Source: a virus
Virus record (IMG/VR): IMGVR_UViG_3300032304_001168
Strand: one strand, 5' to 3'
Length of the DNA: 64,000 nucleotides
Notes under the pieces: generated by a model
Databases searched by the model: none
The model's input: the letters and a program-made list of their open reading frames with translations, nothing else
Told to the model about the DNA's origin: nothing
Translations under genes and position numbers: made by a program
Part shown: piece by piece, positions 1 through 64,000 of the stretch
How the letters are laid out: every line of letters begins with the position of its first letter
Numbering within the stretch: position 1 is the first letter of the stretch

Positions 1-14
1 AATAAATCAATTAT

Positions 15-46
15 TTTGGAAATTAATTCAAATGTAACTATCTTTG
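15..46 (+). promoter_or_regulatory. Bacteroidota sigma70-type promoter (-33 TTTG / -7 TAnnTTTG)
   Basis: TTTG at 15-18, 20-nt spacer, TATCTTTG at 39-46; no substantial downstream + ORF. Confidence 0.5.
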
Positions 47-113
47 TTGAGAACATTTAAAACAATATAAATTATGAGAACATTAATTTTAATTATAAAT
101 ATATTATAAAAAC

Positions 114-1428
114 TTAAGCAACCCTATTAGGGTCAATTTTATTTGGTTGTTGTGATAAATACTTATCAATCTTAGAATTCTTTATATTATTTTGACCAGA
201 TTTAACAAATGATGTATTTATATCATTAGCGAATGACTCTAATGGAGGAAATCCTTTGGATACCCAATAACCTAAAATATATCTAACATTGCTATCGTTG
301 AGATTTACAATATTTTCTTTATTATCATTAAAATATTTTATAAAATCATCTTTTGTTAAATTTATTCTATTTGTATTGTTTAACATATATTGTCTCATAC
401 CTTGAATTCTAGACAAAAATTCACTTTTATCACCTCTAAAATAACTTTCATCCCATCCAGCATAAGCTATGGATAATATTTTTTTAATTATTTTACTAGT
501 TCTATCAACATCAAATCCCAAGTCTGTTGCTATTGAATTTATTTTTTGTTGATTAATATTTAAATTCAATAATTTATCTTTTTCTTCTAATTCGGTATTT
601 TTATAAATTTCTTTATTTTTTCTATAACAATCATCACTACCTTTAAATTGGGTTATTGATACATCAGGAGTCATTGGTCTAATGAAATATAACAAATGTT
701 GTATTTCGTGAACAAGAGTCCCAACCCAACTAGTATCATCTCTTTGAGACTTATCAAGATTAACATAAATTTTATTAGGTGTACTTTTAAACACAAAAGC
801 ATTAGCCCCTATCAAATCCCCAGCTCCTTCTATGGGAATATCCTTATTAAAAATCACTAACTCCAAATTATTAATAGAATCCAAATATTTGTTAAAAAGA
901 TTATCTATTGAAGAGTCTAAAAAAAATATAATTCAATTTTTTGAATTTTACACGAGTTTCAGGATTCCTCAACCAATTACGCCACCAAGTTTTAGCTTGT
1001 TCTAATAATGGTAACATTCTTTGATAAAATTTAGGTTTTATTTCATCAAATTTAAGATTACCAGTAAACCAATCACCTAATTTTTTTTCAACATCAGAAA
1101 TTCTAAGTGGATAATTCCAAGCTTTTGTGATGACTTCATCGTTGTATGAATTAGGTAATTTACCATCTTTTTCTAATTTTAAAAACTCAGACAACTTAGG
1201 ATAATTATTGTTAACCCATTTTCTAAACATATTACCCTCTTCATTATTTTTTAATGGCCAAGTTGGTATTTTTGGGGCTGTTGGTTTTATTGGTGGTTTA
1301 GCTCCAACTGCAGTACTATATCCCAATCCAGAATCATCATATATCTGTTCAAATAAATAAGGTCTCAATGTAGTTTTATAATGCAACTCCAATATTCTTT
1401 GTTTTTCTTTCTCTGATATTTTTTTCAT
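114..1428 (-). pseudogene. Frameshifted leader-bearing HEXXH metallopeptidase-like gene (ORFs 901-1428 + 114-884)
   Basis: Removing one base from the A8 run at 919-926 fuses the ORFs (..NYIFLDSSIDNLFNKYLDSINN..); VHEIQH motif; could be a sequencing error. Confidence 0.65.
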
Positions 1429-2033
1429 CTTCTTGTATTAAATTTCTTGGTGTTGACCATATCTATAAATGTCTCTGATTTATGTCTTGGTTCATTTATA
1501 TTACGTCCAATCACATCTTTCTCATCACTAACATGTGGTTTATACATTTTATCCAAAACACCTTGATGTTTTTGATTATCAAAATTCATTTGTTTTAATA
1601 AATCTTCAATATCTACAATTTCTTCATCTTCTTTTGTATTATGTGGAGATTCACCAGCAAAACCAGATTTGATAATATCATCAATATGTGCATAAATTAA
1701 TGTCCCATCATTTAATTTAACTCCAAATTTAGTCCACATTGGTTTATTATCAATGGTATCTTTAATTATGTCACTAACATCATACATTGTTATATAAGAA
1801 ACATCTTTACCATATGTTGTTTCAATATTACCATCATCATCCATATTCTTCTCTGATGTTATTTTTGCAAATAATCTCTCAAGTTCTTTTAATCCATTCT
1901 CACTTAAATTGTTAATCAATTTTTGATAATCAACATCATTTAAAAACATTTTTAATAATGTATAATTCTTATTCTCATTGATTAATTTTTTAATCAATTT
2001 TTTACATTGGGTCTCGCTTAATATAATTTTCAT
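1425..2033 (-). CDS. Hypothetical protein with MKIILSE..LINE leader
   Basis: 202-aa ORF; TATTTAT motif just upstream. Confidence 0.8.
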   Translation of the reverse strand: MKIILSETQCKKLIKKLINENKNYTLLKMFLNDVDYQKLINNLSENGLKELERLFAKITSEKNMDDDGNIETTYGKDVSYITMYDVSDIIKDTIDNKPMWTKFGVKLNDGTLIYAHIDDIIKSGFAGESPHNTKEDEEIVDIEDLLKQMNFDNQKHQGVLDKMYKPHVSDEKDVIGRNINEPRHKSETFIDMVNTKKFNTRR

Positions 2034-2108
2034 AAATATAAATATCTAACAACAAATAAAAAATCCCCATTCATCTTGGGGATTTCTTATCATCAATAAT
2101 ACGTTTTA

Positions 2109-2936
2109 TTATTTACCTAATCCTTCTGGTCCATTTTGTCTTAAAAATTGATGTAGCTTTGTCAAATATTGATTATCTCCTAAAGTAAACTTAACAATTT
2201 GTTCAGATTTAACAAACCATCCCAACTCTGTTGGGTCATTATATGAACCAAAACCAGCAATAACTACCCAATCATCTTTTTGTTTAGTCCCTGAACCACT
2301 CAAACCTGATGATTTATATATTAAAATATCATCACCCGTTGGTAATTTTATTTCTAAAATATCTCTTTGATAAAGACCATCAACTCTATTCAATAATTTT
2401 ATCTCTTTAGGATTGAAAGGCAAGTTTTCAACTTTCTTACATTTAGGAAATAATTTACTAAATAATTCTCCAACATCATCATTCACCCATTTAAATAGCC
2501 AACTCGGAGGTTTTATATTTCTAACAGCCTGTGAAACAACTTTTTGTTTTAATGCCTTCTCAAAAACATCTCTAAATTCAGTTCCATCAGGAAGATATCT
2601 TGGTAATGTTGTTATAATATCATCAACGGTAAAAAATCCGGAATTAATTCCATCTAATGCACTACTTAATGTTTCTAATGGTAATTTAGACCCAGAAGAA
2701 CCTGATTTGATACATTGTCTACCCAAATCATCAACACCTATATTCATAGTATTAGAAAAAGCTTTATTAAGAACCATCTCCATATTCTTAACAGCATCAT
2801 CACCAAATGATTTTATTAAATCATCAGCGTTTCTCCCAATCATTCCAAAAAGAGCTTTTAAATTTGGAATTGGTACTCCTTCGTTAAGTAACCTATTAAA
2901 GTCTTTCCTTATTTTAATTTCATTTATAACTTTCAT
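2109..2936 (-). CDS. Hypothetical leader-bearing protein
   Basis: 275 aa; N-terminus ..FNRLLNE; terminator-like hairpin at ~2060-2087. Confidence 0.8.
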   Translation of the reverse strand: MKVINEIKIRKDFNRLLNEGVPIPNLKALFGMIGRNADDLIKSFGDDAVKNMEMVLNKAFSNTMNIGVDDLGRQCIKSGSSGSKLPLETLSSALDGINSGFFTVDDIITTLPRYLPDGTEFRDVFEKALKQKVVSQAVRNIKPPSWLFKWVNDDVGELFSKLFPKCKKVENLPFNPKEIKLLNRVDGLYQRDILEIKLPTGDDILIYKSSGLSGSGTKQKDDWVVIAGFGSYNDPTELGWFVKSEQIVKFTLGDNQYLTKLHQFLRQNGPEGLGK

Positions 2937-2941
2937 TTTTA

Positions 2942-3952
2942 TTATGTTTTCATTGTTTTTACCATAGATTCTAATCTTTTAATACCATCACCTTCCTCTT
3001 TAAATAATTTTTTATAAGACATAGTTTGATATTTTTCAGGAACTACAGTCCCAGGTCTCCAACCTTCTTTCCAAGCTGAATATAACAATATATTATCCGC
3101 TTCCGAACCACTACTACCAAACATATATTTTATTTTTGACCAATCATATCCCTCAGATGCGACTAAACCAGCTGGTGTACTTTGTTGTGCTGCATTATAT
3201 GCGGTGTTATACCCTAGCCAAGTACCACTATATTTAGCAATTTCCTTACCCGTACTTAAACCAGTTTTGGCTAAAGAAGATAATGTTGTTTTTAGTGTGT
3301 TGTTTGTTGTTGTTTGAGCGGCGTCACTAGCTGTTTGAGATAATAATTTTGAAACTTCATCACTATTTTTTCCAAGTTGTTCCATCACTTCAGTTTCCAC
3401 AACATCTAACACAGGTTTTTTACCTGTTTTAACAAAATTACTTAATTTAGATGATAATTGTTTTATTGCCGGGGCTGACATTTTTTTTAATCCAGGTATC
3501 TTACTAACTAATGATGAACCAGGTATCAATGTGAATAATGTAGTTAATCCTGCCATATATGAATCACCTTCTTGATAATACTTTGCGGCATCAAATAATT
3601 GTACACCCCCACCTATAAGAGCACCTATCCAACCACCACCTATTACTGCAAAAACAACAGATGCTCCCGCAAGTACAAGGTGTCCAGTTTCATCAACACT
3701 TTTGTTATAGTCAAATTTAGATTGTCCCCACCAATCATCTTTTCCTTGTAACGCGTTATATCCCCTAGTTTGAGTAATATTAGGATCTTCCGCTTTACCT
3801 GTTAATTGATTATATACGGGTGTTGTTCCTGTCCCCATACTACTACCACCCCAAGAATAGGATGGAGTTGGATTTTGTTCATTAATCAACCTACTTTCTA
3901 AAAGTAAATTACTATTTTGGATATGTCTTATTTTTGAATAACTTTTATTCAC
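2942..3952 (-). CDS. Leader-bearing protein with Gly/Ala-rich hydrophobic segment
   Basis: 336 aa; ..LLLESRLINE; GASVVFAVIGGGWIGALIGGG segment. Confidence 0.75.
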   Translation of the reverse strand: MNKSYSKIRHIQNSNLLLESRLINEQNPTPSYSWGGSSMGTGTTPVYNQLTGKAEDPNITQTRGYNALQGKDDWWGQSKFDYNKSVDETGHLVLAGASVVFAVIGGGWIGALIGGGVQLFDAAKYYQEGDSYMAGLTTLFTLIPGSSLVSKIPGLKKMSAPAIKQLSSKLSNFVKTGKKPVLDVVETEVMEQLGKNSDEVSKLLSQTASDAAQTTTNNTLKTTLSSLAKTGLSTGKEIAKYSGTWLGYNTAYNAAQQSTPAGLVASEGYDWSKIKYMFGSSGSEADNILLYSAWKEGWRPGTVVPEKYQTMSYKKLFKEEGDGIKRLESMVKTMKT

Positions 3953-4018
3953 GATAAATTTTAATATAAATATATTAACATAATAAAAAAATCCCCACCT
4001 TAAAGATGGGGATATAAT

Positions 4019-4552
4019 TTATACTTTTGAATAATATACATTTCCCCTAGACTTATTAATAAATTGATTTGAATTTAATTCACATCTATACTCTCGTTCT
4101 GTACCATCATATTCTAATATATAATTTGTTGCAAATATTTCTGGGATTTGTTGGTAATATGCGTCTAACTCATTTTTTAGATTTCTTGACTCTGAACTAT
4201 TAATTTCCCCTTTAACCTCACTATACCCTAAAATAAAATACATATATTGATTATCTTCTGCCTTCCATCTTTTTAACCAATAATCATGAATCTTTGTTTC
4301 AGGTGGACCAACAGGATTTCCTTTATCGTCAAATTCTTGCGCTGTAAGTATTCCTTTATCCAAATAAAATTCATTAACTTTATCCAAGTCAACAATTAAA
4401 TCAATAAATATTACCGACCCATATTCATAAGCATTTTTCGATAACTCCCATCCAGTAATAAAATCATAATCAGCAGATAATGCCTTAACAGCCATATTAA
4501 TACCCTTAAGCTGTTTATTACTAAAGTCTTCGTTAATTCTATATGATTTCAT
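4019..4552 (-). CDS. Hypothetical protein (MKSYRINE leader)
   Basis: 177 aa; TATTTAT upstream, terminator downstream. Confidence 0.75.
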   Translation of the reverse strand: MKSYRINEDFSNKQLKGINMAVKALSADYDFITGWELSKNAYEYGSVIFIDLIVDLDKVNEFYLDKGILTAQEFDDKGNPVGPPETKIHDYWLKRWKAEDNQYMYFILGYSEVKGEINSSESRNLKNELDAYYQQIPEIFATNYILEYDGTEREYRCELNSNQFINKSRGNVYYSKV

Positions 4553-4599
4553 TTTTTATATATAAATATATCCCCACTCAAATAAATGGGGATATTAAA

Positions 4600-5801
4600 T
4601 TAAAGTTTTTTATTAATCCGTTTTGCCAATTCAGAAATTAATTCATCCTTGGTCTTTAACTTGGTGACAATTGGTGATTTTTTACCATATATTTTTTGAT
4701 ACATCTCCCAATCCCAAATTGATTTATTCTCTGTCATAGTTTTTTGATTTTGATATGTTAATTCATATAATCGACCCAATTTCTTAATCATCTTTGTTGC
4801 GGTATTTTTCATAAATTTAGCCTCATCAATATAAAATTTTTCATAATCATTTGCATATTTTTTAATCCTATTTGAATAAGTGATAATATAATCATCTTTG
4901 TCATCATTTACCATATGTTGAAATAAAGGGTTATTTCTACCCCTAGGATAAATAAATCCAATCATTTGTTGTTCTTTCCAATGTACAAGGTTAATATAAA
5001 ATAATTCAAGGATACTATCAATAGCCTCATTTTCAGTATTAACATACTCACCAACCTTATACAAAATCTCATAAATTTGAACCATATATTTTTTCAATGA
5101 GTCCTTTAAATTTTCCAATGAAAATTCTTTTGCCTCTTTTAATGTTTTAAAAATCTCATTACCAACAAAATAATTATAAAATTGTTTTGGGCTAATCTTT
5201 TCAAGATGAATTTCTGTTGCCAATTGTGTTGGTCTAACCAAATTCTCAATATGATGAATATAATATGAAAGAAATAAAAATCTATTCAAGGGTACTATGT
5301 TACCAAAGTTCTCATTGGCACTAATTTGATAATCAACCCTCATTGGTAAATTTGTTTTATTCTTCTTGAAAGCATCATAAGCATGTTTTAACTCATGTGC
5401 CATAATTGATATAAAACGATTTTTATTCTGTCGATAATAATCCAAAAATTCCTTATCCTCAAATTTTTCTGGAACAATAAACTCAATCCGAATTATTGTC
5501 TCATCTTCTTCAGCGAATACTTCCATTTGGAATTGGTCATTAACCGAAAAACGTAAACCTTGTGAAAAATTTAAAAGCCTAAATCCACTACCTTGAACTT
5601 CACGTAATTTTATCTCCAATTCAATTGTTGTCAATTTCATATCCGAAATTGCATAATCCCCACTTAACATGGTACTATATTCATCAAATAATTGAATATC
5701 ACTCAAATTAGATAAAAATCCATATATGTCATCATATAACTTAATCGCACTGGTATTATATTAACAGGTACCCCCAATGCTTCATTAATCTTTCTTCTCA
5801 T
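4600..5801 (-). pseudogene. HEXXH metallopeptidase-like gene with 1-nt frameshift near 5' end
   Basis: ATG at 5801 gives MRRKINEALGVPVNII behind TATTTAT; one missing base at ~5755 links it to the open frame ..TSAIKLYDDIYGFLSNLSDIQ of ORF 4600-5706; AHELKH motif. Confidence 0.65.
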
Positions 5802-5824
5802 AAATTAATTTTAATATAAATATA

Positions 5825-6613
5825 TCAATTTTTTTTATACTTTATTAATTCAGGATAATCAGTTAATAAGTCTTGTCCAAATTTAATTGATTCAACATCA
5901 TAATAATTATCATCAACAATTTTAACAATGTCTTTATCTGTGCCCTTATATATTGCAAATATTCTTGATGATTTTTTCCCAGCAATATAAAAACTATAAA
6001 AATCTGGGTCTTTAATAAGTTTTGTCCAAATTCTTTGAGACTCCGCACTAACACTAGAGGTTGAACTACCCCATCCCAAATATTTTATGAATTCTTGATA
6101 TATCAAATAACCCAATCCAGTCCCCATTAAAATTGATGGTAATCCACCAATAAAATGTATCCTATTTCTAGGTTCACCCTCAGTTTCAATCTTAACACCC
6201 CAATCATTCAATATCTCATCAACATTCTTTATTATCCCCCTATTTGTTTTTTTCATTGCGGGAATCTCCAAACCATAATGCTCATTCCCATACAAACCAC
6301 TATTTTCAAAATTAACCCTAGATGGAAAATGTCTAATCCCAAAATTTGGGGGAAATTTAACATTATATAAATTTTTACCTATATTTATAAACTTCAATCC
6401 ATATGGTTCACTACGAGTAATCGGTTCATCCTTGAATACATTACCATAATCCTTTACAAAAGCGTCATCCAAATCCTTTTTCCTATAATAGTCGGTATTA
6501 GGTTTCTCCAAATATGTACCCTCAATGTCAATCTCATCTATTTCACCCTCATTAATAACCCTCTTAATTAATTTAACCAATTCACCCTCAGTTAATCTTA
6601 TAATTCTTTTCAT
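5825..6613 (-). CDS. Leader-bearing putative GNAT-fold protein
   Basis: MKRIIRLTEGELVKLIKRVINE; GTGLGYLIY..SAESQRIWTKL resembles acetyl-CoA-binding motif A. Confidence 0.55.
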   Translation of the reverse strand: MKRIIRLTEGELVKLIKRVINEGEIDEIDIEGTYLEKPNTDYYRKKDLDDAFVKDYGNVFKDEPITRSEPYGLKFINIGKNLYNVKFPPNFGIRHFPSRVNFENSGLYGNEHYGLEIPAMKKTNRGIIKNVDEILNDWGVKIETEGEPRNRIHFIGGLPSILMGTGLGYLIYQEFIKYLGWGSSTSSVSAESQRIWTKLIKDPDFYSFYIAGKKSSRIFAIYKGTDKDIVKIVDDNYYDVESIKFGQDLLTDYPELIKYKKN

Positions 6614-6637
6614 AATCTAATTTTAAAATAAATATTA

Positions 6638-6682
6638 TAAAAAAGGGGTTGGGGATTGATATCGAGTGTAACGAGAAAAAAA
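6638..6682. repeat. Intergenic repeat copy 1 (AAAAAGGGGTTGGGGATTGATATCGAGT(G/A)TAACGAGAAAA)
   Basis: Near-identical to the copies at ~7636-7680 and ~8686-8725. Confidence 0.9.
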
Positions 6683-6723
6683 ATATCCCCACTATAATTA
6701 AAGAATGGGGAATAATATCTTAG

Positions 6724-7605
6724 TTATAAATTTTTATAAATCATATTAAATATTTTACTCATTAAAATTTCAAGGGGTAAATTTTTCTTTAAATTTATTG
6801 TATCCGACTTTAGTTGTTCTTCATTGAAACGTTTAGAATAAAACTTAATATAACTCTCCAAGAACATATTAAAATAATATTTAAGGTCAGTTTCTTTTAT
6901 TTTATGGAATATTTCATAATTATTTTTTTCCATCTCTTTATCCATAATTTTGAATATCTCATCAATATAGTTTTTACCCTTTAATTTTTCAAATAATTGT
7001 TCATCAACCAAATTACTAACCATATAGTCATTATATAATCTTTCAAGTATAGTTTTTGTATGTTCCCAATCATAAATTTTTTGTACCAATTCATCCTCTA
7101 TTTCTTGACCACTATATGTCGGCGCCAAATTATATAAATCATTAGGAAAATTTTCATTAATGTATGTATCCAATTTTTTAGACGTGAAATCTATGGCTTC
7201 CTTTAATTTTTCAAAACCAGCATATGTACCTTTTTCATCATATCTGAATATAACCAATTTTTTGGGGTATTTCATAATTATTTTTTTACCCTCAACACTA
7301 GCCAAATTTTCTTTTATAATATTTTCAATATTTTCATCGTCAAATTCTATATAACCTTCATTAAAAAGTCTAATTATTGTTTCATTTATATATTCAACAT
7401 ATTCCTGGAGAAACATTTCACTATTCATTGAATAATTACTTGTTCGTTTTTTTGAAAGATATACTTGTAATTCATAAATAATTAACTCTTTTATTGTTTT
7501 ACCATAATTTTCCCAACCTTTACCAATACTTCTAACTTTTGGTTTTTTCTTATAAAACTCCTTAATAATTCTCTGAAGTTGTTGTTCACTAATAATAATT
7601 CTCAT
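6724..7605 (-). CDS. Hypothetical protein with MRIIISEQQL leader
   Basis: 293-aa ORF. Confidence 0.8.
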   Translation of the reverse strand: MRIIISEQQLQRIIKEFYKKKPKVRSIGKGWENYGKTIKELIIYELQVYLSKKRTSNYSMNSEMFLQEYVEYINETIIRLFNEGYIEFDDENIENIIKENLASVEGKKIIMKYPKKLVIFRYDEKGTYAGFEKLKEAIDFTSKKLDTYINENFPNDLYNLAPTYSGQEIEDELVQKIYDWEHTKTILERLYNDYMVSNLVDEQLFEKLKGKNYIDEIFKIMDKEMEKNNYEIFHKIKETDLKYYFNMFLESYIKFYSKRFNEEQLKSDTINLKKNLPLEILMSKIFNMIYKNL

Positions 7606-7680
7606 AAATTAATTTTAATATAAATATATCAATTTAAAAAGGGGTTGGGGATTGATATCGAGTATAACGAGAAAAAAAAA
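7603..7680. repeat. Intergenic repeat copy 2, including TATTTAT promoter block
   Basis: ~70-nt near-identity with 8653-8725. Confidence 0.9.
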
Positions 7681-7710
7681 TATCCCCACTATAAAAATGG
7701 GGATAATATA

Positions 7711-8655
7711 TTATTTCATTACAAACTTCCTAAACATAACCAAGAAATCAATAAAATCTTTATCAAATAATTTCTTCTCAATTCCAAAGTCATGCAACGA
7801 ATAAATGTAATCATATAAATATTTTTTATCATATATCTTATCCTGTCCCAATACCTTAATCATTCGCTTACTTATCTTATGTGCCAAGATAGCATCGGAT
7901 ATTGGTTTATTATAATAAATGTGTTTTTTATAATCGTCTTTTTCCACATACTCCTTAAACCTATTCATATTCCTATCAATAATAGTTTTATACTTCTCAT
8001 ATTCAACATCCTCCAAATTCTCAAACAAGAAATCATAAAACAATTTCTCCAAGGTATCAAAGGTTACATTCCACTCATATATCCCAACACTTAATTCATC
8101 ATCACTTTGAAATGGGGTGTTCTTATATGGTAATATCTTTTCCTTTTTAAATTCACCACCCTCAACCCACTCAGGATATTTCTTTTTTAATTCATCAATT
8201 AATTTGGAAATCCTTTCCACAATCCTATCCTCAAAAATTTGAGCCTTTTTAGAACGACTACCTTTAACATAAATATTACTTTCTTTATTGTTAATGTGTA
8301 TGTAAATGTGAAATAAATCCTCCCATAAAGCTGTTAAAGGGTTGTCATCATCACCAATAGAACTAGCATCAATATGAGTACTAACATAAAATAAAGAATT
8401 AATCTTTTTTCTATTCTCCTTATTATCTTCCAATTCATAAAATTCAATTATTGAATCAATAATAACTTTGGTAACCTTATAAGTTATTTCCCTTTCTGTT
8501 GAATCATCACTACTAATAGTCCCATCATCAACCACCAATAATTTTAATAATTTATTCAAAAATTCAATTAATTTATTTGATATAAATGTCTTTGCATCGT
8601 AATTGTCCAATGACATTAATTCATTTAATTGTCTCTCCGTTATTATAATTTTCAT
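7711..8655 (-). CDS. Hypothetical protein with MKIIITERQLNE leader
   Basis: 314-aa ORF. Confidence 0.8.
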   Translation of the reverse strand: MKIIITERQLNELMSLDNYDAKTFISNKLIEFLNKLLKLLVVDDGTISSDDSTEREITYKVTKVIIDSIIEFYELEDNKENRKKINSLFYVSTHIDASSIGDDDNPLTALWEDLFHIYIHINNKESNIYVKGSRSKKAQIFEDRIVERISKLIDELKKKYPEWVEGGEFKKEKILPYKNTPFQSDDELSVGIYEWNVTFDTLEKLFYDFLFENLEDVEYEKYKTIIDRNMNRFKEYVEKDDYKKHIYYNKPISDAILAHKISKRMIKVLGQDKIYDKKYLYDYIYSLHDFGIEKKLFDKDFIDFLVMFRKFVMK

Positions 8656-8725
8656 AATTTAATTTTAATATAAATATATCAATTTAAAAAGGGGTTGGGG
8701 ATTGATATCGAGTATAACGAGAAAA
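8653..8725. repeat. Intergenic repeat copy 3
   Basis: Near-identical to 7603-7680. Confidence 0.9.
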
Positions 8726-8730
8726 GGTTT

Positions 8731-9207
8731 TTACAAATTATCACAAACCAATTTAATTAAATTAATATACTCATCCAATGATAAATTATTTTTGGAATTA
8801 TTAACAAATTTAGTGACAATAATAGTATTCTCAATTGTATATCCCAACTCACTATCCAACCTATCCAATGAAATTGAATTCCAATCATTCTCTTTATATG
8901 ATAATGGTTGTTTTGATATATAACATAAATTATTTTGTTCCTTGAGTTTGTCCTCAATAATCTTATCTGTCAGTTGAAAATCCAAGTTATTTCTTTTCGC
9001 TCTATGTTTTGCACTCTCAACCCTAAAATGGATTAAATTATTTCCTCTCCACTTTTTCTGTTTTTCAATATATTCCTCTTTGTCTATATTGTTTTTGTAA
9101 TTTAATGATAAACAAGTTTTACACTTGTTTTTTCTACTTGAATAAAATAATGATGGAGTTTTTTCCCCACATACTATACAACAATGTTCATTTATATTTC
9201 TTCCCAT
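8731..9207 (-). CDS. HNH-like homing endonuclease with N-terminal CxxC..CxxC zinc finger
   Basis: CIVC..CKTC; SLDRLDSELGYTIENT..VNNSKN; likely start MGRNINE at 9207 behind TATTTAT. Confidence 0.65.
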   Translation of the reverse strand: MGRNINEHCCIVCGEKTPSLFYSSRKNKCKTCLSLNYKNNIDKEEYIEKQKKWRGNNLIHFRVESAKHRAKRNNLDFQLTDKIIEDKLKEQNNLCYISKQPLSYKENDWNSISLDRLDSELGYTIENTIIVTKFVNNSKNNLSLDEYINLIKLVCDNL

Positions 9208-9239
9208 ATATATAAATATCACAAAAAACATTTTATTGT

Positions 9240-11430
9240 TTTTTTTCTAAAATTTGTAATTTTTCTCCAAAAAATTTTTTTTACATTTTCACTTATATAA
9301 GGGGTGACTTACTTTTTTACCCATAAATAAAAAACCCCTCTTCGTGATTGAGAGGGGATATTTAAGTACAGTTTTTCAAAAAAATTCTATAAATATTTTT
9401 TTACCCCATATACATTATTTAGGGGATTGTCCCCCCTATTTACGACAAATACGACAATTTAGGGGGAGGGGGGATACCCCAGCTGGGGGGAGTATAGGGT
9501 ATGGGGGGGTCTATGAGGGGATATGGGAGGTAGGGGTATATAGTTTAATCAAATAAAATAGATAGTCCCCCCTGTGTCAAATTAAACCCTATGACAATAT
9601 GACATACCATTCCCCTTTGTATATGTTATGTATTGTGTATATGGTTGACTGACATAATGACAAAGTAGGTATGTCGTATGTTGTGGGTAAGGTGGGGAGA
9701 TGAGTACTGACATAATGTCAATGTAGGTATTGGATGTATTACGTATATGCCGGCATGACAATATGACATACCCAACTAGTTCCATTTTGGAACTTGTTCA
9801 ATTTTTGCACAAGTTAAATAAAACAGAATAATATTTGGTTAAGTATATTAAAAATACGTAGGGGTGATTTGGTATACTGGGGGAATGACAGAATAATATT
9901 TTATTATAATATTGGGGAACTAAATGGTGTGGTGGATCGTTATAGTATTGTAATGATTATTCACCCATCTATAATACAACTGATATGATATACGCTAAAG
10001 ACAGACTTGAAGGTATGACCAAGTACAAGGTCAATAAGATTAAGGATCTGGTTATGGAGTATTGTGTTAATGTTCTTGGGTATAGAAAGACATTGGGTAT
10101 CAGTGGTATAACTTTATCTTACATTGAGTGTGAGGATTGGGGGATGTATGAACCTGACACCCACCACATCTATGTGTATATGAAGAACATTAAGACTGTT
10201 AGTGATTTAACTAGAACTATTATCCACGAGTATACCCACTCTGTACAGGATATTAGTAAGTCATATACTAAGTTATATAAGAAGTTTGGGTATGAGAACC
10301 ACCCAATGGAGATTGAAGCGTATGGTAATGAGAAGATTTACAATAGGAAGGTATTAAATTATCTTCGTAGGGAACTAAAATAGATTATTCCCCAGACATA
10401 GATTCTAATGACATATAGTCTTTCAGTTTATTAAGTGAGTCTTCTCGTATTTCGAATTGAAGATTAAAGAAATCCCCCTCGGTGAGTGGGGATTTTTTGT
10501 TTATGTCAGATATGATGTCATTCATATTGCAATAAGATAACAAGTATATTGGGTGGGGTTGTAGTCTGGATGTGTATGTTGAGTATATACAAGTACCACT
10601 TATATCATCCTGACAATATGTCACCACATATTTTTCGTTTATTTGAGTTATGGTGGTGGGGATGGTGGTTAAAAACTGGTTCATAATTTAGTATATTTGG
10701 GTCTGACACTATGTCAGTTGTTAATTTTTATGTTAAAATTGTTAAAAAATTTGGAAATGTCATTGTGTCAGGTGGTGGGGACAATCCCCAGCTATACGTT
10801 GAACAAGTAATGTTTCCCACTTCTTCCCACAATTCTCCACCAATAAATAGTGTTGATGATAGTTAAAACGTAATTTATTGTCGTTTTTGACCTCATTAGG
10901 GTCGATTATTTTAATATACCCATTTCTCAGTAAAAAAAGTTATTGATTATTGGGGAGTGGGTGGGACACATAGTGTCTTAGGAATAGGATTAATATAGTG
11001 AATAATATGAATACTTCAACCCCATCTTTGATGGTTATGATAATGTTTAAATGATTATACAAATGAGCACTATATTGTTCATATAATTGGACATTATAAA
11101 ATCCATTGATAATAACCCTTGTTATAATTTACCATAATAATATCATTGAAATGGACGATAGTCTAATATATCGTTGATATTGGTGATAAATTACCATTGT
11201 GGGAGATTTAAATACACTTACCATATATTGAGTCGAAGACAAGGTAGAAAGTGTTGTGTAGGGGAAATGTGAGGGTTATGGAATGGATTACTGATAATGA
11301 TGGGGGATTGGATTATGAACGACTCATAGTGGAACGATAGTGTAGCGGTTTCCCAGTAACGGAGTGGAGGGGAAAATGAGGTGGGGAGTGAGTAATTTAA
11401 TTCCCCATTATTGTATTTATGTATAAACTA
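9240..11430. other. Largely non-coding G-rich region at a strand switch (candidate origin/terminus)
   Basis: G-tracts at 9462-9537; seven TG(A/T)CA-N3-TG(A/T)CA motifs; divergent flanking gene blocks. Confidence 0.45.
9985..10383 (+). CDS. Small HEXXH zinc metallopeptidase-like protein
   Basis: IIHEYTH plus downstream HPMEIEA; terminator-like hairpin at ~10470-10497. Confidence 0.7.
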   Translation: MIYAKDRLEGMTKYKVNKIKDLVMEYCVNVLGYRKTLGISGITLSYIECEDWGMYEPDTHHIYVYMKNIKTVSDLTRTIIHEYTHSVQDISKSYTKLYKKFGYENHPMEIEAYGNEKIYNRKVLNYLRRELK

Positions 11431-11438
11431 ATAATTGA

Positions 11439-11882
11439 ATGAGAATAATAATAAGTGAGAGTCAGTATAGGATATTGGCTGAGAATAAATTTAAGAAAAG
11501 TTTAGAACTGTATATGGATTTATATGATGGTGATGTAAATTCGGCATCTGAGTCAAGTGGTATTGAGTTATATAAATTTATTGAAGCTGGACTTGTCACT
11601 AAGTGTTATGGTAAATTAAACTTACAGAATAAACCAATTAAGGATTTGGGTGAATTGGAGTATGTTAGTGGTTATTTTCATTTATCTAATACTGAAATTA
11701 AAACATTGGGTAAATTGGAATGGGTTGGTCGTTCATTGGGTTTAAGTAATACAACCATTAATGATTTGGGTAATTTAAAATATGTTGGGGGTGATTTATA
11801 TTTAAGGTTATGTCCCCTCGCTAAATTAAGTGATGAAGAAATTAATAAACAAGTATATGTTGGGGGTGAAATAATAAGATAA
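11439..11882 (+). CDS. Leader-bearing leucine-rich repeat (22-aa repeat) protein
   Basis: MRIIISESQYRILAE; repeats LGxLEYVGGxLxLSNT. Confidence 0.8.
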   Translation: MRIIISESQYRILAENKFKKSLELYMDLYDGDVNSASESSGIELYKFIEAGLVTKCYGKLNLQNKPIKDLGELEYVSGYFHLSNTEIKTLGKLEWVGRSLGLSNTTINDLGNLKYVGGDLYLRLCPLAKLSDEEINKQVYVGGEIIR

Positions 11883-11883
11883 T

Positions 11884-12729
11884 ATGAGAATAATAATAAG
11901 TGAGAGTCAGTTAAGACAGATAATTGAATCTGAGAAGAAGATTAGTGATAAGAAGTTAAAGATGTATAAAGACACCATTGATTTTTTTGGTCTTGATTAT
12001 GCTTCGGATTATTTTGATATAGCACGTTGGGCATTAATTGAGATGGGTGTTGTGGAATCATATGATGAGGATTTGTACTTTGGTTATACACCAATTACTA
12101 GTTTGGGTATTTTGAAAAAAGTTGAGGGTGATTTGGATTTACGTCAAACTGATATTGAAACCTTGGGTTCTTTGGAAGAAGTTGGTGGTTTTTTGAATTT
12201 ACGTGATAGCAGAGATGATTCAGTATTAACATCATTGGGAAATTTAACATCAGTTGGGGGTTATTTGAATTTAAATTATTCCAAAATTAAAAGTTTGGAT
12301 AAACTTAAAAAAGTAGGTCGTGATTTGAATTTAGAAGGTACCAAAATTAAAAGTTTGGGGAATTTGGAAGAAGTTGGTGGGGATTTAAGTTTTTTTGATT
12401 CTCAAGTTGAAGATTTGGGTAAACTTAAATATGTTGGTGGTGATTTTGATTTACATAAAAACACCAAAATTAAAAATTTGGATAATTTGAAAGAAGTTGG
12501 TGGGGATTTAAGTTTAGCTTTTAGTGTAATTAAAAGTTTGGGTGAATTAAAATATGTTTATGGTGATTTGGATTTAAGTTATTCCGAAATTGAAAGTTTG
12601 GGGGAACTTGAATATGTTGGTGGTTCATTAAGTTTACAAGATTCCCCACTTGGGGAAAGATTAATATCAGAAATGAGTGAAGATGAGATTAAAAATAAAT
12701 TTGGTGTAAAAGGTAATTTATATATATGA
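11884..12729 (+). CDS. Leader-bearing leucine-rich repeat protein
   Basis: ~8 repeats of SLGNLEEVGGDLxL; C-cap EIKNKFGVKGNLYI. Confidence 0.85.
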   Translation: MRIIISESQLRQIIESEKKISDKKLKMYKDTIDFFGLDYASDYFDIARWALIEMGVVESYDEDLYFGYTPITSLGILKKVEGDLDLRQTDIETLGSLEEVGGFLNLRDSRDDSVLTSLGNLTSVGGYLNLNYSKIKSLDKLKKVGRDLNLEGTKIKSLGNLEEVGGDLSFFDSQVEDLGKLKYVGGDFDLHKNTKIKNLDNLKEVGGDLSLAFSVIKSLGELKYVYGDLDLSYSEIESLGELEYVGGSLSLQDSPLGERLISEMSEDEIKNKFGVKGNLYI

Positions 12730-13283
12730 AAATAATAATTAGTGAAAGACAATTAAGACAGATTATTGAGTCTAAGGAGGAAAGAAATTTATTAGAAGTT
12801 GATGTGGAGTATTTGTTAAATAATACTAGTTTGGTGGTGAGGGCTTTAAAAAAGGGGGTTGATGGGATTGTGGTTGGTGGTGATTTGTATACCATTGATT
12901 TGGAAACTGATTATGTTAATGATTTATTAAATAACCTTGTTAAAGTTTATGGGTCTTTGGATATTTGTGGTAGAATAAAACCAAGTTCATTCGATAAATT
13001 GGAGGAAGTTACTGATAATCTTTATATGAATTTTAACAAAGATATTAAATCCTTGGGTAGTTTGAAAAAAGTTGGTGGGTCATTAGTATTAAGAGGATGT
13101 AAGAATTTGGAATCATTTGGTAATTTGGAAGAAGTTGGTAAGGATTTGATTATTGGTATGACTAAATTGGTTGAATTCTCCGATGAAGAAATAAGGGAAA
13201 AAATAAAAGTTGGGGGTAAGATAAAAAGAGGATTATTGGAAAACAATAAGAGTCATAAGATTTTGAAAGAATATAAAAAGTAA
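12726..13283 (+). CDS. Leader-bearing leucine-rich repeat protein
   Basis: MKIIISERQLRQIIES; SLGSLKKVGGSLVL repeats. Confidence 0.8.
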   Translation: MKIIISERQLRQIIESKEERNLLEVDVEYLLNNTSLVVRALKKGVDGIVVGGDLYTIDLETDYVNDLLNNLVKVYGSLDICGRIKPSSFDKLEEVTDNLYMNFNKDIKSLGSLKKVGGSLVLRGCKNLESFGNLEEVGKDLIIGMTKLVEFSDEEIREKIKVGGKIKRGLLENNKSHKILKEYKK

Positions 13284-13290
13284 AAATAAT

Positions 13291-13858
13291 ATGAAAATAA
13301 TAATTAGTGAAAGACAATTAAGACAGATTATTGAGTCTAGGTATTTGAGTGGGTTTACATGAAACATCAGAGTTTTTAGATATACCTACGCTTGAATTAC
13401 TTAAAAAGATTGACTACGATATTAGTGAAATAAAACCATTTGACTTGTTTCCAGTATTGTTTGAAATGGATAAGTATTATATGGGGTGTGAAATTGATGT
13501 TAATTGGGACGATGAAAATAGTTATTTTGTTACTTGGTCATCAGATTTTAAAATAGGTGAATATTTAATTGATTGCGCAACAATGGCTCTTCCTGAATTT
13601 GAGGGTAAAGATAAGGGTAAAGTATATGTTGAGAATGCTCATTGTTGGATTGAAAAAAATTCTGGTAGACCTGAAGTTTTTAATAATTTTTTTGATTATG
13701 ATGTTAGAACAATTGATTTTGATATTCCCACCGAATTTGAGAGTTGGGATGCTATGATTGAATGGTATAAGACTGAATATATGCCAAATGTTTATGAGAT
13801 AATGAAAGAACAAGCGAAAGAAACAATTAAACAATTAAAAAAGAAGAACGAAATATAA
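13291..13858 (+). pseudogene. Leader fused out of frame to 169-aa ORF 13349-13858
   Basis: 13291-13339 is identical to the first 49 nt of the 12726 gene; the leader frame stops after ..IIESRYLSGFT. Confidence 0.6.
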
Positions 13859-14256
13859 TGAAAGTAATAATTAGTGAGAGTCAGTATAAATTGATTAATG
13901 AGGTAATAAAAAAATCTTCATTTCAAAATACATTAAATGAAACACTTAAAATGTTAAAGGATGCTGCTGAAGAAGAACCTAGGGATTTTCGTACTATTTT
14001 CTCGGATAATATTGATAATGTTAAAAGTATTGATATTGTCAGTATTAATAAAGAATACATTCGTAGTGATATAAAACTAATTATTAATGTTGTCGTAACG
14101 CTTGAGTTTGATATTCCATTTGGAAAATGGGAAGCGATTGCTGAAATATTGGATGAGTTACGATATTATATGAAACCAGAAATGATAATTGATTTTAAAT
14201 TACAATTGGCCGATGGTGGTGTCATAATATTAAATAATATTGAAAGGGATATATGA
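13858..14256 (+). CDS. Hypothetical protein with MKVIISESQYKLINE leader
   Basis: 132-aa ORF. Confidence 0.8.
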   Translation: MKVIISESQYKLINEVIKKSSFQNTLNETLKMLKDAAEEEPRDFRTIFSDNIDNVKSIDIVSINKEYIRSDIKLIINVVVTLEFDIPFGKWEAIAEILDELRYYMKPEMIIDFKLQLADGGVIILNNIERDI

Positions 14257-14679
14257 AAATAATAATTAATGAGAGACAATTGAGAACTATTATTGAATCT
14301 GAGAAGAAGGTTAGTGATAAGAAATTCAAGGCATAATGAATGTGGTTTAAGTTATGATTCTTTTTATGAAACTATAAATTGGGTTTGTAGTTTTGATGAG
14401 GGTAATCAAATGATAACAACATTAACTTACGCTACCCCTTATTTCACCGAAGACGATTATGGTAGTATACCTGTTGAAACAGAAGAAATCGAGGTTGTTA
14501 AAGATGGTGAAAAAGAAGAATATGGTAGTATGAGTAGTATTTATTGGACAACTATTCATGGTCCAACTGAATTTAAGAATGCCGATAAATTAATTCATTG
14601 GTTTGAGAATGACTATAAACTTGGGGCATATAAAGTAATAAAAACACATCTTAAAGATATCAAGGAAAGATATACATAA
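14253..14679 (+). pseudogene. Leader (27 aa, stop 14334-14336) out of frame with paralog of the 13349 ORF
   Basis: MKIIINERQLRTIIESEKKVSDKKFKA* resembles the 11884 N-terminus; downstream PTEFKNADKLIHWF matches PTEFESWDAMIEWY. Confidence 0.6.
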
Positions 14680-14697
14680 AACAAATTAAAAAAAATT

Positions 14698-15372
14698 ATG
14701 AGGCTTAACAAATTTTTTGAGGAATACTTAAGAGATGAATTCCACGGTAATAAAATAGAATATGAGGGATTGTTCTTGGAATTTAATTATAATAAAAATA
14801 CTGGTGAAATGGAGTGGTCAATTGATAATCCAAATGATGTGTCTTATCTTAGGGGCGGAATTTCTGGGTTTATTGATGAATGGGTTTCATATTTTTTAAA
14901 TGCTGCTGGTTCAAGTGATTATCATAGGGAAATGAGTAGAAAACAATCATATGTTAATATGATACCAAAAGGAGCATACATAAATGCTGTTGATCGTAAA
15001 GAATTTTTAAAATTGGCACAAATTCCAAAAATATATCATTATTATGATGTTTTAGCTAAATTAAATGTTTTTGATATAGATTTTGAGGATGATGGTGCAG
15101 GTCAAGGATTGGGAATAAATATACATATGAAATTGATTAATCCAATTGATTCAAGAACTAGAAATAAACTTACATATAATGAAGTTGGGGAAAGATTAGC
15201 TGGTTTGAATACTGATGATGATTTTCTTGAATATATTGATGGATTATTTAATGATTTGGCTAGTGAGATATATGACAATCGTCCAACAATATTTGACCGA
15301 AATAATATGTATATTAATATATACCCTTATTTTTATACAAGTGAAGGAAAACAAATAAAACATTGGTATTAA
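14698..15372 (+). CDS. Hypothetical protein
   Basis: 224-aa ORF. Confidence 0.75.
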   Translation: MRLNKFFEEYLRDEFHGNKIEYEGLFLEFNYNKNTGEMEWSIDNPNDVSYLRGGISGFIDEWVSYFLNAAGSSDYHREMSRKQSYVNMIPKGAYINAVDRKEFLKLAQIPKIYHYYDVLAKLNVFDIDFEDDGAGQGLGINIHMKLINPIDSRTRNKLTYNEVGERLAGLNTDDDFLEYIDGLFNDLASEIYDNRPTIFDRNNMYINIYPYFYTSEGKQIKHWY

Positions 15373-15767
15373 AAATCATCATCAAAAAATTTAAATGATT
15401 TATCTATTTCAAGAATGGGTCTATTTTCAAATTCTTCTTCATATCTTGTATTCAAATAATCAATTAATGTTTTTTCATATTCTTCATTAGTTAATGATAA
15501 AAAATTCTTTAGTAAGGATTTAATTGGTTTGATGAAATCAAATTCTTTAATAAAGAAGTTACCCCAATGATTCTTCTCAAATACTTTGTTTCCATCATCA
15601 TCTAACCACTGATATGCAATAAGTTCTGGTTCATTTGGGTAAAGTCTTTCAATTGTTAGGTTATTGAATATTTCATCTAATTCATTTTCTAGAATTTTAA
15701 GTTTTTTACTTTCATTAAGAGTCCCCATCATTTCTTGGATTCTATTTAATTGTTCTTGTAGATTCAT
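15369..15767 (-). CDS. Hypothetical protein with MNLQEQLNRIQEMMGTLNE leader
   Basis: Likely start at 15767 (leader Met). Confidence 0.75.
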   Translation of the reverse strand: MNLQEQLNRIQEMMGTLNESKKLKILENELDEIFNNLTIERLYPNEPELIAYQWLDDDGNKVFEKNHWGNFFIKEFDFIKPIKSLLKNFLSLTNEEYEKTLIDYLNTRYEEEFENRPILEIDKSFKFFDDDF

Positions 15768-16009
15768 TTCTTTGTCTTTTTTATACAATTAGGATATCTT
15801 TTACCAAACATTGTTTTCATTCCTTTTTGGGTATAACCAGGCCAACATTTTTCGGTTAATTCTTTTTTTGAATTATCATTTCCACATTTGTGACATAGAT
15901 ATGGTTCATCACCACCTTCAGAGAATTTCCAAGACCAACCACATTTACAAGTTACCTTTTTATCAAATTCTTCTCTTAATATTCTTCTTATTGTTTGTTG
16001 TAGGCTCAT
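15764..16009 (-). CDS. Small Cys-rich leader-bearing protein
   Basis: MSLQQTIRRILREE; CKCG..CHKC zinc ribbon; CWPGYTQKGMK..PNC motif. Confidence 0.75.
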   Translation of the reverse strand: MSLQQTIRRILREEFDKKVTCKCGWSWKFSEGGDEPYLCHKCGNDNSKKELTEKCWPGYTQKGMKTMFGKRYPNCIKKTKK

Positions 16010-16062
16010 ATTACAGCATCTAAATATTTAAAAATTAATTTATAATCATCCAAAGATTTAGT

Positions 16063-16587
16063 TTACTGGATTAATTTTTCACCCATCTCACTAAAATCAT
16101 TTTCTATGATAGTTTCATCGTCATCAAGACCAAATACATTTACAATTTTATCATCAATAAATGTTTTTTCACTATCTTTCTGACCTATATAATTTGGGTT
16201 AATATAGAAATCAAACTCTTCTTCATTTTCATATCTGATAATTTGGATTAATATACTTACATCACTATTTTTATCTTTGATTTTATAACCATAAACCAAA
16301 CCATAATATAAATCCTTCCATTTTTCATAATCACCATAAGGCCATAATTCTTCAATAATATCAAATACATTTTTATTTTTATTGAAAAAATCGTTTTCAT
16401 CTAAATCAACAAATATTATATCAGCCCCCATACTTAAATTTGGTGACCATAAATAATCAAATTTTTTTACATACTCTGAATTCTTTAATATTTTAAAAAG
16501 TATGGATTTTATTATATCATAATTCTTGGATTCTAATATAATTCCCATCATTGATTGGATTCTATTTATTTGTTCTTGTAGGTTCAT
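16063..16587 (-). CDS. Hypothetical protein with MNLQEQINRIQSMMGIILE leader
   Basis: 174-aa ORF. Confidence 0.75.
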   Translation of the reverse strand: MNLQEQINRIQSMMGIILESKNYDIIKSILFKILKNSEYVKKFDYLWSPNLSMGADIIFVDLDENDFFNKNKNVFDIIEELWPYGDYEKWKDLYYGLVYGYKIKDKNSDVSILIQIIRYENEEEFDFYINPNYIGQKDSEKTFIDDKIVNVFGLDDDETIIENDFSEMGEKLIQ

Positions 16588-17156
16588 ATCCTAATTTTTT
16601 CTATATTTTTGATTACATTTTTTCCCCAAATACAACCACCTTCAACATCCCAAGGATAATACCAACAATATTTATTTCGACCATCCCAATCATATGGTGA
16701 TATTTCAATACCATCATATATTTTAGCAACTTCTTGCCAATCAATAAAGTTTTTATATTGCCATATTGCACAACGTTTAGAATTTTCAACTCCAAATTGT
16801 TTATTAAAACTATATAATTCATCTTCATTAGTAATGAATAAAATTTTACTTTCATCTAATTCAATTTTAAATACATTTTCTTTTTCCCAATGAGGCATTT
16901 CAATACGAACCCAATCAATCCAACTTGTCCCAATTCCATACCATATTCCTTTTGGTTTATTACCAACTTCTTGTACTCCAATTGGAACTGAATTTATTTC
17001 TCCATAATACTTGAATTCTAAATTTTCATCTGATGTCATAACCAATTTAGAATTGGAATATTCTTTTTCAATTTTATCGTAAATTTCATCTGAAACTTCA
17101 TTGAGGTTAAGTTTCATCATTTCTTGGATTCTATTTATTTGTTCTTGTAGTTTCAT
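16584..17156 (-). CDS. Trp-rich phage protein with MKLQEQINRIQEMM leader
   Basis: Likely start at 17156; KPKGIWYG..IDWQEVAKIYDGIEI..WDV motifs. Confidence 0.7.
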   Translation of the reverse strand: MKLQEQINRIQEMMKLNLNEVSDEIYDKIEKEYSNSKLVMTSDENLEFKYYGEINSVPIGVQEVGNKPKGIWYGIGTSWIDWVRIEMPHWEKENVFKIELDESKILFITNEDELYSFNKQFGVENSKRCAIWQYKNFIDWQEVAKIYDGIEISPYDWDGRNKYCWYYPWDVEGGCIWGKNVIKNIEKIRI

Positions 17157-17295
17157 TTTGTATATATTATCAATATAAATATTAAAAGATAAATAAAAAA
17201 GGTGATAAGATTTGCCTATCACCTTTTAATATGGATTTTTTTTGATTATATGTGTTTACTCGTGCTCTATTGACCCAGAAGTCCGTTTTTAATTT

Positions 17296-17685
17296 TTATA
17301 TGTTTTTGGATATAATCTTATTATATTCTTCATCACATAGAGTTCTATACCATCCAATATCAGTTCTGAGTTTACCAGGTTTTCCTGTTACTTCACAAAT
17401 GTTCATACTTTCAATTTCAGCTTGAGATATTCTTTTATGGGCTTCACTTGTTGCCGCATTGATGTAGAATCTCAATCCTCCGAACTTTTCTTTAACTTGA
17501 CATACTTCTTTATTCCAACCAAGTTCAATAAGGTCGGTGATAAGGTCTTTGATAAGAGGAAACCAACCTGACCCAACTTCAAAGAAATCTGAATCTGTGA
17601 TTGGATTTGATTCCAAATTAAAACCATTTTTAAAGCCCCCAATTGATTGGAGGAATTCATCCATTTGTTCTTTGTTCATAATCAA
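17296..17685 (-). CDS. Conserved phage hypothetical protein (QVKEKFGGLRFY motif)
   Basis: 129 aa; recurrent phage motif. Confidence 0.75.
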   Translation of the reverse strand: MIMNKEQMDEFLQSIGGFKNGFNLESNPITDSDFFEVGSGWFPLIKDLITDLIELGWNKEVCQVKEKFGGLRFYINAATSEAHKRISQAEIESMNICEVTGKPGKLRTDIGWYRTLCDEEYNKIISKNI

Positions 17686-17941
17686 TTATATTTTTTATAA
17701 GGTTTAACATTGTTTCATTCTCCATATAACCATCAAATTGTTCTCCGTGATTATCTATGGATAGAATATTATCGCCATTAATAGCGTCAAATACTTTGAT
17801 TGTTGGTTCTTTACTGACATAGACATTAAAATTACCCCATCTATATCTGATATAGAACATTCTTCCATCCTCAAAAGTTCCTTGCCATTGAGATGGAGAT
17901 ACCTCACAGGTTTTAATTAATTCTTTGATTTTGGGTTTCAT
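17657..17941 (-). CDS. Hypothetical protein (PSQW..YIRYRWG motif)
   Basis: 94-aa ORF. Confidence 0.7.
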   Translation of the reverse strand: MKPKIKELIKTCEVSPSQWQGTFEDGRMFYIRYRWGNFNVYVSKEPTIKVFDAINGDNILSIDNHGEQFDGYMENETMLNLIKNIIDYEQRTNG

Positions 17942-17999
17942 ATCTTTAATGTTGATTAAGATATATTATTGATTTTGTTGGGGTTAGGGTGAGTGGCGT

Positions 18000-18016
18000 A
18001 TATATACTAGTTATGT
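18000..18016 (+). mobile_element. attI-like site of orphan cassette array
   Basis: ATATACTAGTTATGT matches ATATTCTAGTTATAC next to the integrase; GTTATGTTT is complementary to AAACATAAC ending the first cassette. Confidence 0.6.
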
Positions 18017-18031
18017 TTAATTTTAAAAATT

Positions 18032-18328
18032 TTATGAATTTGTTTTATGCTTCGCAATCCACTCATCATAAGTTATTGAATTTTCATTTAGATATTTTTT
18101 AGATATATCAGCATTCCATTTTTTCATTTCTTCGTATGTCATTCCTTTCAATGCTAATGAACAATTTAAGTCAAATGAAAATTCAATACCACCAGTCCAA
18201 ATAACTTCATAAAAAACTGATGTGTCTTTGTGCCAATCATTACTGTTAATAGCATCACCATTCATTGTTATAAAAGCATCAGTTATTTGCTTCATATATG
18301 CTTCGTATTCTTTTTGATATTCTCTCAT
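18032..18328 (-). CDS. Cassette gene A, hypothetical
   Basis: 98 aa between the attI-like site and attC A. Confidence 0.75.
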   Translation of the reverse strand: MREYQKEYEAYMKQITDAFITMNGDAINSNDWHKDTSVFYEVIWTGGIEFSFDLNCSLALKGMTYEEMKKWNADISKKYLNENSITYDEWIAKHKTNS

Positions 18329-18359
18329 TTTTTATTTGTATAAAATTTTTAAAACTAAA

Positions 18360-18413
18360 ACATAACAACAAATATATTACATTAAAACGACAATATATTT
18401 GCGACCGTTAGTG
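18360..18413 (+). mobile_element. attC-like site A (54 bp)
   Basis: ACATAAC..CAAATATATT-AC-ATTAAAAC-GAC-AATATATTTG..GTTAGTG. Confidence 0.8.
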
Positions 18414-18418
18414 ATAAT

Positions 18419-18676
18419 TTATCTTCGTTTGTATAACATTTCCTTTTCTTCGTCAAAATGAAAATTGTTTTCTTTCGCAAAAGACCTAACCATTTTCTTA
18501 AACGCAACATATTCCCAAGTTGTTAGTTTTTCACTATTAAACAATTTTCTCATTTTGTGTAAAAGACCATTTTCGTTTCTTGTCGAACCATCTTGATATA
18601 AACTATCACTAACATCAGATATATTCAAGTTTTCTTCTGATTCGTTAAATCTTTTTATGTGTTTTAAATCTTTCAT
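18419..18676 (-). CDS. Cassette gene B, starts inside attC B, MKDLKHIKRFNE leader
   Basis: 85 aa; codons ISDVSDS cross the left box of attC B. Confidence 0.75.
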   Translation of the reverse strand: MKDLKHIKRFNESEENLNISDVSDSLYQDGSTRNENGLLHKMRKLFNSEKLTTWEYVAFKKMVRSFAKENNFHFDEEKEMLYKRR

Positions 18677-18743
18677 ATTATTAAATTATTTTTTTAGTAT
18701 ATATTAAAAAAGAAAACCTAAATATATCTGAATATCGTTAGGT
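18607..18743 (+). mobile_element. attC-like site B (137 bp)
   Basis: CACTAAC; TCAGATATATT (18615-25) pairs with AATATATCTGA (18721-31); GTTAGGT; TATCACTAAC complements GTTAGTGATA at the cassette start. Confidence 0.7.
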
Positions 18744-18962
18744 TTAATCATTAATTTGTTTTGAATCGCCTATCATATTTTTAATTCTATCAACTTCTGT
18801 TAAGTGTTTTTCAATTCGTTCTTTGAATCTATGTTCATATTCCTTATCAACTTCACCCAAGTCGGTTGTTTCAAGATATTTTTTAGGTAATCCTTTACCC
18901 ATAGTTTCCTTGAGTTTATTTTGAAAATACTCAAGTTCTTCGTTTGTGTTTTTATTTTCCAT
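18744..18962 (-). CDS. Cassette gene C, hypothetical
   Basis: 72 aa; own TACCTTTG -7 box at 18978-18985. Confidence 0.7.
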   Translation of the reverse strand: MENKNTNEELEYFQNKLKETMGKGLPKKYLETTDLGEVDKEYEHRFKERIEKHLTEVDRIKNMIGDSKQIND

Positions 18963-19003
18963 ATTCTATATTTTTTACAAAGGTAAAACAAATTAATGAC
19001 AAA

Positions 19004-19057
19004 ACCTAACAAATGATAAACAACATTAAAACGATTGTTTATCATCAGACGTTATAA
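19004..19057 (+). mobile_element. attC-like site C (54 bp)
   Basis: ACCTAAC..ATGATAAACAA-C-ATTAAAAC-GA-TTGTTTATCAT..GTTATAA. Confidence 0.8.
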
Positions 19058-19102
19058 AACATTTAAAGATTCATCATTTTTATAATTCCCTTTAGTATCA
19101 TA

Positions 19103-19492
19103 TCAGAACCATCCTGTTTTTTTTAATTCGTTAAGAAATGACCTAAAGTGTTTAATACCATTTTCATTCATTTCTTCTAACGCTTCCTTGATTGAATCAG
19201 GGTTATTTTCATAAACGCCTTTAATCCATTTCATATTATCCCAATAATCATCTTTCCAAGGTTTGATATTTTTATTAGTAAACTTTATATCAAAACCATC
19301 ATAGAAAGTTTCATTATCATCTTTGTATGTTCTTATGGCTTCCCAACTATAATCTTCATTTTCATAATGAGTACTTAATGATGTATGTATTTTTACATCA
19401 AGGAATTCAGGTTGTGGTTCAGTTTCTCTAACATACCAAACACCATCAATTTGTATTCTGTCTTTCATCTTATTTGTTTTTAACTTTATCAA
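19103..19492 (-). CDS. Hypothetical protein
   Basis: 129 aa (start may be MKDRIQ). Confidence 0.7.
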   Translation of the reverse strand: MIKLKTNKMKDRIQIDGVWYVRETEPQPEFLDVKIHTSLSTHYENEDYSWEAIRTYKDDNETFYDGFDIKFTNKNIKPWKDDYWDNMKWIKGVYENNPDSIKEALEEMNENGIKHFRSFLNELKKTGWF

Positions 19493-19886
19493 TCAATATA
19501 TTAATTAGAACATCTTCAGCCTCCTCATAAGTTCCATAATAATCATCATAAATTTTATCTTTGAATCCCTCCCATATACAATATGTGAATATGTTTGTTA
19601 TATCAAAACCCCCTTCAATGAGTCCAATGATATTATATTTCTCTCTGAACCATCGTAGAACTTGTTGTTTGAGTGGTGCTGTAACTTTATTGATTTTAGT
19701 TACGTCACTATTTTTAGCTGAATTTATCTCATAAGATGATAGTTGTGGTACTGTCATCAATTTATTTTCATCATCTTGGTTATAGCCAAATAAACAATGT
19801 TCATTAAATCCCAACTCTTTAAGTTGGAGTGCTTGTTCGTAAGATACAAATAAGTTTTTCATATTATTTTTGTTTAAGGATTTCAA
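19470..19886 (-). CDS. Phage hypothetical protein (YEQALQLKELGF..WFREKY family)
   Basis: Paralog of 19864-20250. Confidence 0.7.
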   Translation of the reverse strand: MKSLNKNNMKNLFVSYEQALQLKELGFNEHCLFGYNQDDENKLMTVPQLSSYEINSAKNSDVTKINKVTAPLKQQVLRWFREKYNIIGLIEGGFDITNIFTYCIWEGFKDKIYDDYYGTYEEAEDVLINILIDKVKNK

Positions 19887-20250
19887 TTAACTTGTCGATA
19901 AGAGCATTCTCACATTCCTCATACGTATCGTATTTATGTCCCTCCCACCTATCATCGTGTGTGTTGATGTAGTATCTGCACCAAGGATACATTCCTTCAA
20001 TATACCCATACAATTCATACTTCTCTCTGAACCATTTGAAACATTGTGAGAATGTTGGCAATCCAATGTTCTCAACTTTGGATCCCCAAATTTGGGTACT
20101 CCATTCTTCGTGACTATTTGTAATTGGACTTCTTTGTTCTGAAAAACAATATCTGACATCTTCATCAGGCATATTATACCAAGCCTAGCAAAGTTCATCG
20201 AATCCAAGTTGTTTGAGTTCTAGAGCTTGAGTGTGTGTGATAAATTCCAT
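19864..20250 (-). pseudogene. Paralog of the 19470 gene with in-frame TAG at 20185-20187
   Basis: MEFITHTQALELKQLGFDELC*AWYNMPDE..; frame continues into ORF 19864-20172. Confidence 0.7.
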
Positions 20251-20288
20251 TATTGTGTTTTGTTTTTTTGTTAGGACAAAGATATGAT

Positions 20289-20540
20289 TTAATCCTCAAT
20301 TTCCAAAATGTAATTTGAGTTTTTGGTTGAAAATATTAATTTATTTCCATCTTTGGTGAATGAGGTAATTTCTGTGGTTAACCAAGTATAAGTGAAATAA
20401 TGGGGATTAATCATAACTGACCTACCTTCAGCTGGTTCATCGTGTTTATTGGAAAATCTTCCATATTCATCCCATTCAATGAATATCACTTGTTCACCTA
20501 TTATGGTTTTATTGTCTTTTTCTTTGGTTAATCTGTACAT
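20289..20540 (-). CDS. Hypothetical protein
   Basis: 83 aa. Confidence 0.7.
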   Translation of the reverse strand: MYRLTKEKDNKTIIGEQVIFIEWDEYGRFSNKHDEPAEGRSVMINPHYFTYTWLTTEITSFTKDGNKLIFSTKNSNYILEIED

Positions 20541-20633
20541 ATATTTGTGTTAGGTTCGATGTTTGTAATTTGTTTTGGATTAGTTATAGAAGTCGTTATA
20601 TTCTATATAAGTTTCATAATTATCAGTTTTTTG

Positions 20634-20745
20634 TAGTCCTGACAGGATTCGAACCTGCATTTGTATATATTTGTGACCTCGACTGCCGTTGTATCCTCAA
20701 ACTAAATCACCTGCCGATGTGCGTCTACCATTCCGCCACAGGACT
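20634..20745 (-). tRNA. Atypical tRNA-like RNA (Leu-type D arm, no canonical anticodon loop)
   Basis: Acceptor AGTCCTG/CAGGACT; D arm TGGCGGAATGGTAGACGC; T arm GCAGGTTCGAATCCTGT; ~112 nt. Confidence 0.75.
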
Positions 20746-20754
20746 ATTGTATCA

Positions 20755-20786
20755 CAAAATTACAATTTGATTTTCTTATTTCCAAA
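20755..20786 (-). promoter_or_regulatory. Bacteroidota-type promoter for the tRNA-like RNA
   Basis: TTTG (20786-83), 20-nt spacer, TAATTTTG (20762-55). Confidence 0.7.
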
Positions 20787-20787
20787 T

Positions 20788-21336
20788 TTATTCAAAAATA
20801 TATTCTCCCACCCATTGAGTCTTAACTAAAACTCCGTTTTGAATATGGGTATCTTTAGTTTCAAGATTAAATCCAATAGGCATCTTTGTTTGGTGGGATT
20901 GGATAAATTCAATAAAATCCCCTCCATACCAATTATTACCTTTATCTAATTGCCCTGCTTTAAAGGCCTCTCTCATATCCTCTTCTGTATATTTAAAACG
21001 TTCTTTGGCTTTGTTGTAGCCTTGAAAAAATCCATAATAAACATCATCTTGTGCATTATCATCATAATAGTTTTTAGAATACTCTTCAGCCATCACTTCT
21101 GCCTCATCTTCAAGAGGAGGTAATAAATCAACACCATTGAGAATGGAAGCTCCATTTAAAGGTAAATGTGCTATGATTTTTTTATGTAATAACGAATGAA
21201 TGTCATTCAAAGTATTAATCTGTTCTAATCCTATTGTACCATCAACGTATTTTTCTAATACAATATCTCCTATTTTAATCTCTGAATCATCTACAACAAG
21301 TAGATAGTTGTTTGTTTGAATTATTTTGTGTTTCAT
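20788..21336 (-). CDS. Phage hypothetical protein
   Basis: 182 aa; TATTTTTG -7 box upstream. Confidence 0.75.
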   Translation of the reverse strand: MKHKIIQTNNYLLVVDDSEIKIGDIVLEKYVDGTIGLEQINTLNDIHSLLHKKIIAHLPLNGASILNGVDLLPPLEDEAEVMAEEYSKNYYDDNAQDDVYYGFFQGYNKAKERFKYTEEDMREAFKAGQLDKGNNWYGGDFIEFIQSHQTKMPIGFNLETKDTHIQNGVLVKTQWVGEYIFE

Positions 21337-21432
21337 AGTCTATTAATTTTTTACAAAAATAGACACACCAATTGACATTTCCAAGTAATAATCAAAAAAT
21401 ATTTTATTAAAACTTATGACTAACACCCAATG

Positions 21433-22284
21433 TTAAAATGCCATTACATCAAAATGGACTAGCTCTCCATTTATTTGTCCAATGTTTTCTCCGTGTAAAT
21501 CTTTTGTTGCAATATCGTTAGATTCCAACTTCAATAATAATTCTCTGTATTTTTCAATATAGTCTATCAATTCATCATAGGTAATATTTACACTCGAAAC
21601 TGGTTTTTCTCTTCTTGGAGTGTAATAATTACTCTCGTCTTCATCATCAAATTCTTCATCTTCCTCATCATCTTCATCACTACCAAAATAACCACTAATG
21701 CCAATTGGTGGAATATTATCTTCTGGTTCAGGATTTTCTAATCTGTTCACTAAGTTATCTAAATATTCTTCATCATAATCATCCCAAAAATCAGAGTCTG
21801 AATAATTTGCTCCCTCAAAAAACATTGTTGTGTAAATATGTTTTTCTGTTTTTGAAATTGGTTTTGCTTTGTCCATTAAGATACCATAAATGTTATATTC
21901 AGGATAATATTCATAACCATAATAATTTACAATACCAGGTATTTCTTTTCCTACTATTTTTTGGATACCTTCAATTTCATCCTCATCTTGAGTTAGTTTT
22001 AATATTTTTGTACCATCAGCGACAAATGCAATACCATTTAATCCCCTTCCGACATATGAAATTCTACTTATACCAAACTTATCAGATAAATCCTTTACAA
22101 TATCTTTAATATCATCACCACCAAGTCCTAATTTAATCTTATTTAGTCCTCTTTCGTTTTGAGTTAAAACATCTGTTTTCCAATCCTTTCTTAAATTTTT
22201 GATATTTCTAATATCACCAAAATTACCTAATTGTTCGGTTAAAAATTGGTTCAATATTTGTTTAATTATGGTTCTATTTGTCAT
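21433..22284 (-). CDS. Protein kinase-like fold protein with leader
   Basis: GRGLNG loop, KILKLT, DLHGENIG catalytic loop, HFD; acidic insert; leader ..NQFLTE. Confidence 0.75.
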   Translation of the reverse strand: MTNRTIIKQILNQFLTEQLGNFGDIRNIKNLRKDWKTDVLTQNERGLNKIKLGLGGDDIKDIVKDLSDKFGISRISYVGRGLNGIAFVADGTKILKLTQDEDEIEGIQKIVGKEIPGIVNYYGYEYYPEYNIYGILMDKAKPISKTEKHIYTTMFFEGANYSDSDFWDDYDEEYLDNLVNRLENPEPEDNIPPIGISGYFGSDEDDEEDEEFDDEDESNYYTPRREKPVSSVNITYDELIDYIEKYRELLLKLESNDIATKDLHGENIGQINGELVHFDVMAF

Positions 22285-22290
22285 ATTTTA

Positions 22291-22908
22291 TTAGTTTAAA
22301 CTATTAAATCTATCAAAAACAATCGTGGTACATCTTTCTAATGTTTCACTGAATGTTTCCTCATTTTCATCATTTAATTCTGTAAAATTAATTTTTTCCC
22401 ACCATTTCTTGTCTTTAAAATTTATCTTTTTGTTAAGAGTCAATAATAATCTGGCCAAATGTAAACATTCGTGAGGTATTACTCTTAATGCCATATGTTC
22501 TTCTTTCATCCTCTCACAATTAATAAATAAAAATATTTTACCATCAAATACATTTGTTAATCCTGCAATAAAGGCATTATATTTTTCAGTTTCATCATTG
22601 TATTTTAATTCTTTTAATTTTTCTTCACAATCTTTTCTAGTTAATCCTGCCACTTCATCAGTGTTGAAAACATCAAATATCGCTAAACTATCCTTACCAA
22701 ATATGAGATGAAATGATGGTGTTACTATTTTCTTTTTGTTACTATCTGGGGTCTCAAATGGTTCAATTGTGATAATCTCGTGGGATAATATACCTTTTGT
22801 TTTTTTAACTTTTTGTGTTTCAAATTTAAATGATAAATCTTCTTTTTTTTCAAAAAGAAGTCCCATTATTGATTTTACTCTATTTATATTTTCAATTAAA
22901 TTATTCAT
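22291..22908 (-). CDS. Leader-bearing HEXXH metallopeptidase-like protein
   Basis: MNNLIENINRVKSIMGLLFE; PHECLH..NEE. Confidence 0.65.
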   Translation of the reverse strand: MNNLIENINRVKSIMGLLFEKKEDLSFKFETQKVKKTKGILSHEIITIEPFETPDSNKKKIVTPSFHLIFGKDSLAIFDVFNTDEVAGLTRKDCEEKLKELKYNDETEKYNAFIAGLTNVFDGKIFLFINCERMKEEHMALRVIPHECLHLARLLLTLNKKINFKDKKWWEKINFTELNDENEETFSETLERCTTIVFDRFNSLN

Positions 22909-23561
22909 AGATATAAATTACCTTTAACACCAAATTTATTTTTAATTTCATCAATACTCATTCCACTATCTTTTAATTCTTTTCCAAGTGGGGTATATTG
23001 TAAACCTAAATTACGCCCAACTGAAATTAAATTAGGTAATGATTCAATTCTTGAACCCCATAACTCAAGAGTACCAACTTCTTTTAAGTTAGGTAATGAT
23101 TTAATGTTTTTTACAAAATTCAATTTGAATAAACCATCAACTGAAGTTAAATTAGGTATTGATGTAATTTTACAATTATTATAAATGGATATATTCTTAT
23201 TTGTACTTACTAACTCATCCAAATCACCATCATTTAATCTGAAAAAATGTATTGTTTTCAAATTTGGTAATTTGAATATTAAGTCAATTGTTGTTTTTGA
23301 TAAGTTATCATACACTTCTAAAATAGTCTTTTTTGTTATTTTTTTCAAATTTATTACATATGGTTTATATTTAAAAAGTTTGAATAATTCTTCATAATTT
23401 TCCAATATTGTACTCTGTTTGATTTTTAAACCTTTTGCAATCTGGAATGCCATATCAATATTTGTTTCATCAAATGTTTCAATTAAGTACATAATCTGTC
23501 CGAGATATTCCTCGTTTTCCAATATTAGTTTATACTGACTTTCTGTTATTATTATTTTCAT
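22905..23561 (-). CDS. Leader-bearing leucine-rich repeat protein
   Basis: MKIIITESQYKLILE; SLPNLxxVG repeats; same C-cap as the 11884 gene. Confidence 0.8.
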   Translation of the reverse strand: MKIIITESQYKLILENEEYLGQIMYLIETFDETNIDMAFQIAKGLKIKQSTILENYEELFKLFKYKPYVINLKKITKKTILEVYDNLSKTTIDLIFKLPNLKTIHFFRLNDGDLDELVSTNKNISIYNNCKITSIPNLTSVDGLFKLNFVKNIKSLPNLKEVGTLELWGSRIESLPNLISVGRNLGLQYTPLGKELKDSGMSIDEIKNKFGVKGNLYL

Positions 23562-23562
23562 T

Positions 23563-25209
23563 TTATATTTTGTTTAATCTATTAACTAAATAATCATTAT
23601 AATTACGTTCATCTATATTAGGATACCAATTGTCATTGAATCTAGGTTTTGGTATATCAATATTTCCTTCACTTAATAATTCATTAAATACACAACTAGG
23701 ATTATCATCACAATTCTCATAGTATTCATCAAGAGTGTCTTCATTAATATTATTAGTATAATATTTCAAATCAATTTGTATTTTAATTGTCTCTTCACTG
23801 AATTCAATAACATTTCCATATTCTTCTAAAGTTGATTTTAAGGTATTTCTTAAATAATCAACATATTCATTACCAGCAATATCGTTTTCAGCCCCACTAA
23901 TTGCATTACGAATATCATAGTTGTCATCATATTGTTCTAATTTGTCCTCCAAGTCCATATCTTCATCAACTTCATCACCACTTTTACTAATCCATTCGTT
24001 AATCATTGACTCAATTAATTTTTCATTTTCAGGGTTTACATAGTAATCAAGTGCTGTTTTCCAATCACTTCCCCAATCCATATCCCAAACATCATTCCAA
24101 ATTGAATCGGACATTATTTTTTCATACCAACTTTCTCTTTCCTTTTCCTCTTTACCCTCACTATTTTTATATCTACGAGTTGAATAAGTATCACCCTGCA
24201 AATATATTCCAAGTTCATTTGGTGATATTTCTAATACAAATCTTGTTTGGGGAGGTTCAACATCAATAATACCCATCTCACCCAACTTTCTTTTTAAACC
24301 TCTTGTATTAAATATTTTAGGTCTATCGTTATATATTTTTCTAATTGTTGCTTCAGGTAAATCAGATAACTTGAAATCTTGTTGTGAATCATATTCACTT
24401 CCAAATCCTTGAATTAAATATTCATCATCACCTGTAGTATCCCAACTACCTGAAGTATAGAACAATGGTTCAATATATTTGTGATATTCTTCTTTTGGTT
24501 TTGAGTTTTTAGGCCCTTTTAATTGATATAATGTTCCATCAGTATCAATAGCAGCAGTTAAATGACTTCTATTAATCTTATATTTTCCACCAGGTAAAAC
24601 TTTATCACTTCTTAATGAATATAGATAACCATATGAACTTCTTCCACAATGTCCCATTCTTTCACATTCTTCAGGTGAGTTTTTAACACCAAGGTCAGCC
24701 CAATAATATCCTTCACCATTTTCATTTCTAAAATCAATTAGGATTGGAGCATTTTCAATATAATTTATGGCACCATTACCAATATTTAAACTATCGTGCC
24801 ATTGACTTGATAGTGAAGCAATTTGTAGTATTGATAAATCATCCAAACTACTTTTATTACCATTCAATCCCACTCGGATATAATCCATAATTCCAGGTAA
24901 TACTCTTCTGAGTGTAGATTTGGTCATTGAATTTACACGATGTTGTGCCCATTTTAACATATCTTTATGTGCAACACCAGGGTTTGACTTAGTTTTATTA
25001 TCTTCATAATAATATTTTAGATATTTGTTAGCCAACCATATTGCTAATTTTCCACAAATTTCATCGAATACTTCGGCCAAGTCTTCATTTATTCCCAACT
25101 TATCCATTAGGATTTCTTTTTTGGATTCATTCAACAATCCAAAATTATCATTATACTCCTTTAATAAATTTAGGATTTTTTTGTGGTAATATTTTTCTTT
25201 TAATTTCAT
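23563..25209 (-). CDS. PcfJ-like domain protein with leader
   Basis: ECERMGHCG..LYSLRS..SHLTA..YQLKGPKNSKP. Confidence 0.65.
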   Translation of the reverse strand: MKLKEKYYHKKILNLLKEYNDNFGLLNESKKEILMDKLGINEDLAEVFDEICGKLAIWLANKYLKYYYEDNKTKSNPGVAHKDMLKWAQHRVNSMTKSTLRRVLPGIMDYIRVGLNGNKSSLDDLSILQIASLSSQWHDSLNIGNGAINYIENAPILIDFRNENGEGYYWADLGVKNSPEECERMGHCGRSSYGYLYSLRSDKVLPGGKYKINRSHLTAAIDTDGTLYQLKGPKNSKPKEEYHKYIEPLFYTSGSWDTTGDDEYLIQGFGSEYDSQQDFKLSDLPEATIRKIYNDRPKIFNTRGLKRKLGEMGIIDVEPPQTRFVLEISPNELGIYLQGDTYSTRRYKNSEGKEEKERESWYEKIMSDSIWNDVWDMDWGSDWKTALDYYVNPENEKLIESMINEWISKSGDEVDEDMDLEDKLEQYDDNYDIRNAISGAENDIAGNEYVDYLRNTLKSTLEEYGNVIEFSEETIKIQIDLKYYTNNINEDTLDEYYENCDDNPSCVFNELLSEGNIDIPKPRFNDNWYPNIDERNYNDYLVNRLNKI

Positions 25210-28200
25210 AAATGGTATCTTTCAATATAATTTAAGCTGTCATTTAGTTGTTCATTGAAGTGATTATTGTCAATATCAACTTCATCTATATTAGGTCTTC
25301 TCCAATAAGGTACTGATATAATTTCTTTATCAACTAACTTACTAAATACGTCATCTACTAATATATCACCATGGTCTTCCTCCACTTCATCATATGTTTC
25401 AATAACTTTTGGGTCATCAATATCAACAAGTTCTTCAATATCACCTTCTATTGTAATTCCATATTTCGTAACTCTAACCCAACCATAACCTTCAAGTGTA
25501 GTTAATAAAGATTCTTTTAATTTTCCAATTGCCGAATCAGATATACTATCACGATAACAATTGTGATAAACTTCGTAAGTATAATTAATAATTAAATTTA
25601 TGGTATCAATTTTTCTTATTAAATTAGCCAGTCTTGATATTTGTAAACTCCATTCTGTAATCTTCTCAACTTCTTCCAATTGTTTTAATTGTTCTTCAGT
25701 TGGTTTCATCATTTTTAATAATCTTATCATATGTGACCTTAATCCAGCATAAACATTTTCTTTTAAAACTTTTTCTAATGATGGTTCTTTATAACTAGGT
25801 AATGAATATTCTTCACCAATCCATTCATATAATTCATTTATTTTTTTGGGGTCAAAAAGAGCCTCGGATAAGTATGTATTCACCTCATAACTTGACCCAT
25901 AATTATTTCTTTGCTTTTGTGTGTGAATTACTTCATCATTATCAATATAATAATGTATATATTCAAAATCAGTTTCAAAATAAAAATCAGTCGGTAATGG
26001 TTCAACTTCTATTTCAATTCCCAATTCAGCCATTTTACTTTTTAACCCTCTTGATTTGAAAAGTTCTGGTCTTATACCATACAAATCTTTGAGTGTCTGC
26101 ATTGGTAAATCTTCCAATTTGAAATCTTGTTGTGAAGCATATTCACTTCCAAATCCTTTGATTAAATAATCATCATCTTCATCTTGTAAATCAAATAAAG
26201 GTAAAATGAATTTATGATATTCTTCTTTTGGTTTTGAGTTCTTAGGTCCTTTTAATTGGTATATTATCCCATCATTACTTATTGATGCTGTTAAATGACT
26301 ATCATTAACCTTATACTTTCCATCTGGTGTTAATCTATAGCTCCTTAATGAATATAATGACCCAGAAGAACTTCTTCCACAATGTCCCATCCTTTCACAC
26401 TCTTCAGTAGAATTATTCGTTTGTAGGTTAACCCAGTAATATCCTACACCATTTTCATTTCTAAAATCAATTAGGATTGGATTGTTTTCAATATAATTTA
26501 TTTTACTATCACCAACATTCAAACTATCGTGCCATTCTTTTGATTTATCTTTAATTTGTTCAAAAGTTAAATTATCTAACGATGATTTATTCCCATTCAA
26601 TCCATTAGTAACATAATCCATAATTGAAGTTAAATCCTGTCTTAATTGTGATGTTGGATTTAATTCTTTTGCTAAAGATTTTATAGGCATACTAGTAACC
26701 CTTTGAAAACTTTCTAATACTTTTCTAGTTAAAAAAATGGATAACCCACCCGCAATTGAGTCAAACATTTGAGCTGTTTCAGGTTTCAATCCAACTTTAT
26801 TTATTAAATCATCCAATTTTGATTTGGCCTCAGTAAGGATGTCACTATGTTTGGAGTTATACTCTTTTAATAGTTTTATAATCTTGTTTTGATGGTAAAT
26901 TTCATTCATTGATTCTCTTTTAATTATTTCCTCCAACTTATTCAATTGTCTATATAATCTCTTGTTGAATATTTCAACATTAATTTTTATTTCACTTACA
27001 TTAGGTATTTCCCAAATAGGTTTTTCAGCTAGGTCACGTTTCACTATCATATCAACAACACTATCCATATAAAACTCATCAAAATCCTCTTCAACTTTAT
27101 TATAAATTTCAATAATATTAGGATTAGTTATATCAACTATTTCACTAAGGTCACCCATTATTCTAATTTGGTTGTGTCGCGTATCATTGATAATTGAACC
27201 ATAGTATTCAAGAGTTTGAATTAACCTTGAATAATAATCATCATATAATGGTTCCATCAATACTTGCCTATATATTTTAGATATTTCAGCACTAATATCA
27301 CTACCGGCTTCAGTTTTTTTAATTAATATTGGTAATGATACTTGATTGAATTTTAATTTTTCATCAATTGGAACTTCAAGCATAATAATTTGTCTCATAT
27401 AATCTTTGAGTTCCTCACTAACATATTTTTCCAAAATATCCTCAGCGTAAATATTGCCGTGAATGTCAATATATTTTTCCAATGATTCATAATCACCAGA
27501 CAAAATAATCTCAGATAAATAAATAGTTTTATTCCAATAATTACGGACAACATCAAACCCAGATTCATCACCTTGAATATATTTGGTTATCTCCCCATAT
27601 GGAATAGATATATCAAAATCTGTTGGTAATGGATCAACTTCGATTTCAATTCCAAATTCTGCCATTTTACTTTGTAATGCTCTTGATTTGAATATTTTAG
27701 GTCTTACCCTATATAAATCTTTGAGAGTCTCCATTGGTAAATCTTCCAATTTAAAGTCTTCTTGGGTATCGTATTCTGTCCCAAAACCTTGAATCAAATA
27801 TTCATCATCCTCATTTTTAACATCAAATAATGGTAAAATATATCTATGATATTTTTCACTTGGTTTTGAATTTTTTGAACCTTTTAATTGATATAATTTT
27901 CCATTATCACCAATTGATGCGGTTAAATGACTTTTATTAACCTTATATTTTCCATTTTGTTGATAACTTCTTAATGAATATAAACTACCTAAACTACTTC
28001 TTCCACAATGACCCATTCTCTCACATTCTTCTTTGGAGTCTTTTGTTCTTAAATCAACCCAATAATATCCATTACCATCTTCATTTCTAAAATCAATTAT
28101 GATTGGATTTTTTTCAATATAATTTATTTTTCCACTACCTATATTTAAACTTCTATGCCACTCATCAGCTTTACCAATAATTTCAGTAAGTGTTAAATTA

Positions 28201-28562
28201 TCTAATGAAGATTTATTTCCACCTAACTCACGTATAATATAATCCATAATTCTTGACAATACTTGAGTCAATGAATTAATTGGTTCTTGATTTAATTGAG
28301 TTTTAGCCCAAGTTTCAAAAACTTCTTCAGGTACTTTTTCTCTAGTTAAAGTTTTTGCTTTATTAATGTAATGTCGTAAATAAACATCTCTAACTAACCA
28401 AATAGATAGTTTCTTTCCTATTTCATCAAATACTTTTGCAACATCTTCTTTTAATCCAAATTTGTTCATTAGGATTTCCTTCTTGGATTCATTCAACAAT
28501 CCAAAATTATCATTATATTCCTTTAATAATTGTATTATTTTCTTTTGATTAATTAATGACAT
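25206..28562 (-). CDS. Tandem two-unit PcfJ-like domain protein with leader
   Basis: Two copies of the ECERMGHCGRSS unit; likely start at 28562; internal second leader at 26909. Confidence 0.7.
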   Translation of the reverse strand: MSLINQKKIIQLLKEYNDNFGLLNESKKEILMNKFGLKEDVAKVFDEIGKKLSIWLVRDVYLRHYINKAKTLTREKVPEEVFETWAKTQLNQEPINSLTQVLSRIMDYIIRELGGNKSSLDNLTLTEIIGKADEWHRSLNIGSGKINYIEKNPIIIDFRNEDGNGYYWVDLRTKDSKEECERMGHCGRSSLGSLYSLRSYQQNGKYKVNKSHLTASIGDNGKLYQLKGSKNSKPSEKYHRYILPLFDVKNEDDEYLIQGFGTEYDTQEDFKLEDLPMETLKDLYRVRPKIFKSRALQSKMAEFGIEIEVDPLPTDFDISIPYGEITKYIQGDESGFDVVRNYWNKTIYLSEIILSGDYESLEKYIDIHGNIYAEDILEKYVSEELKDYMRQIIMLEVPIDEKLKFNQVSLPILIKKTEAGSDISAEISKIYRQVLMEPLYDDYYSRLIQTLEYYGSIINDTRHNQIRIMGDLSEIVDITNPNIIEIYNKVEEDFDEFYMDSVVDMIVKRDLAEKPIWEIPNVSEIKINVEIFNKRLYRQLNKLEEIIKRESMNEIYHQNKIIKLLKEYNSKHSDILTEAKSKLDDLINKVGLKPETAQMFDSIAGGLSIFLTRKVLESFQRVTSMPIKSLAKELNPTSQLRQDLTSIMDYVTNGLNGNKSSLDNLTFEQIKDKSKEWHDSLNVGDSKINYIENNPILIDFRNENGVGYYWVNLQTNNSTEECERMGHCGRSSSGSLYSLRSYRLTPDGKYKVNDSHLTASISNDGIIYQLKGPKNSKPKEEYHKFILPLFDLQDEDDDYLIKGFGSEYASQQDFKLEDLPMQTLKDLYGIRPELFKSRGLKSKMAELGIEIEVEPLPTDFYFETDFEYIHYYIDNDEVIHTQKQRNNYGSSYEVNTYLSEALFDPKKINELYEWIGEEYSLPSYKEPSLEKVLKENVYAGLRSHMIRLLKMMKPTEEQLKQLEEVEKITEWSLQISRLANLIRKIDTINLIINYTYEVYHNCYRDSISDSAIGKLKESLLTTLEGYGWVRVTKYGITIEGDIEELVDIDDPKVIETYDEVEEDHGDILVDDVFSKLVDKEIISVPYWRRPNIDEVDIDNNHFNEQLNDSLNYIERYHL

Positions 28563-28764
28563 AATATTTTTTATATAAACTATAAATATTAAAGATTCTG
28601 TCTTTATACCTATTAACCCACAAAAATAAAACCCCACTTTTTATGGTGGAACTGATACATTTGTAAAACCCTCAATGTTTCTATATGAACATAATAAACG
28701 ATTAATGTGTAAGAATATAAACACACATTAATATTGAGTATAATAGAAAATAAAAATTATTATT

Positions 28765-29439
28765 TTATTCTTTAAAATCAAGTTTGGTTTTATTTTCCAA
28801 TTCTTTTAAAGTTATTTTATAATTTTCCAAATTTTCTTTTGTTATTACATTAGGGAATAGGTAACAATAAATCTCATTTGTTTTCTGATTTATTATTACC
28901 TTATAAAAATGAGTTGGTATTTTTACATTATTTCCCAACTTTTTTGAATTTTTAGATATTATTGTCCCAGTAATAATAATTAATTTTTTTGTCTTTCCCC
29001 ATTCTCTTATTTGATTTTCCATTTTTTTCCATATACCTCTGTTTAAATTTGGATTCTGTGGTGATACATTTGTTAAATAAAAACTTTCATTCATAGATTC
29101 TTCATTAAAATCCATATCTTCAGCTGGAACTAAATGTCCTTTATCGTAACCCGACTTTAAATAATCATTATTACTTGCAGTATTTTTTGTTGCCGGGTCA
29201 TCTGAAAAATTGTTATTTCTTCTTATGTCGTTATTATTTTCCTTATATTCATAGATTGTCCATTCAGGGTTTTTGTTCTTAAATGAATATGACACAGTAT
29301 AGAATTTGTGTTCAATTATTGTATCCGCATTTGTTGATGGATAATATTTTTTTAGTGGGGATATCGTATCGATTTTCCCCACATTAGAAAAACAACTTTC
29401 AATTATTAAAAAGAAAAAAAATACGCCAATATATCTCAT
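28765..29439 (-). CDS. DNA/RNA non-specific endonuclease (NucA/EndA family) with signal peptide
   Basis: YDKGHL, NVSPQ..NRGIWKKME, IPTHFYKV; hydrophobic N-terminus followed by Cys. Confidence 0.88.
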   Translation of the reverse strand: MRYIGVFFFFLIIESCFSNVGKIDTISPLKKYYPSTNADTIIEHKFYTVSYSFKNKNPEWTIYEYKENNNDIRRNNNFSDDPATKNTASNNDYLKSGYDKGHLVPAEDMDFNEESMNESFYLTNVSPQNPNLNRGIWKKMENQIREWGKTKKLIIITGTIISKNSKKLGNNVKIPTHFYKVIINQKTNEIYCYLFPNVITKENLENYKITLKELENKTKLDFKE

Positions 29440-29451
29440 TTGTTATTTTTT

Positions 29452-29892
29452 TTATTTCAAGTATTTTAGTTTGTATATTGTTTGATTCAAAAGTGTACAG
29501 ACATTATCAATTTCATTCTGTAACCAACTATCTTTACAACAATCCCTAAGTTTGGTTACTTTATCACAAACATTATGAAAGAAAGATACAGTTGATTCAT
29601 TACCTTTATATTCAACTAAAGGATAGTTTTTATAACCTTTAACAATACCATATTTACCTTGATACGATTCTGTAATACTATCTATAAGACCAACAATTTC
29701 ATCATAATAACCTTCTAATGCCTTATGTTCGGCAAATGACTCAGTTTGAAGGTGGAATGTGTGTGCTTGGGTTCTTGAATGAAATAACAATGATATCATT
29801 TCAACAAAATCACCTTTATCTGATTCTTGTTCTAGGATTAAACCTCTTTTCTTGGCTTCTTCCATTACGGTTTTTTTAATTTTGTCTTCCAT
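29452..29892 (-). CDS. Dps/ferritin-like phage protein with leader
   Basis: HTFHLQT..AEHKAL..YYD..D...ESYQG; ..GLILEQE. Confidence 0.75.
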   Translation of the reverse strand: MEDKIKKTVMEEAKKRGLILEQESDKGDFVEMISLLFHSRTQAHTFHLQTESFAEHKALEGYYDEIVGLIDSITESYQGKYGIVKGYKNYPLVEYKGNESTVSFFHNVCDKVTKLRDCCKDSWLQNEIDNVCTLLNQTIYKLKYLK

Positions 29893-30003
29893 ATTTTTTT
29901 ATTTATAAATATAACAATAAAATGAAAAAAGGAGACAATTACGTCTCCTTTTATAGGACCGATAGAATCGGACTCCACCACCTCATTTTTCTAAATAAGG
30001 AAA

Positions 30004-30135
30004 CTACTTCTTATGGTAAGAACTATCTTTTTCAACCTTGTGACAAGGTTTCTCAACTTTAGTACAACAAGCTTTCTTTGCTGGACAACAAGCTACCATA
30101 AGAACTACAAACATACCAAATAAAAACAATTTCAT
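30004..30135 (-). CDS. Small Cys-rich putative lipoprotein (43 aa; not in ORF track)
   Basis: MKLFLFGMFVVLMVA-CCPAKKACCTKVEKPCHKVEKDSSYHKK. Confidence 0.6.
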   Translation of the reverse strand: MKLFLFGMFVVLMVACCPAKKACCTKVEKPCHKVEKDSSYHKK

Positions 30136-30153
30136 ATTCAAGTAATTTAATGT

Positions 30154-30429
30154 TTATTTTGTGACTAGAGCTTCAATCTTTGATTTGACAATCTCTGTCA
30201 TATCATAAGTATTTACATTGGTTGTAATTATTGAATCAACAAGTTTATCATAAGGAATATGTACTAAAAAGTCAACTCCATTGAAAAATGTTAACGCATT
30301 TTTAAGTTCCAAGGATCCTTGAATCATCTTGAGAAACAACTTGAATTGAACATCGTTAATGAAATTCTCGTTAAGGATTGTTCCAAATTTTTCATTAACA
30401 ATCTTGATGTTATACATTGTCGTGTTCAT
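30154..30429 (-). CDS. Hypothetical protein
   Basis: 91 aa. Confidence 0.7.
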   Translation of the reverse strand: MNTTMYNIKIVNEKFGTILNENFINDVQFKLFLKMIQGSLELKNALTFFNGVDFLVHIPYDKLVDSIITTNVNTYDMTEIVKSKIEALVTK

Positions 30430-30688
30430 TTGTCTGAGTTATTTTATTGTAATTAAATTTACTTGCGAATTCCATTGCGTCTTCTAAACTATTCCAACAC
30501 ATTTTAGTCCATAAAGAGTTCCAATAAACATCATCTTTTTTTCTGTGGGTTAAAATATACCAGGATAAACCACTTCTTGAAATTTGTATATGAAAATTAT
30601 CTTTTCTACAATTCCAAGTCACCCTAGTATTGAAACCATATTCAATTTTTTGGGTGAATGTGGTTTTATTTACAATTTTCTTTTCCAT
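30410..30688 (-). CDS. Hypothetical protein
   Basis: 92 aa. Confidence 0.65.
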   Translation of the reverse strand: MEKKIVNKTTFTQKIEYGFNTRVTWNCRKDNFHIQISRSGLSWYILTHRKKDDVYWNSLWTKMCWNSLEDAMEFASKFNYNKITQTNEHDNV

Positions 30689-30692
30689 ATTA

Positions 30693-31565
30693 TTATTTTT
30701 TACTTTCTTGTTTTATCACCTTGTGAATAAAACTATTACTAAAACTAGTTTCTTTCTTGATTAGTTCAAAATTATATCCTTTTTCAACTAAATTTTTTAC
30801 AATGTTATGTTTTTCATTTTTTAACAATCTTGTCTGAACTTTATTCCATTTTCTATCTAAAACAGGTAATTCTAAATTTAGAATTTTTTCTTTTATATTC
30901 TTTAATGTTTTTAATTTATTTATGTAAACTAATGAACAATTATCTGAAGTTAAGTTAAATTTTTTATTTTCATTCGTTAAATGATAGTAAAAAAATTCTA
31001 ATATTTCTTTCCAAGACGAATCACATTTAATTCTTAACATTCCTTTATTACATATAGAACCATCACCATCAATAAATCCAATAATTAAACTGAATATACC
31101 ATCATCAGTTAAAAATTTAGGTATTTGTATTGGTATCTTAGTTTTATTTGATTCCCAACCAAAATCATTAGATAACTTACTAATTGTTTTTTTATCGGAT
31201 AAAGTAATTCTTACTATTGAGGGAGTTTCTATTATTTTAAATCCACCCAAATATTGTTGTAATTTTATTATGTGGTCTTTATCATTTTTTGATAAATTAA
31301 TTTGTATATTTTTTTGTTTTGATATATGTCCATCAGCTAACATAAATCCTATCCAATATAACGTAATATTATTATAATAATCTAATAATTTTTTGTATTT
31401 CCAATCATTAACATTTTCATTAAATTCTCTTTTAATATTATTATAGTGAGCTAATTTTTGGATATATGGCCAAGAAAGATTTAATGTTTCCATAATTTCT
31501 TTCTTAGATTTTTTAGAATAATTTGTTTTAAGATATGTTATATTTTTTTCTTTATTACTTTCCAT
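30693..31565 (-). CDS. LAGLIDADG homing endonuclease (free-standing)
   Basis: Two motifs WIGFMLADG and IIGFIDGDG. Confidence 0.85.
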   Translation of the reverse strand: MESNKEKNITYLKTNYSKKSKKEIMETLNLSWPYIQKLAHYNNIKREFNENVNDWKYKKLLDYYNNITLYWIGFMLADGHISKQKNIQINLSKNDKDHIIKLQQYLGGFKIIETPSIVRITLSDKKTISKLSNDFGWESNKTKIPIQIPKFLTDDGIFSLIIGFIDGDGSICNKGMLRIKCDSSWKEILEFFYYHLTNENKKFNLTSDNCSLVYINKLKTLKNIKEKILNLELPVLDRKWNKVQTRLLKNEKHNIVKNLVEKGYNFELIKKETSFSNSFIHKVIKQESKK

Positions 31566-31580
31566 ATAACATAAATATCT

Positions 31581-32006
31581 TTACCTTGTAAAAAGGTGAA
31601 TATCTCTGTTAATTTCTTTTTGAATATCTCGTTCTTTAATCGTATTTCTTTTATCCCTTTCCTTCTTCCCTTGAGCCAAAACTATTTCAACTTTAACTAG
31701 TCCCCTATCATTAACATAAATTTTGGTTGGGACAATTGTTAAACCATTAATAAGTTTTGATTTCAATTTATTAAGCTCAGATTTTTTTAATAACAACTTT
31801 CTTTCCCTTTTTGGTTCCCCATTTGGTAAAGATATTGAAATATTTTTAACAAACAATTCTTGGTCTTTGAAATAACAATATGTGTCAGTTAAATTTGCAT
31901 TTCCATTACGGATGGATTTAACTTCCATTCCTGTCAATACAATACCGGCTTGATAGGTTTCAAGGAATGTATATTCAAATTTGGTTTTTCTATTTTCAAT
32001 ATTCAT
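31581..32006 (-). CDS. smpB: SsrA-binding protein SmpB
   Basis: NRK..FEY..AGIVLTGMEVKSIR..RERKLLLKK..AQGKK..DKR..IKERD; likely start MNIENRK. Confidence 0.92.
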   Translation of the reverse strand: MNIENRKTKFEYTFLETYQAGIVLTGMEVKSIRNGNANLTDTYCYFKDQELFVKNISISLPNGEPKRERKLLLKKSELNKLKSKLINGLTIVPTKIYVNDRGLVKVEIVLAQGKKERDKRNTIKERDIQKEINRDIHLFTR

Positions 32007-32232
32007 CTTCGTCATCATCATCATATTCTAATTCCCAATTTGCTTCATTGTTTTTGTTTGTGATATATTGTTCCAATTCTTTGGCGACTTCCAAGTATTT
32101 TTCTCTTAACTCGTGGAATTTTTCATCCTCTATTTCTTCGAATGAGGAGTAGTGTTTGAAACAATAATGAAACCCTTCTGCGTCCATTCTATAATGAACA
32201 TTATTCCAGTTTTCCGCTTCTTCTGCTTTCAT
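31996..32232 (-). CDS. Hypothetical protein
   Basis: 78 aa; acidic tail. Confidence 0.7.
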   Translation of the reverse strand: MKAEEAENWNNVHYRMDAEGFHYCFKHYSSFEEIEDEKFHELREKYLEVAKELEQYITNKNNEANWELEYDDDDEDEY

Positions 32233-32286
32233 AATAATTTTATTTTTTGATGAGTTAAAGATAAGAAAAAATTTTTGTATAAAAAA

Positions 32287-33087
32287 TTAAATAGGTAAAT
32301 TTATTTTACTTAATAACTGATTTGAAACGTGTGTATAAATTTCAGTTGTTTTAACATTATTATGACCTGCAATCTTTTGAATTATTCTCAAATCCGTTCC
32401 ATTTTCTAATAAATTGGTGAAACAAGAATGTCTGAGTTGATGAATATGATATTCTTTACCTAAGTATTGCTTTACAATTTTATTACAACTCCCAAAACTA
32501 TATTTTAGATTATTTTGACCATTGAATAGATGGGTGATTGGTTTATATTCTTTATAATATTCTCTTAGAAGTTGTAGGATATTTTGTGATAGTGGAACAA
32601 TCCTATCTTTTCTACCTTTGGCATTTTTGATATGGATAATCATTCTTTTGGAATCAATATCTTCAATTTTGAGATTGACTACTTCTGACACTCTTAGACC
32701 TACTGAAAATGTTAGTGATAGTAGTGTCTTATGTTTTAGGTTTTTGATTTTGGAGAGTTGTTCTTTAATAAAATCACCATCAATAACTTTTGGAAGTTTC
32801 TTTTCTGATTTAGGTCTTTTGAAACTTACTTTATCATATTTTTTATCCAATCCAAATTTATAGAGAAATCTGATTGCGTTAATGATTTGGTTTTGTTGAG
32901 AAACTGAGGTGAAGTTATAGTTATCTAAATAAGATTGAAAATCTTGAGAGGTTAATCTAGTTGGTGATGTTTTATTATTTTCTAAAAACTGATTGATGTA
33001 AAAAAGATAGGACTTGATTGTCCTATCTGAGTAATTTAAGTATTTCAATTTTTGATTACAAATTTCGTAGTAATTTGTCTTTTTCAT
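32287..33087 (-). CDS. Tyrosine recombinase (integron-integrase-like, lacks IntI insertion)
   Basis: YSDRTIKSY SAM-like N-terminus; GLRVSE, KGRKDR, HQLRH, GTDLRIIQKIAGH, TTEIY catalytic set intact. Confidence 0.92.
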   Translation of the reverse strand: MKKTNYYEICNQKLKYLNYSDRTIKSYLFYINQFLENNKTSPTRLTSQDFQSYLDNYNFTSVSQQNQIINAIRFLYKFGLDKKYDKVSFKRPKSEKKLPKVIDGDFIKEQLSKIKNLKHKTLLSLTFSVGLRVSEVVNLKIEDIDSKRMIIHIKNAKGRKDRIVPLSQNILQLLREYYKEYKPITHLFNGQNNLKYSFGSCNKIVKQYLGKEYHIHQLRHSCFTNLLENGTDLRIIQKIAGHNNVKTTEIYTHVSNQLLSKINLPI

Positions 33088-33128
33088 TGTCTAAATCATT
33101 AATTATCAAGGTTTTGAAATAGGTGTTG

Positions 33129-33145
33129 ATATATTCTAGTTATAC
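33129..33145 (+). mobile_element. attI-like site
   Basis: ATATATTCTAGTTATAC about 50 bp 5' of the integrase start; GTTATACT complements AGTATAAC ending cassette 1. Confidence 0.65.
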
Positions 33146-33157
33146 TCAATTAAAAAA

Positions 33158-33352
33158 TTATTTTGAGTTCTTTAATATACCTTCTTGTTTTGACATCTCA
33201 ATAAACTCTTCGTCAGAATCAACTAAAAGAATTGAAAATAATCTACCTTCAACCATTTCCGTAGGAACATTTGATGTTAAATATCCTCTAACTATCTCCA
33301 TATCCCAGTGTTTTTCAATTCTTTCTTCCATCATTTGTGTTAAGTTTTTCAT
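33158..33352 (-). CDS. Cassette gene 1, hypothetical
   Basis: 64 aa between the attI-like site and attC1. Confidence 0.65.
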   Translation of the reverse strand: MKNLTQMMEERIEKHWDMEIVRGYLTSNVPTEMVEGRLFSILLVDSDEEFIEMSKQEGILKNSK

Positions 33353-33389
33353 CTATTTTTTTTAATTTGTAAAATAATTTTTTAACTAA

Positions 33390-33443
33390 GTATAACAAAG
33401 AATATGTGTCATTAAAACGAACACATATTCTCAACCGTTATGT
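33390..33443 (+). mobile_element. attC-like site 1 (54 bp)
   Basis: GTATAAC..AGAATATGTGT-C-ATTAAAAC-GA-ACACATATTCT..GTTATGT. Confidence 0.82.
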
Positions 33444-33510
33444 GTAAGTGTTTCATTCATCATTCTAATCAACATTTCGGTTGAAAATTTTTAAAGAAAA
33501 ATCCATCGCA

Positions 33511-34503
33511 CTATTTTTTAATTACTAAATAATTTTTATTTTCTTTATTTGAATATAACTCATATTTTGGGTTAGTTGAAACAAGTTCATCATTATTTGG
33601 TTTAACATCAAAATATTCATCATTTTTTTCATTATAACCCATAATTTTATATTTACCATATAACTTAACCCATAATTTTCTTGCTTCTGGTGTTTGCATT
33701 TTATCTGAATATAATATAGTTTTATTTATAATATAGTCATACGCCTTTGTCGCAACACCTAAACCCCTTGCTGTGTCTTTAACGCCAAGTGTTGATATTT
33801 TATATCCATTATGAAATTTATTTAACCCTACATAACCAATAGGTAAATCATCATTATATATAATTAATTTAACACCATCACTATTTTCAGCCCATTGAAA
33901 CCCTAGCCCAGAGAATTTATCAATTGATTTCGTTATTTTATCTGCTTCACCCTTCGCCCAATCCACAAATTCATTGTAATCAATTTTACCACCTACTAAA
34001 GAAGTGGTTCTCTTGATTTCATTAATTGGGTTATAATTTAGTGGTAATGGGTAATTACCTTGTTCCAAATTTTTAGAATCCCAAAATTCAGTTTTTAATT
34101 TTATATTATCCCAAAAATTGTTTTCTTTATCTAAAAAATTTTTAATTAAATAAATTGCCGAAATTCTATGAGCACCATCTTGTAAACTACCATCAACCAC
34201 AATTATCGGTGGTAAATTTTTTGTTGATTTTGGGTTTTTTATTATATAATTAGCATATTCTAACACCTTTTTCGTTACACCCCAACTATAATCTTTATCA
34301 ATTACATCACTTAATACCTCTCTATAATAAGGTATATTTTTTATTCTATTTGTAATTTCATCAACAGTTAGAAACTTTATATTAGTTGGTTTAGAATTTT
34401 TCTTAAATTCTGCTGGTTTTCCAGAACTTTCACCAGATTGTGGGATATTCTCATTCAAAAAATCTCTAATTGTGGTTTTAATAAATTGTTTCAAATTTTT
34501 CAT
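33511..34503 (-). CDS. Cassette gene 2: leader + ParB/Srx-like domain + GNAT-like domain
   Basis: MKNLKQFIKTTIRDFLNE; LPPIIVVDG..DGAHRI; ARGLGVATKAY..QTPEARKLW. Confidence 0.7.
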   Translation of the reverse strand: MKNLKQFIKTTIRDFLNENIPQSGESSGKPAEFKKNSKPTNIKFLTVDEITNRIKNIPYYREVLSDVIDKDYSWGVTKKVLEYANYIIKNPKSTKNLPPIIVVDGSLQDGAHRISAIYLIKNFLDKENNFWDNIKLKTEFWDSKNLEQGNYPLPLNYNPINEIKRTTSLVGGKIDYNEFVDWAKGEADKITKSIDKFSGLGFQWAENSDGVKLIIYNDDLPIGYVGLNKFHNGYKISTLGVKDTARGLGVATKAYDYIINKTILYSDKMQTPEARKLWVKLYGKYKIMGYNEKNDEYFDVKPNNDELVSTNPKYELYSNKENKNYLVIKK

Positions 34504-34613
34504 TGTTTTCTTTTATATAAATATTAAGATTTAAAAAAACCACACTTCTTTTTCTTTTAAATTTTTTGTTTAGTTCTTCGATTAAACATTCTACCTTAAT
34601 TAACCACACCTAC

Positions 34614-34707
34614 ACATAACAAGGTGTATAAGAAAGTTTGCTATAAAGTTTAGTGGTAATTTGAAAGTTCATCTAAGCAAACCTTCTCATACACCCAAAC
34701 GTTATAC
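34614..34707 (+). mobile_element. attC-like site 2 (94 bp)
   Basis: ACATAAC; 18/20-bp stem GGTGTATAAGAAAGTTTGCT / AGCAAACCTTCTCATACACC; GTTATAC; CACCTACACATAAC complements GTTATGTGTAAGTG (13/14). Confidence 0.82.
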
Positions 34708-34713
34708 ACAATA

Positions 34714-34926
34714 TTACGCAACCTCTTCAACAGTTACACCAATCAAAGGATATAATCTAACCATATCAGCAAATTGAGCGTGGTTTACATTCTCAATGTT
34801 TTCACCTACTTGTAATTTAAGTCTACTCAACCTATTAAATGTTGGTGTTGAATTTAATCGTTTTAGTATTTGTTCGTTGGGTATTGTAATTTTTACAGTT
34901 TTAATATTCCTAATTTTATCAATCAT
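34714..34926 (-). CDS. Cassette gene 3, hypothetical (followed by truncated attC, GTATAAC 34948-34954)
   Basis: 70 aa; cassette ends GTTATAC / GTATAAC are complementary. Confidence 0.65.
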   Translation of the reverse strand: MIDKIRNIKTVKITIPNEQILKRLNSTPTFNRLSRLKLQVGENIENVNHAQFADMVRLYPLIGVTVEEVA

Positions 34927-34989
34927 TTCTTTGTAATGTTAATAATAGTATAACCAATCAAACAACCATAAAGTTCCAAGTTTATAATT

Positions 34990-35562
34990 TTATTTTCTAC
35001 CACGAGCTCTTTGGATTTTATATTCCCCAAACGCTTCATTTATTGCAAATGGTATTGGTTCATTATTTTCTTGATGATTCCATTTAGGGTATTTATTTTC
35101 TATTTGAAAATATTGTTTCATAAACACCTCTTCTATACCCTTAGCACTTATTGGAACATAAATTATCTCATTATTGGTTAGTCCTGGTACTTTTACTTCA
35201 ATCAAATCCATATAAACCATATAAACTTCAACTTTGTTTCCTTTATCTAATTCTTCTCTGATTAATAAATTAATGAAAAATCTATTGATACCAGGGTCAT
35301 CTTGACCTGACTTGAGATAAAAATTCATACATCCAGAAATACCATTTTTCGCGGAAGATTGACCAATTTTATAAATTATATTATTGATTACAAATAGATA
35401 AACCAAAGCCAAATGTTCGTTTTTAAGATGTTTGGGGAAATTTTCATCATAGATGAGTTTCAAAGCATTTCTATGTAAGACATAAGAATTACCCTTAAAA
35501 TCAGTTTCTCCTAAAACAATCTGACCAACTCTAATACAATTTTTTGCGATTGTTATATTCAT
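34990..35562 (-). CDS. GIY-YIG family nuclease, Hpy188I-like restriction-type
   Basis: LVYLFVINNIIYKIGQS..IEE..YPKWNHQE; TAGATTTG -7 box upstream. Confidence 0.6.
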   Translation of the reverse strand: MNITIAKNCIRVGQIVLGETDFKGNSYVLHRNALKLIYDENFPKHLKNEHLALVYLFVINNIIYKIGQSSAKNGISGCMNFYLKSGQDDPGINRFFINLLIREELDKGNKVEVYMVYMDLIEVKVPGLTNNEIIYVPISAKGIEEVFMKQYFQIENKYPKWNHQENNEPIPFAINEAFGEYKIQRARGRK

Positions 35563-35718
35563 TATATTATATATTTAAGATTACAAATCTAAAAATAATG
35601 ATAAAATTTTATAAAAACAAAAAAACTCCAATAATTTTTACAATTATCGGAGTTCTATATATTGACCAACATAAGAAAGGGAAGTTGGGGATTTGTGAAA
35701 TATAAATATATCGAATTT

Positions 35719-36105
35719 TCAAAAAATCTTATTTATTATAAAAAAAAGTTGATTTTCTACCTTTTTGGGTAAAGTTTTTTTGGTAAACCACTTACACTCC
35801 TCGTGTTCATGCCCATCTTGAGCCTCATCCAAATCAATATTTATCTTTTTATCAATCTCATATAAGAACAAATAGAATTTCATTCTTGACCCACCACTTA
35901 ATGTCGCCACATAATCCAAGTTATCAACAATCTGATATCCAGTTTCTTCCCTAAACTCCCTTATAGCACCATCTTGAATATTCTCGTCTTTCTCCAAATG
36001 TCCTCCAGGAACTGACCAAATACCAGGTAAACTCCCTTTCTGACTTCTTTTGCATAATAAACAATGATTTTTATATTTTAATAAAATACCTGCACAATTT
36101 CCCAT
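35719..36105 (-). CDS. NUDIX hydrolase
   Basis: GGHLEKDENIQDGAIREFREETG. Confidence 0.92.
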   Translation of the reverse strand: MGNCAGILLKYKNHCLLCKRSQKGSLPGIWSVPGGHLEKDENIQDGAIREFREETGYQIVDNLDYVATLSGGSRMKFYLFLYEIDKKINIDLDEAQDGHEHEECKWFTKKTLPKKVENQLFFIINKIF

Positions 36106-36131
36106 AATGAATTATTATTATATTTATATAT

Positions 36132-36479
36132 ATGAAGTTAAGTATAAATGACAACATTTTCAAGGTTAAAGTTCAAACATCTCCTGAAGAAACTCAAAAA
36201 GGTATGATGAACAAAACCTTTGACAAAACATTCAATGGAATGTTATTTGTTATGAAAAACCAAGACCATTGTTTTTGGATGAAAAATTGTATTATTCCAT
36301 TGGATATCATATTCATTGATAATGATGTAATAACCAAAATACACCACAATTGTCCTCCTTGTGAAACTAAGAATTGTAAATCATATTGTGGTGAAGGAAA
36401 CTTTATACTTGAAGTTAGAGGTGGAACTTGTAAGAAATTAGACATAAAAAAGGGGGATGTTGTTTCTTTCCCCCTTTAA
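36132..36479 (+). CDS. DUF192 family protein
   Basis: KGMM..GMLF..FWMKNCIIPLDIIF..LEV. Confidence 0.85.
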   Translation: MKLSINDNIFKVKVQTSPEETQKGMMNKTFDKTFNGMLFVMKNQDHCFWMKNCIIPLDIIFIDNDVITKIHHNCPPCETKNCKSYCGEGNFILEVRGGTCKKLDIKKGDVVSFPL

Positions 36480-36481
36480 TC

Positions 36482-38152
36482 TTAACCTTTTATTGTTTTA
36501 TTTATCAAATTTCTAAAATAGTTTTCATTAACATTTTCACTTTGTATCATTTGAATTAATTTAGCCTTAAATGATTCTGCAATTCGTTTAACAAATGCAA
36601 CATATGGTGTTTCATCTTTCTTAACACCAAACGGATTATATTTGGTTATTTTAACAACAATACCATCTTCAACTTTGACAACTCTTCTCATTGTATCAAT
36701 ATAGTATAAACCATTGTCCAAAGGTTGTTTTTTCCCTCGTTTCATTTTAAATAACGAAGCATTAAGTTCTATATTTTCAATAATTAAATCATTAATATCA
36801 ACTTTAATAATCTTATCTTCATCATCAGTTTTTCTAGGGGCTTTTTGTTCTTTTTTTGGTGGTCTTTTAGACCTAACCAAATAATTTAAACCTGAAATAT
36901 TGGTTATACATTTATGTCCACCACTATTTCTAAGTACAATATTCCAACCACTTATAAAAATATTATCTAATATTTCTTTTTCTTCGTCAGATAATTTATC
37001 AAAATGTTGATTCATTATATTTTGTAATTCCTTTTCACTTACATCTTCATCTTGGATTACATAATCATTACCATACAATGCTTTTAAATCTCTATATGTG
37101 AAACCAATTGATTCTTCAGTAAACCCTGGGTCACTTTCCGAAATCCATTTTAAAGATGATAGACTAACTTTAATATTTTTAAGTTCAGTTTCAAATTCAC
37201 TCAATACTTCATCTTTGACTTCACCTAAATTAACACCTTTCAATGCTCTATCTGTCTTAAATGGATTACAAGATACTTGAACCATCCCCATTGGAAATGC
37301 TGTTATTAAGAAATCACCCTCTGGATTATTAATGAATGGGGTATATCTATCATAAGAACCTTTTTTTCCAATATAACCTAATCCATATTGGAAGATAATT
37401 TTATCTTCAACATCAATGTCTTTATCTGTTTTTCTATTTTCAATATAATCAATTTGATTTTGTAATAATTCTTCAGATTTTTCATCAAAACTACCACCAA
37501 TTAATTCTTTTATTTTCAAATAAAGATTTATTGCGGATGGGGTACAGTCCAATACTAATGTTTCCAAAAATTTATCCTTACTTTTGAATGTCAATAACCA
37601 TTTATTAACAATAAACATAAGCATAAATCTATTCTTAGTACTAGAATTTCTAAAATTAAAGTTTAGAATATCTTGTGGTGTAATATTATATCTAATAAAA
37701 TCCGCACTATCAATTGTTGATATTGCTAAAATATCAGTTCCATAAAATAAATCGTTTGGGGATATTACATCAGATACTGTTTTGACATTTGACCTTGAAT
37801 GCGAAAATTGTTTTGATTTGGTGAATTCTGCCCCAGCTTGTGTATCGTGGTGGTCGGTATGAATTAAAAACATAGGTTTACCATGTGCAAAATCTACCAA
37901 TACCGGCATAATTTCACCACTAGCATCTGGTTTCTTAACCGCAAATTCTGATGTTCCATATTGTATAACTTCGGCATCTACTATTTCAATCCCATATCTT
38001 TCCAAATATTTTTTCATGGCTAAAGCCGTAGTAACCCCATCTAGTCAAAGGTCCTGATGAAAGTAGATCTTCGCTTTTTTGTAACGAAGTGCAAGAGAAT
38101 TAATATCTCTTATTCCACTTTCAATCAGGACTATTTTTTGTTTTTTAGTCAT
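36482..38152 (-). CDS. DHH-family phosphoesterase with in-frame TGA at 38045-38047 (recoded or pseudogene)
   Basis: MTKKQKIVLIE..YFHQDL*LDGVTT..LVDF..HTDHH..GGH; the ORF track covers only 36482-38017. Confidence 0.8.
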
Positions 38153-38211
38153 GTTTTATTTTTTTATTAATAAATATCATATAAAAATAAAATAAGGGTC
38201 ATACCTGACTT

Positions 38212-39033
38212 TTATTTGATATTTTTAAAAATATGTGTTATAACATCTATAGTCCACCCATTCCCAAGTAATTTAAACCTTTCGGTGTTTGAAACTCCTC
38301 TAGTATAATTTAATGGCATTGTTTGTAATAGTTCACAATCTTGTGGTGTATATTTGTATATCTGACCTAATTCATTTTTACAATAAGATGAAATCTGTCC
38401 TTTATACATTGATGCTGTTAAACAAGATGCTTTATCACTATATGACTTAACAACATCCTTTCTTGTTCCCCTACCATAAAAAGGTAAATCTAAATAGTTT
38501 GGATATTTGTCCTTAAATTCTGGAGAGATAATATCACAAATATTTAATCCCAAGTCTTTTGGTTGTGTTATATTTGGGATATTTGTCCAATATAACCTTG
38601 GTCTATTTTGAGCTGAAACCAATCTACTATTAATCTTAATCGGTTTGACACCAAGGTGTTCAGTGATTACATCTTGCCATTCTTCTCTCATTACAACATT
38701 CTCCAATAAAAAATATTTTGGTTTAACTTCTTTTAATAGTCTAACATACTCAAAGAATAATTTACTCCTTGGGTCATTGAAATTCAATTGTTTCCCTACC
38801 TTTGAAAATCCTTGGCAAGGCGACCCACCTATGAGAAGGTCTATTGGTGGTAAATCACTTCCTTTAATTTCTGTTATATCACCCAATTGAATTGTGTTGG
38901 GATAATTTTGTTGTGTAACCTTAATTGAACTTTTATCAATCTCGGATGCAAAATACTTATCATATTTTATTCTAATTCTATTTAGGGCAATTTGACCACA
39001 ACTTAACCCATCAAAAAGACTTAATACATTCAT
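38212..39033 (-). CDS. C5 cytosine DNA methyltransferase
   Basis: SLFDG, GSPCQ, ENV, QNRPR, GNGW. Confidence 0.93.
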   Translation of the reverse strand: MNVLSLFDGLSCGQIALNRIRIKYDKYFASEIDKSSIKVTQQNYPNTIQLGDITEIKGSDLPPIDLLIGGSPCQGFSKVGKQLNFNDPRSKLFFEYVRLLKEVKPKYFLLENVVMREEWQDVITEHLGVKPIKINSRLVSAQNRPRLYWTNIPNITQPKDLGLNICDIISPEFKDKYPNYLDLPFYGRGTRKDVVKSYSDKASCLTASMYKGQISSYCKNELGQIYKYTPQDCELLQTMPLNYTRGVSNTERFKLLGNGWTIDVITHIFKNIK

Positions 39034-39851
39034 AATTTAATATTTTTAAAAATATGTGCAATTACATCAACAGTCCAACCATTGCCAATCATTTTGTATC
39101 TTTCTGTGTTACTAACAACAGATGTATACCCTTCTGGTATTGTCTGTAATTTCTCAAATTCAGTTGGGTTTAATAATCTACATAAAGTTTTATCCTCGTT
39201 GAAGAGATATTGATTTGTGTGACAATTCTTGGTGGTTAAACAATTTGATTTCTCATTCTTAACCCAATTAGGATTTTTATTTATTCTTTCTTTTGTTCCC
39301 CATTTATTATAAAAACATTTTGGTATTTCTCTAAACTTGTCATCAGTTAATACATCAGATAGTTTAATCTTCTTATCTTCAGGTTGGGTTATGTTTGGAA
39401 TGTTTGTCCAATATAATCTGTCCCTATTTTGACCAGATACTAGATTACTATTAATTCTTATAGGTTCAACACCCATTTCCTTTGTGATGATGTCTTCCCA
39501 TTCTTTTTTCATCTTTACATTTTCAAGTAAAAAATATTTGGGCTGAACTTCATTTAGGACTCTAACAAATTCCCAAAATAAACCACTCTTTCCATCAAAA
39601 CCTGTTCTGTTACCTGCTGATGAAAAACTTTGACAAGGACTCCCACCAAATAAGATATCTATTTTTGGTAAATCAGAACCTTTGATATTATTAATATTAC
39701 CTAACTGAATCGTGTTAGGATAGTTGTGTTGAGTTACTTTAATTGCGTGAACATCAATCTCAGAAGCATAATAGTTATCGTAACTAATCCCAACTTTATT
39801 TAAAGCGATTTGGCCACAACTTAACCCATCAAACAAACTCAGTACATTCAT
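39030..39851 (-). CDS. C5 cytosine DNA methyltransferase
   Basis: SLFDG, GSPCQ, ENV, QNRDR, GNGW. Confidence 0.93.
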   Translation of the reverse strand: MNVLSLFDGLSCGQIALNKVGISYDNYYASEIDVHAIKVTQHNYPNTIQLGNINNIKGSDLPKIDILFGGSPCQSFSSAGNRTGFDGKSGLFWEFVRVLNEVQPKYFLLENVKMKKEWEDIITKEMGVEPIRINSNLVSGQNRDRLYWTNIPNITQPEDKKIKLSDVLTDDKFREIPKCFYNKWGTKERINKNPNWVKNEKSNCLTTKNCHTNQYLFNEDKTLCRLLNPTEFEKLQTIPEGYTSVVSNTERYKMIGNGWTVDVIAHIFKNIKL

Positions 39852-40918
39852 AATTCTATGTTTTTAAATATATGTGTTATTACATCAACTGTCCATCCAT
39901 TACCTAACATCTTTCTTGCTTGACTATCACTTACAACATTAGTATATCCATCAGGTATTGTTTGTAGTCTTTCCATTTCAATTCGATAAAGTTTTCTGTA
40001 TTTCCAAGTTGGGTCAACAATATAATCCAATGGACTTTCAACGGTAACTAAACAATTTCCTTTGTTATTTTTATTTGGGACATACATCTTAAATTCTTTA
40101 CTCCTTGGAGTTGAATCTCTACCAGTTTCAATTCTTATTTTTCTCCTCATTTCTTTACCCTCCTTAGTTCTAGTTTCATAAAATGAAAATGGTACTTCGT
40201 TTGATAAATCTATATTAACTCTTTTTCCATTATTAGCATATAGTGTTACAATACCATCATCATTAATGGTTATAGGACTACCATAAGATTTAGTTAATGA
40301 ATCTATTTTTTCATCAATAGTCATATTACAGGGGTCATCAACAATGATATCTTTTAAAGTAATTTCTTTGTCTATTGGTTGATTAATATTTGGAATATTA
40401 GTCCAATATAATCTTCTTCTATTTTGGGCCGATACCAAAGTTGAGTTTATTTCAATTGGTTCTAATCCCAATACATTGTTTATTATGGTTTCCCACTTCT
40501 TTAACATTTTAACATTTTCTAATAAAAAATATTTTGGTTTAACTTCTTTTAATAGTCTTACATATTCCCAAAACAAATATGATTGTCCTTGAAAGTTAAA
40601 TCCATTTCTTTTTAAATCCAAATATTGTTCTAATGTTAATATTTCAATATCTTCTTTTGTTGACATCCCTTTCATCTTACCAGCAAATGAAAGATTTTGA
40701 CAGGGTAATCCACCACACATTAATGTAATTGTTGGTAAATCACTCCCATTTATTTGTGTAATATCCCCCAATTGAATCGTGTTAGGATAGTTGTGTTGGG
40801 TTACTTTGATACTATGTTTATCTACCTCAGATGCGTAATAATTATCATATTTAATTCCAGCACGATTCAATGCGATTTGTCCACAACTCATCCCATCAAA
40901 AAGACTCAGTACATTCAT
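39848..40918 (-). CDS. C5 cytosine DNA methyltransferase
   Basis: SLFDG, GLPCQ, ENV, QNRRR, GNGW; longer target-recognition region. Confidence 0.93.
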   Translation of the reverse strand: MNVLSLFDGMSCGQIALNRAGIKYDNYYASEVDKHSIKVTQHNYPNTIQLGDITQINGSDLPTITLMCGGLPCQNLSFAGKMKGMSTKEDIEILTLEQYLDLKRNGFNFQGQSYLFWEYVRLLKEVKPKYFLLENVKMLKKWETIINNVLGLEPIEINSTLVSAQNRRRLYWTNIPNINQPIDKEITLKDIIVDDPCNMTIDEKIDSLTKSYGSPITINDDGIVTLYANNGKRVNIDLSNEVPFSFYETRTKEGKEMRRKIRIETGRDSTPRSKEFKMYVPNKNNKGNCLVTVESPLDYIVDPTWKYRKLYRIEMERLQTIPDGYTNVVSDSQARKMLGNGWTVDVITHIFKNIEL

Positions 40919-41163
40919 TTATTCTCCAATTGATTTATATGATGTTGGAGATAAAACATTGCTTTCTTTAAATCTTCCAATTCTTTATTGGGGTCTTTCT
41001 TTCCAGCTCTACTAATATATTTTACAGTATTACCCAAAGCAAATCCTAGTTGCCAAACATCAATCACCTTAATTGCTTCATAAACATTATTATCACCAAA
41101 TTGATAATGTTTTGGGTGGTTTACCATTTCTTTATTTTCCCAAGTTTTCATTAAGGTCTCCAT
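40915..41163 (-). CDS. DUF3310 family protein
   Basis: VNHPKHY..EAI..GFALGNTVKYISRAGKK..EDLKKA. Confidence 0.85.
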   Translation of the reverse strand: METLMKTWENKEMVNHPKHYQFGDNNVYEAIKVIDVWQLGFALGNTVKYISRAGKKDPNKELEDLKKAMFYLQHHINQLENK

Positions 41164-41357
41164 TTTTGATAAGTTGTTTTATTTTGTTTGATATTATCTT
41201 CAACATTCTTTTGACTATCAATTAATTTTTCCAAGGTTTCATCAAGTAAACTATTTCCCTTTTCTTTTTCTAAAAGGTAGTGTGATAATTGAATAATTTT
41301 TGTTTCTTTCCAACCTTTTCCATCGGTTAGAGTCATTCTTAGTTTAAGGTTTTCCAT
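41151..41357 (-). CDS. Hypothetical protein
   Basis: 68 aa. Confidence 0.6.
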   Translation of the reverse strand: MENLKLRMTLTDGKGWKETKIIQLSHYLLEKEKGNSLLDETLEKLIDSQKNVEDNIKQNKTTYQKWRP

Positions 41358-41399
41358 TTTTTTAAAAAAAATATATAAAATTTATTTTTACTAATCAAA

Positions 41400-42101
41400 T
41401 TATCTTATTGCTAAGTTTTTTGTTTGTAATACATATGACATAACCTTTCTCTTGAATAATGGAATTAGGGTTTCTTCCATTGGTACATCTTTTTCGCAAT
41501 GAAGATAAAAAGAGGGTAACTTATTATCAATTGAATGAATATGTTTTAACAAATCATTCTCAAGTTTTTCCTCAATATTGAAGGTGTTATAACCTTTATA
41601 CTTTCTAATATTGTACTCCCAAATCTTGATTATTTGGTTAGATTTGGTATAGAAATAACCTTTCTTAGATGTTAAATTGTCTTCATTATATATTGATACA
41701 ATTTCTATTGTGTCATATACAACTATCCATATTGATTTGATAATATCAAAATAATCTTGGAGTTTGGATAAACTATATTCCAATATAATTTTGAGTTCGT
41801 TTAATTCGGTGACTTTGAGTGGGGGTAAATCTTTTGTTTTTAAATCAATAAAAGTTAACTCATCATCATAACTGGTGAGTTTCTTATCTGTATATAATAT
41901 TTTATTATTTTTGATGATGTTTTGGACATTAGCAAGATGTAGTGTTATTTCGGTAAACATAGGATAGACTTTCATCTCTTCCAATTGTTTATTCAATTTT
42001 TGGAAATAACCTAATAAAACATATTGTTTCTGTTCTGCGTCTATGACTCCATCAAATATCCAATCTGTGTCCATCACAAACTTTAATTTATTTTTTCTCA
42101 T
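41400..42101 (-). CDS. Hypothetical protein (IDAEQKQYVLLGY motif)
   Basis: 233 aa. Confidence 0.75.
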   Translation of the reverse strand: MRKNKLKFVMDTDWIFDGVIDAEQKQYVLLGYFQKLNKQLEEMKVYPMFTEITLHLANVQNIIKNNKILYTDKKLTSYDDELTFIDLKTKDLPPLKVTELNELKIILEYSLSKLQDYFDIIKSIWIVVYDTIEIVSIYNEDNLTSKKGYFYTKSNQIIKIWEYNIRKYKGYNTFNIEEKLENDLLKHIHSIDNKLPSFYLHCEKDVPMEETLIPLFKRKVMSYVLQTKNLAIR

Positions 42102-42135
42102 ATTAAAATATAATTAAAGTTTTTTAAAAAATAAA

Positions 42136-43494
42136 TTAATTTGTTCTTACGACAACAAAATTGTATCTATTGCCATCAGGTCCTGTTATATAAACATCAT
42201 CATAACTTCCATCATAACTTGATATTGTGCCAATACCATCATGATCAACAATATCTTCAGCGACTCCTCTCACATTAACATAATATTTGATATTATAATC
42301 CATGCCCATACTTTTTAACCAATAAACAGGGTCTTCCATAGCTCTTCTAACATTTTGACTTACTTTTTTTTCAATCATTTCCTCTGTTGGTTCATCGTCA
42401 GGTTCAATACTATCCAATTCGTTTTGTAATTCTTCTATTTGTTGTTCCAAGTCAGTAATTTCATCTTCCTCTTGCGTATTTTCTAATTGTTCTTGTAAAT
42501 CACTTATTTGATTCTCTAAAACTTCTTTTCTTTCCTCTTGTTCATCAGTTAGTTCATAATCGTCAGCAAAATAACTTTCTGGATCGTCTCTTATATCGTT
42601 ATCATAGAACTCCTCAATATATTCCCTAATACTATCTTCATCAAGATTACTCTCTATTAAACTTTGACTTATATCATCCAATCCAACATCATCCAATAAT
42701 TGTTCTGTATTTTCAATTGCCGCTTCATACATATCATCATATGTTCCAACCATATATTCTTCATTTCTCAATCCAATAACCTCAAAATTGTATAATGTTC
42801 CATAAGATTTATAATTTGTTGGAATTATATAATAAACATCAGCATAGTTTTCTTGTAATTCTTTTATTTCATCTTCTATACTATCTATTTCTTCATACAA
42901 TTCATCTCTTTCTTCAGAATCTGATTCTAATCCTCCTCCTTGTTGAATAAGCTCTTCTATTCTTTCTAATTTATTTTTTATTAATTCTTTGGTTTCTTCA
43001 TCCATTTCATCTAGTTTATTCTCACTAACTAAATGGTCAAATAAAGCATTTGCGGCCAATCCTTCTTCATCAATGTTTGGATTAGTCAAATCCCAATCAT
43101 TATCTTCTCTTCTTGATTCAGCATCATCCAATTTTTTTAACTCTTCTTGTCTAATTCTTTTAGCTTCAATTGGTGAGCCATAATCCGAGATATGTCCTTT
43201 AACTTGAACTCCCTCGACACTAGAAATATTTGTATCCCTTATATCCAAATTCCCATCAATATAAGCAATATTACCCAATGTTTTAATTGGTTTACCACTT
43301 AAATCCAAATTACCAGTAACATATAATTTTTTACCCTCAAAGAATTTTGGTTTTAAAGCCGCACTTGAATAAGATGCCAATTCCAATATATTCAATAGTT
43401 CTTCTGGGCTTATTTTATAATATTCCTCTTCTTGTTCTTTTATAACTTTAATCAAGTGTTTAAACTGACCTTGACTTAATATAATTTTTCTCAT
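42136..43494 (-). CDS. Leader-bearing protein: short LRR + very acidic coiled-coil region
   Basis: MRKIILSQGQFKHLIKVIKE; GNLDLSGKPIKTLGNIAYIDGNLDI. Confidence 0.75.
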   Translation of the reverse strand: MRKIILSQGQFKHLIKVIKEQEEEYYKISPEELLNILELASYSSAALKPKFFEGKKLYVTGNLDLSGKPIKTLGNIAYIDGNLDIRDTNISSVEGVQVKGHISDYGSPIEAKRIRQEELKKLDDAESRREDNDWDLTNPNIDEEGLAANALFDHLVSENKLDEMDEETKELIKNKLERIEELIQQGGGLESDSEERDELYEEIDSIEDEIKELQENYADVYYIIPTNYKSYGTLYNFEVIGLRNEEYMVGTYDDMYEAAIENTEQLLDDVGLDDISQSLIESNLDEDSIREYIEEFYDNDIRDDPESYFADDYELTDEQEERKEVLENQISDLQEQLENTQEEDEITDLEQQIEELQNELDSIEPDDEPTEEMIEKKVSQNVRRAMEDPVYWLKSMGMDYNIKYYVNVRGVAEDIVDHDGIGTISSYDGSYDDVYITGPDGNRYNFVVVRTN

Positions 43495-43587
43495 ATTAAT
43501 ATATATTCAATTATTATTTACATAATATAAATAGTTTAGATATTTATTAATGAATAATATTCATAAAAAAAATAAAACTACTATCCA

Positions 43588-43731
43588 ATGAGCTGTGGCT
43601 GCAAAAACAAACAACCTCAACAACCTGCCCCTTCAACTTCAACTCCTGTAACACAAACTACTAATCAAACAAACAACAACATTCAGGAGTCTATCAAAAA
43701 AGTTGTAGAAAAATACTACACAAAAAAGTAA
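43588..43731 (+). CDS. Small protein MSCGCK.. (47 aa; not in ORF track)
   Basis: MSCGCKNKQPQQPAP..IQESIKKVVEKYYTKK; TATTTAT upstream, terminator hairpin at ~43760-43783. Confidence 0.65.
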   Translation: MSCGCKNKQPQQPAPSTSTPVTQTTNQTNNNIQESIKKVVEKYYTKK

Positions 43732-43835
43732 GATTTTATTTGGGGAGATTTAATTTAGAAGGGGACTATATGTCCCTTTTTTTATTTAACTATTTAATGT
43801 ATGATTTTTTTTACATATAAATTTAATAAAAAATT

Positions 43836-44660
43836 ATGAAATACATTAATACATTATCAAAAGAGGGATTGGTTAATCTATTTGCGGATTATATAATAAA
43901 AAACATTAATCCAATCCATAAATCACGTTTCCAAGTTATTGATTTTAAATCCTTTTTGGTTGTTTATGGTTCAACATCATCAGATGTTGTTATAGACTTA
44001 AATAAACTCAGAGATGAATTCATTGAAGAAAACAAAAAACTATTTGATTTTATAAATCTAAAAACTCTCAGTATCATTGACTTAATTGACTATAGAGAAC
44101 CAATTAGTCTAAATCAATATTATTTCACATATTATAAAAGTGATAGACCAATATACCACAAAGAAGTCATTAAAGAAGTTAATAGACAAACAAGCGAATA
44201 TAACAAAGAGTTCTTAAATAACATCAATTATACAAACAAACTTGAACTTGAATTCTATTCTCCATTCTTACCTGACAAGTTGAATATCTTTAATTCAACA
44301 AACTTTATGTCTGTCTCTTCATCATTCCCTTATGGTTATAGTCTAAATCTTGGTAGGAGAGAGTTTTATTATGGTGAGTATGTCTGTAATCATCTTTTTG
44401 ATATTTTGGTCACAGATGAGATATTATTCAAATATACAACCGATGTGGTTGAAGATGATTTAAATATTGATATTATTTGTGATTCAATTTATTCAAATAA
44501 AGATATTAAATCATTGGTGTTGGATGTATTTGATTTTAATTTAAATAAATTCTCAAATGAATACTTAAATGAATTTAATATTGATAGTGATATAAAAAAC
44601 CAACTAGATTCAAAACCTTGGTTGGTTAAAGATAGAATAAAAGATTTGATATTATTTTAA
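43836..44660 (+). CDS. Hypothetical protein, possibly degenerate MetK-like fold
   Basis: N- and C-terminal patterns loosely resemble SAM synthetase; catalytic motifs absent. Confidence 0.4.
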   Translation: MKYINTLSKEGLVNLFADYIIKNINPIHKSRFQVIDFKSFLVVYGSTSSDVVIDLNKLRDEFIEENKKLFDFINLKTLSIIDLIDYREPISLNQYYFTYYKSDRPIYHKEVIKEVNRQTSEYNKEFLNNINYTNKLELEFYSPFLPDKLNIFNSTNFMSVSSSFPYGYSLNLGRREFYYGEYVCNHLFDILVTDEILFKYTTDVVEDDLNIDIICDSIYSNKDIKSLVLDVFDFNLNKFSNEYLNEFNIDSDIKNQLDSKPWLVKDRIKDLILF

Positions 44661-44713
44661 ATGAAAAAACCCCATCTTTATTAGAGAGTGGGGTTAATTT
44701 TTTTGATGTTTTT

Positions 44714-45049
44714 TTACATATCTTTTAACATATCGTCAATCATTGTAATTGTATCAAAAGTTTTTTCAGACCAACTTCTTTTTCCAATTAAATCATTCAA
44801 CTTTCTTGTAATGTCTCTTACAGCCTTTCTCATAATCATATGTTGTCTGTCTGAACCTCCACCAAAAGCTGGTTTTTCTATTTCAGAGAAATCTTCATCT
44901 TCTAAATCATAAGATGTAAATTCTTCTGGTGGTGTACCTGTTGGTTTCCATCCACTTTCTTTTTTGTCTATGAAATCTCTTAATTCATTAATTGACCTTT
45001 TAACCAATCTAGTTAAATCTCTTTCAGTTAATCTTACTATTTTTTTCAT
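44714..45049 (-). CDS. Hypothetical protein with MKKIVRLTERDLTRLVKRSINE leader
   Basis: 111 aa; TATTTAT upstream. Confidence 0.75.
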   Translation of the reverse strand: MKKIVRLTERDLTRLVKRSINELRDFIDKKESGWKPTGTPPEEFTSYDLEDEDFSEIEKPAFGGGSDRQHMIMRKAVRDITRKLNDLIGKRSWSEKTFDTITMIDDMLKDM

Positions 45050-45111
45050 TGTATTTTTTTTTAAATTAATTTATTTCCATATAAATATCTATCAAAAAAA
45101 AAAAAACACTT

Positions 45112-45408
45112 TTACAAAATAAATTTTTTGATTATTTCCAATCCTTCATTCAATTCATTGAAATCAACTTCTGGTGCAAATAACATTGGTATTGGTTCAT
45201 CACTTTCACTTTCATCCACCAACATAAATGCCGGTACATAATCTTTTCCTGTTATTTCAACAAACATATCAAATTCATCCGAGTATTCATTTATATCCCT
45301 ATCATAGAATTCAATGTTATTTTCATTTAACATATCTTTGAAGTCTGTACAATGGGGGCATCCCTTCATCGTATATAATATGACTAACTTATTATCCATT
45401 GATGACAT
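45112..45408 (-). CDS. Glutaredoxin-like protein
   Basis: YTMKGCPHC..YVP. Confidence 0.85.
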   Translation of the reverse strand: MSSMDNKLVILYTMKGCPHCTDFKDMLNENNIEFYDRDINEYSDEFDMFVEITGKDYVPAFMLVDESESDEPIPMLFAPEVDFNELNEGLEIIKKFIL

Positions 45409-45700
45409 TGTTGATTATTGATTTTAATTCATTCTCAGATAACATACCAGGTTTTGAAAACATTTCAACACCATTACTGAATAGTTTAGTGGTGGGTACA
45501 GCTCTAATACCCAATTCAATAGCATATTCACCATCTTGTTCAACATCCATTATATACATAGGTATATTGACTGACTCAGATACTTTCCCAAATGTGGGTT
45601 TATATATCTTGCAGGGTCCGCACCATTGGGCCGTCCAGGCTACCATAATAGTCTCCCCAGCTTCAATTTTTGATTTTAATTCTTGTCCTGTAATTTCCAT
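45392..45700 (-). CDS. trxA: Thioredoxin
   Basis: WCGPCK; IRAVPT. Confidence 0.88.
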   Translation of the reverse strand: MEITGQELKSKIEAGETIMVAWTAQWCGPCKIYKPTFGKVSESVNIPMYIMDVEQDGEYAIELGIRAVPTTKLFSNGVEMFSKPGMLSENELKSIINNVING

Positions 45701-45712
45701 TTTTTTTAATTT

Positions 45713-46363
45713 TTAATCTTTCCACCTTGTTCCTTGTTTAATACTATAAATTGTATTAATGTTTATAGTGGGAAATAATTTATGAATATCAACAACTCTT
45801 TTTCCATCTAGCAGTAATTTTTTTATTTCATTTATTACGTTGATGTCATATTTTGATTTTTGTCTTTTAGTATTTTTTATTTTTTCACGAAGAATTATTT
45901 TTTGTTCTTCATTAAGAACTCTACCCCAACCTGCCATTTTTCTTTTTTCTCTTTCTTCTTGAGCTCTATTCCCATAAATTTCATCATAAGTTTTTCCTTT
46001 ATGAGACTTTCCATTTTTAACTGCTTCAGAGATTTTCACTCTAATTTCTGGTGAATGTTTATAACCTAGACAACCTTCACCACCAAGTGTAGAGTTTAAT
46101 CCATTTTCAAATGAATTGTATTCTTTAATCAGTTCTACTTCCCTTTCATAAATTTTTTCCAAAGAACATTCATCAATCAATTCAATAGTAAACTTCTCAA
46201 CACCATACTTCCTAATACTATTACATAATTTAGTATTAATATTTGTTTTTAAACAACGATAACAATGTTCTTCAAATCTATGTTTTAGGGTGTTTATCGT
46301 ACAACCAATATATAGACTATTATTTTCGTTATTTGTTATCTTATAAATTTTTCCATTTTCCAT
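45713..46363 (-). CDS. GIY-YIG homing endonuclease (NUMOD3-type)
   Basis: GKIYKITN..YIGCT..RFEEH..NSTLGGEG..HSPEIRVKIS. Confidence 0.88.
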   Translation of the reverse strand: MENGKIYKITNNENNSLYIGCTINTLKHRFEEHCYRCLKTNINTKLCNSIRKYGVEKFTIELIDECSLEKIYEREVELIKEYNSFENGLNSTLGGEGCLGYKHSPEIRVKISEAVKNGKSHKGKTYDEIYGNRAQEEREKRKMAGWGRVLNEEQKIILREKIKNTKRQKSKYDINVINEIKKLLLDGKRVVDIHKLFPTININTIYSIKQGTRWKD

Positions 46364-46412
46364 ACGACATAGTGTTTATTATAAATATCACCAAGTAGTA
46401 TAAAAAACCATT

Positions 46413-46727
46413 TTATTTGTTAAGTTTTATTAAATTATGTAATGTAAACTCCGCAACATTCAATCTATCTGTTGTGGTAAAAATAAATATATCAATACCT
46501 TCTTCTATGTAAATAAGAATTCCACTTGGGTCATATTCAACCAATTTTTCAAATTCAACTATTTTGTTATCAATAACCTTCTTATTGGTAAATATTAAAT
46601 GAGATTTACTTAAAAATTTATCCAAGTTTTCTTTGGATATCTTTTCATTTTTTATATATAAAGAAGATGGTATTTGTTTGTATCTTTCTTTAAAAATATC
46701 TTGTATTTTAGTATGGTATTTCATCAA
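46413..46727 (-). CDS. Hypothetical protein
   Basis: 104 aa. Confidence 0.65.
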   Translation of the reverse strand: MMKYHTKIQDIFKERYKQIPSSLYIKNEKISKENLDKFLSKSHLIFTNKKVIDNKIVEFEKLVEYDPSGILIYIEEGIDIFIFTTTDRLNVAEFTLHNLIKLNK

Positions 46728-48438
46728 TTTCTAATGTTGGTGATTTTGTTCCTTTAATATCATAAATTTCTCTATTAGAAAAATATAAGGCTTTATTAAT
46801 TGTTTTTATTCCCCTCTGTCCTGGTCTCATTGCATATTCAAGACTATCTCTAAACTCCAATTCACTATACAATGTTTTTTTACCAAAACTAACTTCAAAG
46901 GTGGGTAATTTAAAAATACCATTGATTAAACAATATTCAACTCTATTATCCAATGCTTTTAATATTTCATCCCAACTAACATCCAAAACTTTATTGAATC
47001 TACCTAGTGATTGAACTCTGATTAAATTAACATCATCATTATCCCCAGTTATTCTATATTCAACTGACGCTCGTTCTTTATCTTCCATTCTTATTATTGA
47101 TAATATAATTGATTCTGGTCTACTTGCATAAGTTCTAACACAATTTGATTGGATAAAACTTTCAACGTTATATTCTTTATTATTAACTAGTATGATTGGG
47201 TGATATCCTAATATTGGTTCTTCTATAATTTTTTTGAATTCTTCATTGTAATATCTATTGTATGTTGCGGTTTGATATGAACCAAATTTCTCTGACCATT
47301 CAAAATGTTCCTCCATAAATTTTTCATATGTGTTGGATTGCCAATTTACTGGTTCTAAATTATGCAATCTATTCTTGGTCATTACGTGGTCTATAAATGT
47401 GTTAAAATTTATTTCACCAATCATAACCATTTTAAAAACCTCAAAACAATTTTTGATTTCTTTCTTGGTGAAATTATTAAGATGTAAATGTATGTTCCAC
47501 CCTTGAAAATTAAAATTGCAATTTGATTCAATAATTTTTTTAATGAGTTCATCATTTTGTGATAACATAAAATCATTCCCAAATAATCTTAAAACAAATC
47601 TAAACATAAGAATACCTGACGTTGAATTAACCATATGGAGAACTCTTTTTATCTTGTCACCACTTAGTTCATTAAATGTCATATAAGTGTCCACAAACTT
47701 GTTTTTGTGCTTTCTAAAGTCCTTTAGTTTAATCTGGGGATAAGTTCTTTCAAAACACATCCAATTGTTTGGAGTTTTAATATTATGTCCATCCAAATAT
47801 TTTTTATATAATCTATCATCTGGGTCTTTGATGGAATTATCCAATCCTGGTATATTGTTAAAGAATATTTCAAAAGCTCTGTTAATTTCCAATTGCCAAT
47901 TATGTAAGTCATCAAAATTATCTGACTTTAATTGTCTTAATGCTGAACTTATAATATTTGAGAAAAGTTTTAAACTTTTATAATTCCATTTGTTTTTTGA
48001 AAAACTTTTTCCACATTTTTTCTTGTGATAGTTTGTTATAGTTCCAGTATATTTTGAATTCGTTTTGAAGTTATATGTGATATACTGACAAGTTGTGTTT
48101 TTTGTGAAAAATTTAACCCCAACATTTTTATTCAAGTTATATGTAAAATATTTCAATGAAACTTTCTCATCAGTTTTTGTAACCACTAAACGTATTTTAT
48201 CAAAAGATATTCTAGCTAAAATATTCTTCTTGTTTTCATCGTAACTTTCATCACCAAAACTTCTATTTAAGACATCATATTCGCGTCTAAACATATTTCG
48301 GTTTTTATAAAGATAAAATCCAATATCAGAGTCATCTGATTTATGATGACCTAGAATTTCTTCTTCACTTAACTCACATACATCTTTATGTATTACAACA
48401 CCTTTGCTTGTCTTTATAAAATCAAATAAAGTTTCCAT
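46708..48438 (-). CDS. PcfJ-like domain protein
   Basis: YNVESFIQSNCVRTY..IILSI..RASVEY..QSLGRFN. Confidence 0.7.
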   Translation of the reverse strand: METLFDFIKTSKGVVIHKDVCELSEEEILGHHKSDDSDIGFYLYKNRNMFRREYDVLNRSFGDESYDENKKNILARISFDKIRLVVTKTDEKVSLKYFTYNLNKNVGVKFFTKNTTCQYITYNFKTNSKYTGTITNYHKKKCGKSFSKNKWNYKSLKLFSNIISSALRQLKSDNFDDLHNWQLEINRAFEIFFNNIPGLDNSIKDPDDRLYKKYLDGHNIKTPNNWMCFERTYPQIKLKDFRKHKNKFVDTYMTFNELSGDKIKRVLHMVNSTSGILMFRFVLRLFGNDFMLSQNDELIKKIIESNCNFNFQGWNIHLHLNNFTKKEIKNCFEVFKMVMIGEINFNTFIDHVMTKNRLHNLEPVNWQSNTYEKFMEEHFEWSEKFGSYQTATYNRYYNEEFKKIIEEPILGYHPIILVNNKEYNVESFIQSNCVRTYASRPESIILSIIRMEDKERASVEYRITGDNDDVNLIRVQSLGRFNKVLDVSWDEILKALDNRVEYCLINGIFKLPTFEVSFGKKTLYSELEFRDSLEYAMRPGQRGIKTINKALYFSNREIYDIKGTKSPTLEIDEIPY

Positions 48439-48498
48439 ATATTTTTTTTCCTAACTATAATAAAAAAAAAGGGGAGTGTAAACTCCCCAATCTTAAAT

Positions 48499-49257
48499 TT
48501 AGTAGACAAATGTTTCGGCCAATTCCCAAAGTTTGGTGTTCATTTGGTTTGTTGCCATAATGTTTTTCAAACCTTTTAGGGATGTTTTGCGGCCAGTTTG
48601 ACTTATGTACTCAAGACCACCTCTAACAAATCTCTCCTGAAGGATATTGAATGTTGTCCAAAGGTCATCGTTGTTGTCTCCAAGTCTTTGAGGAGTAATC
48701 AATTCCTCCAATTCCTCATAATCAAGGAATGGTACTGAACCCATTCCCCACTTGATGATTGAAGCACTTTTTGCAAAGTCGATTTTCTCACCTTCGGTCA
48801 ACATTCTATCCATCATCTTATCAACTGAGTTTTGTATGATGGGGAGTTTCGTTGCAAAACTCTCGGTCAATCTTTTGACTTCTTCTGAGTCAAATCCCAT
48901 ATGTCTCACATTGAATTGCTCTGCTGTAGAAGTGGGCACAGTCAAACCATTGCTACATACAAGGCGGAATAATCCAGCACCCACTGTTAGAGTGGTCATA
49001 CCATTATGTGAGTTTTTAACAATGGCTTCAACCAAGGTGTCTCCAACCGCAGGTAGTTCACCATTTCTAAATCTCAATTCGTGTATACCATAAAGACCAG
49101 TACCATTCTGTTTTACGGATTTAAGTTCCCAACCCTCGTTGGTGAATTTCTCCATAATATCAATCGTTGGTACGAATGAATATTTTTTAGACATTTTTGG
49201 GTCAGCTGAAGTTGTGAATACTGCTGGGGCGATAGACTTAATTTCTTGGATTGTCAT
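48499..49257 (-). CDS. DUF932 family protein
   Basis: APAVF..MSKKYSFVPT..NSHNG..GLFRLVCSNG..DLWTTFN. Confidence 0.85.
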   Translation of the reverse strand: MTIQEIKSIAPAVFTTSADPKMSKKYSFVPTIDIMEKFTNEGWELKSVKQNGTGLYGIHELRFRNGELPAVGDTLVEAIVKNSHNGMTTLTVGAGLFRLVCSNGLTVPTSTAEQFNVRHMGFDSEEVKRLTESFATKLPIIQNSVDKMMDRMLTEGEKIDFAKSASIIKWGMGSVPFLDYEELEELITPQRLGDNNDDLWTTFNILQERFVRGGLEYISQTGRKTSLKGLKNIMATNQMNTKLWELAETFVY

Positions 49258-49262
49258 ATTGT

Positions 49263-49320
49263 TATATTTTTATTGGTTAACGATGGGTCAAAATTACGGA
49301 TTAGATTTCTAATTTCCAAA
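49263..49320 (-). promoter_or_regulatory. Duplicated Bacteroidota-type promoter/UTR module, copy 1
   Basis: 35-nt identity with 49785-49819; TTTGGAAATTAGAAA..TAATTTTG. Confidence 0.75.
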
Positions 49321-49564
49321 CTTTATTTACAAATCTTAAGAAAAAATTTCAACTTTGGTGGGTTTATAACCATAATTCATAATTATGGATGAAATCTCTC
49401 TGTCAGCCTCCTTTTCAGTCAATGGCTTTCTATTCAATTTAACATTTTGGTATTCCAAATTAAACATTTTCATATTCTTTGATTTTTTATAAGGTTATTC
49501 AATCAGTCATCAATTATATAAACCATATCACCCCACCATTAGTTCCAAGATGATTGGATTTTTT

Positions 49565-49780
49565 TTAAAGAGCTTTAAAACTACTTAGGAACTCATTTTT
49601 GGTCATACATAATAGTAATTCATAACAACTAACCATACGGGTACTAAAACTAATTTCTTCAGTCAAGAAAGTAACCACATCACCTTTTTTGACTTTCCTA
49701 CCCAAAAGACCTCCACCTAATTTACGAATATACAAAAAGTTGGTATCTATTACTGCTTCAAATTTTTGTCCTTTTGTCAT
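49565..49780 (-). CDS. Hypothetical protein
   Basis: 71 aa behind the duplicated promoter. Confidence 0.65.
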   Translation of the reverse strand: MTKGQKFEAVIDTNFLYIRKLGGGLLGRKVKKGDVVTFLTEEISFSTRMVSCYELLLCMTKNEFLSSFKAL

Positions 49781-49784
49781 AACA

Positions 49785-49842
49785 TATATTTTTATTGGTT
49801 AACGATGGGTCAAAATTACAAACTACTTTTCTAATTTCCAAA
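49785..49842 (-). promoter_or_regulatory. Duplicated Bacteroidota-type promoter/UTR module, copy 2
   Basis: Matches 49263-49320. Confidence 0.75.
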
Positions 49843-49843
49843 T

Positions 49844-50122
49844 TTAATTCAAAGAAATTAATCCAAATTTTGTTTGTTGGAATACCCCATTGGTTAAAGC
49901 AATTTTGACATCACCCTTCTTGAGCTTAACGACAATGTCAATCAGTTGTTTTTGTGATAATGTTATCTCATCACCATTATTATGGTTCTTATAACATTGT
50001 TCTTTTACCTTCTCATAAAAAACTTCTTTGAGGGTATCTCCAATTAACTCAAGCAGTTCATTTGGATTATTCTCAAAGAAGTTTATAAAGTTCTTAATGT
50101 ATATTTCAACATCGATGTTCAT
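49844..50122 (-). CDS. Hypothetical protein
   Basis: 92 aa. Confidence 0.7.
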   Translation of the reverse strand: MNIDVEIYIKNFINFFENNPNELLELIGDTLKEVFYEKVKEQCYKNHNNGDEITLSQKQLIDIVVKLKKGDVKIALTNGVFQQTKFGLISLN

Positions 50123-50129
50123 AATTATA

Positions 50130-51845
50130 TTATTTTGGTGTCCAAAAATTGGGTTCTTCTATGTTTCCATTATCATCCCTATCTAATTCAAAATATTCTA
50201 AGAATGTACGAAGCCACATTGGTGCTCCACTACCATATTTAGCATCATACATTTTATTCAATTTATTTAACTCGTTTTCTAATTTAGATATACTTTCAGT
50301 TCGATTGTATTGTCTTCCAAATTCTAACTCTTTTTTAGTTTTATCAATCATTTCAGTCAAATCTTGTCCAAAATCAATCATACTACCTTTAAGATTTATA
50401 AATGTTATATTACATTTTTCAAAACCAATTGGTAACTTTTCTAAACTAGGATTATCAATTATTGAAACAAATTTAAGTCTTAAAAGTTGTGAAAAATCAT
50501 TAGGTAAAGATTTGGCAATATTTTTAATATTAAGACTCTGTAAATTTGTTAAATTTAATAGTTCATTAGGAATATCTACAAATAAATTTTCTTTAGTGTC
50601 GTTTTGTATCATTAATATAGTACAATCTTTTGGAACTTTCAGTATTTCTTCCTTAATTTTTTCATTTGGATTATCTTCTTCTAATCCTTCTTTACCATAA
50701 ACCTTAATATATTCACTTGTTGCACCAGGATTTGGATTATTTAATTTTATAACAATTTCACGCGGTAATTTACCCGGACTAGTACTAAAACTAGATGAAC
50801 CAACACCTTTTTTAAATTCATCTTTAAAAAATTCTTTAAACTCGGAAAACTTACCATTAGCTAACTCCTCAACAAAATTTAATATGTTACCATTTAATCT
50901 GTCTTTATATTGTCTATAATTACCGAAATGTATTTGATAACGTTCTTTAGGTAATTTACTTTTTATACCAACTTGTCCTTTGTCATCATTAGCCAAAATA
51001 ATATAAAGAGGAGCTTGTTGAATATAATTTCTAAAGTTGTGTGAGTTTTCTGGTGAAGTACACCAATTCGTTTCATTTGAACTAGGATTGGAAGATCCTA
51101 AATGATATCCACCAAAATGTGATGCTGCTTTTTGACCCAATTCACCCCCAGCAGGAATTCTAACCAATGTATAATTACCACCAACTTTTAATATCTCAGA
51201 GCCAGGATAAGAGAATCTAACTCTTGGTGAATCTGGTGACGCGTTCTCTTCTTTGTCAAAAGCTTTACTTACCAATTTACCTTCAAATTCTCTCAATGGA
51301 ACAGTTTCACCCCCAGCCGTTGCTCTTACTGGTAAATTCATTAATTCCTGAATACCTTTGATATTCATTATATTTCTCTTATCTTCCGTTACTCTTTTTT
51401 GGAATTTATGAAATTTAGCTAATAACCCTTTAATCATATCCTCATCTTCAAAAATTTCGTTTTGATAATGTTTGAATGATTCATCATATTCTGGAGTACC
51501 TTTTTCGTAATCACTAACAAAGTCACTAGGTTTTAAAAATGTTCTTAACAACCAATTAACATATTGTCCGGTTATAACATCTTTAAAATCTTCCTTTATT
51601 TTATCAGTATCTTTTGGAACACGTTTACCATCTTTATTTTTTGTCATACCAGCATTATCCCAATCAAAACCTGCTGGTATAACAGTAGTTGGGTCTATTT
51701 TCATTAATTTTTTTAAATCAGTTAAACTAATGTTTACTTGTTTTCCAGTTGATGGTTTCCCACTAACATTAACCGCATTGTCAAGTATGAATTCAAGACG
51801 TTTATCTTCTTGAATTAACTTTTTTAAAATGTATCTAAACTTCAT
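50130..51845 (-). CDS. Leader-bearing protein with NWCT motif domain and C-terminal LRR
   Basis: MKFRYILKKLIQE; ETNWCTS..PLYII..RYQIHF; IPNELLNLTNLQSL..LPNDFSQL. Confidence 0.7.
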   Translation of the reverse strand: MKFRYILKKLIQEDKRLEFILDNAVNVSGKPSTGKQVNISLTDLKKLMKIDPTTVIPAGFDWDNAGMTKNKDGKRVPKDTDKIKEDFKDVITGQYVNWLLRTFLKPSDFVSDYEKGTPEYDESFKHYQNEIFEDEDMIKGLLAKFHKFQKRVTEDKRNIMNIKGIQELMNLPVRATAGGETVPLREFEGKLVSKAFDKEENASPDSPRVRFSYPGSEILKVGGNYTLVRIPAGGELGQKAASHFGGYHLGSSNPSSNETNWCTSPENSHNFRNYIQQAPLYIILANDDKGQVGIKSKLPKERYQIHFGNYRQYKDRLNGNILNFVEELANGKFSEFKEFFKDEFKKGVGSSSFSTSPGKLPREIVIKLNNPNPGATSEYIKVYGKEGLEEDNPNEKIKEEILKVPKDCTILMIQNDTKENLFVDIPNELLNLTNLQSLNIKNIAKSLPNDFSQLLRLKFVSIIDNPSLEKLPIGFEKCNITFINLKGSMIDFGQDLTEMIDKTKKELEFGRQYNRTESISKLENELNKLNKMYDAKYGSGAPMWLRTFLEYFELDRDDNGNIEEPNFWTPK

Positions 51846-51936
51846 TTTTTTTACTATAAATATATCGTGAATATAAAAAGATTATAATTATATTCTTTAT
51901 TAATCTATGGTATTTAGTATTTTTTAATTAAAAATT

Positions 51937-52083
51937 ATGTCACAAGAAAAAAAATGCAATACATGTAAGAAGGGTTTAAGCGTAACTCACATTGGTTTAG
52001 TATCTTTATCTTTTCTTATTTTGGGTACTTCAATATATGGAACTATAATTCTTATTAAGAATTTAGTTTCTATGTTCTGGTAA
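51937..52083 (+). CDS. Small CxxC + transmembrane protein (48 aa; not in ORF track)
   Basis: [33 protein letters not shown]. Confidence 0.55.
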
Positions 52084-53005
52084 ACTTTACGTGTAGATTA
52101 ATTATTAAATCACCATATTCAAATGAATGTTCTTCAGTAGATTTGTATCCCCTTTTTTTAACTCTTAAAGGTTTTGTTGTATCAATTTCATTTGGTAATT
52201 TAATTGATATTGTTCCATTTGGGTGGGGGATATCTAAACTATCCATTTGTATTTGTTCCAAATTCATATATGCGTGATATACCAAATCATTTTCTCTTTT
52301 CTCAAAATTCTTTTCAGGGATAACATATAATCTTATAATCAAATTACCATAACTATTGATATAATAATCTCCATGGTTTTGAAGTCTCATAAATTGACCA
52401 TCCCCAATTCCACGAGGTATTTTAATTTTAACCGAATCTTTCTTTGTTATAGTTGTTGAACCCTTACAAGTTTGACATACTTTGGTATAAAGTTCACCAC
52501 TACCTCTACAAGTGTTACAAGGTTGTCTTACCACTTGTTGAAAGAAACCTGAACCCATAGTTATAGTATGAAATCCAGCCCCATTACAACCATGACATCT
52601 AATTTTTTCACCACCTTTACCATTACAAGGTTCACATTTAATTTTTCTGTCAAAATTAATTGTTTTTTCAACACCTAAGTATGATTCAATAGCCCCGATT
52701 TCCAAATTTATTACTTTTTCTGGAGCACTTGTTTTTCTTTGTTGATGAAATCCTCCATTAAAGAACTCTTCAAACATACTACCCATTCCACCCATATTAC
52801 CAAATGGATTTTTTCTTTGGTTGTCGTATTGAGTTCTTTTACTTTCATCACCCAAGGTATCATAAGCTTCAGATATTTTTTTGAATTTCTCTTCATCCCC
52901 ACCTTTGTCTGGATGATGTTCTAAGGCTAATTGTCTATAAACTTTTTTAAGTTCATCTTGTGTTACGTTTTCACTTACTCCTAGTATTTCGTAATAGTTT
53001 TCCAT
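52070..53005 (-). CDS. dnaJ: Chaperone DnaJ
   Basis: J domain with HPD; four CxxCxG repeats; C-terminal domain. Confidence 0.93.
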
Positions 53006-53039
53006 TTACTTATTATATTTAAGTGTATAATTTTTAATT

Positions 53040-53681
53040 ATGAATTATATTGTAGTTCTTTTCAAAGATAAGAAAAAGAAAAAAATAATCAACAAGTTTA
53101 AAACTGAGAAAAAAGCAATCGATTTTTATAAAAAGTTGATTGCTGAGAGTGATAACGTAATTTTTGAAAAAAAGACTGAGAATGGTGTTGAATGTTCATA
53201 TGAGTTGGGATTACTAAGAAAGAAAACTAAGAACCAACAACCATTGTATATTAAAGATGATTTGGGGAGGCAAATAAAAGTTGAATTGGAAGATGATGAG
53301 TATGAAATAAATAAAATTAAATCATACAATCTTGATGAAACATTTGTTGATTATTCAACAAAACAAAAAATATCAACTAATCAATTTATTAAAAAATATC
53401 TAAAAAAACCTGGTATAAAAATGTTATCCAAGTTAAATAATAAAGTTGTTCTTCAGAATCAAGATTATATAAATTTATTCACATTTAAATCTATCGATGA
53501 TTCAAATAGGTTTATAGACTCTTTACAAGAAAATTTAGATAAAGGAATAAAAAATGGTTGTATCTTCGTTAAAGATTATACAACCATTCATAGAAAATAT
53601 CTTTATAAGATATTAATCGAATATGGATATCCTATTAATTACCTTCAGAGACATTTAACAGCTCATCCTTCAAAAAAATAA
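53040..53681 (+). CDS. Hypothetical protein
   Basis: 213 aa. Confidence 0.75.
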   Translation: MNYIVVLFKDKKKKKIINKFKTEKKAIDFYKKLIAESDNVIFEKKTENGVECSYELGLLRKKTKNQQPLYIKDDLGRQIKVELEDDEYEINKIKSYNLDETFVDYSTKQKISTNQFIKKYLKKPGIKMLSKLNNKVVLQNQDYINLFTFKSIDDSNRFIDSLQENLDKGIKNGCIFVKDYTTIHRKYLYKILIEYGYPINYLQRHLTAHPSKK

Positions 53682-53880
53682 ATTCAATCCCAGATATATC
53701 AATTTTGAATTGATTCATATTTCCAAAATTATCTACTTGAAGTTTAGTGTTATTAAAATCAGTTTCATTTAATGAAAAAACTACTACAGACTTTCCATTT
53801 GGAAAAACTGTGCTTAAATCATCAGATATTTGAGCTAATTTTTGCATCAACCCATTAACACCTTCTTTAGTCTTTGCCAT
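53635..53880 (-). CDS. Hypothetical protein
   Basis: 81 aa. Confidence 0.65.
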   Translation of the reverse strand: MAKTKEGVNGLMQKLAQISDDLSTVFPNGKSVVVFSLNETDFNNTKLQVDNFGNMNQFKIDISGIEFIFLKDELLNVSEGN

Positions 53881-54041
53881 ATTGATAATGGTTTTTGTTT
53901 TTTTGGAATTAAATCTTCCTTTTTATGTTTTTTTATATTTTCAATCAACAATTTTTTTTGTTGTTCTAATTCAAGGTTATCCCTTTGTTTCTCCTTGTTC
54001 AACCATTCTATTTGTCTCGGATTCTCCATCATCTTCTTCAA
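53847..54041 (-). CDS. Hypothetical protein
   Basis: 64 aa. Confidence 0.55.
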   Translation of the reverse strand: MKKMMENPRQIEWLNKEKQRDNLELEQQKKLLIENIKKHKKEDLIPKKQKPLSIWQRLKKVLMG

Positions 54042-54429
54042 ATTTTATTTTTTTTGTTATTGGTTCTGAAATTTCAAATGATAAACTTTTCAATTTTTCA
54101 AGTCCTTGTTTTTCAAAAATCTTTTTTAGTTCATCAACTTTTAATTCAAATAATTTTTCTTTTTCCTCCCGATCCAAATTGTATCTAATAATGTTCTTAA
54201 TATTATTATAGACTCTTTCAGTATCTTCTTCAGTTATTTCACAAACATATGAAAATAATCTTTCATTGTTATTTTGTGATTGTTGTTCAACAATTTTATT
54301 TTCATCAACATATTTCTTAGGTAATTTCCAAGTTGTTGGGAAACTTATATCAAATGATAAATAATTTTTTATTTTCCTAACTGACTGTAAATATGGAAAT
54401 AATGTTGAAAATTCTTTATATAAACTCAT
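53977..54429 (-). CDS. Hypothetical protein
   Basis: 150 aa. Confidence 0.7.
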   Translation of the reverse strand: MSLYKEFSTLFPYLQSVRKIKNYLSFDISFPTTWKLPKKYVDENKIVEQQSQNNNERLFSYVCEITEEDTERVYNNIKNIIRYNLDREEKEKLFELKVDELKKIFEKQGLEKLKSLSFEISEPITKKIKFEEDDGESETNRMVEQGETKG

Positions 54430-54614
54430 AATTTTATTAGATATGTTATAATATATGAAATGGTAAACCCTAAAAATAATAACTCTCTATTGTTTAAAAT
54501 TAACCTTTGTGGTGGATTTTGGAATAGAGAGCTAATAAACCTTACACAAATTCTAACTATTGTTAGAATTGAGAAGATAAATACGAACAAAAATAAACTA
54601 TCTAAACTAAACAT
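54426..54614 (-). CDS. Small two-TM membrane protein
   Basis: 62 aa, two hydrophobic stretches. Confidence 0.6.
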   Translation of the reverse strand: MFSLDSLFLFVFIFSILTIVRICVRFISSLFQNPPQRLILNNRELLFLGFTISYIITYLIKL

Positions 54615-54789
54615 TTCCTGGTTTATTTCTTTCTTTCAAAATTTCATTTCTAAGGTTTTGTAACTCATTTTTTAATTCTTGAGCTAATTTTCTTGCTCTA
54701 GTTCCCGCACTATTATTCCCTTTGAAAAATTTTGTAGTGTCTAATGATAGTTCTTCAGTTAAGATTTTGATTTTTTCTAGTGTATCCAT
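54607..54789 (-). CDS. Histone H1-like protein (Hc1 family)
   Basis: KFFKGNNSAGTRARKLAQELK..LR motif. Confidence 0.8.
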   Translation of the reverse strand: MDTLEKIKILTEELSLDTTKFFKGNNSAGTRARKLAQELKNELQNLRNEILKERNKPGNV

Positions 54790-54846
54790 TTGTTTATTTT
54801 TTTTATAAGTTTAATTTTATTTTTATTGATTGTAAATAGATTAACA

Positions 54847-55314
54847 TTAAATGGACATATTCTTATCCAAGTTTTTATAAATTAATTGTAAAACATCCAA
54901 ATCCGATTTAGAATAGGGTTTATCCATATCAAATAAATCATTAAAGAAGATATTAATAGATGATTTGATTTTATTATCTTTTTGGTTATAAAAGATATCA
55001 TTATAAAACGTTTTGAAATACGTAATATGGTCTCCTTTGTTTTTGAAAAAAAACCCTTCTTTACCAAAATTATCAATTGTTTTATTTAAACACCATTCGA
55101 AATGTTTGATGTTATCATCATCAGTTAAAACTACTTTCGTTTCATTGCTTTGACCTATTTCACCCAAGTATGTTTCAAAAATTAATAAATTCAAAGACTG
55201 ACAAAAATCAGAAAATAATTCCATTTTTTCAGGTATAATGTTATTAATCTTAAACCATATTTCCACGTCTTCAGGTGGTAAAGGTTTTGTTATGTAATTA
55301 AAAAAATTCTCCAT
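54847..55314 (-). CDS. Hypothetical protein
   Basis: 155 aa. Confidence 0.75.
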   Translation of the reverse strand: MENFFNYITKPLPPEDVEIWFKINNIIPEKMELFSDFCQSLNLLIFETYLGEIGQSNETKVVLTDDDNIKHFEWCLNKTIDNFGKEGFFFKNKGDHITYFKTFYNDIFYNQKDNKIKSSINIFFNDLFDMDKPYSKSDLDVLQLIYKNLDKNMSI

Positions 55315-55361
55315 AAGACATAAATCTTATGGAGAATATAATAACAATATGAAAATAGTAA

Positions 55362-56885
55362 CTACTGAGTTTTTCTATTATAACCTAATAATTCTCTCAT
55401 TCTATTAAATTCTTCATTTAATATATTAACTTTTCTTTCATTCATTGTTTCTAATTTAAGATTCAATTTACCCTCATCATCTGTTGATGTTTCATTGAAA
55501 ACTGGTTGAGGTACTCTTTTGTATGATTGGTCTTTAATCTTTTTAAGAGTATTTTTCTTTCTCATTTTATTAAATCTTTCATTAGTCTCGGAATCTAAAG
55601 CATTTCCACCTGGGGCATTACCTGTTGTAGAATCTCCTTTGAAATATTTTTCCATTCTTTTTTCATCATAACCTATTTCATCAGGAATTGGGAATTGTTG
55701 TCCAGCTATTTCATAGTTAATATCTTCAAGTTCATCACTCATTTCAAAGGCCTTCTTAGTCATTTTTCCTAATTCGCCATTACCCTTTGGGAATGTTTTT
55801 GGATTCATATCAAATTTACCCTTAGAACCATCTTTTAAGTAATCTTTCATCTTAGTACCTAAAGACTTCATATATTCTTTATTTTCTTTTCCAGAATCCT
55901 TGTGAGCTTTTTCATATGTCGCTAATCCTACAGGTTTTCCCATTGATTTTAATTTTTCTTCTTTTACGATATGTTCAATCAAATCAATAACCTCATTCTC
56001 ATTTAGTTTGATAATGTCTCCTTGATTATCTAAAATATGATATTCAATTGATTCTTTAACAGGATATGTCTTTCCATCAACTTTGAATGTTTTCTTACCA
56101 GCTTTTTTAGCTTTAGCTAATTCTCCAGAAAATTCGTTACCTTCTTCCATTTCTTCCTCATCAACTTCGGATTTACGTTTTTTACTTTTATGTAAAAGTT
56201 TAAAATCTTCAGAGTCAATTCTGTTATTTTTGTTTTTATCTATCTTGAATTGTTTGCCAACCAATTTTTTACTTTCATTTAAAAAACTTTCTAACTCCTT
56301 AATTTTTTTAGTATCATTTTTTTCTTCTAAAGCGTCCATAGCTATACCACATTCATTTTTAGCATGATTCATTGAGACTTTATCTTTAGATTCTTTGGCA
56401 AGTTTCATTGATGATTTACATCCTTCTACTAAATTTTCTAATTCAAAAGGAGTTGTTTCTTCTTCCTCCTCAGTGTAATCAAATTCATTTTCACCATTTA
56501 AATCATATGTTGCACTTTCATACATACTTTTACTCCCACATTCCATACATTCACCTTCTCTCATTTCACCTGACCCACATTGTTCACACGTTTCACCTTC
56601 AAACATTAAATCCCTATCATCATCCTCATCCTCATCGTCATATCTACGTTTACGTTTACCTCCTAGTGTATAGTCTGAATATTTAATGATGTCTTCAATA
56701 TCATATTCTTCCCAATCTTTAGGATTGTAATCTAATGGGCCACCTTTAGTGAATTCATCATCCCCTCCGAGTTCATCTATCTCATATTTTCTAATTTTTT
56801 CTTTTAACATATGAGTTTTTTCATCTAGTGTTTCATTAAGAGTTCTTCTTAATAATTTTTTTAAATATAAGTCAGTATTTTTCAT
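55362..56885 (-). CDS. Highly charged leader-bearing protein (candidate head internal/core protein)
   Basis: ..RRTLNE; many (I/L/M)xE sites; CEQCG..CMECG; DKNKNNRIDSED EF-hand-like; C-terminal ILNEEFNRMRELLGY. Confidence 0.65.
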   Translation of the reverse strand: MKNTDLYLKKLLRRTLNETLDEKTHMLKEKIRKYEIDELGGDDEFTKGGPLDYNPKDWEEYDIEDIIKYSDYTLGGKRKRRYDDEDEDDDRDLMFEGETCEQCGSGEMREGECMECGSKSMYESATYDLNGENEFDYTEEEEETTPFELENLVEGCKSSMKLAKESKDKVSMNHAKNECGIAMDALEEKNDTKKIKELESFLNESKKLVGKQFKIDKNKNNRIDSEDFKLLHKSKKRKSEVDEEEMEEGNEFSGELAKAKKAGKKTFKVDGKTYPVKESIEYHILDNQGDIIKLNENEVIDLIEHIVKEEKLKSMGKPVGLATYEKAHKDSGKENKEYMKSLGTKMKDYLKDGSKGKFDMNPKTFPKGNGELGKMTKKAFEMSDELEDINYEIAGQQFPIPDEIGYDEKRMEKYFKGDSTTGNAPGGNALDSETNERFNKMRKKNTLKKIKDQSYKRVPQPVFNETSTDDEGKLNLKLETMNERKVNILNEEFNRMRELLGYNRKTQ

Positions 56886-56907
56886 TTTTTGTTTTTTTAT
56901 AAATATC

Positions 56908-57705
56908 TTATTTTTTATTACGAGACTCTAAAGTTATTAATTTCTTAATTAGTTTTTCATCAATATTGTGTTCTTTACTTAATTCTTTAATTATTTGTTC
57001 AGATTTTATTTTTTTATTTGGTTTAGTAATTTTAAGGGCATTAATATCACCTTGATTACAATATGGAAATGTTTTACATTTTTTCTTTACTTGAACAAAC
57101 GCCCCACCAGGTATTTGAGTTTTACTTTTACCTCTCCAATCTTTTTTACTAGTTGACTTAGCCCAAGCTGCTGGAGTTTCATATGACCCAGACGATGCTG
57201 ATAAAGTCCCTTCTTTGAATTCTCCTTTACTTGGTGTTTCTTTGAGACTATCACTAACAAATTTACTTGGTTTAAATCCTATAGGTGGTGAAAATCCGCC
57301 ACCAACAGCGCCTGAATCTGTCGCCTCTTTTGATTCAATTTTATTTGAATTTTTCTTTTTACCTTGACAATGGGCTTTTTGACTAAATCCTTTTGGATTA
57401 TTACAATCAATAGAGTCTTTGTATTTTTTACTCCATTTTTCTAATATTTGTTCTTTAGTTGTTGTAAACACTTTAGTTATTGGTTTATCCAATTTTCTTT
57501 TTTTATTTGATAAAATATTAGTAATATCACTTTTTTTAATTTTTCTTTTAATGATTTCTTCTTCTTTAGTTTCTTCTTTTTTTAGATTTGTCATTTCTTG
57601 GGAAATAGCAGTCATTGATTCTGGTTTTTGAAATGTTCCAAAATCAGAAAATGCTTTCATAATAATACTGTCTAAATTTTTATTTGTTTGTTCTATTATT
57701 TTCAT
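56908..57705 (-). CDS. Basic hypothetical protein (candidate internal protein)
   Basis: ILEKWSKKYKDSIDCNNPKGFSQKAHC motif; CKTFPYCNQG. Confidence 0.7.
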   Translation of the reverse strand: MKIIEQTNKNLDSIIMKAFSDFGTFQKPESMTAISQEMTNLKKEETKEEEIIKRKIKKSDITNILSNKKRKLDKPITKVFTTTKEQILEKWSKKYKDSIDCNNPKGFSQKAHCQGKKKNSNKIESKEATDSGAVGGGFSPPIGFKPSKFVSDSLKETPSKGEFKEGTLSASSGSYETPAAWAKSTSKKDWRGKSKTQIPGGAFVQVKKKCKTFPYCNQGDINALKITKPNKKIKSEQIIKELSKEHNIDEKLIKKLITLESRNKK

Positions 57706-57711
57706 AAAATA

Positions 57712-58362
57712 TTATTCTAGTTTTGTCTTTTTTCTCATTCCTAAAATTTTAGACCATTTAGATTTAAACTTTTCATAATACGTTTCTAATTTATTAGATA
57801 ATTCTCGAAACTCCTTATCAAGTTTAATCATCTTTCCCTCAATATATGTTCCACTATCTTCACCAACAGATAATTCAAAATCCAAATTAAAATCAATTAA
57901 TTTACCAGACCAAACAACATTGTTTTTATATATATTTAACGCATTAAAGTCAACCAAATCAGAAACTTCATTAACAAATTCTTCCATTGATTCTTGAAAC
58001 GCTATTTTTTCGTCTGTAGTTAACATAACATCTTTTTTATCCTTACCGTAAATATATAACGCACCATTAGAGATTTGATAACCTTGACTTATATCTTCTT
58101 TAGCTGGTCTAATTTTACTAGTTTTACCAATTTTAACTGTTTCGTATTCTTCATCATTATCTATATTATCTTCAATGGACTGTCCAATATCTATTTTATC
58201 TATTGGACTATTAGCGCCTAAATTCATTGATTGCATTTGTTGTTCATTTAATATACCATATTGTTTTTTTATCTCATTAGTTTCATATAATGAATTTCTA
58301 CTTGACAACATATCTCGTGATGCCTTTATCAAATTTTTAATTTCATCGTGTCTATTGCTCAT
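57712..58362 (-). CDS. Hypothetical protein
   Basis: 216 aa; ..YGILNE. Confidence 0.75.
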   Translation of the reverse strand: MSNRHDEIKNLIKASRDMLSSRNSLYETNEIKKQYGILNEQQMQSMNLGANSPIDKIDIGQSIEDNIDNDEEYETVKIGKTSKIRPAKEDISQGYQISNGALYIYGKDKKDVMLTTDEKIAFQESMEEFVNEVSDLVDFNALNIYKNNVVWSGKLIDFNLDFELSVGEDSGTYIEGKMIKLDKEFRELSNKLETYYEKFKSKWSKILGMRKKTKLE

Positions 58363-58951
58363 TGTCTAATTTTTTTCTAAATTTTTCAAAATCAAAGGCC
58401 GGACTTAAATCCGTAATGTTCGAATCAAAATTACTTCTAGTAACTATCCCCTCAAACATTTCAACATTTCTAACCTTTGTATTATGACCTATTAAGTCTT
58501 TATTTATTCTTTTTTCTTTTGTTATTTTCCGACAAAGGATTGCTAAACTATTAATCTGTTCTTCTGTGTATTCATCCCAAAAAAAATAATCCCTCCATTT
58601 CCTTTCAAATACCTTACCTTTATAAATATCACCAATCCAATTAACATACTGATTTTCCAATGGTTGTTTTTCTAACCAACCCAAATTTTCTAAACAGATA
58701 ATAACCCCATTCCTATTGATATTTGGTTCTTTAAAATAATTTGTATGTTCAATATCATTCAATAATTGTAATACTACCCCATCTTTTTTAATTACATAAT
58801 TTGGAATTCTATCAAATTTACCATTGTATCTATAACGTAAAGAAACCAAATAATTCTCCACATTTCTTCCTGTATGTGTGAGAATTATTTGGTTCTTCTT
58901 CTTTTGTTTTCCCAAAGGTTTAAAGTCCCCATATTTGATTATGTCAATCAT
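58352..58951 (-). CDS. N-acetylmuramoyl-L-alanine amidase-like protein (Amidase_2; endolysin candidate)
   Basis: IILTHT..NYVIKKDG..IICLEN..YTEEQINSLAILC..IGHN..DLSPAF. Confidence 0.7.
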   Translation of the reverse strand: MIDIIKYGDFKPLGKQKKKNQIILTHTGRNVENYLVSLRYRYNGKFDRIPNYVIKKDGVVLQLLNDIEHTNYFKEPNINRNGVIICLENLGWLEKQPLENQYVNWIGDIYKGKVFERKWRDYFFWDEYTEEQINSLAILCRKITKEKRINKDLIGHNTKVRNVEMFEGIVTRSNFDSNITDLSPAFDFEKFRKKLDNEQ

Positions 58952-59787
58952 AATCTATCTATTGAAACATTAGGTTTGGTGTATGTCAATTTTGATGGAC
59001 GTATAGATTTTGGTTGTTCTATTTTTGGTTCAAGAGGTATTGGGATTATTTCTTCTTCAACTTTTTCATTTTCAATTCTTTCCGACTCATTTAACACTAT
59101 TTCATCAATTTGTTGTTCTTGATTTGGTTCTAAAATTGATGGAATTGGTGATGTCTCACTCATTGGTTTTAATCCCTCTAATATTCCACTATTTCCCCAT
59201 TCATCTACTATTTCTTTTTTCTTTCTACCTCGTTTTGTTTTAGGTTTTTCTTCTTCTTTTTCCAAAGTTTCCAAATCCATCAGTGACACTATTTCCAAGT
59301 CTCTATCATTTTCAATAACTTTTTCAGATTTCTCATATTTTACAAAGAAATGTAAGGAAGTTAAAGATATAATTGGAAGTAATCCTCCACCCAATATTGC
59401 CAACCATCTTTTATGTGATATTATATCCGTTGGTTCTGTTCCAAATAATTCAAAGATTGGTGATGTAAGTTCAACCCAAGCAATAAATAATTCTCCATTT
59501 GGGTCAATCTCTTTATATGAATAGAATATATTCCCCACCATTTGAACGAATGTGACCAGTCCAAACATAAACCACACCCCACCTTTAATCTTCTGTGTGG
59601 CGGCAATCAGTGCTGTTATAGCCCCAATCTCAATTGCTATTGATAGATAAATCGCCCAACTGAATGGGTTTGTTATATCATACCACGCAACAACGTGAGA
59701 TATTGATATTCCCGCAACCAAAAAGATGGGTACAAGGAACATTGAACGAATGGGGTTGTCTTTAATCCAGGTTAGTAAGTTATTCAT
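58948..59787 (-). CDS. Four-TM membrane protein with charged C-tail (holin-like candidate)
   Basis: Four hydrophobic helices; adjacent to the amidase. Confidence 0.55.
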   Translation of the reverse strand: MNNLLTWIKDNPIRSMFLVPIFLVAGISISHVVAWYDITNPFSWAIYLSIAIEIGAITALIAATQKIKGGVWFMFGLVTFVQMVGNIFYSYKEIDPNGELFIAWVELTSPIFELFGTEPTDIISHKRWLAILGGGLLPIISLTSLHFFVKYEKSEKVIENDRDLEIVSLMDLETLEKEEEKPKTKRGRKKKEIVDEWGNSGILEGLKPMSETSPIPSILEPNQEQQIDEIVLNESERIENEKVEEEIIPIPLEPKIEQPKSIRPSKLTYTKPNVSIDRL

Positions 59788-60074
59788 TATTTGTTTTCTA
59801 ATTCTTTACGAATCTCAGTTTGACGTTCTTTATCCATCATACGTCTATCAGTAGATTCAATCATTCTTAATTCAGTTTTCAATCCTTCAACTTTGATTTC
59901 TTTTTTCAAATCATTCTTCAATGTTTTGATTTCAGTTTTCAAACTATCAAATTGGTCACTTATTTTTTTCTCACTTCTTCGTTTACTCATACCACTAGAA
60001 CAAGTACTGGTTACGATTAAAACAACCAAAAGTATTAATCCATATTTTTCTATAAAATCCGTTACTTTTTTCAT
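59787..60074 (-). CDS. Membrane-anchored coiled-coil protein (spanin-like candidate)
   Basis: Hydrophobic N-terminus ending TSTC; coiled coil. Confidence 0.5.
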   Translation of the reverse strand: MKKVTDFIEKYGLILLVVLIVTSTCSSGMSKRRSEKKISDQFDSLKTEIKTLKNDLKKEIKVEGLKTELRMIESTDRRMMDKERQTEIRKELENK

Positions 60075-60108
60075 ATTCTTTATTTTATAAATATTAGTTT
60101 ATTATTTA

Positions 60109-60909
60109 TTACATCCACTCGAACAAATCACTAGATAAGTTTCTCAACTTTCTCAAACTTTTCTCTTTTATTTGGCGCACCCTCTCTTTCGTAAGATTGA
60201 AGTCCCCACCAATATCTTCCAATGTTCTTGGTGAACCTGTAAGACCAAAATAATCTTCAATGATGGTTTTCTCACGTTCATCCAAACAAGTCAATAATCC
60301 AAGTAGTTTGGTTTTAAGAATGTCTTTGGTATTAAATGATTCATCAGGCATATCAGCTTCATCATTCTTTAATACATCAAATAGTGTATCACCCTCTTCA
60401 TTGATGTCCATATCAAGGTCAATCATTGATGGTAATCCAGTGAATCTTTCATCTAGTTCACCACCTTTTTTATCAACCTCTTTCTTTGCTCTATGTAAAT
60501 CTTGAACCACATTTGTTGGGAGACGAATTGTTCTTGCATTCTCATTAAGAGATTGTAGAATTGACTGTTTAATCCACCATACAGCATAAGATATGAAACG
60601 TAAATCTTTGTTCCAATCAAAATTTTTGATGGCTTTCATAAGGCCAAAATTACCTTCGGCAATAAGGTCGGGTAAATCCAATCCTTGATTTTGATATTGT
60701 TTGGCCACGGTAATTACGAATCGTAGATTACCCTCCAATAATTCTTTATTTACTTTTTCCCTTTCTTCAATGGTCAACGTATCAGACTTCATTAGTTCTG
60801 CAAGTTGTTTCTCTCTCTCTGGGGTCATTACCTTTTTCTTTCTTATGTCTTTAAGATAAGATTGGATTTCTTCTTGATTGATTGGAATACCTGAATTTTT
60901 TTCTTTCAT
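60109..60909 (-). CDS. RNA polymerase sigma70 factor (RpoD/SigA-like, no region 1.1)
   Basis: SYLKDI; NLRFVITVAKQY; RFISYAVWWIKQSI; TLEDIG..LTKERVRQI. Confidence 0.93.
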   Translation of the reverse strand: MKEKNSGIPINQEEIQSYLKDIRKKKVMTPEREKQLAELMKSDTLTIEEREKVNKELLEGNLRFVITVAKQYQNQGLDLPDLIAEGNFGLMKAIKNFDWNKDLRFISYAVWWIKQSILQSLNENARTIRLPTNVVQDLHRAKKEVDKKGGELDERFTGLPSMIDLDMDINEEGDTLFDVLKNDEADMPDESFNTKDILKTKLLGLLTCLDEREKTIIEDYFGLTGSPRTLEDIGGDFNLTKERVRQIKEKSLRKLRNLSSDLFEWM

Positions 60910-60910
60910 T

Positions 60911-61450
60911 TTATTTTGAATATTGTGTTAACAAATTTTTTTCATCAGCTGTAAGTGAACTCATACCACTAACATTAATCTTATCCAAGAGTTCATCCAA
61001 AGTTGGTACTTTAGGTTCACCGAATAATTTTTTCTTAATGTCAATTGATATTCTTTCCATTTTTAAATCATCCATAGGTTCATCTACACTCATATACATT
61101 GCATCTTGAACCATCTTTTGTTCTTCCTCCGTATATTCATCATTTGTCTTACACAAATCCGTACCAAATATATGTTGTTCATGTTCTTTTGGAAACCAAT
61201 ATGACATTTTGTCAGGTTTTATTGGGGTGAGGATATAAGTTATAGATAAATCACCCAAGATTACGTCAAATAAATTTTTAACCTTATCAAATCCTAACTT
61301 GGTTTCAAAGGTAATCAAAATTGTTTGTTCACCAAAAAAATATTTGATTGAACTACCCACAGGTATTGAATCTCTAATTTCGGTTGCAAGACTATGTGCG
61401 AACATTTCTTGTTTGTCGTGTTGGATAAAAACGTTTAATAGGTACTTCAT
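60911..61450 (-). CDS. Hypothetical protein with C-terminal PTLDELLDKI..SLT..E..LL motif
   Basis: 179 aa; tail shared with the 61453 gene. Confidence 0.7.
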   Translation of the reverse strand: MKYLLNVFIQHDKQEMFAHSLATEIRDSIPVGSSIKYFFGEQTILITFETKLGFDKVKNLFDVILGDLSITYILTPIKPDKMSYWFPKEHEQHIFGTDLCKTNDEYTEEEQKMVQDAMYMSVDEPMDDLKMERISIDIKKKLFGEPKVPTLDELLDKINVSGMSSLTADEKNLLTQYSK

Positions 61451-61452
61451 AG

Positions 61453-61662
61453 TTATTTTGAATATTTGTTTAATAATTCCATTTCTTTTTTAGTCAGTGA
61501 CTCTAAACCATAACCAATTATCTTGTCTAAAAGTTCATCCAATGTTGGAATTTTTTCTCTGTATTGGTCTCCCAATAAACGTCTGAGTTTAAAATCTTTT
61601 CTATTATAACCTGGTCTCCAATCTATTTTTGGTCTCCTTGGTTGTTCATCTGGTTCTCTCAT
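61453..61662 (-). CDS. Small protein sharing the PTLDELLDKI tail
   Basis: 69 aa; TATCTTTG -7 box upstream. Confidence 0.7.
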   Translation of the reverse strand: MREPDEQPRRPKIDWRPGYNRKDFKLRRLLGDQYREKIPTLDELLDKIIGYGLESLTKKEMELLNKYSK

Positions 61663-61717
61663 ATTACTGTTCTTTTGTGTGAGTCAAAGATAATTTATAA
61701 CTATGAATTTTCAAAAT

Positions 61718-64000
61718 TTATTTCAATAAAAATCCAAGTTCATAAACAAGTGGTCTCATTCTATCTTCCAAGTTTTTGTATAATTGTCTAAACTCTTTGA
61801 ATTCATCTGGAAAATATTCTTTCCAAACTAGTTTAAGTTGTGCATATCCAGCATCCCAACTATTTAAATGATTTGAGTTATCGGCCATAAGATGTCTTTG
61901 TCTCATAGATTTTTCAACTAATTCAATTGCTTTATCTAATACAAGTTTTGCATCAGGACTTAGTTTGTTGTAAATGTCTTGTTCACCGAATAGTAATTCA
62001 TAAACATATCTATTGTTACTGGTTCTAGCATCGTTGTATAATTCTGTGTAGTGATTATCATTAGCTAACTTCAACATCCTCTCTTTTGACATCCAAAAGA
62101 ATTCATTATTTATGTCCCAAAGTTTGTCTTTGTAAGTTACTTGTCTTAATGAACTTTGTTGACTTGAATTATTAAATAATGAATATACCACACTATCGTA
62201 TGTAAATTGTTGATATTGGGGGTGTTGTTCGTTGGGTTCAAGGTATTCATCTTTACAATTCATCCAATTTGGTTGTATTGTTTTTCTTGAGGTAAATGAT
62301 AATAAACATTTTTTAAAGTTAGATTGTTTAATAACTATTCCATGCGCATCAGAAAAAGCTCCACTAAAAATAGATACTTCCTTGATATTTTTTTCAACAT
62401 AATTTGACTTATTAAACATATACCCCAAAAAGTTTAGGGGTAATTTACAATTTCCAATTTGTTTAATATTTAATGAACTACTTAATTGAGGTGTATTATA
62501 TAAATTTTCTTTTTTATCAATATTCTTAACCCAATTAGATAAATTATTTAAATAATCTATGTTATATAGATTTTTGTTTCCTATTTTTTTTATTAATAAT
62601 TCTTTTTTATCATATTCTAATAAATCATATTCAAAATTAGTCTTAAATGTATTTGGTTTATCGTATATTGAAAATCCTATTCCCCAACCTTTGGCTACAT
62701 CTGAAAAGTTAGAGGCTTCAAATAAAAATCCTTTTTTATAACCAAAACTTTCAAGATATTCTTTTCTAAACTTTTTATATGAACTTCCAGTTAAATATAA
62801 GGGTGGACAAAATATTGAAATTTTTATATTATGATTAATTTCTTGTATTTTTGTTAATCTATACAAAAATTGAGCATACAAGTTTTCACTACATCTTCCC
62901 CATTTTTTTTCTTTCATTTCACTACCCATAATTGTATTATTTATACCACTTTTGTGGGTTTCACCAAAATTACCAGCTGTAGCATAAGGCGGATTTATTA
63001 AAATAATAATTTCCCTCCCACTTTCAATAGCATTTCTCAAACCTTTTGGTAATAGGTCATAATCATCATTCAAGAAATCAAATTGAAATTTTATTGCTTC
63101 AGGATTATATCCCATTTGTTCCGCAGTTTGAATATCTGAATAATTTAAAGTTGATACATATAGTTCTTTAAATTTAATTCCCCTTGTTAAATTACCAGTA
63201 CCCCAAGCTGGATCCCATACAATATACTTTTCTTTCCAATCCTCACCAAACACCGATGCTATATATTCATGTGCTTTATTCGCCCATATTGTTGGTGTAA
63301 AAAACTCACCTTGTTTTCTTCTAGTAATGTCTTGAATTAATCTATCAACAACTGCAGTTAATTCTTCTTTTTGTGTTGGTGAATAATTATGAGAAAAGTG
63401 ACTAAAAAAAGATGTAAAAGCTTCCTTAGATTTAACACTAACTTCGTTAAAAGATTTAGTAACTATTGTTTTTCTTTTAACAACAGGGTGCAAATAATTT
63501 TCATCAGGATTAATTAACAATTGTACAAATAAATTAGCCAATTGATTTGTATTTAAGCTATGTTTACCTAATACATTATTTTCAAAATAATTAAATACTT
63601 CAGTTATGTTATGTGGAGTAATTGGTATTAATCTCGTTACATTTTTAGCTAAATCTATGATTTTTTCAACAACAATATCCAACTCATTTATTGAAAAAAT
63701 AAATGGAGCAATCTTTTCATCTTGCATCAACTTTTCTTTAAGAGGAAATATCATATGAGCTTTAGATGCCGCTAATTCCCAATTAATATCCAAAGAAAGG
63801 TATTCAAATATTGTATTTGTATGGATTAAAAACCACTCGTTTTTATCTGCCAATAGTAAAACATTTGGTAACATCAATCCATTAAGTTCAAATTTTTTAA
63901 CATAATAGATTGCTTGTATTAATACATCAACTTGATTAGATTTATCTCTTAAATCAACATCTTTTTTGAATTCACACAATAATTTAATACCGTATTTTTG
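61718..64000 (-). CDS. Type IIG-like restriction-modification enzyme / N6-adenine methyltransferase (5' truncated by window)
   Basis: GEFFTP, WDPAWGTG, NPPY; N-terminal CEFK..QAIYY nuclease-like motif. Confidence 0.8.
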   Translation of the reverse strand, partial: QKYGIKLLCEFKKDVDLRDKSNQVDVLIQAIYYVKKFELNGLMLPNVLLLADKNEWFLIHTNTIFEYLSLDINWELAASKAHMIFPLKEKLMQDEKIAPFIFSINELDIVVEKIIDLAKNVTRLIPITPHNITEVFNYFENNVLGKHSLNTNQLANLFVQLLINPDENYLHPVVKRKTIVTKSFNEVSVKSKEAFTSFFSHFSHNYSPTQKEELTAVVDRLIQDITRRKQGEFFTPTIWANKAHEYIASVFGEDWKEKYIVWDPAWGTGNLTRGIKFKELYVSTLNYSDIQTAEQMGYNPEAIKFQFDFLNDDYDLLPKGLRNAIESGREIIILINPPYATAGNFGETHKSGINNTIMGSEMKEKKWGRCSENLYAQFLYRLTKIQEINHNIKISIFCPPLYLTGSSYKKFRKEYLESFGYKKGFLFEASNFSDVAKGWGIGFSIYDKPNTFKTNFEYDLLEYDKKELLIKKIGNKNLYNIDYLNNLSNWVKNIDKKENLYNTPQLSSSLNIKQIGNCKLPLNFLGYMFNKSNYVEKNIKEVSIFSGAFSDAHGIVIKQSNFKKCLLSFTSRKTIQPNWMNCKDEYLEPNEQHPQYQQFTYDSVVYSLFNNSSQQSSLRQVTYKDKLWDINNEFFWMSKERMLKLANDNHYTELYNDARTSNNRYVYELLFGEQDIYNKLSPDAKLVLDKAIELVEKSMRQRHLMADNSNHLNSWDAGYAQLKLVWKEYFPDEFKEFRQLYKNLEDRMRPLVYELGFLLK

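Follow-up and report, generated by a model that had tools for sequence, protein, structure and literature searches.

The stretch of viral DNA analysed here (the window; 64,000 nucleotides of IMG/VR virus record IMGVR_UViG_3300032304_001168) contains, at 17942-19096, a row of three short genes, each accompanied by a hairpin, about 13 kb from the only recombinase homologue in the window. The question raised by this locus is whether it is a second array of mobile gene cassettes, lying apart from any recombinase gene, and if so, whether the distant recombinase serves it. As set out below, a cassette array is very likely. We consider it probable that 17942-19096 is the second array of an integron-like cassette system of large Bacteroidota phages, which would operate by the mechanism proposed further on.

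The window has a G+C content of 24-35%, carries almost all of its genes on the minus strand and looks like part of a jumbo phage. Its relatives among IMG/VR contigs measure 59-129 kb and are rated 20-43% complete by CheckV, which implies a full genome of about 300 kb; complete relatives span 281-362 kb. The host is probably a member of the Bacteroidota, because the nearest cultured relatives of the recombinase are integrases of Cellulophaga and Polaribacter phages (34-40% identity) and the 48-nt hairpin family described below is also present on contigs from Bacteroidota genomes. Within the stretches of those contigs that were fetched, single sites and no arrays were found.

Landing site and cassettes of the second array

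The second array is made up of the following elements.

17942-18014, plus strand: attI-type landing site, with a 15-nt core, ATATATACTAGTTAT, at 18000-18014
18010-18410, plus strand: cassette 1, with left end 18010-18033, right end 18343-18366 and hairpin site A (core TAAC..GTTA, 18363-18410)
18032-18328, minus strand: ORF of cassette 1, 98 aa, without known family
18407-18740, plus strand: cassette 2, with ends 18407-18422 and 18598-18613 and long hairpin site B (18610-18740)
18419-18676, minus strand: ORF of cassette 2, 85 aa, with its start codon within the loop of site B
18737-19054, plus strand: cassette 3, with ends 18737-18762 and 18985-19010 and hairpin site C (core 19007-19054)
18744-18962, minus strand: ORF of cassette 3, 72 aa
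19051-19096, plus strand: right junction, GTTATAAAACATTT... followed by a gene remnant at 19067-19095

A preliminary description of this DNA had proposed a second, integrase-less array at this position, and the proposal stands: a landing site and three single-ORF cassettes lie where they had been placed, and no recombinase domain was found in the ORFs neighbouring the array. Three attC-type sites are thus present at 18363-19054 with the recombinase 13.2 kb away, where two or more such sites without a nearby integrase gene are taken to mark a CALIN; since the sites are non-canonical, the locus is a CALIN by analogy only. The core of the landing site, ATATAWWCTAGTTAT, has exact matches in the window only at 18000-18014 and at 33129-33143, beside the recombinase, and it also adjoins recombinase genes in related loci (L002, L013, L050, L086, L101 and L103). 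Crossover at the landing site would be expected at G|TTA, between 18010 and 18011.

The ends of each cassette had been described as self-complementary, and the pairing proved longer than stated, extending over 24 nt in cassette 1 (83% paired), 16 nt in cassette 2 (94%) and 26 nt in cassette 3 (92%). The 64 nt at the left end of cassette 1 recur behind an attC-type hairpin in another locus (L009). Site B has 22-nt arms (18615-18636 and 18710-18731) and folds more stably on the minus strand than on the plus strand (-16.4 versus -13.0 kcal/mol). A Bacteroidota -7-like motif, TACCTTTG, is found at 18978-18985 on the sense strand of the cassette 3 ORF. Searches of Pfam, PHROGs, PADLOC and the protein Atlas returned zero matches for the three cassette ORFs.

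The 48-nt hairpin site family

Sites A and C, which follow ORFs 1 and 3, respectively, share a 48-nt unit of the form TAAC-AA-stem(11)-CATTAAAACGA-stem(11)-5 nt-GTTA. A further member lies in the recombinase-proximal array.

33393-33440, plus strand: hairpin site of the recombinase-proximal array, 48-nt family, 80.5 bits in the covariance model

The sites had initially been given as 54 bp long and as belonging to one attC family throughout the array. The fixed length of the unit was correct, although the core from TAAC to GTTA measures 48 nt, with 54 adding 3 nt per side. A single family holds for sites A and C but not for the middle site B, which belongs to a different family of ~130 nt with at least 30 copies (70-86% identity) at other phage loci. 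The shared loop of the 48-nt family was recovered as described: CATTAAAACGA occurs exactly at 18380, 19024 and 33410, each time within a hairpin with a different stem of 10-11 bp. An 'unpaired A' that had been attributed to this loop is only an A.C in the base pair that closes the loop of site A, and does not characterize the family.

A covariance model, which had been suggested as a check, was built from 50 distinct family members and recovered exactly these three in the window, each on the plus strand and at 70-80 bits (70.4 for site A and 75.6 for site C); the next-best match, a long site at 34618, scored 18 bits. In the 50-row alignment, the inner 11-bp helix is 94.9% paired, with compensatory changes at 9 of the 11 pairs, which bears out the earlier reading of differing but paired stems as covariation. 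The two invariant pairs form a TA step, a position left free by the search pattern, and the loop is invariant as well. The inner stem has neither bulge nor extrahelical bases, and about 15 unrelated stems, nearly all of them perfectly paired, were distinguished in a set of 48 distinct sites. TAAC and GTTA are invariant, and the 7-nt consensus RYYYAAC / GTTRRRY is kept in 6 and 2 of the 50 sites, respectively. When searched with a fixed-spacing pattern, the family was found on at least 120 viral contigs among the matches listed, many of them 100-460 kb in length. The outer flanks of TAAC and GTTA pair in place at background level only, as would be expected if the flanks of one site stem from different cassettes.

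Complementarity of cassette ends

Complementarity between cassette ends was scored as 16 nt ending in TAAC with a reverse complement 90-1050 nt upstream, allowing at most 3 mismatches across the 16 nt. Such a partner was present for 80 of 129 sites, compared with 6 of 126 shuffled controls, and without exception, the partner GTTA followed the 3' arm and spacer of a further hairpin or else an attI-type ATATA..TA. In the 66 distinct cassettes compared, the first eight positions (1-8, counted from the crossover) were at least 95% Watson-Crick paired and the pairing reached to about position 16, with a fixed C.A at position 11 in 49 of the 66. End mismatches were C.A or A.C on the plus strand, and therefore G.T on the minus strand, in 72 cases versus 4, and fell mostly at one conserved position. 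The same end-pairing rule holds for six consecutive sites in a second array of a complete 310-kb relative (G006).

Chance palindromes in AT-rich intergenic DNA would be the simplest source of such hairpins, and two tests on the window gave what chance predicts: a naive scan for GTTA.../...TAAC 12-mers returned 66 matches against 55-98 in shuffles, and the loop 11-mer with one mismatch allowed was not above chance either. Only the hairpin-anchored end tests are informative, and there the pairing exceeds its control. Chance also has to contend with three exact 48-nt architectures of fixed spacing, with stem covariation across 50 members and with breakpoints in relatives that fall on the cores (see below), so that its probability appears negligible.

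Gene orientation and strand preference

In 76 of 78 cassettes, the ORF is oriented opposite to the polarity of the site, which places the hairpin upstream of the ORF; the ORFs run toward attI and the recombinase gene. Behind the hairpins, the promoter-like motif TAnnTTTG was found in the sense orientation at 30 of 122 sites, compared with 5 in the antisense orientation and a mean of 6.8 in shuffles. All five sites of the window fold more stably on the minus strand (e.g. -9.9 versus -8.3 and -15.5 versus -11.7 kcal/mol). In the minus-strand fold, the TAAC/GTTA helix stacks on the inner stem, and the unequal spacers of 2 and 5 nt leave a 3-nt bulge. Together with the G.T mismatches, this preference suggests that, as in integrons, the site functions as a folded single strand. 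Since the mRNA sense strand is the one that folds better, a role at the RNA level is inseparable from one at the DNA level.

The hairpins could accordingly be read as RNA-level or regulatory elements (terminators, processing sites or promoter modules), with genes shuffled by homologous recombination between repeats in the manner of PeSL cassettes and no dedicated recombinase. Such a role would account for the better folding of the mRNA sense strand, on which the mismatches become G.U, as well as for the hairpin upstream of the ORF, the enrichment of a Bacteroidota -7-like motif behind it and the start codon inside site B. It leaves unexplained why the far end of a cassette complements its near end, why the breakpoint is fixed at G|TTA and why sites show a 50-fold polar enrichment upstream of a single family of recombinases, one that has a conserved attI (see below). 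A terminator scan found no intrinsic-terminator pattern at the hairpins, sigma-70-like sites were not above shuffles and an Rfam search gave no family at the hairpins. Taken together, we regard an origin of this kind as improbable.

The recombinase and its attI

The recombinase gene and the attI core beside it are located as follows.

32287-33087, minus strand: Xer-like tyrosine recombinase, 266 aa, with the Pfam domains Phage_int_SAM_4 and Phage_integrase
33129-33143, plus strand: attI core, 42 nt upstream of the recombinase start codon

This is the only recombinase of its kind in the window (a single tblastn match). It scores below every NCBIfam cut-off, with XerA the best (179 versus 220) and XerD at 148 versus 330, and the integron integrase model TIGR02249 aligned in two stretches with 154 bits against a cut-off of 265. 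Alignment with VchIntIA (2a3v) likewise fell into two blocks, between which 33 recombinase residues stand opposite 81, indicating that the IntI-specific insertion is absent; relative to IntI4, the protein is about 48 residues shorter between residues 177 and 211. Among proteins of solved structure, archaeal XerA proteins are its best relatives. The motifs GLRVSE, KGRKDR, HQLRH, GH and IYTH are read as the putative catalytic R, K, H-x-x-R, H and Y, respectively.

When loci were sampled solely by the recombinase (48 in all), hairpin sites in the correct orientation were present in the 3 kb upstream of the gene in 43 of them. Around these loci, 140 hairpin sites lie upstream and 3 downstream, and 7 are in the wrong orientation. 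In 36 of the 48 loci, a conserved ATATAWW.TA|GTTA was found within 120 nt, its distance upstream from the start of the recombinase gene being about 40-55 nt. In near-identical phages (L050/L002, L031/L097 and L046/L060), the first cassette differs after the same attI; an attI adjacent to the integrase and taking the first cassette, as in classical integrons, is therefore present.

Alleles of the second locus

Relatives of the second locus were retrieved via a neighbouring 94-aa ORF. An empty-site allele had been predicted in which 18010 would be joined directly to downstream sequence. An empty allele was found (L122), although its junction joins window position 17944 directly to 19095, so that the landing site is absent too. 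The block missing from L122 carries the 7-bp direct repeat TCATATC at both of its edges in the window, and an empty allele of this kind, lacking the landing site, indicates that the whole block came or went by another route. The resemblance between the start of the ORF at 17657-17941 and the recombinase (KIKELIKTCE versus KIIKICEEK) was considered as a possible stump of a deleted integrase; this was rejected because the ORF has the same start in L122.

Alternative alleles, which had also been predicted, were found in relatives with other cassettes and with breakpoints exactly at GTTA cores. L123 is 96-99% identical to the window through ...TATATATACTAGTTATG, and beyond that point a different cassette follows, which has a complementary end of its own and a long hairpin; the landing site is identical, and divergence from the window begins right after ...CTAGTTATG. 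L126 holds yet another cassette with a long hairpin, and its homology to the window returns exactly at the GTTA of 19050; on the left, the break lies inside the ORF at 17657-17941, at an ATATCTG that also occurs in a hairpin arm. In L082, the right flank matches from GTTATAAAACATTTAA onward and is preceded by another cassette end and another stem, and L126 and L082 thus carry different last cassettes ahead of a common GTTATAAA... flank. In L124 and L125 an ordinary gene of ~75 aa occupies the slot, and the remnant at 19067-19095 corresponds to its first 8 codons. From the alleles of L122, L123, L126, L082 and L124/L125, it follows that the array was inserted at the expense of a resident gene and that its content has been turned over at GTTA cores.

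A further comparison was provided by LR756500.1, an uncultured phage of 462 kb. Relative to window positions 15000-22000, it shares only 18738-19062, at 86% identity, and this identity begins at TTAGGTT (with the preceding G replaced by A) and ends after GTTATAAAACA, i.e. at the borders of cassette 3. The sole gap in the alignment is an in-frame one of 30 nt inside the cassette 3 ORF. That cassette 3 alone is shared settles which hairpin and ORF travel together. The G-to-A change at the crossover base occurs in LR756500.1 and in L123. Borders at GTTA were thus found in LR756500.1, L123, L126, L082, L050/L002 and L031/L097, which is comparative evidence for the site-specific movement of units at G|TT.

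Possible service of the second array in trans

Because relatives carry different cassettes, or none, at exactly the spot of the second array, the system appears to work at more than one place per genome. In the complete genome G006 (310 kb), a single recombinase is accompanied by a proximal array, and a second array lies 15 kb away. This second array was considered as a candidate for the same locus and rejected, having no blastn homology to the flanks in the window, and G006 therefore serves as a parallel case. Arrays are also present in the complete genomes G007 and G009, which lack a recombinase, and the only recombinase of G008 is truncated; this indicates that arrays can persist as relics. 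The patterns in G006-G009 fit action in trans and equally fit relic arrays.

The last 40 nt of the landing site resemble the recombinase-adjacent attI of a sister recombinase lineage, L166/L168 (z 6.3-6.6), and the alignment extends about 50 nt to the left of the crossover; the resident attI gave a z of only ~0.5. The recombinase of L166/L168 is 72% identical to that of the window. Because classical integrases are attI-specific, a landing site that is nearer to a sister lineage's attI may lie outside the range of the resident enzyme.

The array and its landing site may then be an orphan relic, carried in as a block from the proximal array of a sister lineage and no longer acted upon by the resident recombinase, with the differences between relatives produced by homologous recombination between co-infecting phages at conserved flanks and hairpins. 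Along with the affinity of the landing site for the L166/L168-type attI, this would suit an empty allele that drops the landing site as well, at the TCATATC microhomology, and the break of L126 at the ATATCTG microhomology within the neighbouring ORF. The recombinase-free arrays of G007 and G009, the truncated copy in G008 and the change at the crossover base in LR756500.1 and L123 are consistent with it too. It does not readily explain why the window and L123 split exactly after CTAGTTATG despite flanks that are 99% identical, or why homology in L126 and L082 restarts exactly at GTTA. The three hairpins of the 48-nt family in the window are intact, at 70-80 bits, and the 15-nt core of the landing site is of the same type as that beside the resident recombinase. 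An orphan relic is, on this evidence, rather unlikely, although it is the alternative to be taken most seriously. Service of the second array in trans by the recombinase at 32287-33087, as supposed in the preliminary description, is, in comparison with its absence, only somewhat the likelier state of affairs.

Proposed mechanism

Site anatomy, stem covariation, borders at GTTA, turnover of the locus and polar linkage to the recombinase are established by comparison between sequences. Each cassette would consist of one ORF and a hairpin site upstream of that ORF on the sense strand. In the free circular cassette, pairing of the two ends would create an R box of ~16 bp with one fixed non-Watson-Crick position. 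The second box would be the hairpin, with an 11-bp stem that includes the invariant TA step and, in the 48-nt family, a conserved loop of 11 nt, and an asymmetric spacer, 2 nt on one side and 5 nt on the other, would lie between the two boxes. A Xer-type tyrosine recombinase is predicted to cleave at G|TTA (TAA|C on the sense strand) and to join cassettes to the attI-type landing site or to other hairpin sites, whereby a row could be built, trimmed and reshuffled. The substrate would be a folded single strand, presumably the sense (minus) strand, and the second array may be serviced in trans by the recombinase at 32287-33087 or by that of a co-infecting relative.

Comparison with known systems

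Integrons, the textbook example of a device with which genes are stockpiled and swapped, depend for their chemistry on one special integrase. The phage system resembles integrons and CALINs in having a tyrosine recombinase gene with an adjacent attI, several site families side by side and extra arrays without a recombinase. Like integrons, it has rows of mostly single-ORF cassettes between imperfect palindromes with AAC...GTT cores, and a crossover at G|TT, so that the start of a cassette complements the far box of its own site. The differences lie in the enzyme, the sites and the cargo. Classical integrases use the IntI insertion on folded attC, whereas the phage recombinase is Xer-like, has 266 aa and lacks this insertion. 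In classical attC, extrahelical bases of the L box mark the recombined strand; the inner stem of the phage sites is perfect and without such bases, their asymmetry lying in the 2/5-nt spacer, and the loop of the 48-nt family is conserved. Most phage sites also depart from the 7-nt consensus RYYYAAC / GTTRRRY, and the R box is ~16 bp long with a fixed mismatch. Instead of a promoterless ORF that reads away from attI and has a 3' attC, phage cassettes have ORFs antisense to the polarity of the site, with the hairpin 5' of the ORF and the promoter-like TAnnTTTG enriched behind the hairpin.

With the Xer systems, the recombinase shares its closest similarity, being most similar to XerA, XerC and XerD. 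Cassette ends of the form TTA-N5-AAT resemble an 11-bp Xer binding arm, and TAA-6 nt-RTA on the 5' side has dif-like spacing. These motifs may correspond to Xer arms around a 6-bp central region, as in E. coli dif, and are regarded as a lead. Modules bounded by inverted sites are also a property of the pdif modules of Acinetobacter plasmids. In contrast to Xer proper, the phage-encoded enzyme lies below all Xer equivalog cut-offs, its sites are split hairpins with an asymmetric 2/5-nt spacer rather than 28-bp duplex sites, and its arrays are polar, starting at the attI beside the enzyme.

A further parallel is offered by the PeSL cassettes of T4-type phages, reportedly described by Arbiol et al. 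in 2010 as small genes that are flanked by conserved stem-loops with promoters and shuffled between related phages. There, the shuffling is reported to be put down to recombination between repeats, with neither a dedicated recombinase nor an attI involved. PeSL cassettes and the cassettes described here have in common small phage genes with conserved stem-loops and promoter elements; the fixed breakpoint, self-complementary cassette ends and linked recombinase set the present system apart.

A literature search found no published description of a phage cassette system of this kind, the nearest report being that of Qi et al. 2023 (PMC9892861), in which canonical attC clusters were identified in 21 phages via IntegronFinder and its canonical attC models and an IntI1 assay was used as well. 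The 48-nt hairpin family is not described in that work (PMC9892861).

Significance

The logic of integrons, i.e. attI, hairpin-bounded cassettes and integrase-less arrays, is found here in large phages together with a simpler, Xer-like enzyme. The second locus amounts to a natural experiment: among close relatives, it may be empty, hold other cassettes or end in another way. More generally, we lean modestly towards the view that jumbo Bacteroidota phages possess an analogue of the integron run by a plain Xer-type recombinase without the domain considered necessary for recombining folded attC, in which several landing pads of different attI types in one genome may be served by one enzyme or by those of co-infecting phages acting on the folded sense strand, and in which self-expressed cassettes would bring along their own hairpin, promoter and sometimes start codon. 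If the proposed mechanism holds, tools based on IntI and canonical attC would miss a widespread system, the 48-nt family alone being present on at least 120 viral contigs among the matches listed. Cassette platforms would then have evolved, or diversified, beyond IntI, and phages would own a dedicated route for trading small accessory genes at several places in their genomes.

Long hairpins and shared ORF leaders

Besides the 48-nt sites that end cassettes 1 and 3, the second array, which has no recombinase gene alongside, carries a longer hairpin (site B), and a further long hairpin closes a cassette of the recombinase-proximal array.

18610-18740, site B, a long hairpin family member of about 130 nt
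33511-34503 (-), 330-aa protein weakly matching GNAT acetyltransferases (E 8.5e-5), encoded by the second cassette of the recombinase-proximal array
34618-34703, long hairpin closing that second cassette

At least 30 copies of the site B family were found in other phage loci, with 70-86% identity. The loop of site B holds the start codon and roughly the first 20 codons of its cassette ORF. For the hairpin at 34618-34703, the minus strand folds at -15.5 kcal/mol, and G.T pairs are used in this fold.

Near-identical stretches of about 50-60 nt were also observed at three places.

15706-15770, N-terminal ORF leader
16538-16606, N-terminal ORF leader
17091-17232, N-terminal ORF leader

The stretches code for these leaders (M.LQEQINRIQ.MM), and the ORFs that carry them are neighbouring and unrelated; several of the leaders end in L/I-x-E, and the stretches recur many times in relatives.

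Variant cassette borders in relatives

In the locus of LR756500.1 (position 3005), an uncultured phage sharing only cassette 3, and in the reverse-complemented locus of the relative L123 (about 3590), a cassette border reads ATTA instead of GTTA, differing at the crossover base and otherwise intact; these may be inactivated sites. In a second relative, L126, a cassette border lies within the homologue of ORF 17657-17941 (3185-3200 of the reverse-complemented locus), with the first 31 codons gone. The join is at ATATCTG, which is common to hairpin 3' arms, and this suggests that the border arose off-target or through microhomology.

Genes near the recombinase and other features of the window

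The second gene downstream from the recombinase, past a 78-aa ORF, encodes a phage SmpB homologue and adjoins a likely homing endonuclease gene.

31581-32024 (-), SmpB homologue (Pfam SmpB, E 7e-47)
30693-31565 (-), ORF with a LAGLIDADG_3 domain

GC skew is strongly positive at 9000-15000 (maximum +0.58) and negative across the remaining window; 9000-15000 is a strand-switch region. On the minus strand, 20634-20745 was matched by Rfam as a tRNA (full model, 40.3 bits, spanning 112 nt), and an ARAGORN search of the window returned zero tRNAs. A tRNA interrupted by an insertion or intron is one possible identity for this stretch; a tRNA-like RNA is another.

The 48-nt site in bacterial genomes

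The 48-nt site was found on 19 contigs of GTDB genomes, for the most part Bacteroidota, and occurs singly in the contig stretches retrieved. Bacteroidota bearers include:

Fluviicola chromosome (CP121319.1)
Gillisia sp. Q332
Flavobacteriales
Chitinophaga
Saprospiraceae

A few of the 19 contigs are short and binned to unrelated taxa, and these are probably phage DNA.

Follow-up and report, generated by a model that had tools for sequence, protein, structure and literature searches.

The hairpin element at positions 18607–18743 (minus strand, 137 nt) is, with a probability of roughly 0.7, an attC-type recombination site of a 330-bp gene cassette that belongs to an integron-like system of huge phages, its loop holding the front end of the cassette's own gene. 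The cassette (18408–18737, minus strand), which comprises the leader hairpin and a payload and was delimited by junctions between related contigs and by its complementary ends, would sit within a three-cassette array of such a system in huge AT-rich phages. Relative to classical integron cassettes, the cassette genes are on the other strand; hence, each hairpin precedes its gene.

The window, by which we mean the whole 64-kb stretch of viral DNA that was analysed, is AT-rich (G+C ~28 %), and its minus strand holds nearly all of the genes. SmpB, a LAGLIDADG protein and a tyrosine recombinase are encoded in it, nine of its large ORFs matched no Pfam family and ARAGORN returned zero tRNA genes for the window. 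Among deposited phages, only the uncultured 462-kb LR756500.1 is related to it at the DNA level, and the window is therefore best read as a piece of a huge phage genome; the host phylum of these huge phages is probably Bacteroidota. Among GenBank phage records, the element was found in none except LR756500.1, the cultured phages being without it. Elsewhere in the window, positions 20627–20748 are 92.6 % identical to positions 4952–5073 of locus L117 and have a translation with tRNA-like motifs, in which ARAGORN calls no tRNA, and positions 38212–40918 hold three tandem paralogous ORFs (273, 273 and 356 aa) with almost identical N-termini, which by motif reading look like cytosine-5 DNA methyltransferases.

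Read along the minus strand, the element consists of a box, a 5-nt spacer, a 22-nt arm, a 73-nt loop, a second 22-nt arm, a single base and a second box. The 5′ box ACCTAAC (18737–18743; GTTAGGT on the plus strand), in which the crossover is predicted to fall at 18738/18737, lies immediately next to the upstream gene's stop codon (18746–18744) and matches RYYYAAC in full, while the 3′ box GTTAGTG (18613 to 18607) matches GTTRRRY at 5/7 positions. The unpaired spacer GATAT (18732–18736) has a partner of only 1 nt on the 3′ side, which gives an asymmetric bulge. Between the 5′ arm (18710–18731), which is kept in sister elements, and the 3′ arm (18615–18636) lies the loop (18637–18709), containing an AT-rich tract (18707–18697), the ATG (18676–18674) and leader codons 1–13. 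Over their full length, the arms form 20 Watson–Crick pairs and two G·T pairs on the minus strand. Folding with DNA parameters favoured the sense strand (−17.2 kcal/mol, z −3.5, vs −13.7 for the antisense strand), as it did for the site of a cassette circularised in silico (sense −24.7, z −6.2, vs antisense −20.0).

The first-pass annotation had described an attC-like site carrying the start and leader of its own cassette gene, with an 11-bp stem around ~95 nt, an ATG at 18676 inside the loop and an ORF that passes through the stem and box. All of these features were recovered. Perfect 11-bp arms (18615–18625/18721–18731) do enclose 95 nt, and a repeat search extended them to 22 nt (18615–18636/18710–18731; 91 % complementary, 73 nt between), making the true arms twice as long. 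The ATG starts an 85-aa ORF (18419–18676, minus strand) composed of a 25-aa leader and a 60-aa payload. The 3′ arm is translated as leader residues 14–21 (E E N L N I S D), and the frame runs from N18 through I, S and D into V22 (GTT, 18613–18611), S23, D24 and S25, the last four being encoded by the 3′ box and its extension to AGT (18602–18613). Positions 5–9 of this extended box differ between cassettes, and the AGT is nearly invariant. Membership of the site in an attC-like family, the remaining part of that description, was confirmed by the relatives described next.

A pattern scan of viral contigs yielded at least 120 loci with TAAC...GTTA hairpins. A simple detector run on these loci and the window (1.1 Mb of related phage DNA) returned 311 hairpins, compared with 22 in a shuffled control, and spacers of 5 nt and 1–3 nt on opposite sides of the stem are the rule across the 311 sites. 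From box to box, the hairpins fall into three size classes of ~48, 80–90 and 110–135 nt. When 40 long-class elements, including 18607–18743, were aligned, both ends aligned well, TAAC and GTTA were invariant (40/40) and RNAalifold predicted 24 pairs, 17 of which show compensatory changes on both sides. Two G·T pairs were kept in 38/40 sequences, on the sense strand only, and the 5 vs 1–3 nt bulge was constant, with no defined extrahelical bases seen in the stem. The window itself contains three 54-nt elements (18360–18413, 19004–19057 and 33390–33443) with the same boxes and asymmetric spacers and an identical 11-nt loop; their stems differ, yet each is complementary. The element at 18607–18743 accordingly does belong to a family of attC-like hairpins. 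Two contigs binned as Methanolobus sp. (L138 and L147) hold 10 and 14 hairpin sites per ~5.5 kb; these dense arrays in an archaeal genome bin are probably mis-binned phage DNA.

Among hairpins of the long size class, a gene start within the loop is the norm. Of 76 distinct elements of 106–145 nt, 54 hold an ATG with an ORF (at least 35 aa required) that exits via the 3′ arm and box, compared with 5/76 in the antisense control, and GTT is in frame as Val in 47 of these 54. Such starts are rare in the short and middle size classes. In other cassettes of the window, an upstream motif and leader directly follow the hairpin, as at 34611–34707, which is followed by an ATG at 34503.

No Pfam or PHROG family matched the cassette proteins. 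Full-length homologues of the 85-aa protein showed 66–100 % identity, and a protein search gave 467 matches. Among 121 retrieved proteins, 105 carry the first 22 leader residues (defined as at least 18/22 identical), on 72 unrelated payload families, a number that is a lower bound; a single leader carrier exceeds 149 aa. D-V is followed by two variable residues (S-D in 73 proteins, otherwise S-G, S-N, I-D, R-S or further pairs) and then, almost without exception, by Ser, beyond which no similarity remains. It had been suggested at first pass that C-termini would diverge precisely after D-V. The outcome agreed with this main prediction, more than 100 proteins sharing the leader and then being unrelated, with variation setting in directly behind GTTA; the constant part, however, does not stop at D-V and reaches the almost invariant Ser25 (AGT). 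This invariance is explained by the AGT belonging to the extended box that pairs with the far end of the cassette. Nor do the homologues lose the upstream complementary arm: sister copies retain it while their C-termini differ.

Across leader subfamilies, the arm-encoded peptide is the best-conserved part of the leader, and the other subfamilies share a common peptide motif only in these arm-encoded residues, with some of their leaders heading otherwise complete-looking DNA methyltransferases. The payload of the 85-aa gene is also preceded, in L122 and L124, by two further leader loops whose arms are the same, and L127 has a payload homologue that lacks both leader and inverted repeats and stands as a normal gene in T4-like surroundings. 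The constancy of the leader would mainly reflect DNA-level constraints of the site combined with a tolerated N-terminal extension. A decayed copy of the element was detected downstream of a tyrosinase gene in L224 (1440–1580 and 1915–1950); it has lost its 5′ box and the outer half of its 5′ arm but retains leader, extended box and far-end repeat. A Lar restriction-alleviation protein (L222, 2304–2537) and DNA methyltransferases (L037, L026, L068 and L095) are leader-fused in sister cassettes, suggesting that the arrays store anti-restriction functions.

The ends of the cassette are complementary to each other. The inner cassette-end repeat (18598–18613) pairs with the outer repeat (18407–18422) over 16 nt (94 %, 15/16), the latter holding the stop codon of the cassette gene (18421–18419) and the 5′ box of the next hairpin. 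Other cassettes with the 18607–18743 leader have end repeats matching at 18/20 and 19/20 positions, and an AGT-versus-ATT G·T wobble on the sense strand recurs in these repeats. Across the family, the sequence after GTTA is the reverse complement of that before the next TAAC in 116 of 186 consecutive site pairs (chance expectation, 14.7 of 186), whereas the flanks of one and the same hairpin do not match (26/309).

Junctions between near-identical contigs place the crossover at the 5′ box. Four contig pairs (L102/L073, L122/L123, L004/L040 and L070/L089) break there, the shared block, in gene direction, ending in TAAC twice and starting there twice, and homology to LR756500.1 begins at 18738, one base past the G of the box on the plus strand. 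No unambiguous junction was found at the payload-side (3′) box among near-identical contigs, the single break at a 3′ box being ambiguous. The first-pass placement of the crossover at the payload-side left box is therefore not supported, the junctions favouring 18737/18738 at the other box. As the junctions lie at the 5′ box, hairpin and downstream gene would move as one unit (18408–18737). We also considered movement of the payload with the hairpin downstream of it, which was rejected: that hairpin differs between the window, L122 and L124, and the junctions precede it. The occurrence of one payload behind three leader loops (window, L122 and L124) is not explained by a single crossover point, and loop swapping on one payload indicates some extra exchange inside the conserved arms or beside the hairpin, for which homologous recombination within the arms would be the simplest explanation. 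The constant leader on so many payloads resembles the homogeneous attC repeats of chromosomal integrons and appears not to stem from crossing over at the Val codon.

The cassette has neighbours on both sides. Downstream in gene direction, a 54-nt hairpin (18360–18413, minus strand) heads the next cassette (gene 18032–18328), and upstream, a second (19004–19057, minus strand), which recurs almost unchanged 53 times in other contigs, heads cassette 18738–19052 (gene 18744–18962). The array is closed by a hairpin-less terminal site (17985–18017, minus strand) that resembles a conserved site upstream of recombinase genes. In eight aligned loci, this hairpin-less site follows the last TAAC box, ~70 nt before the recombinase ATG in the window (window 33088–33157, with 17985–18017 as a second window copy; L027, L083, L004, L116, L051, L020 and L030), and is a candidate for a primary (attI-like) site. 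We also examined whether the inverted cassette ends could be those of a MITE or of an IS200/IS605-type element, and rejected this, as no HUH transposase was found in the Pfam-scanned ORFs of the window and the arrays are consistently linked to a tyrosine recombinase.

The sole candidate enzyme in the window is a 266-aa tyrosine recombinase of the Xer/IntI superfamily (32287–33087, minus strand), with the SAM-like and catalytic domains of Xer/IntI recombinases. It has a hairpin array and terminal site of its own (33139–33145, 33390–33443 and 34611–34707), while the array containing 18607–18743 adjoins no recombinase, the nearest being 14 kb off. The protein scores below the cut-offs of XerA, IntI, XerC and XerD (for the IntI model TIGR02249, 154 bits, cut-off 265, with the match in two blocks), can be aligned over its whole length with archaeal XerA-type structures and is collinear with XerA and XerC-like structures. 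Relative to VchIntIA, it is ~48 residues short between the two match blocks, an interval that we take to be that of the IntI-specific domain. Homologues occur in 12 other loci, with the array always on the 5′ side of the recombinase gene and in one orientation, and one recombinase-linked array contains a cassette with the 18607–18743 leader beside the Lar restriction-alleviation cassette. On the plus strand, the order of recombinase gene, primary site and hairpins is that of classical integron geometry with the cassette genes inverted, the ORFs of phage loci being on the other strand for 229/266 sites. In LR756500.1, the recombinase is present only as an 88-aa fragment.

Relatives of the short hairpins were also found in bacterial chromosomes. 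The short hairpin pattern hit 82 genome contigs, overwhelmingly of Bacteroidota and including cultured Flavobacteriia, a phylum described in integron surveys as almost without integrons (PMC9024848). The hairpin detector passed 49 of the 82 loci, and the other 33 are probably chance matches to the pattern. All nine loci from cultured isolates (9/9) have the canonical orientation of ORF followed by attC, opposite to the phage arrangement. Eudoraea adriatica DSM 19308 (L184, 1109–5731) has three sites, with serine-hydrolase, amidohydrolase and HigB-toxin genes between or beside them, and further Flavobacteriia chromosome loci (L131 and L190/L208) have the conserved short loop, with genes in front of the hairpin. 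No canonical IntI was found by the bacterial arrays, the best candidates (five isolates) scoring below the cut-off and having no hairpin array within ~1.5 kb.

With regard to expression, the AT-rich tract (18707–18697) lies 20 nt ahead of the ATG. A 9-nt AT-rich motif, ATATTTATA, is ~10-fold enriched within 45 nt upstream of gene starts window-wide, mostly 11–26 nt before the ATG and at 18–19 of 88 genes (e.g. 34516–34524, 29909, 28579 and 4566), and is likely to be a phage promoter element. The motif is present in the loops of sister elements, with only a weaker variant in the 18607–18743 copy. No sigma-70-type promoter was predicted in the loop, and neither a terminator-like site nor a known RNA family was found in 17900–19200. 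We infer that the loop supplies signals for the start of both transcription and translation. The leader itself has F-N-E at residues 10–12, fitting the (I/L/F)xE endings of many amphipathic leaders in this genome, and may possibly have a targeting role. LR756500.1 encodes a T4 gp21-type prohead protease domain (Peptidase_S77, 44.8 bits; 228195–228539, L219) inside a 635-aa frame.

Integron cassettes are normally promoterless genes followed by a recombination site, and attC sites, of about 57–141 bp, carry RYYYAAC...GTTRRRY boxes and are conserved in structure rather than in sequence. The phage sites share with attC the imperfect hairpins of 54–140 nt between ...AAC and GTT... boxes and a conserved core with both flanks variable. 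As in integron cassettes, the start of the cassette complements its own far box, and crossover evidence is confined to one box; as in integrons, the arrays lie in one orientation by a tyrosine recombinase and a hairpin-less terminal site, with integrase-less arrays also occurring. The related sites in bacterial chromosomes follow their ORFs, like attC. However, unlike in integrons, the phage genes lie on the opposite strand so that the site precedes the gene, and the box pairing extends over 12–26 nt. Unlike attC, the phage site holds an ATG and leader in its loop, an asymmetric bulge replaces defined extrahelical bases, and the short class has a conserved loop. The phage recombinase is Xer-like, lacking the extra domain of IntI. 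In the CTX phage, an Xer-type recombinase acts on a hairpin of single-stranded phage DNA, although there it is the host XerCD and the outcome is integration at dif, not cassette shuffling.

Three published phage systems are also relevant. Integrase-less clusters of attC-like sites have been reported by Qi et al. (2023) in virulent phages, including a Polaribacter (Bacteroidota) phage, with methyltransferase cassettes among the cargo; detection there relied on the standard attC model, with IntI1 used to test the sites, and the sections consulted describe no phage Xer-like recombinase, inverted genes or in-site gene start (PMC9892861). The PeSLs of T4-type phages combine a promoter, a stem-loop and a start codon and generate mini-circles (Arbiol et al. 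2010, PMC2839356). Like the elements described here, they are repeated stem-loop/start-codon modules before small ORFans, in hyperplastic regions with modular shuffling; unlike the phage hairpins, they are thought to recombine by homology, and the portions consulted describe no recombinase, boxes or complementary cassette ends, nor a shared N-terminal peptide, the PeSL module stopping at the downstream start codon (PMC2839356). The sigma-70 early promoter and terminator that mark a PeSL were found neither in the loop nor in 17900–19200, respectively. Finally, the capsid-targeting sequence of T-even phages is likewise a short conserved N-terminus on unrelated, fast-evolving small proteins (PMC3012670), but it is a demonstrated protein signal, whereas the leader here is known from sequence and its conservation is mostly explained by the DNA site.

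Several other explanations of the element were weighed. In a genome of ~28 % G+C, short palindromes are common and the inverted repeat could be a product of chance; however, a repeat of this quality (at least 20/22, loop 20–150 nt) was observed once in the 64-kb window compared with 0.025 per shuffled window (one match in 40 shuffles), the arms and boxes are kept in at least 14 sister elements and the stem covaries across the family. Together, these refute a chance palindrome, to which we assign a negligible probability. A regulatory cassette of the PeSL kind, shuffled by homology, with the stem acting as a terminator or attenuator and the recombinase incidental, would account for the exchange of leader loops relative to the payload: conserved arms of at least 22 nt offer enough homology for phage recombinases, and PeSLs are known to join promoter, stem-loop and start codon and to make mini-circles (PMC2839356). 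We nonetheless regard this as decidedly unlikely: shuffling by homology gives no reason for each cassette to have complementary ends of its own, for TAAC and GTTA to be invariant and accompanied by an asymmetric bulge, for junctions to lie at the box or for 12 loci to show one fixed arrangement with a tyrosine recombinase and a conserved terminal site. In addition, the terminator-like site was not found (17900–19200). Alternatively, the hairpin could function in RNA, a long-range stem in read-through transcripts enclosing the start codon and controlling translation or stability. The sense-strand-only G·T (G·U) pairs at two positions in 38/40 sequences, the better folding of the sense strand and a 5′ arm that begins right behind the upstream stop codon all fit such a role, but G·T pairs favour folding of sense single-stranded DNA equally, bacterial copies of this hairpin type lie opposite to the gene strand, and the complementary ends, recombinase linkage and box junctions are left unexplained. 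As a full explanation, this is very unlikely; an RNA-level role is nevertheless compatible with an attC-type site and does not exclude it.

The first-pass annotation offered a further alternative, in which crossover at the payload-side box swaps payloads behind a fixed targeting leader; in the form weighed here, the crossover falls at G/TT of the Val codon and the leader is a protein-targeting tag, e.g. for capsid loading, that is cleaved after F-N-E. Divergence from position 5 of the GTTA box onward fits this proposal, as do the single payload behind three leader loops, the many genome proteins that begin with amphipathic leaders ending in (I/L/F)xE, the gp21-type protease domain encoded in LR756500.1 and the precedent of T-even internal proteins, a diverse cargo that shares only the capsid-targeting sequence (PMC3012670). 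Conversely, among near-identical contigs the payload box has zero unambiguous junctions compared with four at the other box, constancy to Ser25, mirrored at the far end of the cassette, is what a box lying within the cassette would lead one to expect, and other subfamilies share only the arm-encoded peptide, some heading complete-looking DNA methyltransferases. A targeting function for the leader must also be set against the decayed L224 copy, which retains the leader without the hairpin. On balance, we consider payload exchange at the Val codon rather unlikely. The attC-type interpretation has difficulties of its own, namely a recombinase that lacks the IntI extra domain and scores below the IntI and Xer cut-offs, its distance from the array (14 kb to the nearest), the recurrence of the same payload behind three leader loops, and a loop in which no sigma-70 promoter is predicted and the enriched motif is present as a weaker variant.

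Under the attC-type interpretation, the loop of the ~110–140-nt class would have taken over the front end of the gene, i.e. the AT-rich upstream tract, the ATG and ~13 codons, with translation predicted to pass through the 3′ arm and GTTA box (GTT as Val, two variable residues, Ser) into the payload. The recombinase would cut the folded sense strand between the A and C of the 5′ box (18738/18737), and hairpin and payload would then travel as a single unit. More tentatively, and at low odds, the huge phages of Bacteroidota may have a gene-capture system of their own, with a compact Xer-like enzyme and plug-and-play hairpin front ends, in which whatever coding fragment is captured would be expressed as an in-frame fusion and the leader would route small, rapidly replaced proteins, among them anti-defence cargo such as the Lar and methyltransferase proteins of sister cassettes, into the capsid for injection.

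The integron-like system of huge phages is widespread and previously unrecognised. It adds huge phages and Bacteroidota, a phylum regarded as nearly devoid of integrons, to the range of cassette systems, and implies that folded hairpin sites may be processed by an Xer-like enzyme lacking the IntI-specific domain. The restriction-alleviation and methyltransferase genes in sister cassettes provide a link to phage–host conflict. A site that stands before its gene, giving a start codon and 25 residues to at least 72 payloads, represents a distinct way to express captured genes, and the exact in-frame junctions between constant site and payload offer a handle on the long-standing question of cassette origin.

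Follow-up and report, generated by a model that had tools for sequence, protein, structure and literature searches.

The window, a 64,000-nt stretch of DNA from an IMG/VR virus record, very probably carries an integron-like platform for site-specific movement of gene cassettes, which from its sequence would be operated by a short, Xer-like tyrosine recombinase encoded beside the array (Table 1). Established are the architecture of the sites, their covariation and strand asymmetry, their association with the integrase gene, and insertion and replacement polymorphisms that are exact at the site.

Table 1. Features of the two cassette arrays in the window (a vertical bar marks the recombination junction)
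Feature	Coordinates	Strand	Remarks
Tyrosine recombinase ORF	32287-33087	-	266 aa, intact; Xer-like, presumed cassette integrase; Pfam and NCBIfam matches, PDB alignments, 63 homologues beside cassette arrays
attI-like region	33088-33142	-	reads ..GAGTATAAC|TAGAATATATCAACACC.. on the minus strand; junction between 33139 and 33138
Cassette 1	33139-33436	-	ORF o64 (33158-33352, 64 aa, no family) and hairpin site; 26-nt terminal inverted repeat, 92% (33139-33164 / 33371-33396)
attC-like site 1, short type	33390-33443	-	ACATAAC-GGTT-13-bp stem-loop CGTTTTAAT-stem-T-GTTATAC (minus strand)
Cassette 2	33437-34700	-	ORF o330 (33511-34503, 330 aa) and hairpin site; start GTTATGTGTAAGTG complements end CACCTACACATAAC
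attC-like site 2, long type	34614-34707	-	~21-bp stem, G.T wobbles on the minus strand, 33-nt loop
Cassette 3	34701-34954	-	ORF o70 (34714-34926, 70 aa, no family); ends GTTATAC / GTATAAC
Array 2, integrase-less	17938-19097	-	attI-like core 18000-13; three cassettes; not reported in the original prediction
Array 2 ORF o98	18032-18328	-	
Array 2 ORF o85	18419-18676	-	
Array 2 ORF o72	18744-18962	-	
Array 2 hairpin sites	18360-18413, 18607-18743, 19004-19057	-	

The recombinase had been predicted to be intact, with the residues R-K-HxxR-H-Y, and to be a non-IntI enzyme that is short before box II, and closer analysis bore out both points. Alignment to XerA located all of the catalytic residues (R132, K160, H216-x-x-R219, H242 and Y251), and the two Pfam models proposed as a check, Phage_integrase (5.7e-34) and Phage_int_SAM_4 (1.3e-13), both matched. 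The integron integrase profile TIGR02249 gave 154.4 bits, where the cut-off is 265, and PRK15417 gave 92.9 (cut-off 435), the match being split in two in each case, and in an alignment to VchIntIA (2A3V) residues 178-210 of the recombinase (33 aa) stand opposite IntI residues 181-261 (81 aa). Judged from these comparisons, the enzyme lacks the additional domain that IntI proteins carry between patch II and box II, and appears to lie outside the IntI clade. Xer profiles scored 179 bits of 220 (XerA), 148 of 330 (XerD) and 144 of 335 (XerC); the best match of solved structure was P. abyssi XerA (3.2e-39), and PDB alignments were also made to IntI4. Falling below every curated cut-off tried, the protein is best described by its similarity as Xer-like. 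Its identification as a XerC, XerD or XerA chromosome-dimer resolvase was rejected, since the scores lie under the equivalog cut-offs and the attI consensus is devoid of dif-type inverted arms. Among cultured phages in INPHARED, no integrase more than 40% identical to the window recombinase was found.

Upstream of this gene, the original prediction placed an attI-like core, GTTATAC at 33139, and three single-ORF units bounded by hairpins with TAAC and GTTA ends, the third truncated and each beginning with the complement of its own end. The units, their hairpins and their complementary ends are all present as described, and the three ORFs lie on the integrase strand. GTTATAC occurs 16 times in the window (8.3 expected), and four of the copies fall inside 1.8 kb, at 33139(+), 33390(-), 34701(+) and 34948(-). 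No hairpin lies beyond 34954, so that cassette 3 is truncated and this position marks the distal boundary of the array; contigs from two other lake samples (X3 and X6) diverge from the window at 34926. The product of o330 gave a weak GNAT match and, by eye, has a ParB-like motif, and the 3' tail of cassette 2 is common to two related loci (L012 and L033), in both of which it directly abuts attI. In relatives the loop of site 1 recurs at 30 sites, and the published site P12002L_attC1 has it too; site 2 (-14.1 vs -11.7 kcal/mol for its two strands) has near-identical counterparts in four related loci (L008, L011, L012 and L047).

The predicted attI-like core also proved to be conserved beside the gene. 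In the window the junction upstream of the integrase start reads ..TAAC|TAGAATATATC..., and the core TAAC|TAnnATATAT is found as an exact copy at 33129-33142, 51 nt (about 50 nt) upstream of the start codon. Conservation of AAC|TAnnATATAT extends to 51 of 61 loci, at 42-123 nt upstream of the integrase gene, and the homology of relatives stops exactly at this junction. As in integrons, then, an attI adjoins the integrase gene and the newest cassette stands beside it, as indicated by conservation of the core and by insertions and replacements exactly at it. The attI consensus, judged by eye, has TAAC and (A/C)AAC boxes in direct order, and a dif-like 11-6-11 inverted-arm site was not seen at attI.

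Sites of the form nnnTAAC-GNNN-stem-loop-stem-T-GTTAnnn were searched for in 63 related IMG/VR contigs (1.04 Mb), with the opposite strand and Markov-random sequence as controls. The integrase strand held 210 sites, the other strand 1 and random sequence 4, and chance is thereby excluded at the level of the family. Nearly all (201/210) lie 0.2-9 kb upstream of the integrase gene, in arrays of up to 15, and this association holds down to ~40% integrase identity. Five complete phage records (180-465 kb) together contain 9 short-type sites, every one of them within ~7 kb upstream of the single integrase and none elsewhere.

The hairpins had been read as attC-like, with A.C mismatches on the top strand that become G.T pairs on the bottom strand, and across the family both readings held. 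Covariation is evident in the stems (compensatory changes at 9 of 13 pairs, with 99.6% of cells paired, a level reached in 0 of 500 shuffles), and DNA folding favors the integrase (minus) strand in 168 of 176 distinct sites. Past the core, the start of a cassette stays paired with its own end for 4.16 contiguous nt (129 cassettes), whereas shuffled pairings reach 0.84 (maximum 1.17 in 200 shuffles); in 62 of these cassettes the pairing runs through all six variable positions, and the first break then falls at a G in the start opposite an A in the reverse-complemented end, equivalent to a G.T pair. The spacers are asymmetric, 4-5 nt on one side and 1 nt on the other, and no clear extrahelical bases were identified in the sites. 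This architecture, with the covariation, the start/end complementarity and a crossover within AACT, provides what defines an attC site of integrons: R and L helices, AAC/GTT, and a cassette's own R' remnant at its start. Within arrays, two different cassettes each contribute an end to the outer helix of a site, which pairs little beyond TAAC/GTTA. The better-folding, G.T-rich strand is also the mRNA sense strand, and in long-type sites the ORF start codon lies in the loop, so that the hairpins could be partly or wholly shaped by a function in RNA.

A mechanism may be proposed from these features. On the integrase strand a cassette would consist of C, a 4-5-nt spacer (GNNN), the hairpin, T, and GTTA with six variable nucleotides and G, followed by a 5' leader, one ORF, and ..ATT with six variable nucleotides and TAA. 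In the circularized cassette the ends would form a helix of at least 16 bp that includes the invariant TAAC/GTTA and, at position 11, a conserved G.T wobble; this helix would be stacked on the inner hairpin, with an asymmetric internal loop between the two. Strands would then be exchanged by the recombinase at AA|C (ambiguous within AACT), between the folded cassette site and the attI-like ..AAC|TAnnATATAT.. ~50 nt upstream of the recombinase gene. With exchange at attI beside the integrase gene, newcomers would enter next to the integrase and older cassettes would be pushed outward. We infer catalysis by the adjacent enzyme and the existence of circular intermediates, and lean toward folded integrase-strand DNA, over recombination of duplexes, as the substrate.

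In the chief alternative, which is possible though rather unlikely, platform and enzyme are the same and cassettes move by ordinary duplex site-specific recombination; the hairpin would then be a protein-binding palindrome or have its role in the transcript, by controlling translation, affecting RNA stability or causing weak termination. The location of the wobbles on the sense strand, the start codons in long-type loops and the poorly paired outer helix within arrays are all consistent with this, as is a Xer-like enzyme devoid of the IntI extra domain. That domain is the part of integron integrases that recognizes the extrahelical bases of folded attC, and its absence counts against the platform itself, as do the broken integrases among relatives (one interrupted, L047, and two frameshifted, L054 and L061) and the sites of phage P12002L, which has no integrase. 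However, TAAC at the crossover is all that attI and the attC-like sites have in common, so that the 6-8-bp overlap of a classical duplex reaction is missing; the six variable positions covary between a cassette's two ends, which is relevant only if those ends pair; and the unequal spacers and the G.T positions show conservation of structure rather than of sequence. Moreover, XerCD recombines the folded single-stranded attP of CTX phage, and the IntI domain is thus not a prerequisite for such a reaction.

Comparison of close relatives shows where variation arises. Three loci with integrase genes that are 100% identical in nucleotide sequence (L007, L008 and L010) have different first cassettes, homology ending at TAAC|, and L005 and L006 are 100% identical across 10.8 kb as far as TAAC|. 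L030 equals L026 with an additional 1.3-kb unit inserted at ..GCATAAC|TATAATATAGC.., the unit having a hairpin with loop TCGTTTTAATG, then GTTGTACCCC...GGGGTACAAC; L041 and L042 differ in their terminal cassettes. Among cultured Polaribacter phages, Freya_6 equals Freya_5 plus 472 nt at ..CCAAC|ACCCCTATAAC.., ~55 nt upstream of its integrase, and Freya_10 has ~3.2 kb more at this same point. The units, predicted to be discrete and excisable, thus behave as exact single-unit insertions in L030 and Freya_6, and gene content between the sites is far from invariant among relatives, the 159 cassettes falling into 139 sequence clusters. The same cassette was found in unrelated loci in one case (cluster 11, in L033 and L038), by nucleotide clustering and at a diversity too high for this to serve as a test. 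Many of the recombinase homologues are on contigs of 1-3 kb.

A second alternative would dispense with the recombinase. T4-type promoter/stem-loop "mobile regulatory cassettes" carry early promoters and terminators and are thought to use homologous recombination, and on that model the hairpins here would be intercistronic RNA elements or terminators, with variation due to homologous recombination between repeats and an unrelated integrase acting in lysogeny or dimer resolution. The likeness is in the repeated intergenic stem-loops on either side of small accessory genes, within the hyperplastic regions of large phage genomes; the sites are on the sense strand, repeats within one array are similar to each other, and the integrase gene of small flavobacterial phage relatives has been interpreted as a lysogeny gene (PMC8776804). 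In these small relatives the recombinase gene may have a dual role, in cassette movement and in lysogeny. The RNA-element model is nevertheless very improbable. Unlike those of T4-type cassettes, the boundaries are exact at a 3-4-nt core and a recombinase and attI are attached; the attI junction is hairpin-free, and even so breaks fall there more often than anywhere else, with single-base precision. Exchange between homologous hairpins would give no reason to expect each cassette to begin with the complement of its own end, and in whole genomes the sites occur solely upstream of the integrase. Nor do the hairpins look like terminators, an alternative raised with the original prediction: they are AT-rich, have no T tract and were absent from the output of a terminator and promoter scan of 31500-36000, in which promoter-like matches were at chance (30 vs 30.1). 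An Rfam search of 17000-36000 assigned no family to the hairpins, its sole match being a tRNA.

The cassettes are mostly single-ORF, with a median of 318 nt, and in 148 of the 159 the longest ORF is on the integrase strand and points toward attI and the integrase gene. Promoterless cassettes of integrons face away from attI and are expressed from Pc; with ORFs that face attI and the integrase, a Pc-type promoter cannot drive the cassettes. As this orientation is also the phage's single direction of transcription, expression would probably be by read-through or from a cassette's own leader rather than from Pc. Only 20 Pfam families are represented among the 136 cassette proteins, with one or two proteins matching each, and no transposase family is listed among the 20. 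Recognizable cargo is enriched in DNA methyltransferases, a DNA glycosyltransferase and a Thoeris inhibitor (Tad6), and includes GNATs. Taken together, the cargo is probably a pool of small accessory genes with rapid turnover, some of them aimed at host defences.

It is hardly credible that the units are autonomous, hairpin-ended elements moved by an IS200/IS605-type HUH transposase, which would insert beside a tetranucleotide, or by host XerCD as for IMEX, with the adjoining recombinase incidental: insertion beside a fixed 4-nt word with no target duplication, a single hairpin near one end, and integrase-less arrays (17938-19097 of the window; phage P12002L) would fit, but the position of the sites directly upstream of integrases of such diversity, the attI conserved at a fixed distance from the gene and the cassette proteins' lack of transposase families do not, and integron attC clusters that have no integrase look much like the integrase-less arrays. 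Membership of IS200/IS605 was rejected on the grounds that the Pfam matches of the cassette proteins include no HUH (Y1) transposase family, that each unit has one hairpin where such elements have one near either end, and that the partner is a tyrosine recombinase.

The cassette platform most closely resembles integrons, the sedentary chromosomal ones above all. Common to both are a recombinase gene with an adjoining insertion site, an array of mostly single-ORF cassettes, imperfect hairpins with an invariant AAC...GTT at the outer helix, and a folding asymmetry on the strand equivalent to the integron bottom strand; because the crossover is at the core, each cassette also keeps its own R' remnant at its start. 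Sites are homogeneous within arrays (cf. Vibrio repeats), cassette turnover is very high, and integrase-less clusters exist in both. The differences from integrons are the 266-aa Xer-like enzyme, which has no IntI additional domain; the location of cassette ORFs on the folding strand; a far longer outer helix, of 16-26 bp; a strand asymmetry that derives from an internal loop and G.T wobbles and not from obvious extrahelical bases; and a carrier that is a virulent-type jumbo phage and not a chromosome or plasmid. A second likeness is to CTX phage and IMEX at dif, where a Xer-type enzyme joins a folded single-stranded hairpin to a duplex by one strand-exchange pair. Those elements, however, use host XerCD and chromosomal dif and integrate whole phage genomes, whereas here the enzyme is phage-encoded, the target lies beside its own gene, and single-gene cassettes are stacked in arrays.

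Clusters of attC sites in phage genomes were reported by Qi et al. 2023 (PMC9892861), in a search aimed at IntI-type integrons. P12002L_attC1 was predicted there by HattCI alone, and attC2 by both HattCI and INFERNAL; of six phage sites, P12002L_attC1 was the one that IntI1 did not recombine, a failure that fits the need for a cognate enzyme. This site (Table S3 of the same paper), located at 30006-30056(-) between two methyltransferase genes, is a short-type member of the present hairpin family with loop TCGTTTTAATG; it stood in that work as a stray attC, with no cognate recombinase, attI or family identified. Full-text literature searches found no paper that describes the phage cassette system.

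The prediction that the system is carried by a large phage agrees with the related IMG/VR records, which are jumbo phages of 180-465 kb and encode TerL in three of the four tested. PHROGs and Pfam gave almost no matches to the ten largest ORFs of the window, so that the phage assignment rests on these related records and their terminases. The carrier is a large freshwater, low-GC, virulent-type jumbo phage of Bacteroidota. The platform also occurs in small siphophages of Bacteroidota, and Polaribacter phage P12002L has hairpin sites and no recombinase homologue.

The usual view of integrons is that they were invented by bacteria and are bound to the IntI clade and its extra domain, and bacterial integrons store anti-phage defence cassettes. 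A broader reading, for which the arguments on either side weigh about equally, is that Bacteroidota phages carry their own integron analogue, in which a minimal Xer-type enzyme recombines folded single-stranded hairpin cassettes independently of the IntI domain and maintains a fast-reshuffled store of counter-defence and other accessory genes. If this is true, hairpin-cassette capture arose twice or predates IntI, and cassette banks are used by both phages and bacteria in their arms race, the counter-defence-type cargo of the phages mirroring the defence cassettes of bacterial integrons. The same integron logic (a platform site, hairpin-bounded circularizable cassettes, and stacking beside the enzyme) would operate with a much simpler enzyme and reversed genes, making the platform a test case for the protein features truly required to recombine hairpin sites. 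In the genomes of aquatic phages it would account for one class of hypervariable regions and of breaks in assemblies. It also suggests that small phage genes, most of them unknown, form a large pool, and it is made experimentally tractable by the cultured Polaribacter Freya phages.

The window's own population was compared on assembled Logan contigs, among which replacement of the integrase-array segment and skipping of array 2 both occur. In run X1, a 20-nt loose end at 33432 has the start of cassette 2 attached to an arm of the hairpin-2 type; as the junction of a cassette 2 circle it was rejected, its spacer being CAACC and not CAAAC, and it may belong to a co-occurring variant array. Three runs, from three studies, have contigs in which the entire 1160-nt block of array 2 is skipped.

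The window's recombinase, encoded on the minus strand (hereafter the integrase strand), matches Pfam Phage_integrase and Phage_int_SAM_4 and carries the full set of catalytic residues in alignment to XerA, in keeping with the intact tyrosine recombinase of the original prediction. Its scores fell below the cut-off of each curated model compared (179 against 220 bits for XerA, 154 against 265 for integron integrase, 148 against 330 for XerD), and the nearest solved structure is archaeal XerA. Alignment to VchIntIA splits, with 33 residues facing 81 of IntI; the IntI-specific domain is therefore absent, and the claim of a non-IntI enzyme was borne out. In metagenomes the protein is represented by more than 120 clusters of ≥77% identity; XerD is the label on those with a named source, and many sit on contigs of 1-3 kb. 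Relatives were also present in 63 IMG/VR contigs, with varying flanking genes. Every gene around the window integrase lies on the minus strand, including, directly downstream, a phage-encoded SmpB (31581-32024; Pfam 7.3e-47) and a LAGLIDADG endonuclease-like gene (30693-31565); SmpB is also found near the integrase in related loci L003, L047 and L054. The integrase of L047 (10001-11427) is damaged by an insertion of ~820 nt between residues 170 and 235, and those of L054 and L061 (10001-10781) are frameshifted at residue 133/134; all three loci retain their arrays.

Features of the cassette arrays and recombinase
Feature	Position	Strand	Remarks
Tyrosine recombinase ORF, 266 aa	32287-33087	-	Pfam Phage_integrase 5.7e-34, Phage_int_SAM_4 1.3e-13
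Unit 1 ORF, o64	33158-33352	-	upstream of integrase
Hairpin separating units	33390-33443	-	attC-like
Unit 2 ORF, o330	33511-34503	-	weak GNAT match
Hairpin separating units	34614-34707	-	attC-like
Unit 3 ORF, o70	34714-34926	-	single-ORF unit
Second array, three cassettes, attI-like core 18000-18013, integrase-less	17938-19097	-	unrelated 94-aa ORF (17657-17941) where integrase would be

The three single-ORF units bounded by hairpins were accurately described. GTTATAC or its complement occurs four times within 1.8 kb (33139, 33390, 34701 and 34948), and the motif has 16 copies in the whole window against 8.3 expected. As predicted, the start of each unit complements its own end, through a 26-nt inverted repeat (92%) in unit 1 and complements of 14 nt in unit 2 and 7 nt in unit 3. 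The same property was measured in 129 non-redundant two-site units by comparing the 12 nt that follow GTTA with the reverse-complemented 12 nt preceding the same unit's TAAC: contiguous matches averaged 4.16 nt, versus 0.84 nt when pairings were shuffled (at most 1.17 over 200 shuffles). All six variable positions paired in 62 units, where the first break sets a start G against a reverse-complemented end A, that is, a G.T pair, and pairing resumes beyond it. Such complementarity is what would be predicted for a circularisable unit recombining at the core.

Cassette-bounding sites were sought in the window and the loci of integrase relatives (1.04 Mb) with a pattern that ran from TAAC through a spacer of 3-6 nt, a stem of 10 bp or more in which G.T pairs were permitted, a loop and a further 0-3 nt to GTTA. 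This yielded 210 sites on the integrase strand, 201 of which fall 0.2-9 kb upstream of the integrase in arrays with as many as 15 members; one site was on the opposite strand, and Markov-random sequence gave four. Five whole phage records (180-465 kb) have one integrase each, with TerL in three of four tested, and all nine of their short-type sites lie within ~7 kb upstream of it on the same strand, with none elsewhere. Short-type sites share a common loop, CGTTTTAAT, on at least five different stems, with compensatory changes in 9 of 13 pairs and 99.6% of cells paired; neither this percentage nor the covariation score was reached in any of 500 shuffles. The anticipated A.C mismatches, which are G.T pairs on the integrase strand, were seen at the two stem-closing pairs in 25-30 of 30 short-type sequences. 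When both strands were folded with DNA parameters, 168 of 176 distinct sites were more stable on the integrase strand, with a mean difference of 2.1 kcal/mol.

Upstream of the integrase, conservation stops at ..TAAC in all 63 relatives, and everything beyond differs. An attI-like core, AAC^TAnnATATAT(A/C)AA (the caret marks the junction), lies 42-123 nt before the integrase start codon at 51 of 61 loci; the window has two exact copies, one beside the integrase (33129-33142) and one in the second array. Contigs of the window's own population, from three studies, skip the second array entirely (17937 to 19098), leaving a joint with 7-nt microhomology, TCATATC. Nearby, Rfam scores a tRNA at 20634-20745 (minus strand; 40.3 bits over 112 nt) where ARAGORN finds none, and contigs of three runs jump 62-63 nt inside this match (20657 to 20720/1); it looks like a tRNA gene with a ~63-nt insertion, polymorphic in the population.

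Comparison of loci with related integrases revealed insertions and replacements at these junctions. The integrase genes of L007, L008 and L010 are identical over all 798 nt and their homology stops at TAAC, while L007 and L009 have the first cassette in common and diverge at the next TAAC. L005 and L006 are 100% identical across 10.8 kb up to the junction, and L041 and L042 have different terminal cassettes within the same boundaries. L030 matches L026 except for an additional 1.3-kb unit, inserted between ..GCATAAC and TATAATATAGC, beginning with a spacer, a hairpin (loop TCGTTTTAATG) and GTTGTACCCC and ending in GGGGTACAAC; compared with L026, these ends therefore place the crossover within AACT. 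In the window's population, a contig from sequencing run X6 has 31701-32235 bridged to 34926-35648 by 1.5 kb of other sequence.

These findings confirmed what had originally been observed and support its interpretation: the region is in all likelihood an integron-like cassette platform in which the enzyme is not IntI and the gene orientation is inverted. By its defining enzyme the system is outside the integron family, and it very probably works like an integron. The geometry is the same (integrase, attI, then cassettes, the crossover falling at the hairpin end farther from attI), and the strand that folds better is the counterpart of the integron bottom strand. The complementarity of phage unit ends follows the logic by which an integron cassette starts with a remnant of its own attC. 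Unlike in integrons, however, the ORFs lie on the folding strand and point toward the integrase, so that each hairpin is at the 5' end of its gene. At the crossover, TAAC is all that the attI-like and hairpin sites have in common, which leaves no shared overlap region for classical two-step duplex exchange. Because of this and the strand asymmetry, recombination of the folded integrase strand, known from integrons and from the integration of CTX phage by XerCD, is somewhat favoured as the mechanism by which exchange would proceed.

The hairpins may also play an RNA role, given their position at gene 5' ends and, in long-type sites (18610-18740 in the window; L004, L011 and L018 among many other loci), a cassette start codon in the loop and a 3' arm that, with GTTA, encodes a conserved N-terminal peptide, ..ENLNISDVS... 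A terminator scan found the cassette hairpins not terminator-like, and no Rfam family matches them. The peptide may serve as a common leader or for targeting, or may just reflect a constraint from the site. Cassette protein o330 has an MKNLKQFIK.. leader, and elsewhere in the window two proteins encoded side by side (16063-17222, minus strand) start with a near-identical leader, M.LQEQINRIQ.MM. The sole convincing intrinsic-terminator-like hairpin of the region (35622-35656, minus strand; 15 pairs, then a T tract) lies just outside the array, between the NUDIX gene and o190.

Cassette content among related contigs was variable rather than invariant, 159 units forming 139 sequence clusters. Units have a median length of 318 nt, and the longest ORF is on the integrase strand in 148 of the 159. 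Among 136 cassette proteins, matches were confined to 20 Pfam families, each hit by one or two proteins, including N6/N4 and D12 DNA methyltransferases, a TET-associated glycosyltransferase, Tad6 (a Thoeris inhibitor), GNATs, a PARP-like domain, a dual-specificity phosphatase, radical SAM and YopX; PHROGs added further methyltransferases and HNH endonucleases. Judged from these matches, the cargo is consistent with a store of accessory genes, counter-defence genes among them.

Runs containing the window are lake and freshwater metagenomes. Related integrases are present in Bacteroidota assemblies, and the hosts of cultured relatives are Polaribacter and Cellulophaga. In an isolate assembly of Sunxiuqinia indica (L065:174-8828), an integrase at the contig start, with attI-like core GGTAAC^TAGTATATATAAAG, precedes genes for HNH, TerS, TerL, portal and prohead protease; the region belongs to a phage or prophage carried by a cultured Bacteroidota strain. 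Ten Polaribacter phage Freya isolates come from one host, with genomes of 44.0-48.9 kb; in those compared (Freya_1, 5, 6, 8 and 10, among L071-L077) the region differs in the length of the stack that separates a fixed distal unit from the attI-like junction, which lies upstream of the integrase. Freya_6 equals Freya_5 plus 472 nt inserted between ..ATTGTTACCAAC and ACCCCTATAAC.., ~55 nt upstream of the integrase, and at this position Freya_10 carries a further ~3.2 kb, again between that distal unit and attI. The integrase of these phages is only 37% identical to that of the window; they provide a cultured model for the cassette system. The authors of the Freya genomes took the integrase gene as a sign of temperate lifestyle (PMC8776804).

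A full-text literature search found no paper describing a recombinase-attI-cassette system of this kind. Qi et al. 2023 (PMC9892861) looked for integrons of the IntI type in phages, and their P12002L_attC1, the sole site of six that IntI1 failed to recombine, is a short-type member of the present site family, with the same loop, between two methyltransferase genes. No recombinase homologue was found in P12002L, a cultured Polaribacter phage. At 28700-40950 (minus strand) of this phage (L074), methyltransferase genes and small genes are flanked by sites built in the same way (ATT-n6-AAC, spacer, hairpin, GTT).

Follow-up and report, generated by a model that had tools for sequence, protein, structure and literature searches.

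A probable stop-hop within the metal-binding motif of a phage DHH-type phosphoesterase gene

How an enzyme might be made from a gene whose metal-binding motif is cut by a stop codon is the question raised by one locus in the window, the whole stretch of 64,000 nucleotides analyzed here (IMG/VR virus record IMGVR_UViG_3300032304_001168). Six extra bases, comprising a stop and a second Leu codon, interrupt the metal-binding motif of a phage phosphoesterase gene. Read on the minus strand, the gene opens at ATG 38152 and runs on to ..ATC TAC TTT CAT CAG GAC CTT TGA CTA GAT GGG GTT.., or ..YFHQD-CTT-TGA-CTA-DGVTT.. in its translated context. A 35-codon ORF (38045..38152, minus strand) ends at the interrupting TGA. 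The frame 3' of the TGA is open for 520 codons, up to a stop at 36482, which confirms on the minus strand what an earlier note on this DNA had described, a frame split by CTT-TGA-CTA with 500+ codons open after it. The first in-frame ATG after the TGA lies at 38017, and a product started there would have 511 aa. When the whole window was scanned, this was the only synonymous-flanked stop followed by a long open frame without its own start at the junction. The other synonymous-flanked stop, AGG TAA AGA (31581-31583), was rejected as a candidate: it lies between an SmpB-like gene and a LAGLIDADG endonuclease gene with its own ATG. The coordinates of the features are collected in Table 1.

Based on sequence comparison, we consider it likely that this gene uses a minimal programmed translational bypass, or stop-hop, a small independent analogue of that in T4 gene 60/mobA. 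The ribosome would translate the first ~35-36 codons until peptidyl-tRNA-Leu occupies the P site, paired with CUU, while UGA enters the A site; decoding would be slow at this point. The tRNA would release CUU, the mRNA would shift by six bases, the same tRNA would re-pair with CUA, and decoding would restart at GAU. By such a six-base hop from CUU to CUA, nine bases would encode one Leu, thereby restoring the DxD motif in HQDLDG. The junction in the hop product would read ..IYFHQDLDGVTTALAMK.., whereas readthrough would give ..HQDL-X-LDG... A +6 hop from CTT to CTA yielding HQDLDG had been proposed in the earlier note, and the uninterrupted homologues, which read HQDLDG, HKDLDG or HMDLDG, support the proposal.

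Table 1. Positions of the interrupted gene and of the features around it in the window.
Feature	Position	Strand	Remarks
Whole DHH/DHHA1-type phosphoesterase gene	36482..38152	(-)	~35-36-codon 5' segment, 6-base coding gap, 519 codons and stop
Proposed take-off codon CTT (Leu), last read before the stop	38048..38050	(-)	From sequence
In-frame stop TGA, ribosomal A site at the proposed take-off	38045..38047	(-)	From sequence
Proposed landing codon CTA (Leu)	38042..38044	(-)	Decoding would resume at GAT 38041-38039
Exchangeable cassette (rebuilt 5' gene end and gap), approximate extent	38036..38172	(-)	From comparison with L003
C-5 cytosine DNA methyltransferase gene, upstream neighbor	38212..39033	(-)	Occupies the place directly upstream; no endonuclease gene there
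Predicted hairpin, candidate stimulator, 7 bp, 7-base loop	38069..38089	(-)	3' end 18 bases 5' of take-off
Second predicted hairpin, farther upstream, 7 bp, 7-base loop	38092..38112	(-)	From folding prediction

The identity of the enzyme was approached through its motifs and its fold. Across 27 uninterrupted homologues the residues D36, L37, D38, G39, D87, D100, H101, H102, G409, G410, and H411 were invariant, and with them the DHH/DHHA1 motifs I (DxD), II (D), and III (DHH) and the GGH motif. The DHH and GGH motifs had previously been described as intact in the window, and HTDHHD and NSGGHK are indeed present in the read-through translation; motif I (DxD) is intact only after the hop. No match was obtained in sequence-profile searches of the enzyme against Pfam, PHROGs, NCBIfam, and PDB. 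Foldseek, run with an AF2 model of an uninterrupted homologue with 93% identity, returned top matches exclusively to DHH/DHHA1 structures, among them PggH (7d62; E 5e-5, prob 1.0), DhhP, NrnA, PAP phosphatase, RecJ, and GdpP. With the profile searches negative and both fold and motifs positive, the product is therefore assigned, by modeled fold and motifs only, as a distant member of the DHH/DHHA1 phosphoesterases.

The uninterrupted relatives read H(Q/K/M)DLDG at all 78 loci. Interruption at exactly the same codon was detected in 57 phage contigs, and one format is common to them all: a CTN Leu codon, a stop (TGA, TAG, or TAA), 0, 2, 3, or 5 bases, and a second CTN Leu codon. The hop lengths that follow from this are +6, +8, +9, and +11 bases, and re-pairing of peptidyl-tRNA-Leu restores HQDLDG in each of these four gap forms. 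The earlier note had suggested that homologous phage genes be aligned for a conserved codon-stop-synonymous codon; this arrangement is kept at the site, and both of its flanks are always CTN. The take-off codon is CTT, CTG, or CTC (57/57 interrupted contigs), and the landing codon among the relatives is CTT, CTG, or CTA but never TTA or TTG; the window is the sole +6 allele landing on CTA, and this, like the missing endonuclease of its copy, counts against the proposal. Throughout, and across four gap lengths, the landing codon directly adjoins GAY-GG. Each of the 35 distinct +6 alleles has CTN at both Leu codons, as against CTN at this Leu in 7 of 57 uninterrupted alleles (Fisher 9e-19 vs interrupted), which mostly have TTA or TTG instead; the CTN share of Leu codons elsewhere in these genes is 24%. 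The third positions of the flanking Leu codons vary, while the C in first position never changes to T. The interruption has been kept over saturating synonymous divergence, and a scan of the family alleles that allowed any middle codon found none with a sense codon instead of the stop. In the +8 and +11 alleles the downstream ORF (435-764 codons) lies in a different frame. Because these forms change the frame, readthrough cannot yield the protein from them, and only bypass gives HQDLDG; as sister alleles decodable by bypass alone, they further back the hop suggested earlier.

The surroundings of the gap point to its origin. Compared with an uninterrupted sister (L003), the window has a core of ~150 bases with 60-80% identity between flanks with 97-100%, and the same kind of sharp-edged local conversion tract between near-identical genomes was observed for L082 and L008. 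The interruption trait requires at least 9-13 changes on a tree of the downstream part. Of the 57 interrupted contigs, 25 have an HNH-like ORF immediately 5' of the gene, as against none of the 78 without an interruption (Fisher 9e-12). On its 5' side the element starts at the original ATG; in many relatives the cassette begins with the HNH-like gene, which takes over the original start codon, and continues with a version of the first ~35 codons that has been re-coded, followed by the gap. Comparison shows, at the level of sequence, that the six bases form the 3' terminus of a mobile cassette. The intron scar that the earlier note had offered as an alternative is superseded by a better account, in which the insertion belongs to a putative homing-endonuclease cassette. 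A slippage or tandem-repeat route was also considered and rejected: many alleles read CT-TTGAC-TTGAC-GG, dropping one 5-base unit leaves the frame broken, and the window is without the repeat.

Five residues (H242, D244, H245, N267, and N276) are invariant in the HNH-like ORF of the relatives, and the best fold matches of its C-terminal domain were HNH nucleases, with weak scores (4h9d, Z 4.7; 5h0o, Z 4.0). Sequence searches of this ORF against Pfam, NCBIfam, and PDB gave no match, those against PHROGs matched only families of unknown function, and Foldseek on the whole model gave no match. A tblastn search with the ORF across the window was negative as well; judging by the sequence of this region, the window's cassette either once had the endonuclease and lost it or was always without it. 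If the T4 mobA/gene 60 case is a guide, the gap together with the synonymous re-coding would protect the gene of the carrier itself from the endonuclease, which would cut the uninterrupted motif-coding sequence in rival phages, and the hop would keep the gapped gene usable. We regard it as fairly probable that the arrangement is a natural, selected stop-hop and belongs to a family of bypass cassettes, with hops of 6-11 bases, that an HNH-like homing endonuclease has spread among freshwater jumbo phages.

Several other ways of decoding the gene were weighed. Readthrough, in which a near-cognate or suppressor tRNA reads TGA and the protein with two additional residues (..HQDL-X-LDG..) is functional, is compatible with the +6 and +9 forms, which are in frame, and UGA is the leakiest bacterial stop. 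A 2016 review points out that hop and readthrough outcomes are only two residues apart (PMC5009743). It is nevertheless quite unlikely, since two forms of this cassette, +8 and +11, lose the frame, all three stops are used at the site, TAA included, and the stop is never swapped for a sense codon, though such a swap would raise the readthrough yield. The insertion would also convert the invariant DxD to DxxxD, as the earlier note had recognized in stating that readthrough adds two residues to the motif, and the constant CTN identity of both codons would be left unexplained. A suppressor tRNA was not found in three near-complete interrupted genomes. These genomes encode tRNA-Leu(UAG) and/or tRNA-Leu(AAG), and a CUN-reading phage tRNA-Leu is present in 3 of 3 interrupted vs 1 of 2 uninterrupted near-complete genomes, which are too few to link the two. 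A programmed +1 frameshift is known at CUU UGA C in prfB (RF2), and the window has the identical heptamer, CTT TGA C, with GGA just upstream. In prfB-type decoding, however, the window's +1 frame reads GAC TAG and is closed after one codon, so a +1 shift cannot make the enzyme, and this candidate was rejected; unlike in prfB, the conserved protein goes on in the zero frame, or after +8 or +11 in the relatives. It could also be supposed that the gene is split into a 5' peptide and a separately started C-terminal protein, made from ATG 38017 or by termination-reinitiation. The window does have an in-frame ATG ten codons 3' of the stop, and the T4 mobA insertion divides a topoisomerase gene into two working subunits (bioRxiv 10.1101/2022.08.31.505936). 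We find a split gene highly improbable: translation does not start at CTN, the ten codons from the stop to the ATG are conserved at the protein level, and a restart at the downstream ATG would leave out the motif's second Asp and its Gly, a loss to which the earlier note had already drawn attention. Moreover, the downstream Met is replaced by Ile, Val, or Leu in the interrupted alleles L085, L108, L102, L117, and L112, so that no restart is conserved. An alternative genetic code (TGA = Trp or Gly) might be suspected from the low G+C of the genome (28%) and from the occurrence of TGA-recoded phages in the same family; in one of them (L115), coding density increases from 0.60 to 0.83 with TGA as sense, with ORFs of up to 908 aa, and this phage has a true stop, TAA, at the site. 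Reassignment (code 4/25) was ruled out for the window, where TGA is a normal terminator: it ends 12 of the 65 long ORFs, with other stops close behind and many as ATGA overlaps, and reading it as sense lengthens no ORF but this gene and hardly changes coding density. The assembly artefact feared in the earlier note is countered by the presence of the same interruption in dozens of independent assemblies, Leu-stop-Leu recurring in another 43 IMG/VR stretches that come from many metagenomes. Taken together, recoding or a sequencing or assembly error has almost no likelihood.

Inactivation has to be considered as well, that is, the selfish cassette may have broken the gene, which would yield only a 35-residue peptide and be dispensable or decaying. 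The cassette does act like a mobile element, and the interruption is absent from about nine in ten of the relatives recovered. In addition, a second premature stop, a TAA replacing a Ser codon, was detected in the L005 family (five contigs with identical protein), and the gene in this family may be dead. Inactivation is still unlikely in our judgment, given a dN/dS of 0.05-0.27 downstream with near-saturated pS (0.5-0.67) within clades whose members are all interrupted, and ORFs of 430-760 codons that are intact in all complete alleles bar the L005 family. The matched CTN pair and the landing codon abutting GAY-GG are likewise kept, and nuclease immunity alone needs neither. As estimated from substitution rates, purifying selection acts on both gene halves (dN/dS 0.33 for the upstream mini-ORF and 0.15 for the downstream part); such selection in all-interrupted clades makes the inactivating 6-nt insertion considered in the earlier note improbable. 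Frequent homing could keep generating "young" interrupted genes whose intact ORFs reflect past function; the clades consisting of interrupted alleles only argue against this reading, without excluding it.

Synthetic stop-hops, in which nine bases encode one amino acid, exist, and no natural occurrence was known as of a 2016 review (PMC5009743). Stop-hops were engineered in E. coli by Weiss, Dunn, Atkins and Gesteland in 1987 and, when unstimulated, are low-level there, a point against the proposal, according to PMC5009743 and bioRxiv 10.1101/2024.12.09.627546. The hop proposed here shares with them an outcome two residues away from that of readthrough; unlike those engineered, low-level, unstimulated events, the arrangement in these phages occurs naturally, is conserved, and is subject to selection. 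The bypass in T4 gene 60 spans 50 nt and lies in MobA, an HNH homing-endonuclease element (Huang, 1988; Bonocora, 2011, cited by Manning and Atkins, bioRxiv 10.1101/2022.08.31.505936). Common to both systems are take-off and landing codons that match, a stop immediately after take-off, a gap within the metal-binding motif of a phage enzyme gene, and an endonuclease followed by a re-coded homologous 5' region and a gap whose end coincides with, or lies just past, the landing codon (bioRxiv 10.1101/2022.08.31.505936). Both also include endonuclease-less copies and show a patchy distribution owing to homing and recombination. In contrast to the 50-base gap of T4, the gap is 3-8 bases here and the hop 6-11; a Leu codon, CUN, takes the place of Gly GGA, and the host gene encodes a DHH phosphoesterase that is not divided into two subunits rather than a topoisomerase. 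The endonuclease is unrelated in sequence to T4 MobA (no Pfam or PDB sequence match), and, unlike T4 gene 60, the phage case is known from sequence alone, with no demonstrated nascent-peptide signal or conserved stem-loop. Short inserts that are absent from homologues and skipped are also seen in the terminase of Streptomyces phage Hau3 (10-nt inserts after UUA, PMC10732093) and in the mitochondrial byps of Magnusiomyces. Re-pairing after a slow-to-decode A-site codon is shared with both, although they are triggered by a sense codon that is rare or unassigned rather than by a stop, and hosts and translation systems differ. The Hau3 bypass has no known link to an endonuclease.

To our knowledge, programmed bypassing has for decades had essentially one bacterial example, T4 gene 60, and its minimal form, the hop over a single stop, has until now been described in engineered genes only. 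The present gene family offers a graded natural series of proposed hops (+6, +8, +9, and +11) with simple mutable signals and a clear product prediction, so that what take-off, sliding, and landing each require can be tested directly, and it adds an evolutionary rationale for bypass, namely homing-endonuclease immunity. If the proposal is true, ordinary bacterial ribosomes are efficient enough at short bypasses to keep an enzyme gene functional, a short bypass needs none of the elaborate signals of T4 gene 60, and bypass-protected immunity has been invented more than once by selfish nucleases. It also bears on annotation, where such genes are called truncated or split, and where in-frame stops between synonymous codons may pass for readthrough or pseudogenes.

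RNA structure near the take-off site was analyzed by folding prediction. The two upstream hairpins of the window (Table 1) together have a predicted energy of -12.6 kcal/mol (z -3.5). When upstream stems were examined in fixed register over 29 alleles, 62% were paired, covariation was no better than in slid controls, and no alifold consensus was obtained. The take-off hairpin of the +6 alleles (UACUUU..CAGG-loop-CUUG..GGAGUA) pairs in 88% of cells, with no compensatory changes and nothing predicted by RNAalifold. No consensus stimulatory structure emerged, which counts against the hop proposal. Upstream folding energy was lower in interrupted than in uninterrupted alleles (median -10.9 vs -6.4 kcal/mol; Mann-Whitney p = 2e-4, uncorrected for relatedness), and a take-off hairpin of 10-12 bp was observed in the +11 alleles.

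The frame opened by the ATG at 38152 (minus strand) reads MTKKQKIVLIESGIRDINSLALRYKKAKIYFHQD, then CTT-TGA-CTA, then GAT GGG GTT. As the earlier note had claimed, a long frame lies beyond the TGA; it is open for 520 codons and ends at a stop at 36482 (minus strand). The window has 28% G+C and dense, phage-like coding. TGA is an ordinary terminator there, closing 12 of 65 long ORFs with more stops within a few codons behind, and reading it as sense lengthened no long ORF other than the phosphoesterase gene; reassignment of TGA in the window was therefore ruled out. A scan of all in-frame stops joining two open stretches revealed no second such case in the window. The only other stop between codons for the same amino acid, AGG TAA AGA at 31581, lies between an SmpB-like gene and a LAGLIDADG homing-endonuclease-like gene, which follows five codons later in the same frame and has its own start; this pair was rejected as a hop site. 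It is unusual for SmpB to be encoded by a phage.

The phosphoesterase protein had no match in Pfam, PHROGs, NCBIfam, or PDB sequences. In 27 aligned uninterrupted homologues, D36-L37-D38-G39, D87, D100-H101-H102, and G409-G410-H411 were invariant. Foldseek, queried with an AlphaFold model of an uninterrupted homologue 93% identical to the window protein (pLDDT 68.6), gave only DHH/DHHA1 phosphoesterases among the 50 matches listed (PggH 7d62, E 5e-5; DhhP, NrnA, PAP phosphatase, RecJ, GdpP, and family II pyrophosphatase). Despite the negative sequence profiles, the invariant residues and the predicted fold identify the protein as a distant DHH/DHHA1 enzyme, whose motif I is interrupted after the Leu, just ahead of the second Asp.

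At least 574 relatives were found in IMG/VR. Among the best 80, 76 are uninterrupted (HQDLDG or HMDLDG) and four carry Leu-stop-Leu (loci L002, L005, and L007), one group of these encoding a protein just 72% identical to that of the window. LR745206.1, a 634-kb uncultured phage, has uninterrupted YFHKDLDG. Scanning for YFH(Q/K/M)D-Leu-stop-Leu-DGV identified 43 stretches, and allowing other gap lengths added thirteen contigs. With any middle codon allowed, no family member had a sense codon at the stop position, the single extra match being an unrelated gene. The check proposed earlier, for a conserved codon-stop-synonymous codon in homologues, thus gave a positive result: in all 57 interrupted contigs a CTN codon is followed immediately by a stop, and a second CTN abuts GAY-GG on its 5′ side.

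Features of the window (positions) and gap forms found in relatives (sequences)
Feature	Position or sequence	Strand	Basis or remark
Take-off Leu codon CTT	38050-38048	minus	sequence read directly
In-frame stop TGA	38047-38045	minus	sequence read directly
Landing Leu codon CTA	38044-38042	minus	sequence read directly
Predicted upstream hairpin 1	38092-38112	minus	window folding
Predicted upstream hairpin 2	38069-38089	minus	3′ end 18 bases before take-off
SmpB-like ORF	31581-32024	minus	
Free-standing LAGLIDADG homing-endonuclease-like ORF	30693-31565	minus	same frame as SmpB-like ORF
Tyrosine recombinase (phage integrase family)	32287-33087	minus	
190-aa ORF	34990-35562	minus	no Pfam match
Three tandem C-5 cytosine DNA methyltransferase genes	38212-40918	minus	
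+8 hop	CTT-TGA-CG-CTA or CTT-TGA-CG-CTG		gap-length scan
+9 hop	CTC-TGA-GGG-CTT or CTC-TAA-GGG-CTT		gap-length scan
+11 hop	CTT-TGA-GGGAA-CTT or CTT-TGA-CGGGT-CTT		gap-length scan

Comparison of these alleles shows the interruption to be real, old, selected, and mobile, and the conserved protein to be decodable from them by a short bypass only. The proposal that a hop from CTT to CTA restores HQDLDG is supported by the uninterrupted relatives, and we consider a hop at CTT-TGA-CTA probable. The same HQDLDG product is obtained from all four gap lengths only if peptidyl-tRNA-Leu re-pairs at the landing codon. If a hop occurs, one tRNA that reads CUN has to pair twice, at take-off and at landing, and CTN is accordingly expected in both places. 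All 35 distinct +6 alleles have CTN on either side of the stop; elsewhere in these genes 24% of Leu codons are CTN, and of 57 uninterrupted alleles 50 have TTA or TTG here. Third positions of the Leu codons differ among +6 alleles (T, G, A, C), while the synonymous C-to-T change of the first base was never seen. Each of three near-complete interrupted genomes (257, 318, and 270 kb) has a gene for tRNA-Leu(UAG), for tRNA-Leu(AAG), or for both. We infer a ribosomal mechanism for the hop, as well as its efficiency. Natural in-frame stop hopping has been described as a phenomenon of which “no occurences are known” (PMC5009743), and no later report was found in the open-text literature. In the hop-bearing 257-kb phage, ARAGORN called a four-base-anticodon tRNA (actt) at L151:3648-3727 (minus strand), one of 24 tRNAs, which could be an artefact. 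Hopping in E. coli is enhanced by expanded anticodons.

A functional product made by stop-codon readthrough is very unlikely, since two of the four gap lengths (+8, +11) place the downstream ORF (435–764 codons) out of frame with the start codon, TGA, TAG, and TAA are all used, and no suppressor tRNA was detected in the three near-complete genomes. The contig L115 (IMGVR_UViG_3300035698_017015) is from a TGA-recoded phage: with TGA as sense, coding density is 0.83 instead of 0.60 and the longest ORFs attain 908 aa. Within its phosphoesterase gene a TGA occurs elsewhere, yet the hop site itself has TAA and thus retains a true stop. The suggestion that an inactivating insertion has left the gene dead is improbable, though slightly less so than readthrough; it is made unlikely by the low dN/dS (0.05–0.27 at pS 0.5–0.67) in clades with interrupted alleles only. 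Between interrupted alleles dN/dS is ~0.33 for the upstream mini-ORF and ~0.15 for the downstream part. A split gene, its large part restarted downstream, is hardly credible: several interrupted alleles have Ile, Val, or Leu in place of the Met ten codons downstream, and CTN at the landing site is not a start codon. The window shares the heptamer CTT TGA C with prfB, but its +1 frame runs into a stop (GAC TAG), and a prfB-like +1 frameshift was rejected as unproductive. Contigs of the L005 family (L005:3226-3228; also L007, L097, L109, and L123) have an extra in-frame TAA (AGG TAA AAT; a Ser codon in the window) 86 codons past the hop site, with identical protein in all five; a young pseudogene and a second site of recoding are the two candidate explanations.

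Mapped onto a tree built from the 370 downstream residues, the interruption has a scattered distribution, with at least 9 changes forced by well-supported branches and 13 by parsimony, and interrupted and uninterrupted genes are as much as 93–98% identical. Pairwise profiles attribute this scatter to exchange of a local segment of ~150 bases between near-identical flanks. The window and locus L003 are 97–100% identical over 1.5 kb on either flank; identity falls to 60–80% across a core of ~150 bases that opens shortly ahead of the start codon and closes ~15 bases beyond the landing codon. L082 and L008 give the same profile. The uninterrupted L008 (L008:1984-2100) retains the 5′ cassette half of interrupted type (MTSKKN..VLVESG) with an ordinary TTG at the site, which suggests a recombinant from which the gap has been lost. 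Interrupted alleles share the synonymous-site signature GCG, ATC, TAC, CAG, GAC, GAC, GGA, the counterpart in uninterrupted alleles being GCT/GCA, ATA, TAT, CAA, GAT, GAT, GGT.

Directly upstream of many interrupted alleles is a ~300-codon ORF ending 3–17 bases 5′ of the phosphoesterase start codon. It was present in 25 of 57 interrupted contigs, among them the deep-branching L115 and L116 with divergent copies, versus 0 of 78 uninterrupted loci (Fisher 9e-12). Between L119 and L013 the common sequence extends to the ATG itself, which in the element opens the upstream ORF, not the phosphoesterase. Cys-rich and NUMOD3-like repeats are present in the ORF product, whose C-terminal part bears the motif H-x-D-H ... 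N ... N. Profile searches were negative; on the basis of the motif and weak VIA-align matches of the C-terminal domain, the best being HNH nucleases (4h9d, Gme nicking endonuclease, Z 4.7; 5h0o, phage GVE2 HNH, Z 4.0), we term it HNH-like. The cassette has the same layout as the T4 mobA/gene 60 element: endonuclease, re-coded homologous 5′ region, and gap ending at the landing codon (bioRxiv 10.1101/2022.08.31.505936). We infer that the gap would confer immunity to the endonuclease on the gene carrying it. In the window the upstream neighbor is a C-5 methyltransferase and no HNH-like ORF copy is present anywhere, so its cassette is without the endonuclease, as also occurs for gene 60 in T4-like phages.

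No conserved stimulator of the hop was established across interrupted alleles. A small hairpin with take-off codon and stop in the loop fits most +6 alleles, with no compensatory change. The +11 alleles (L153, L154, and L158) have a 10–12 bp take-off hairpin, closely resembling the one at take-off in gene 60, with the stop in the loop and the His-Gln-Asp codons paired with the gap end, landing codon, and GAU-G. Upstream structure is on average stronger in interrupted alleles (median −10.9 versus −6.4 kcal/mol); however, no fixed-register stems were found among them, and covariation was no better than in slid controls. A distance of 18 bases before take-off is about where mRNA exits the ribosome. 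All +6 alleles have in common the G that precedes the Asp codon and so forms a GGA one base upstream of take-off, the CT of both Leu codons, and the T of the stop. It is tempting to speculate that this GGA might act as a mini Shine-Dalgarno, by analogy with prfB or gene 60.

The three methyltransferase genes immediately precede the phosphoesterase gene, and the first two encode 273 aa each, with near-identical N-termini. The tyrosine recombinase gene is in surroundings resembling a large lytic-type phage, and the 190-aa ORF (..VYLFV..YKIGQS..) faintly resembles GIY-YIG nucleases.
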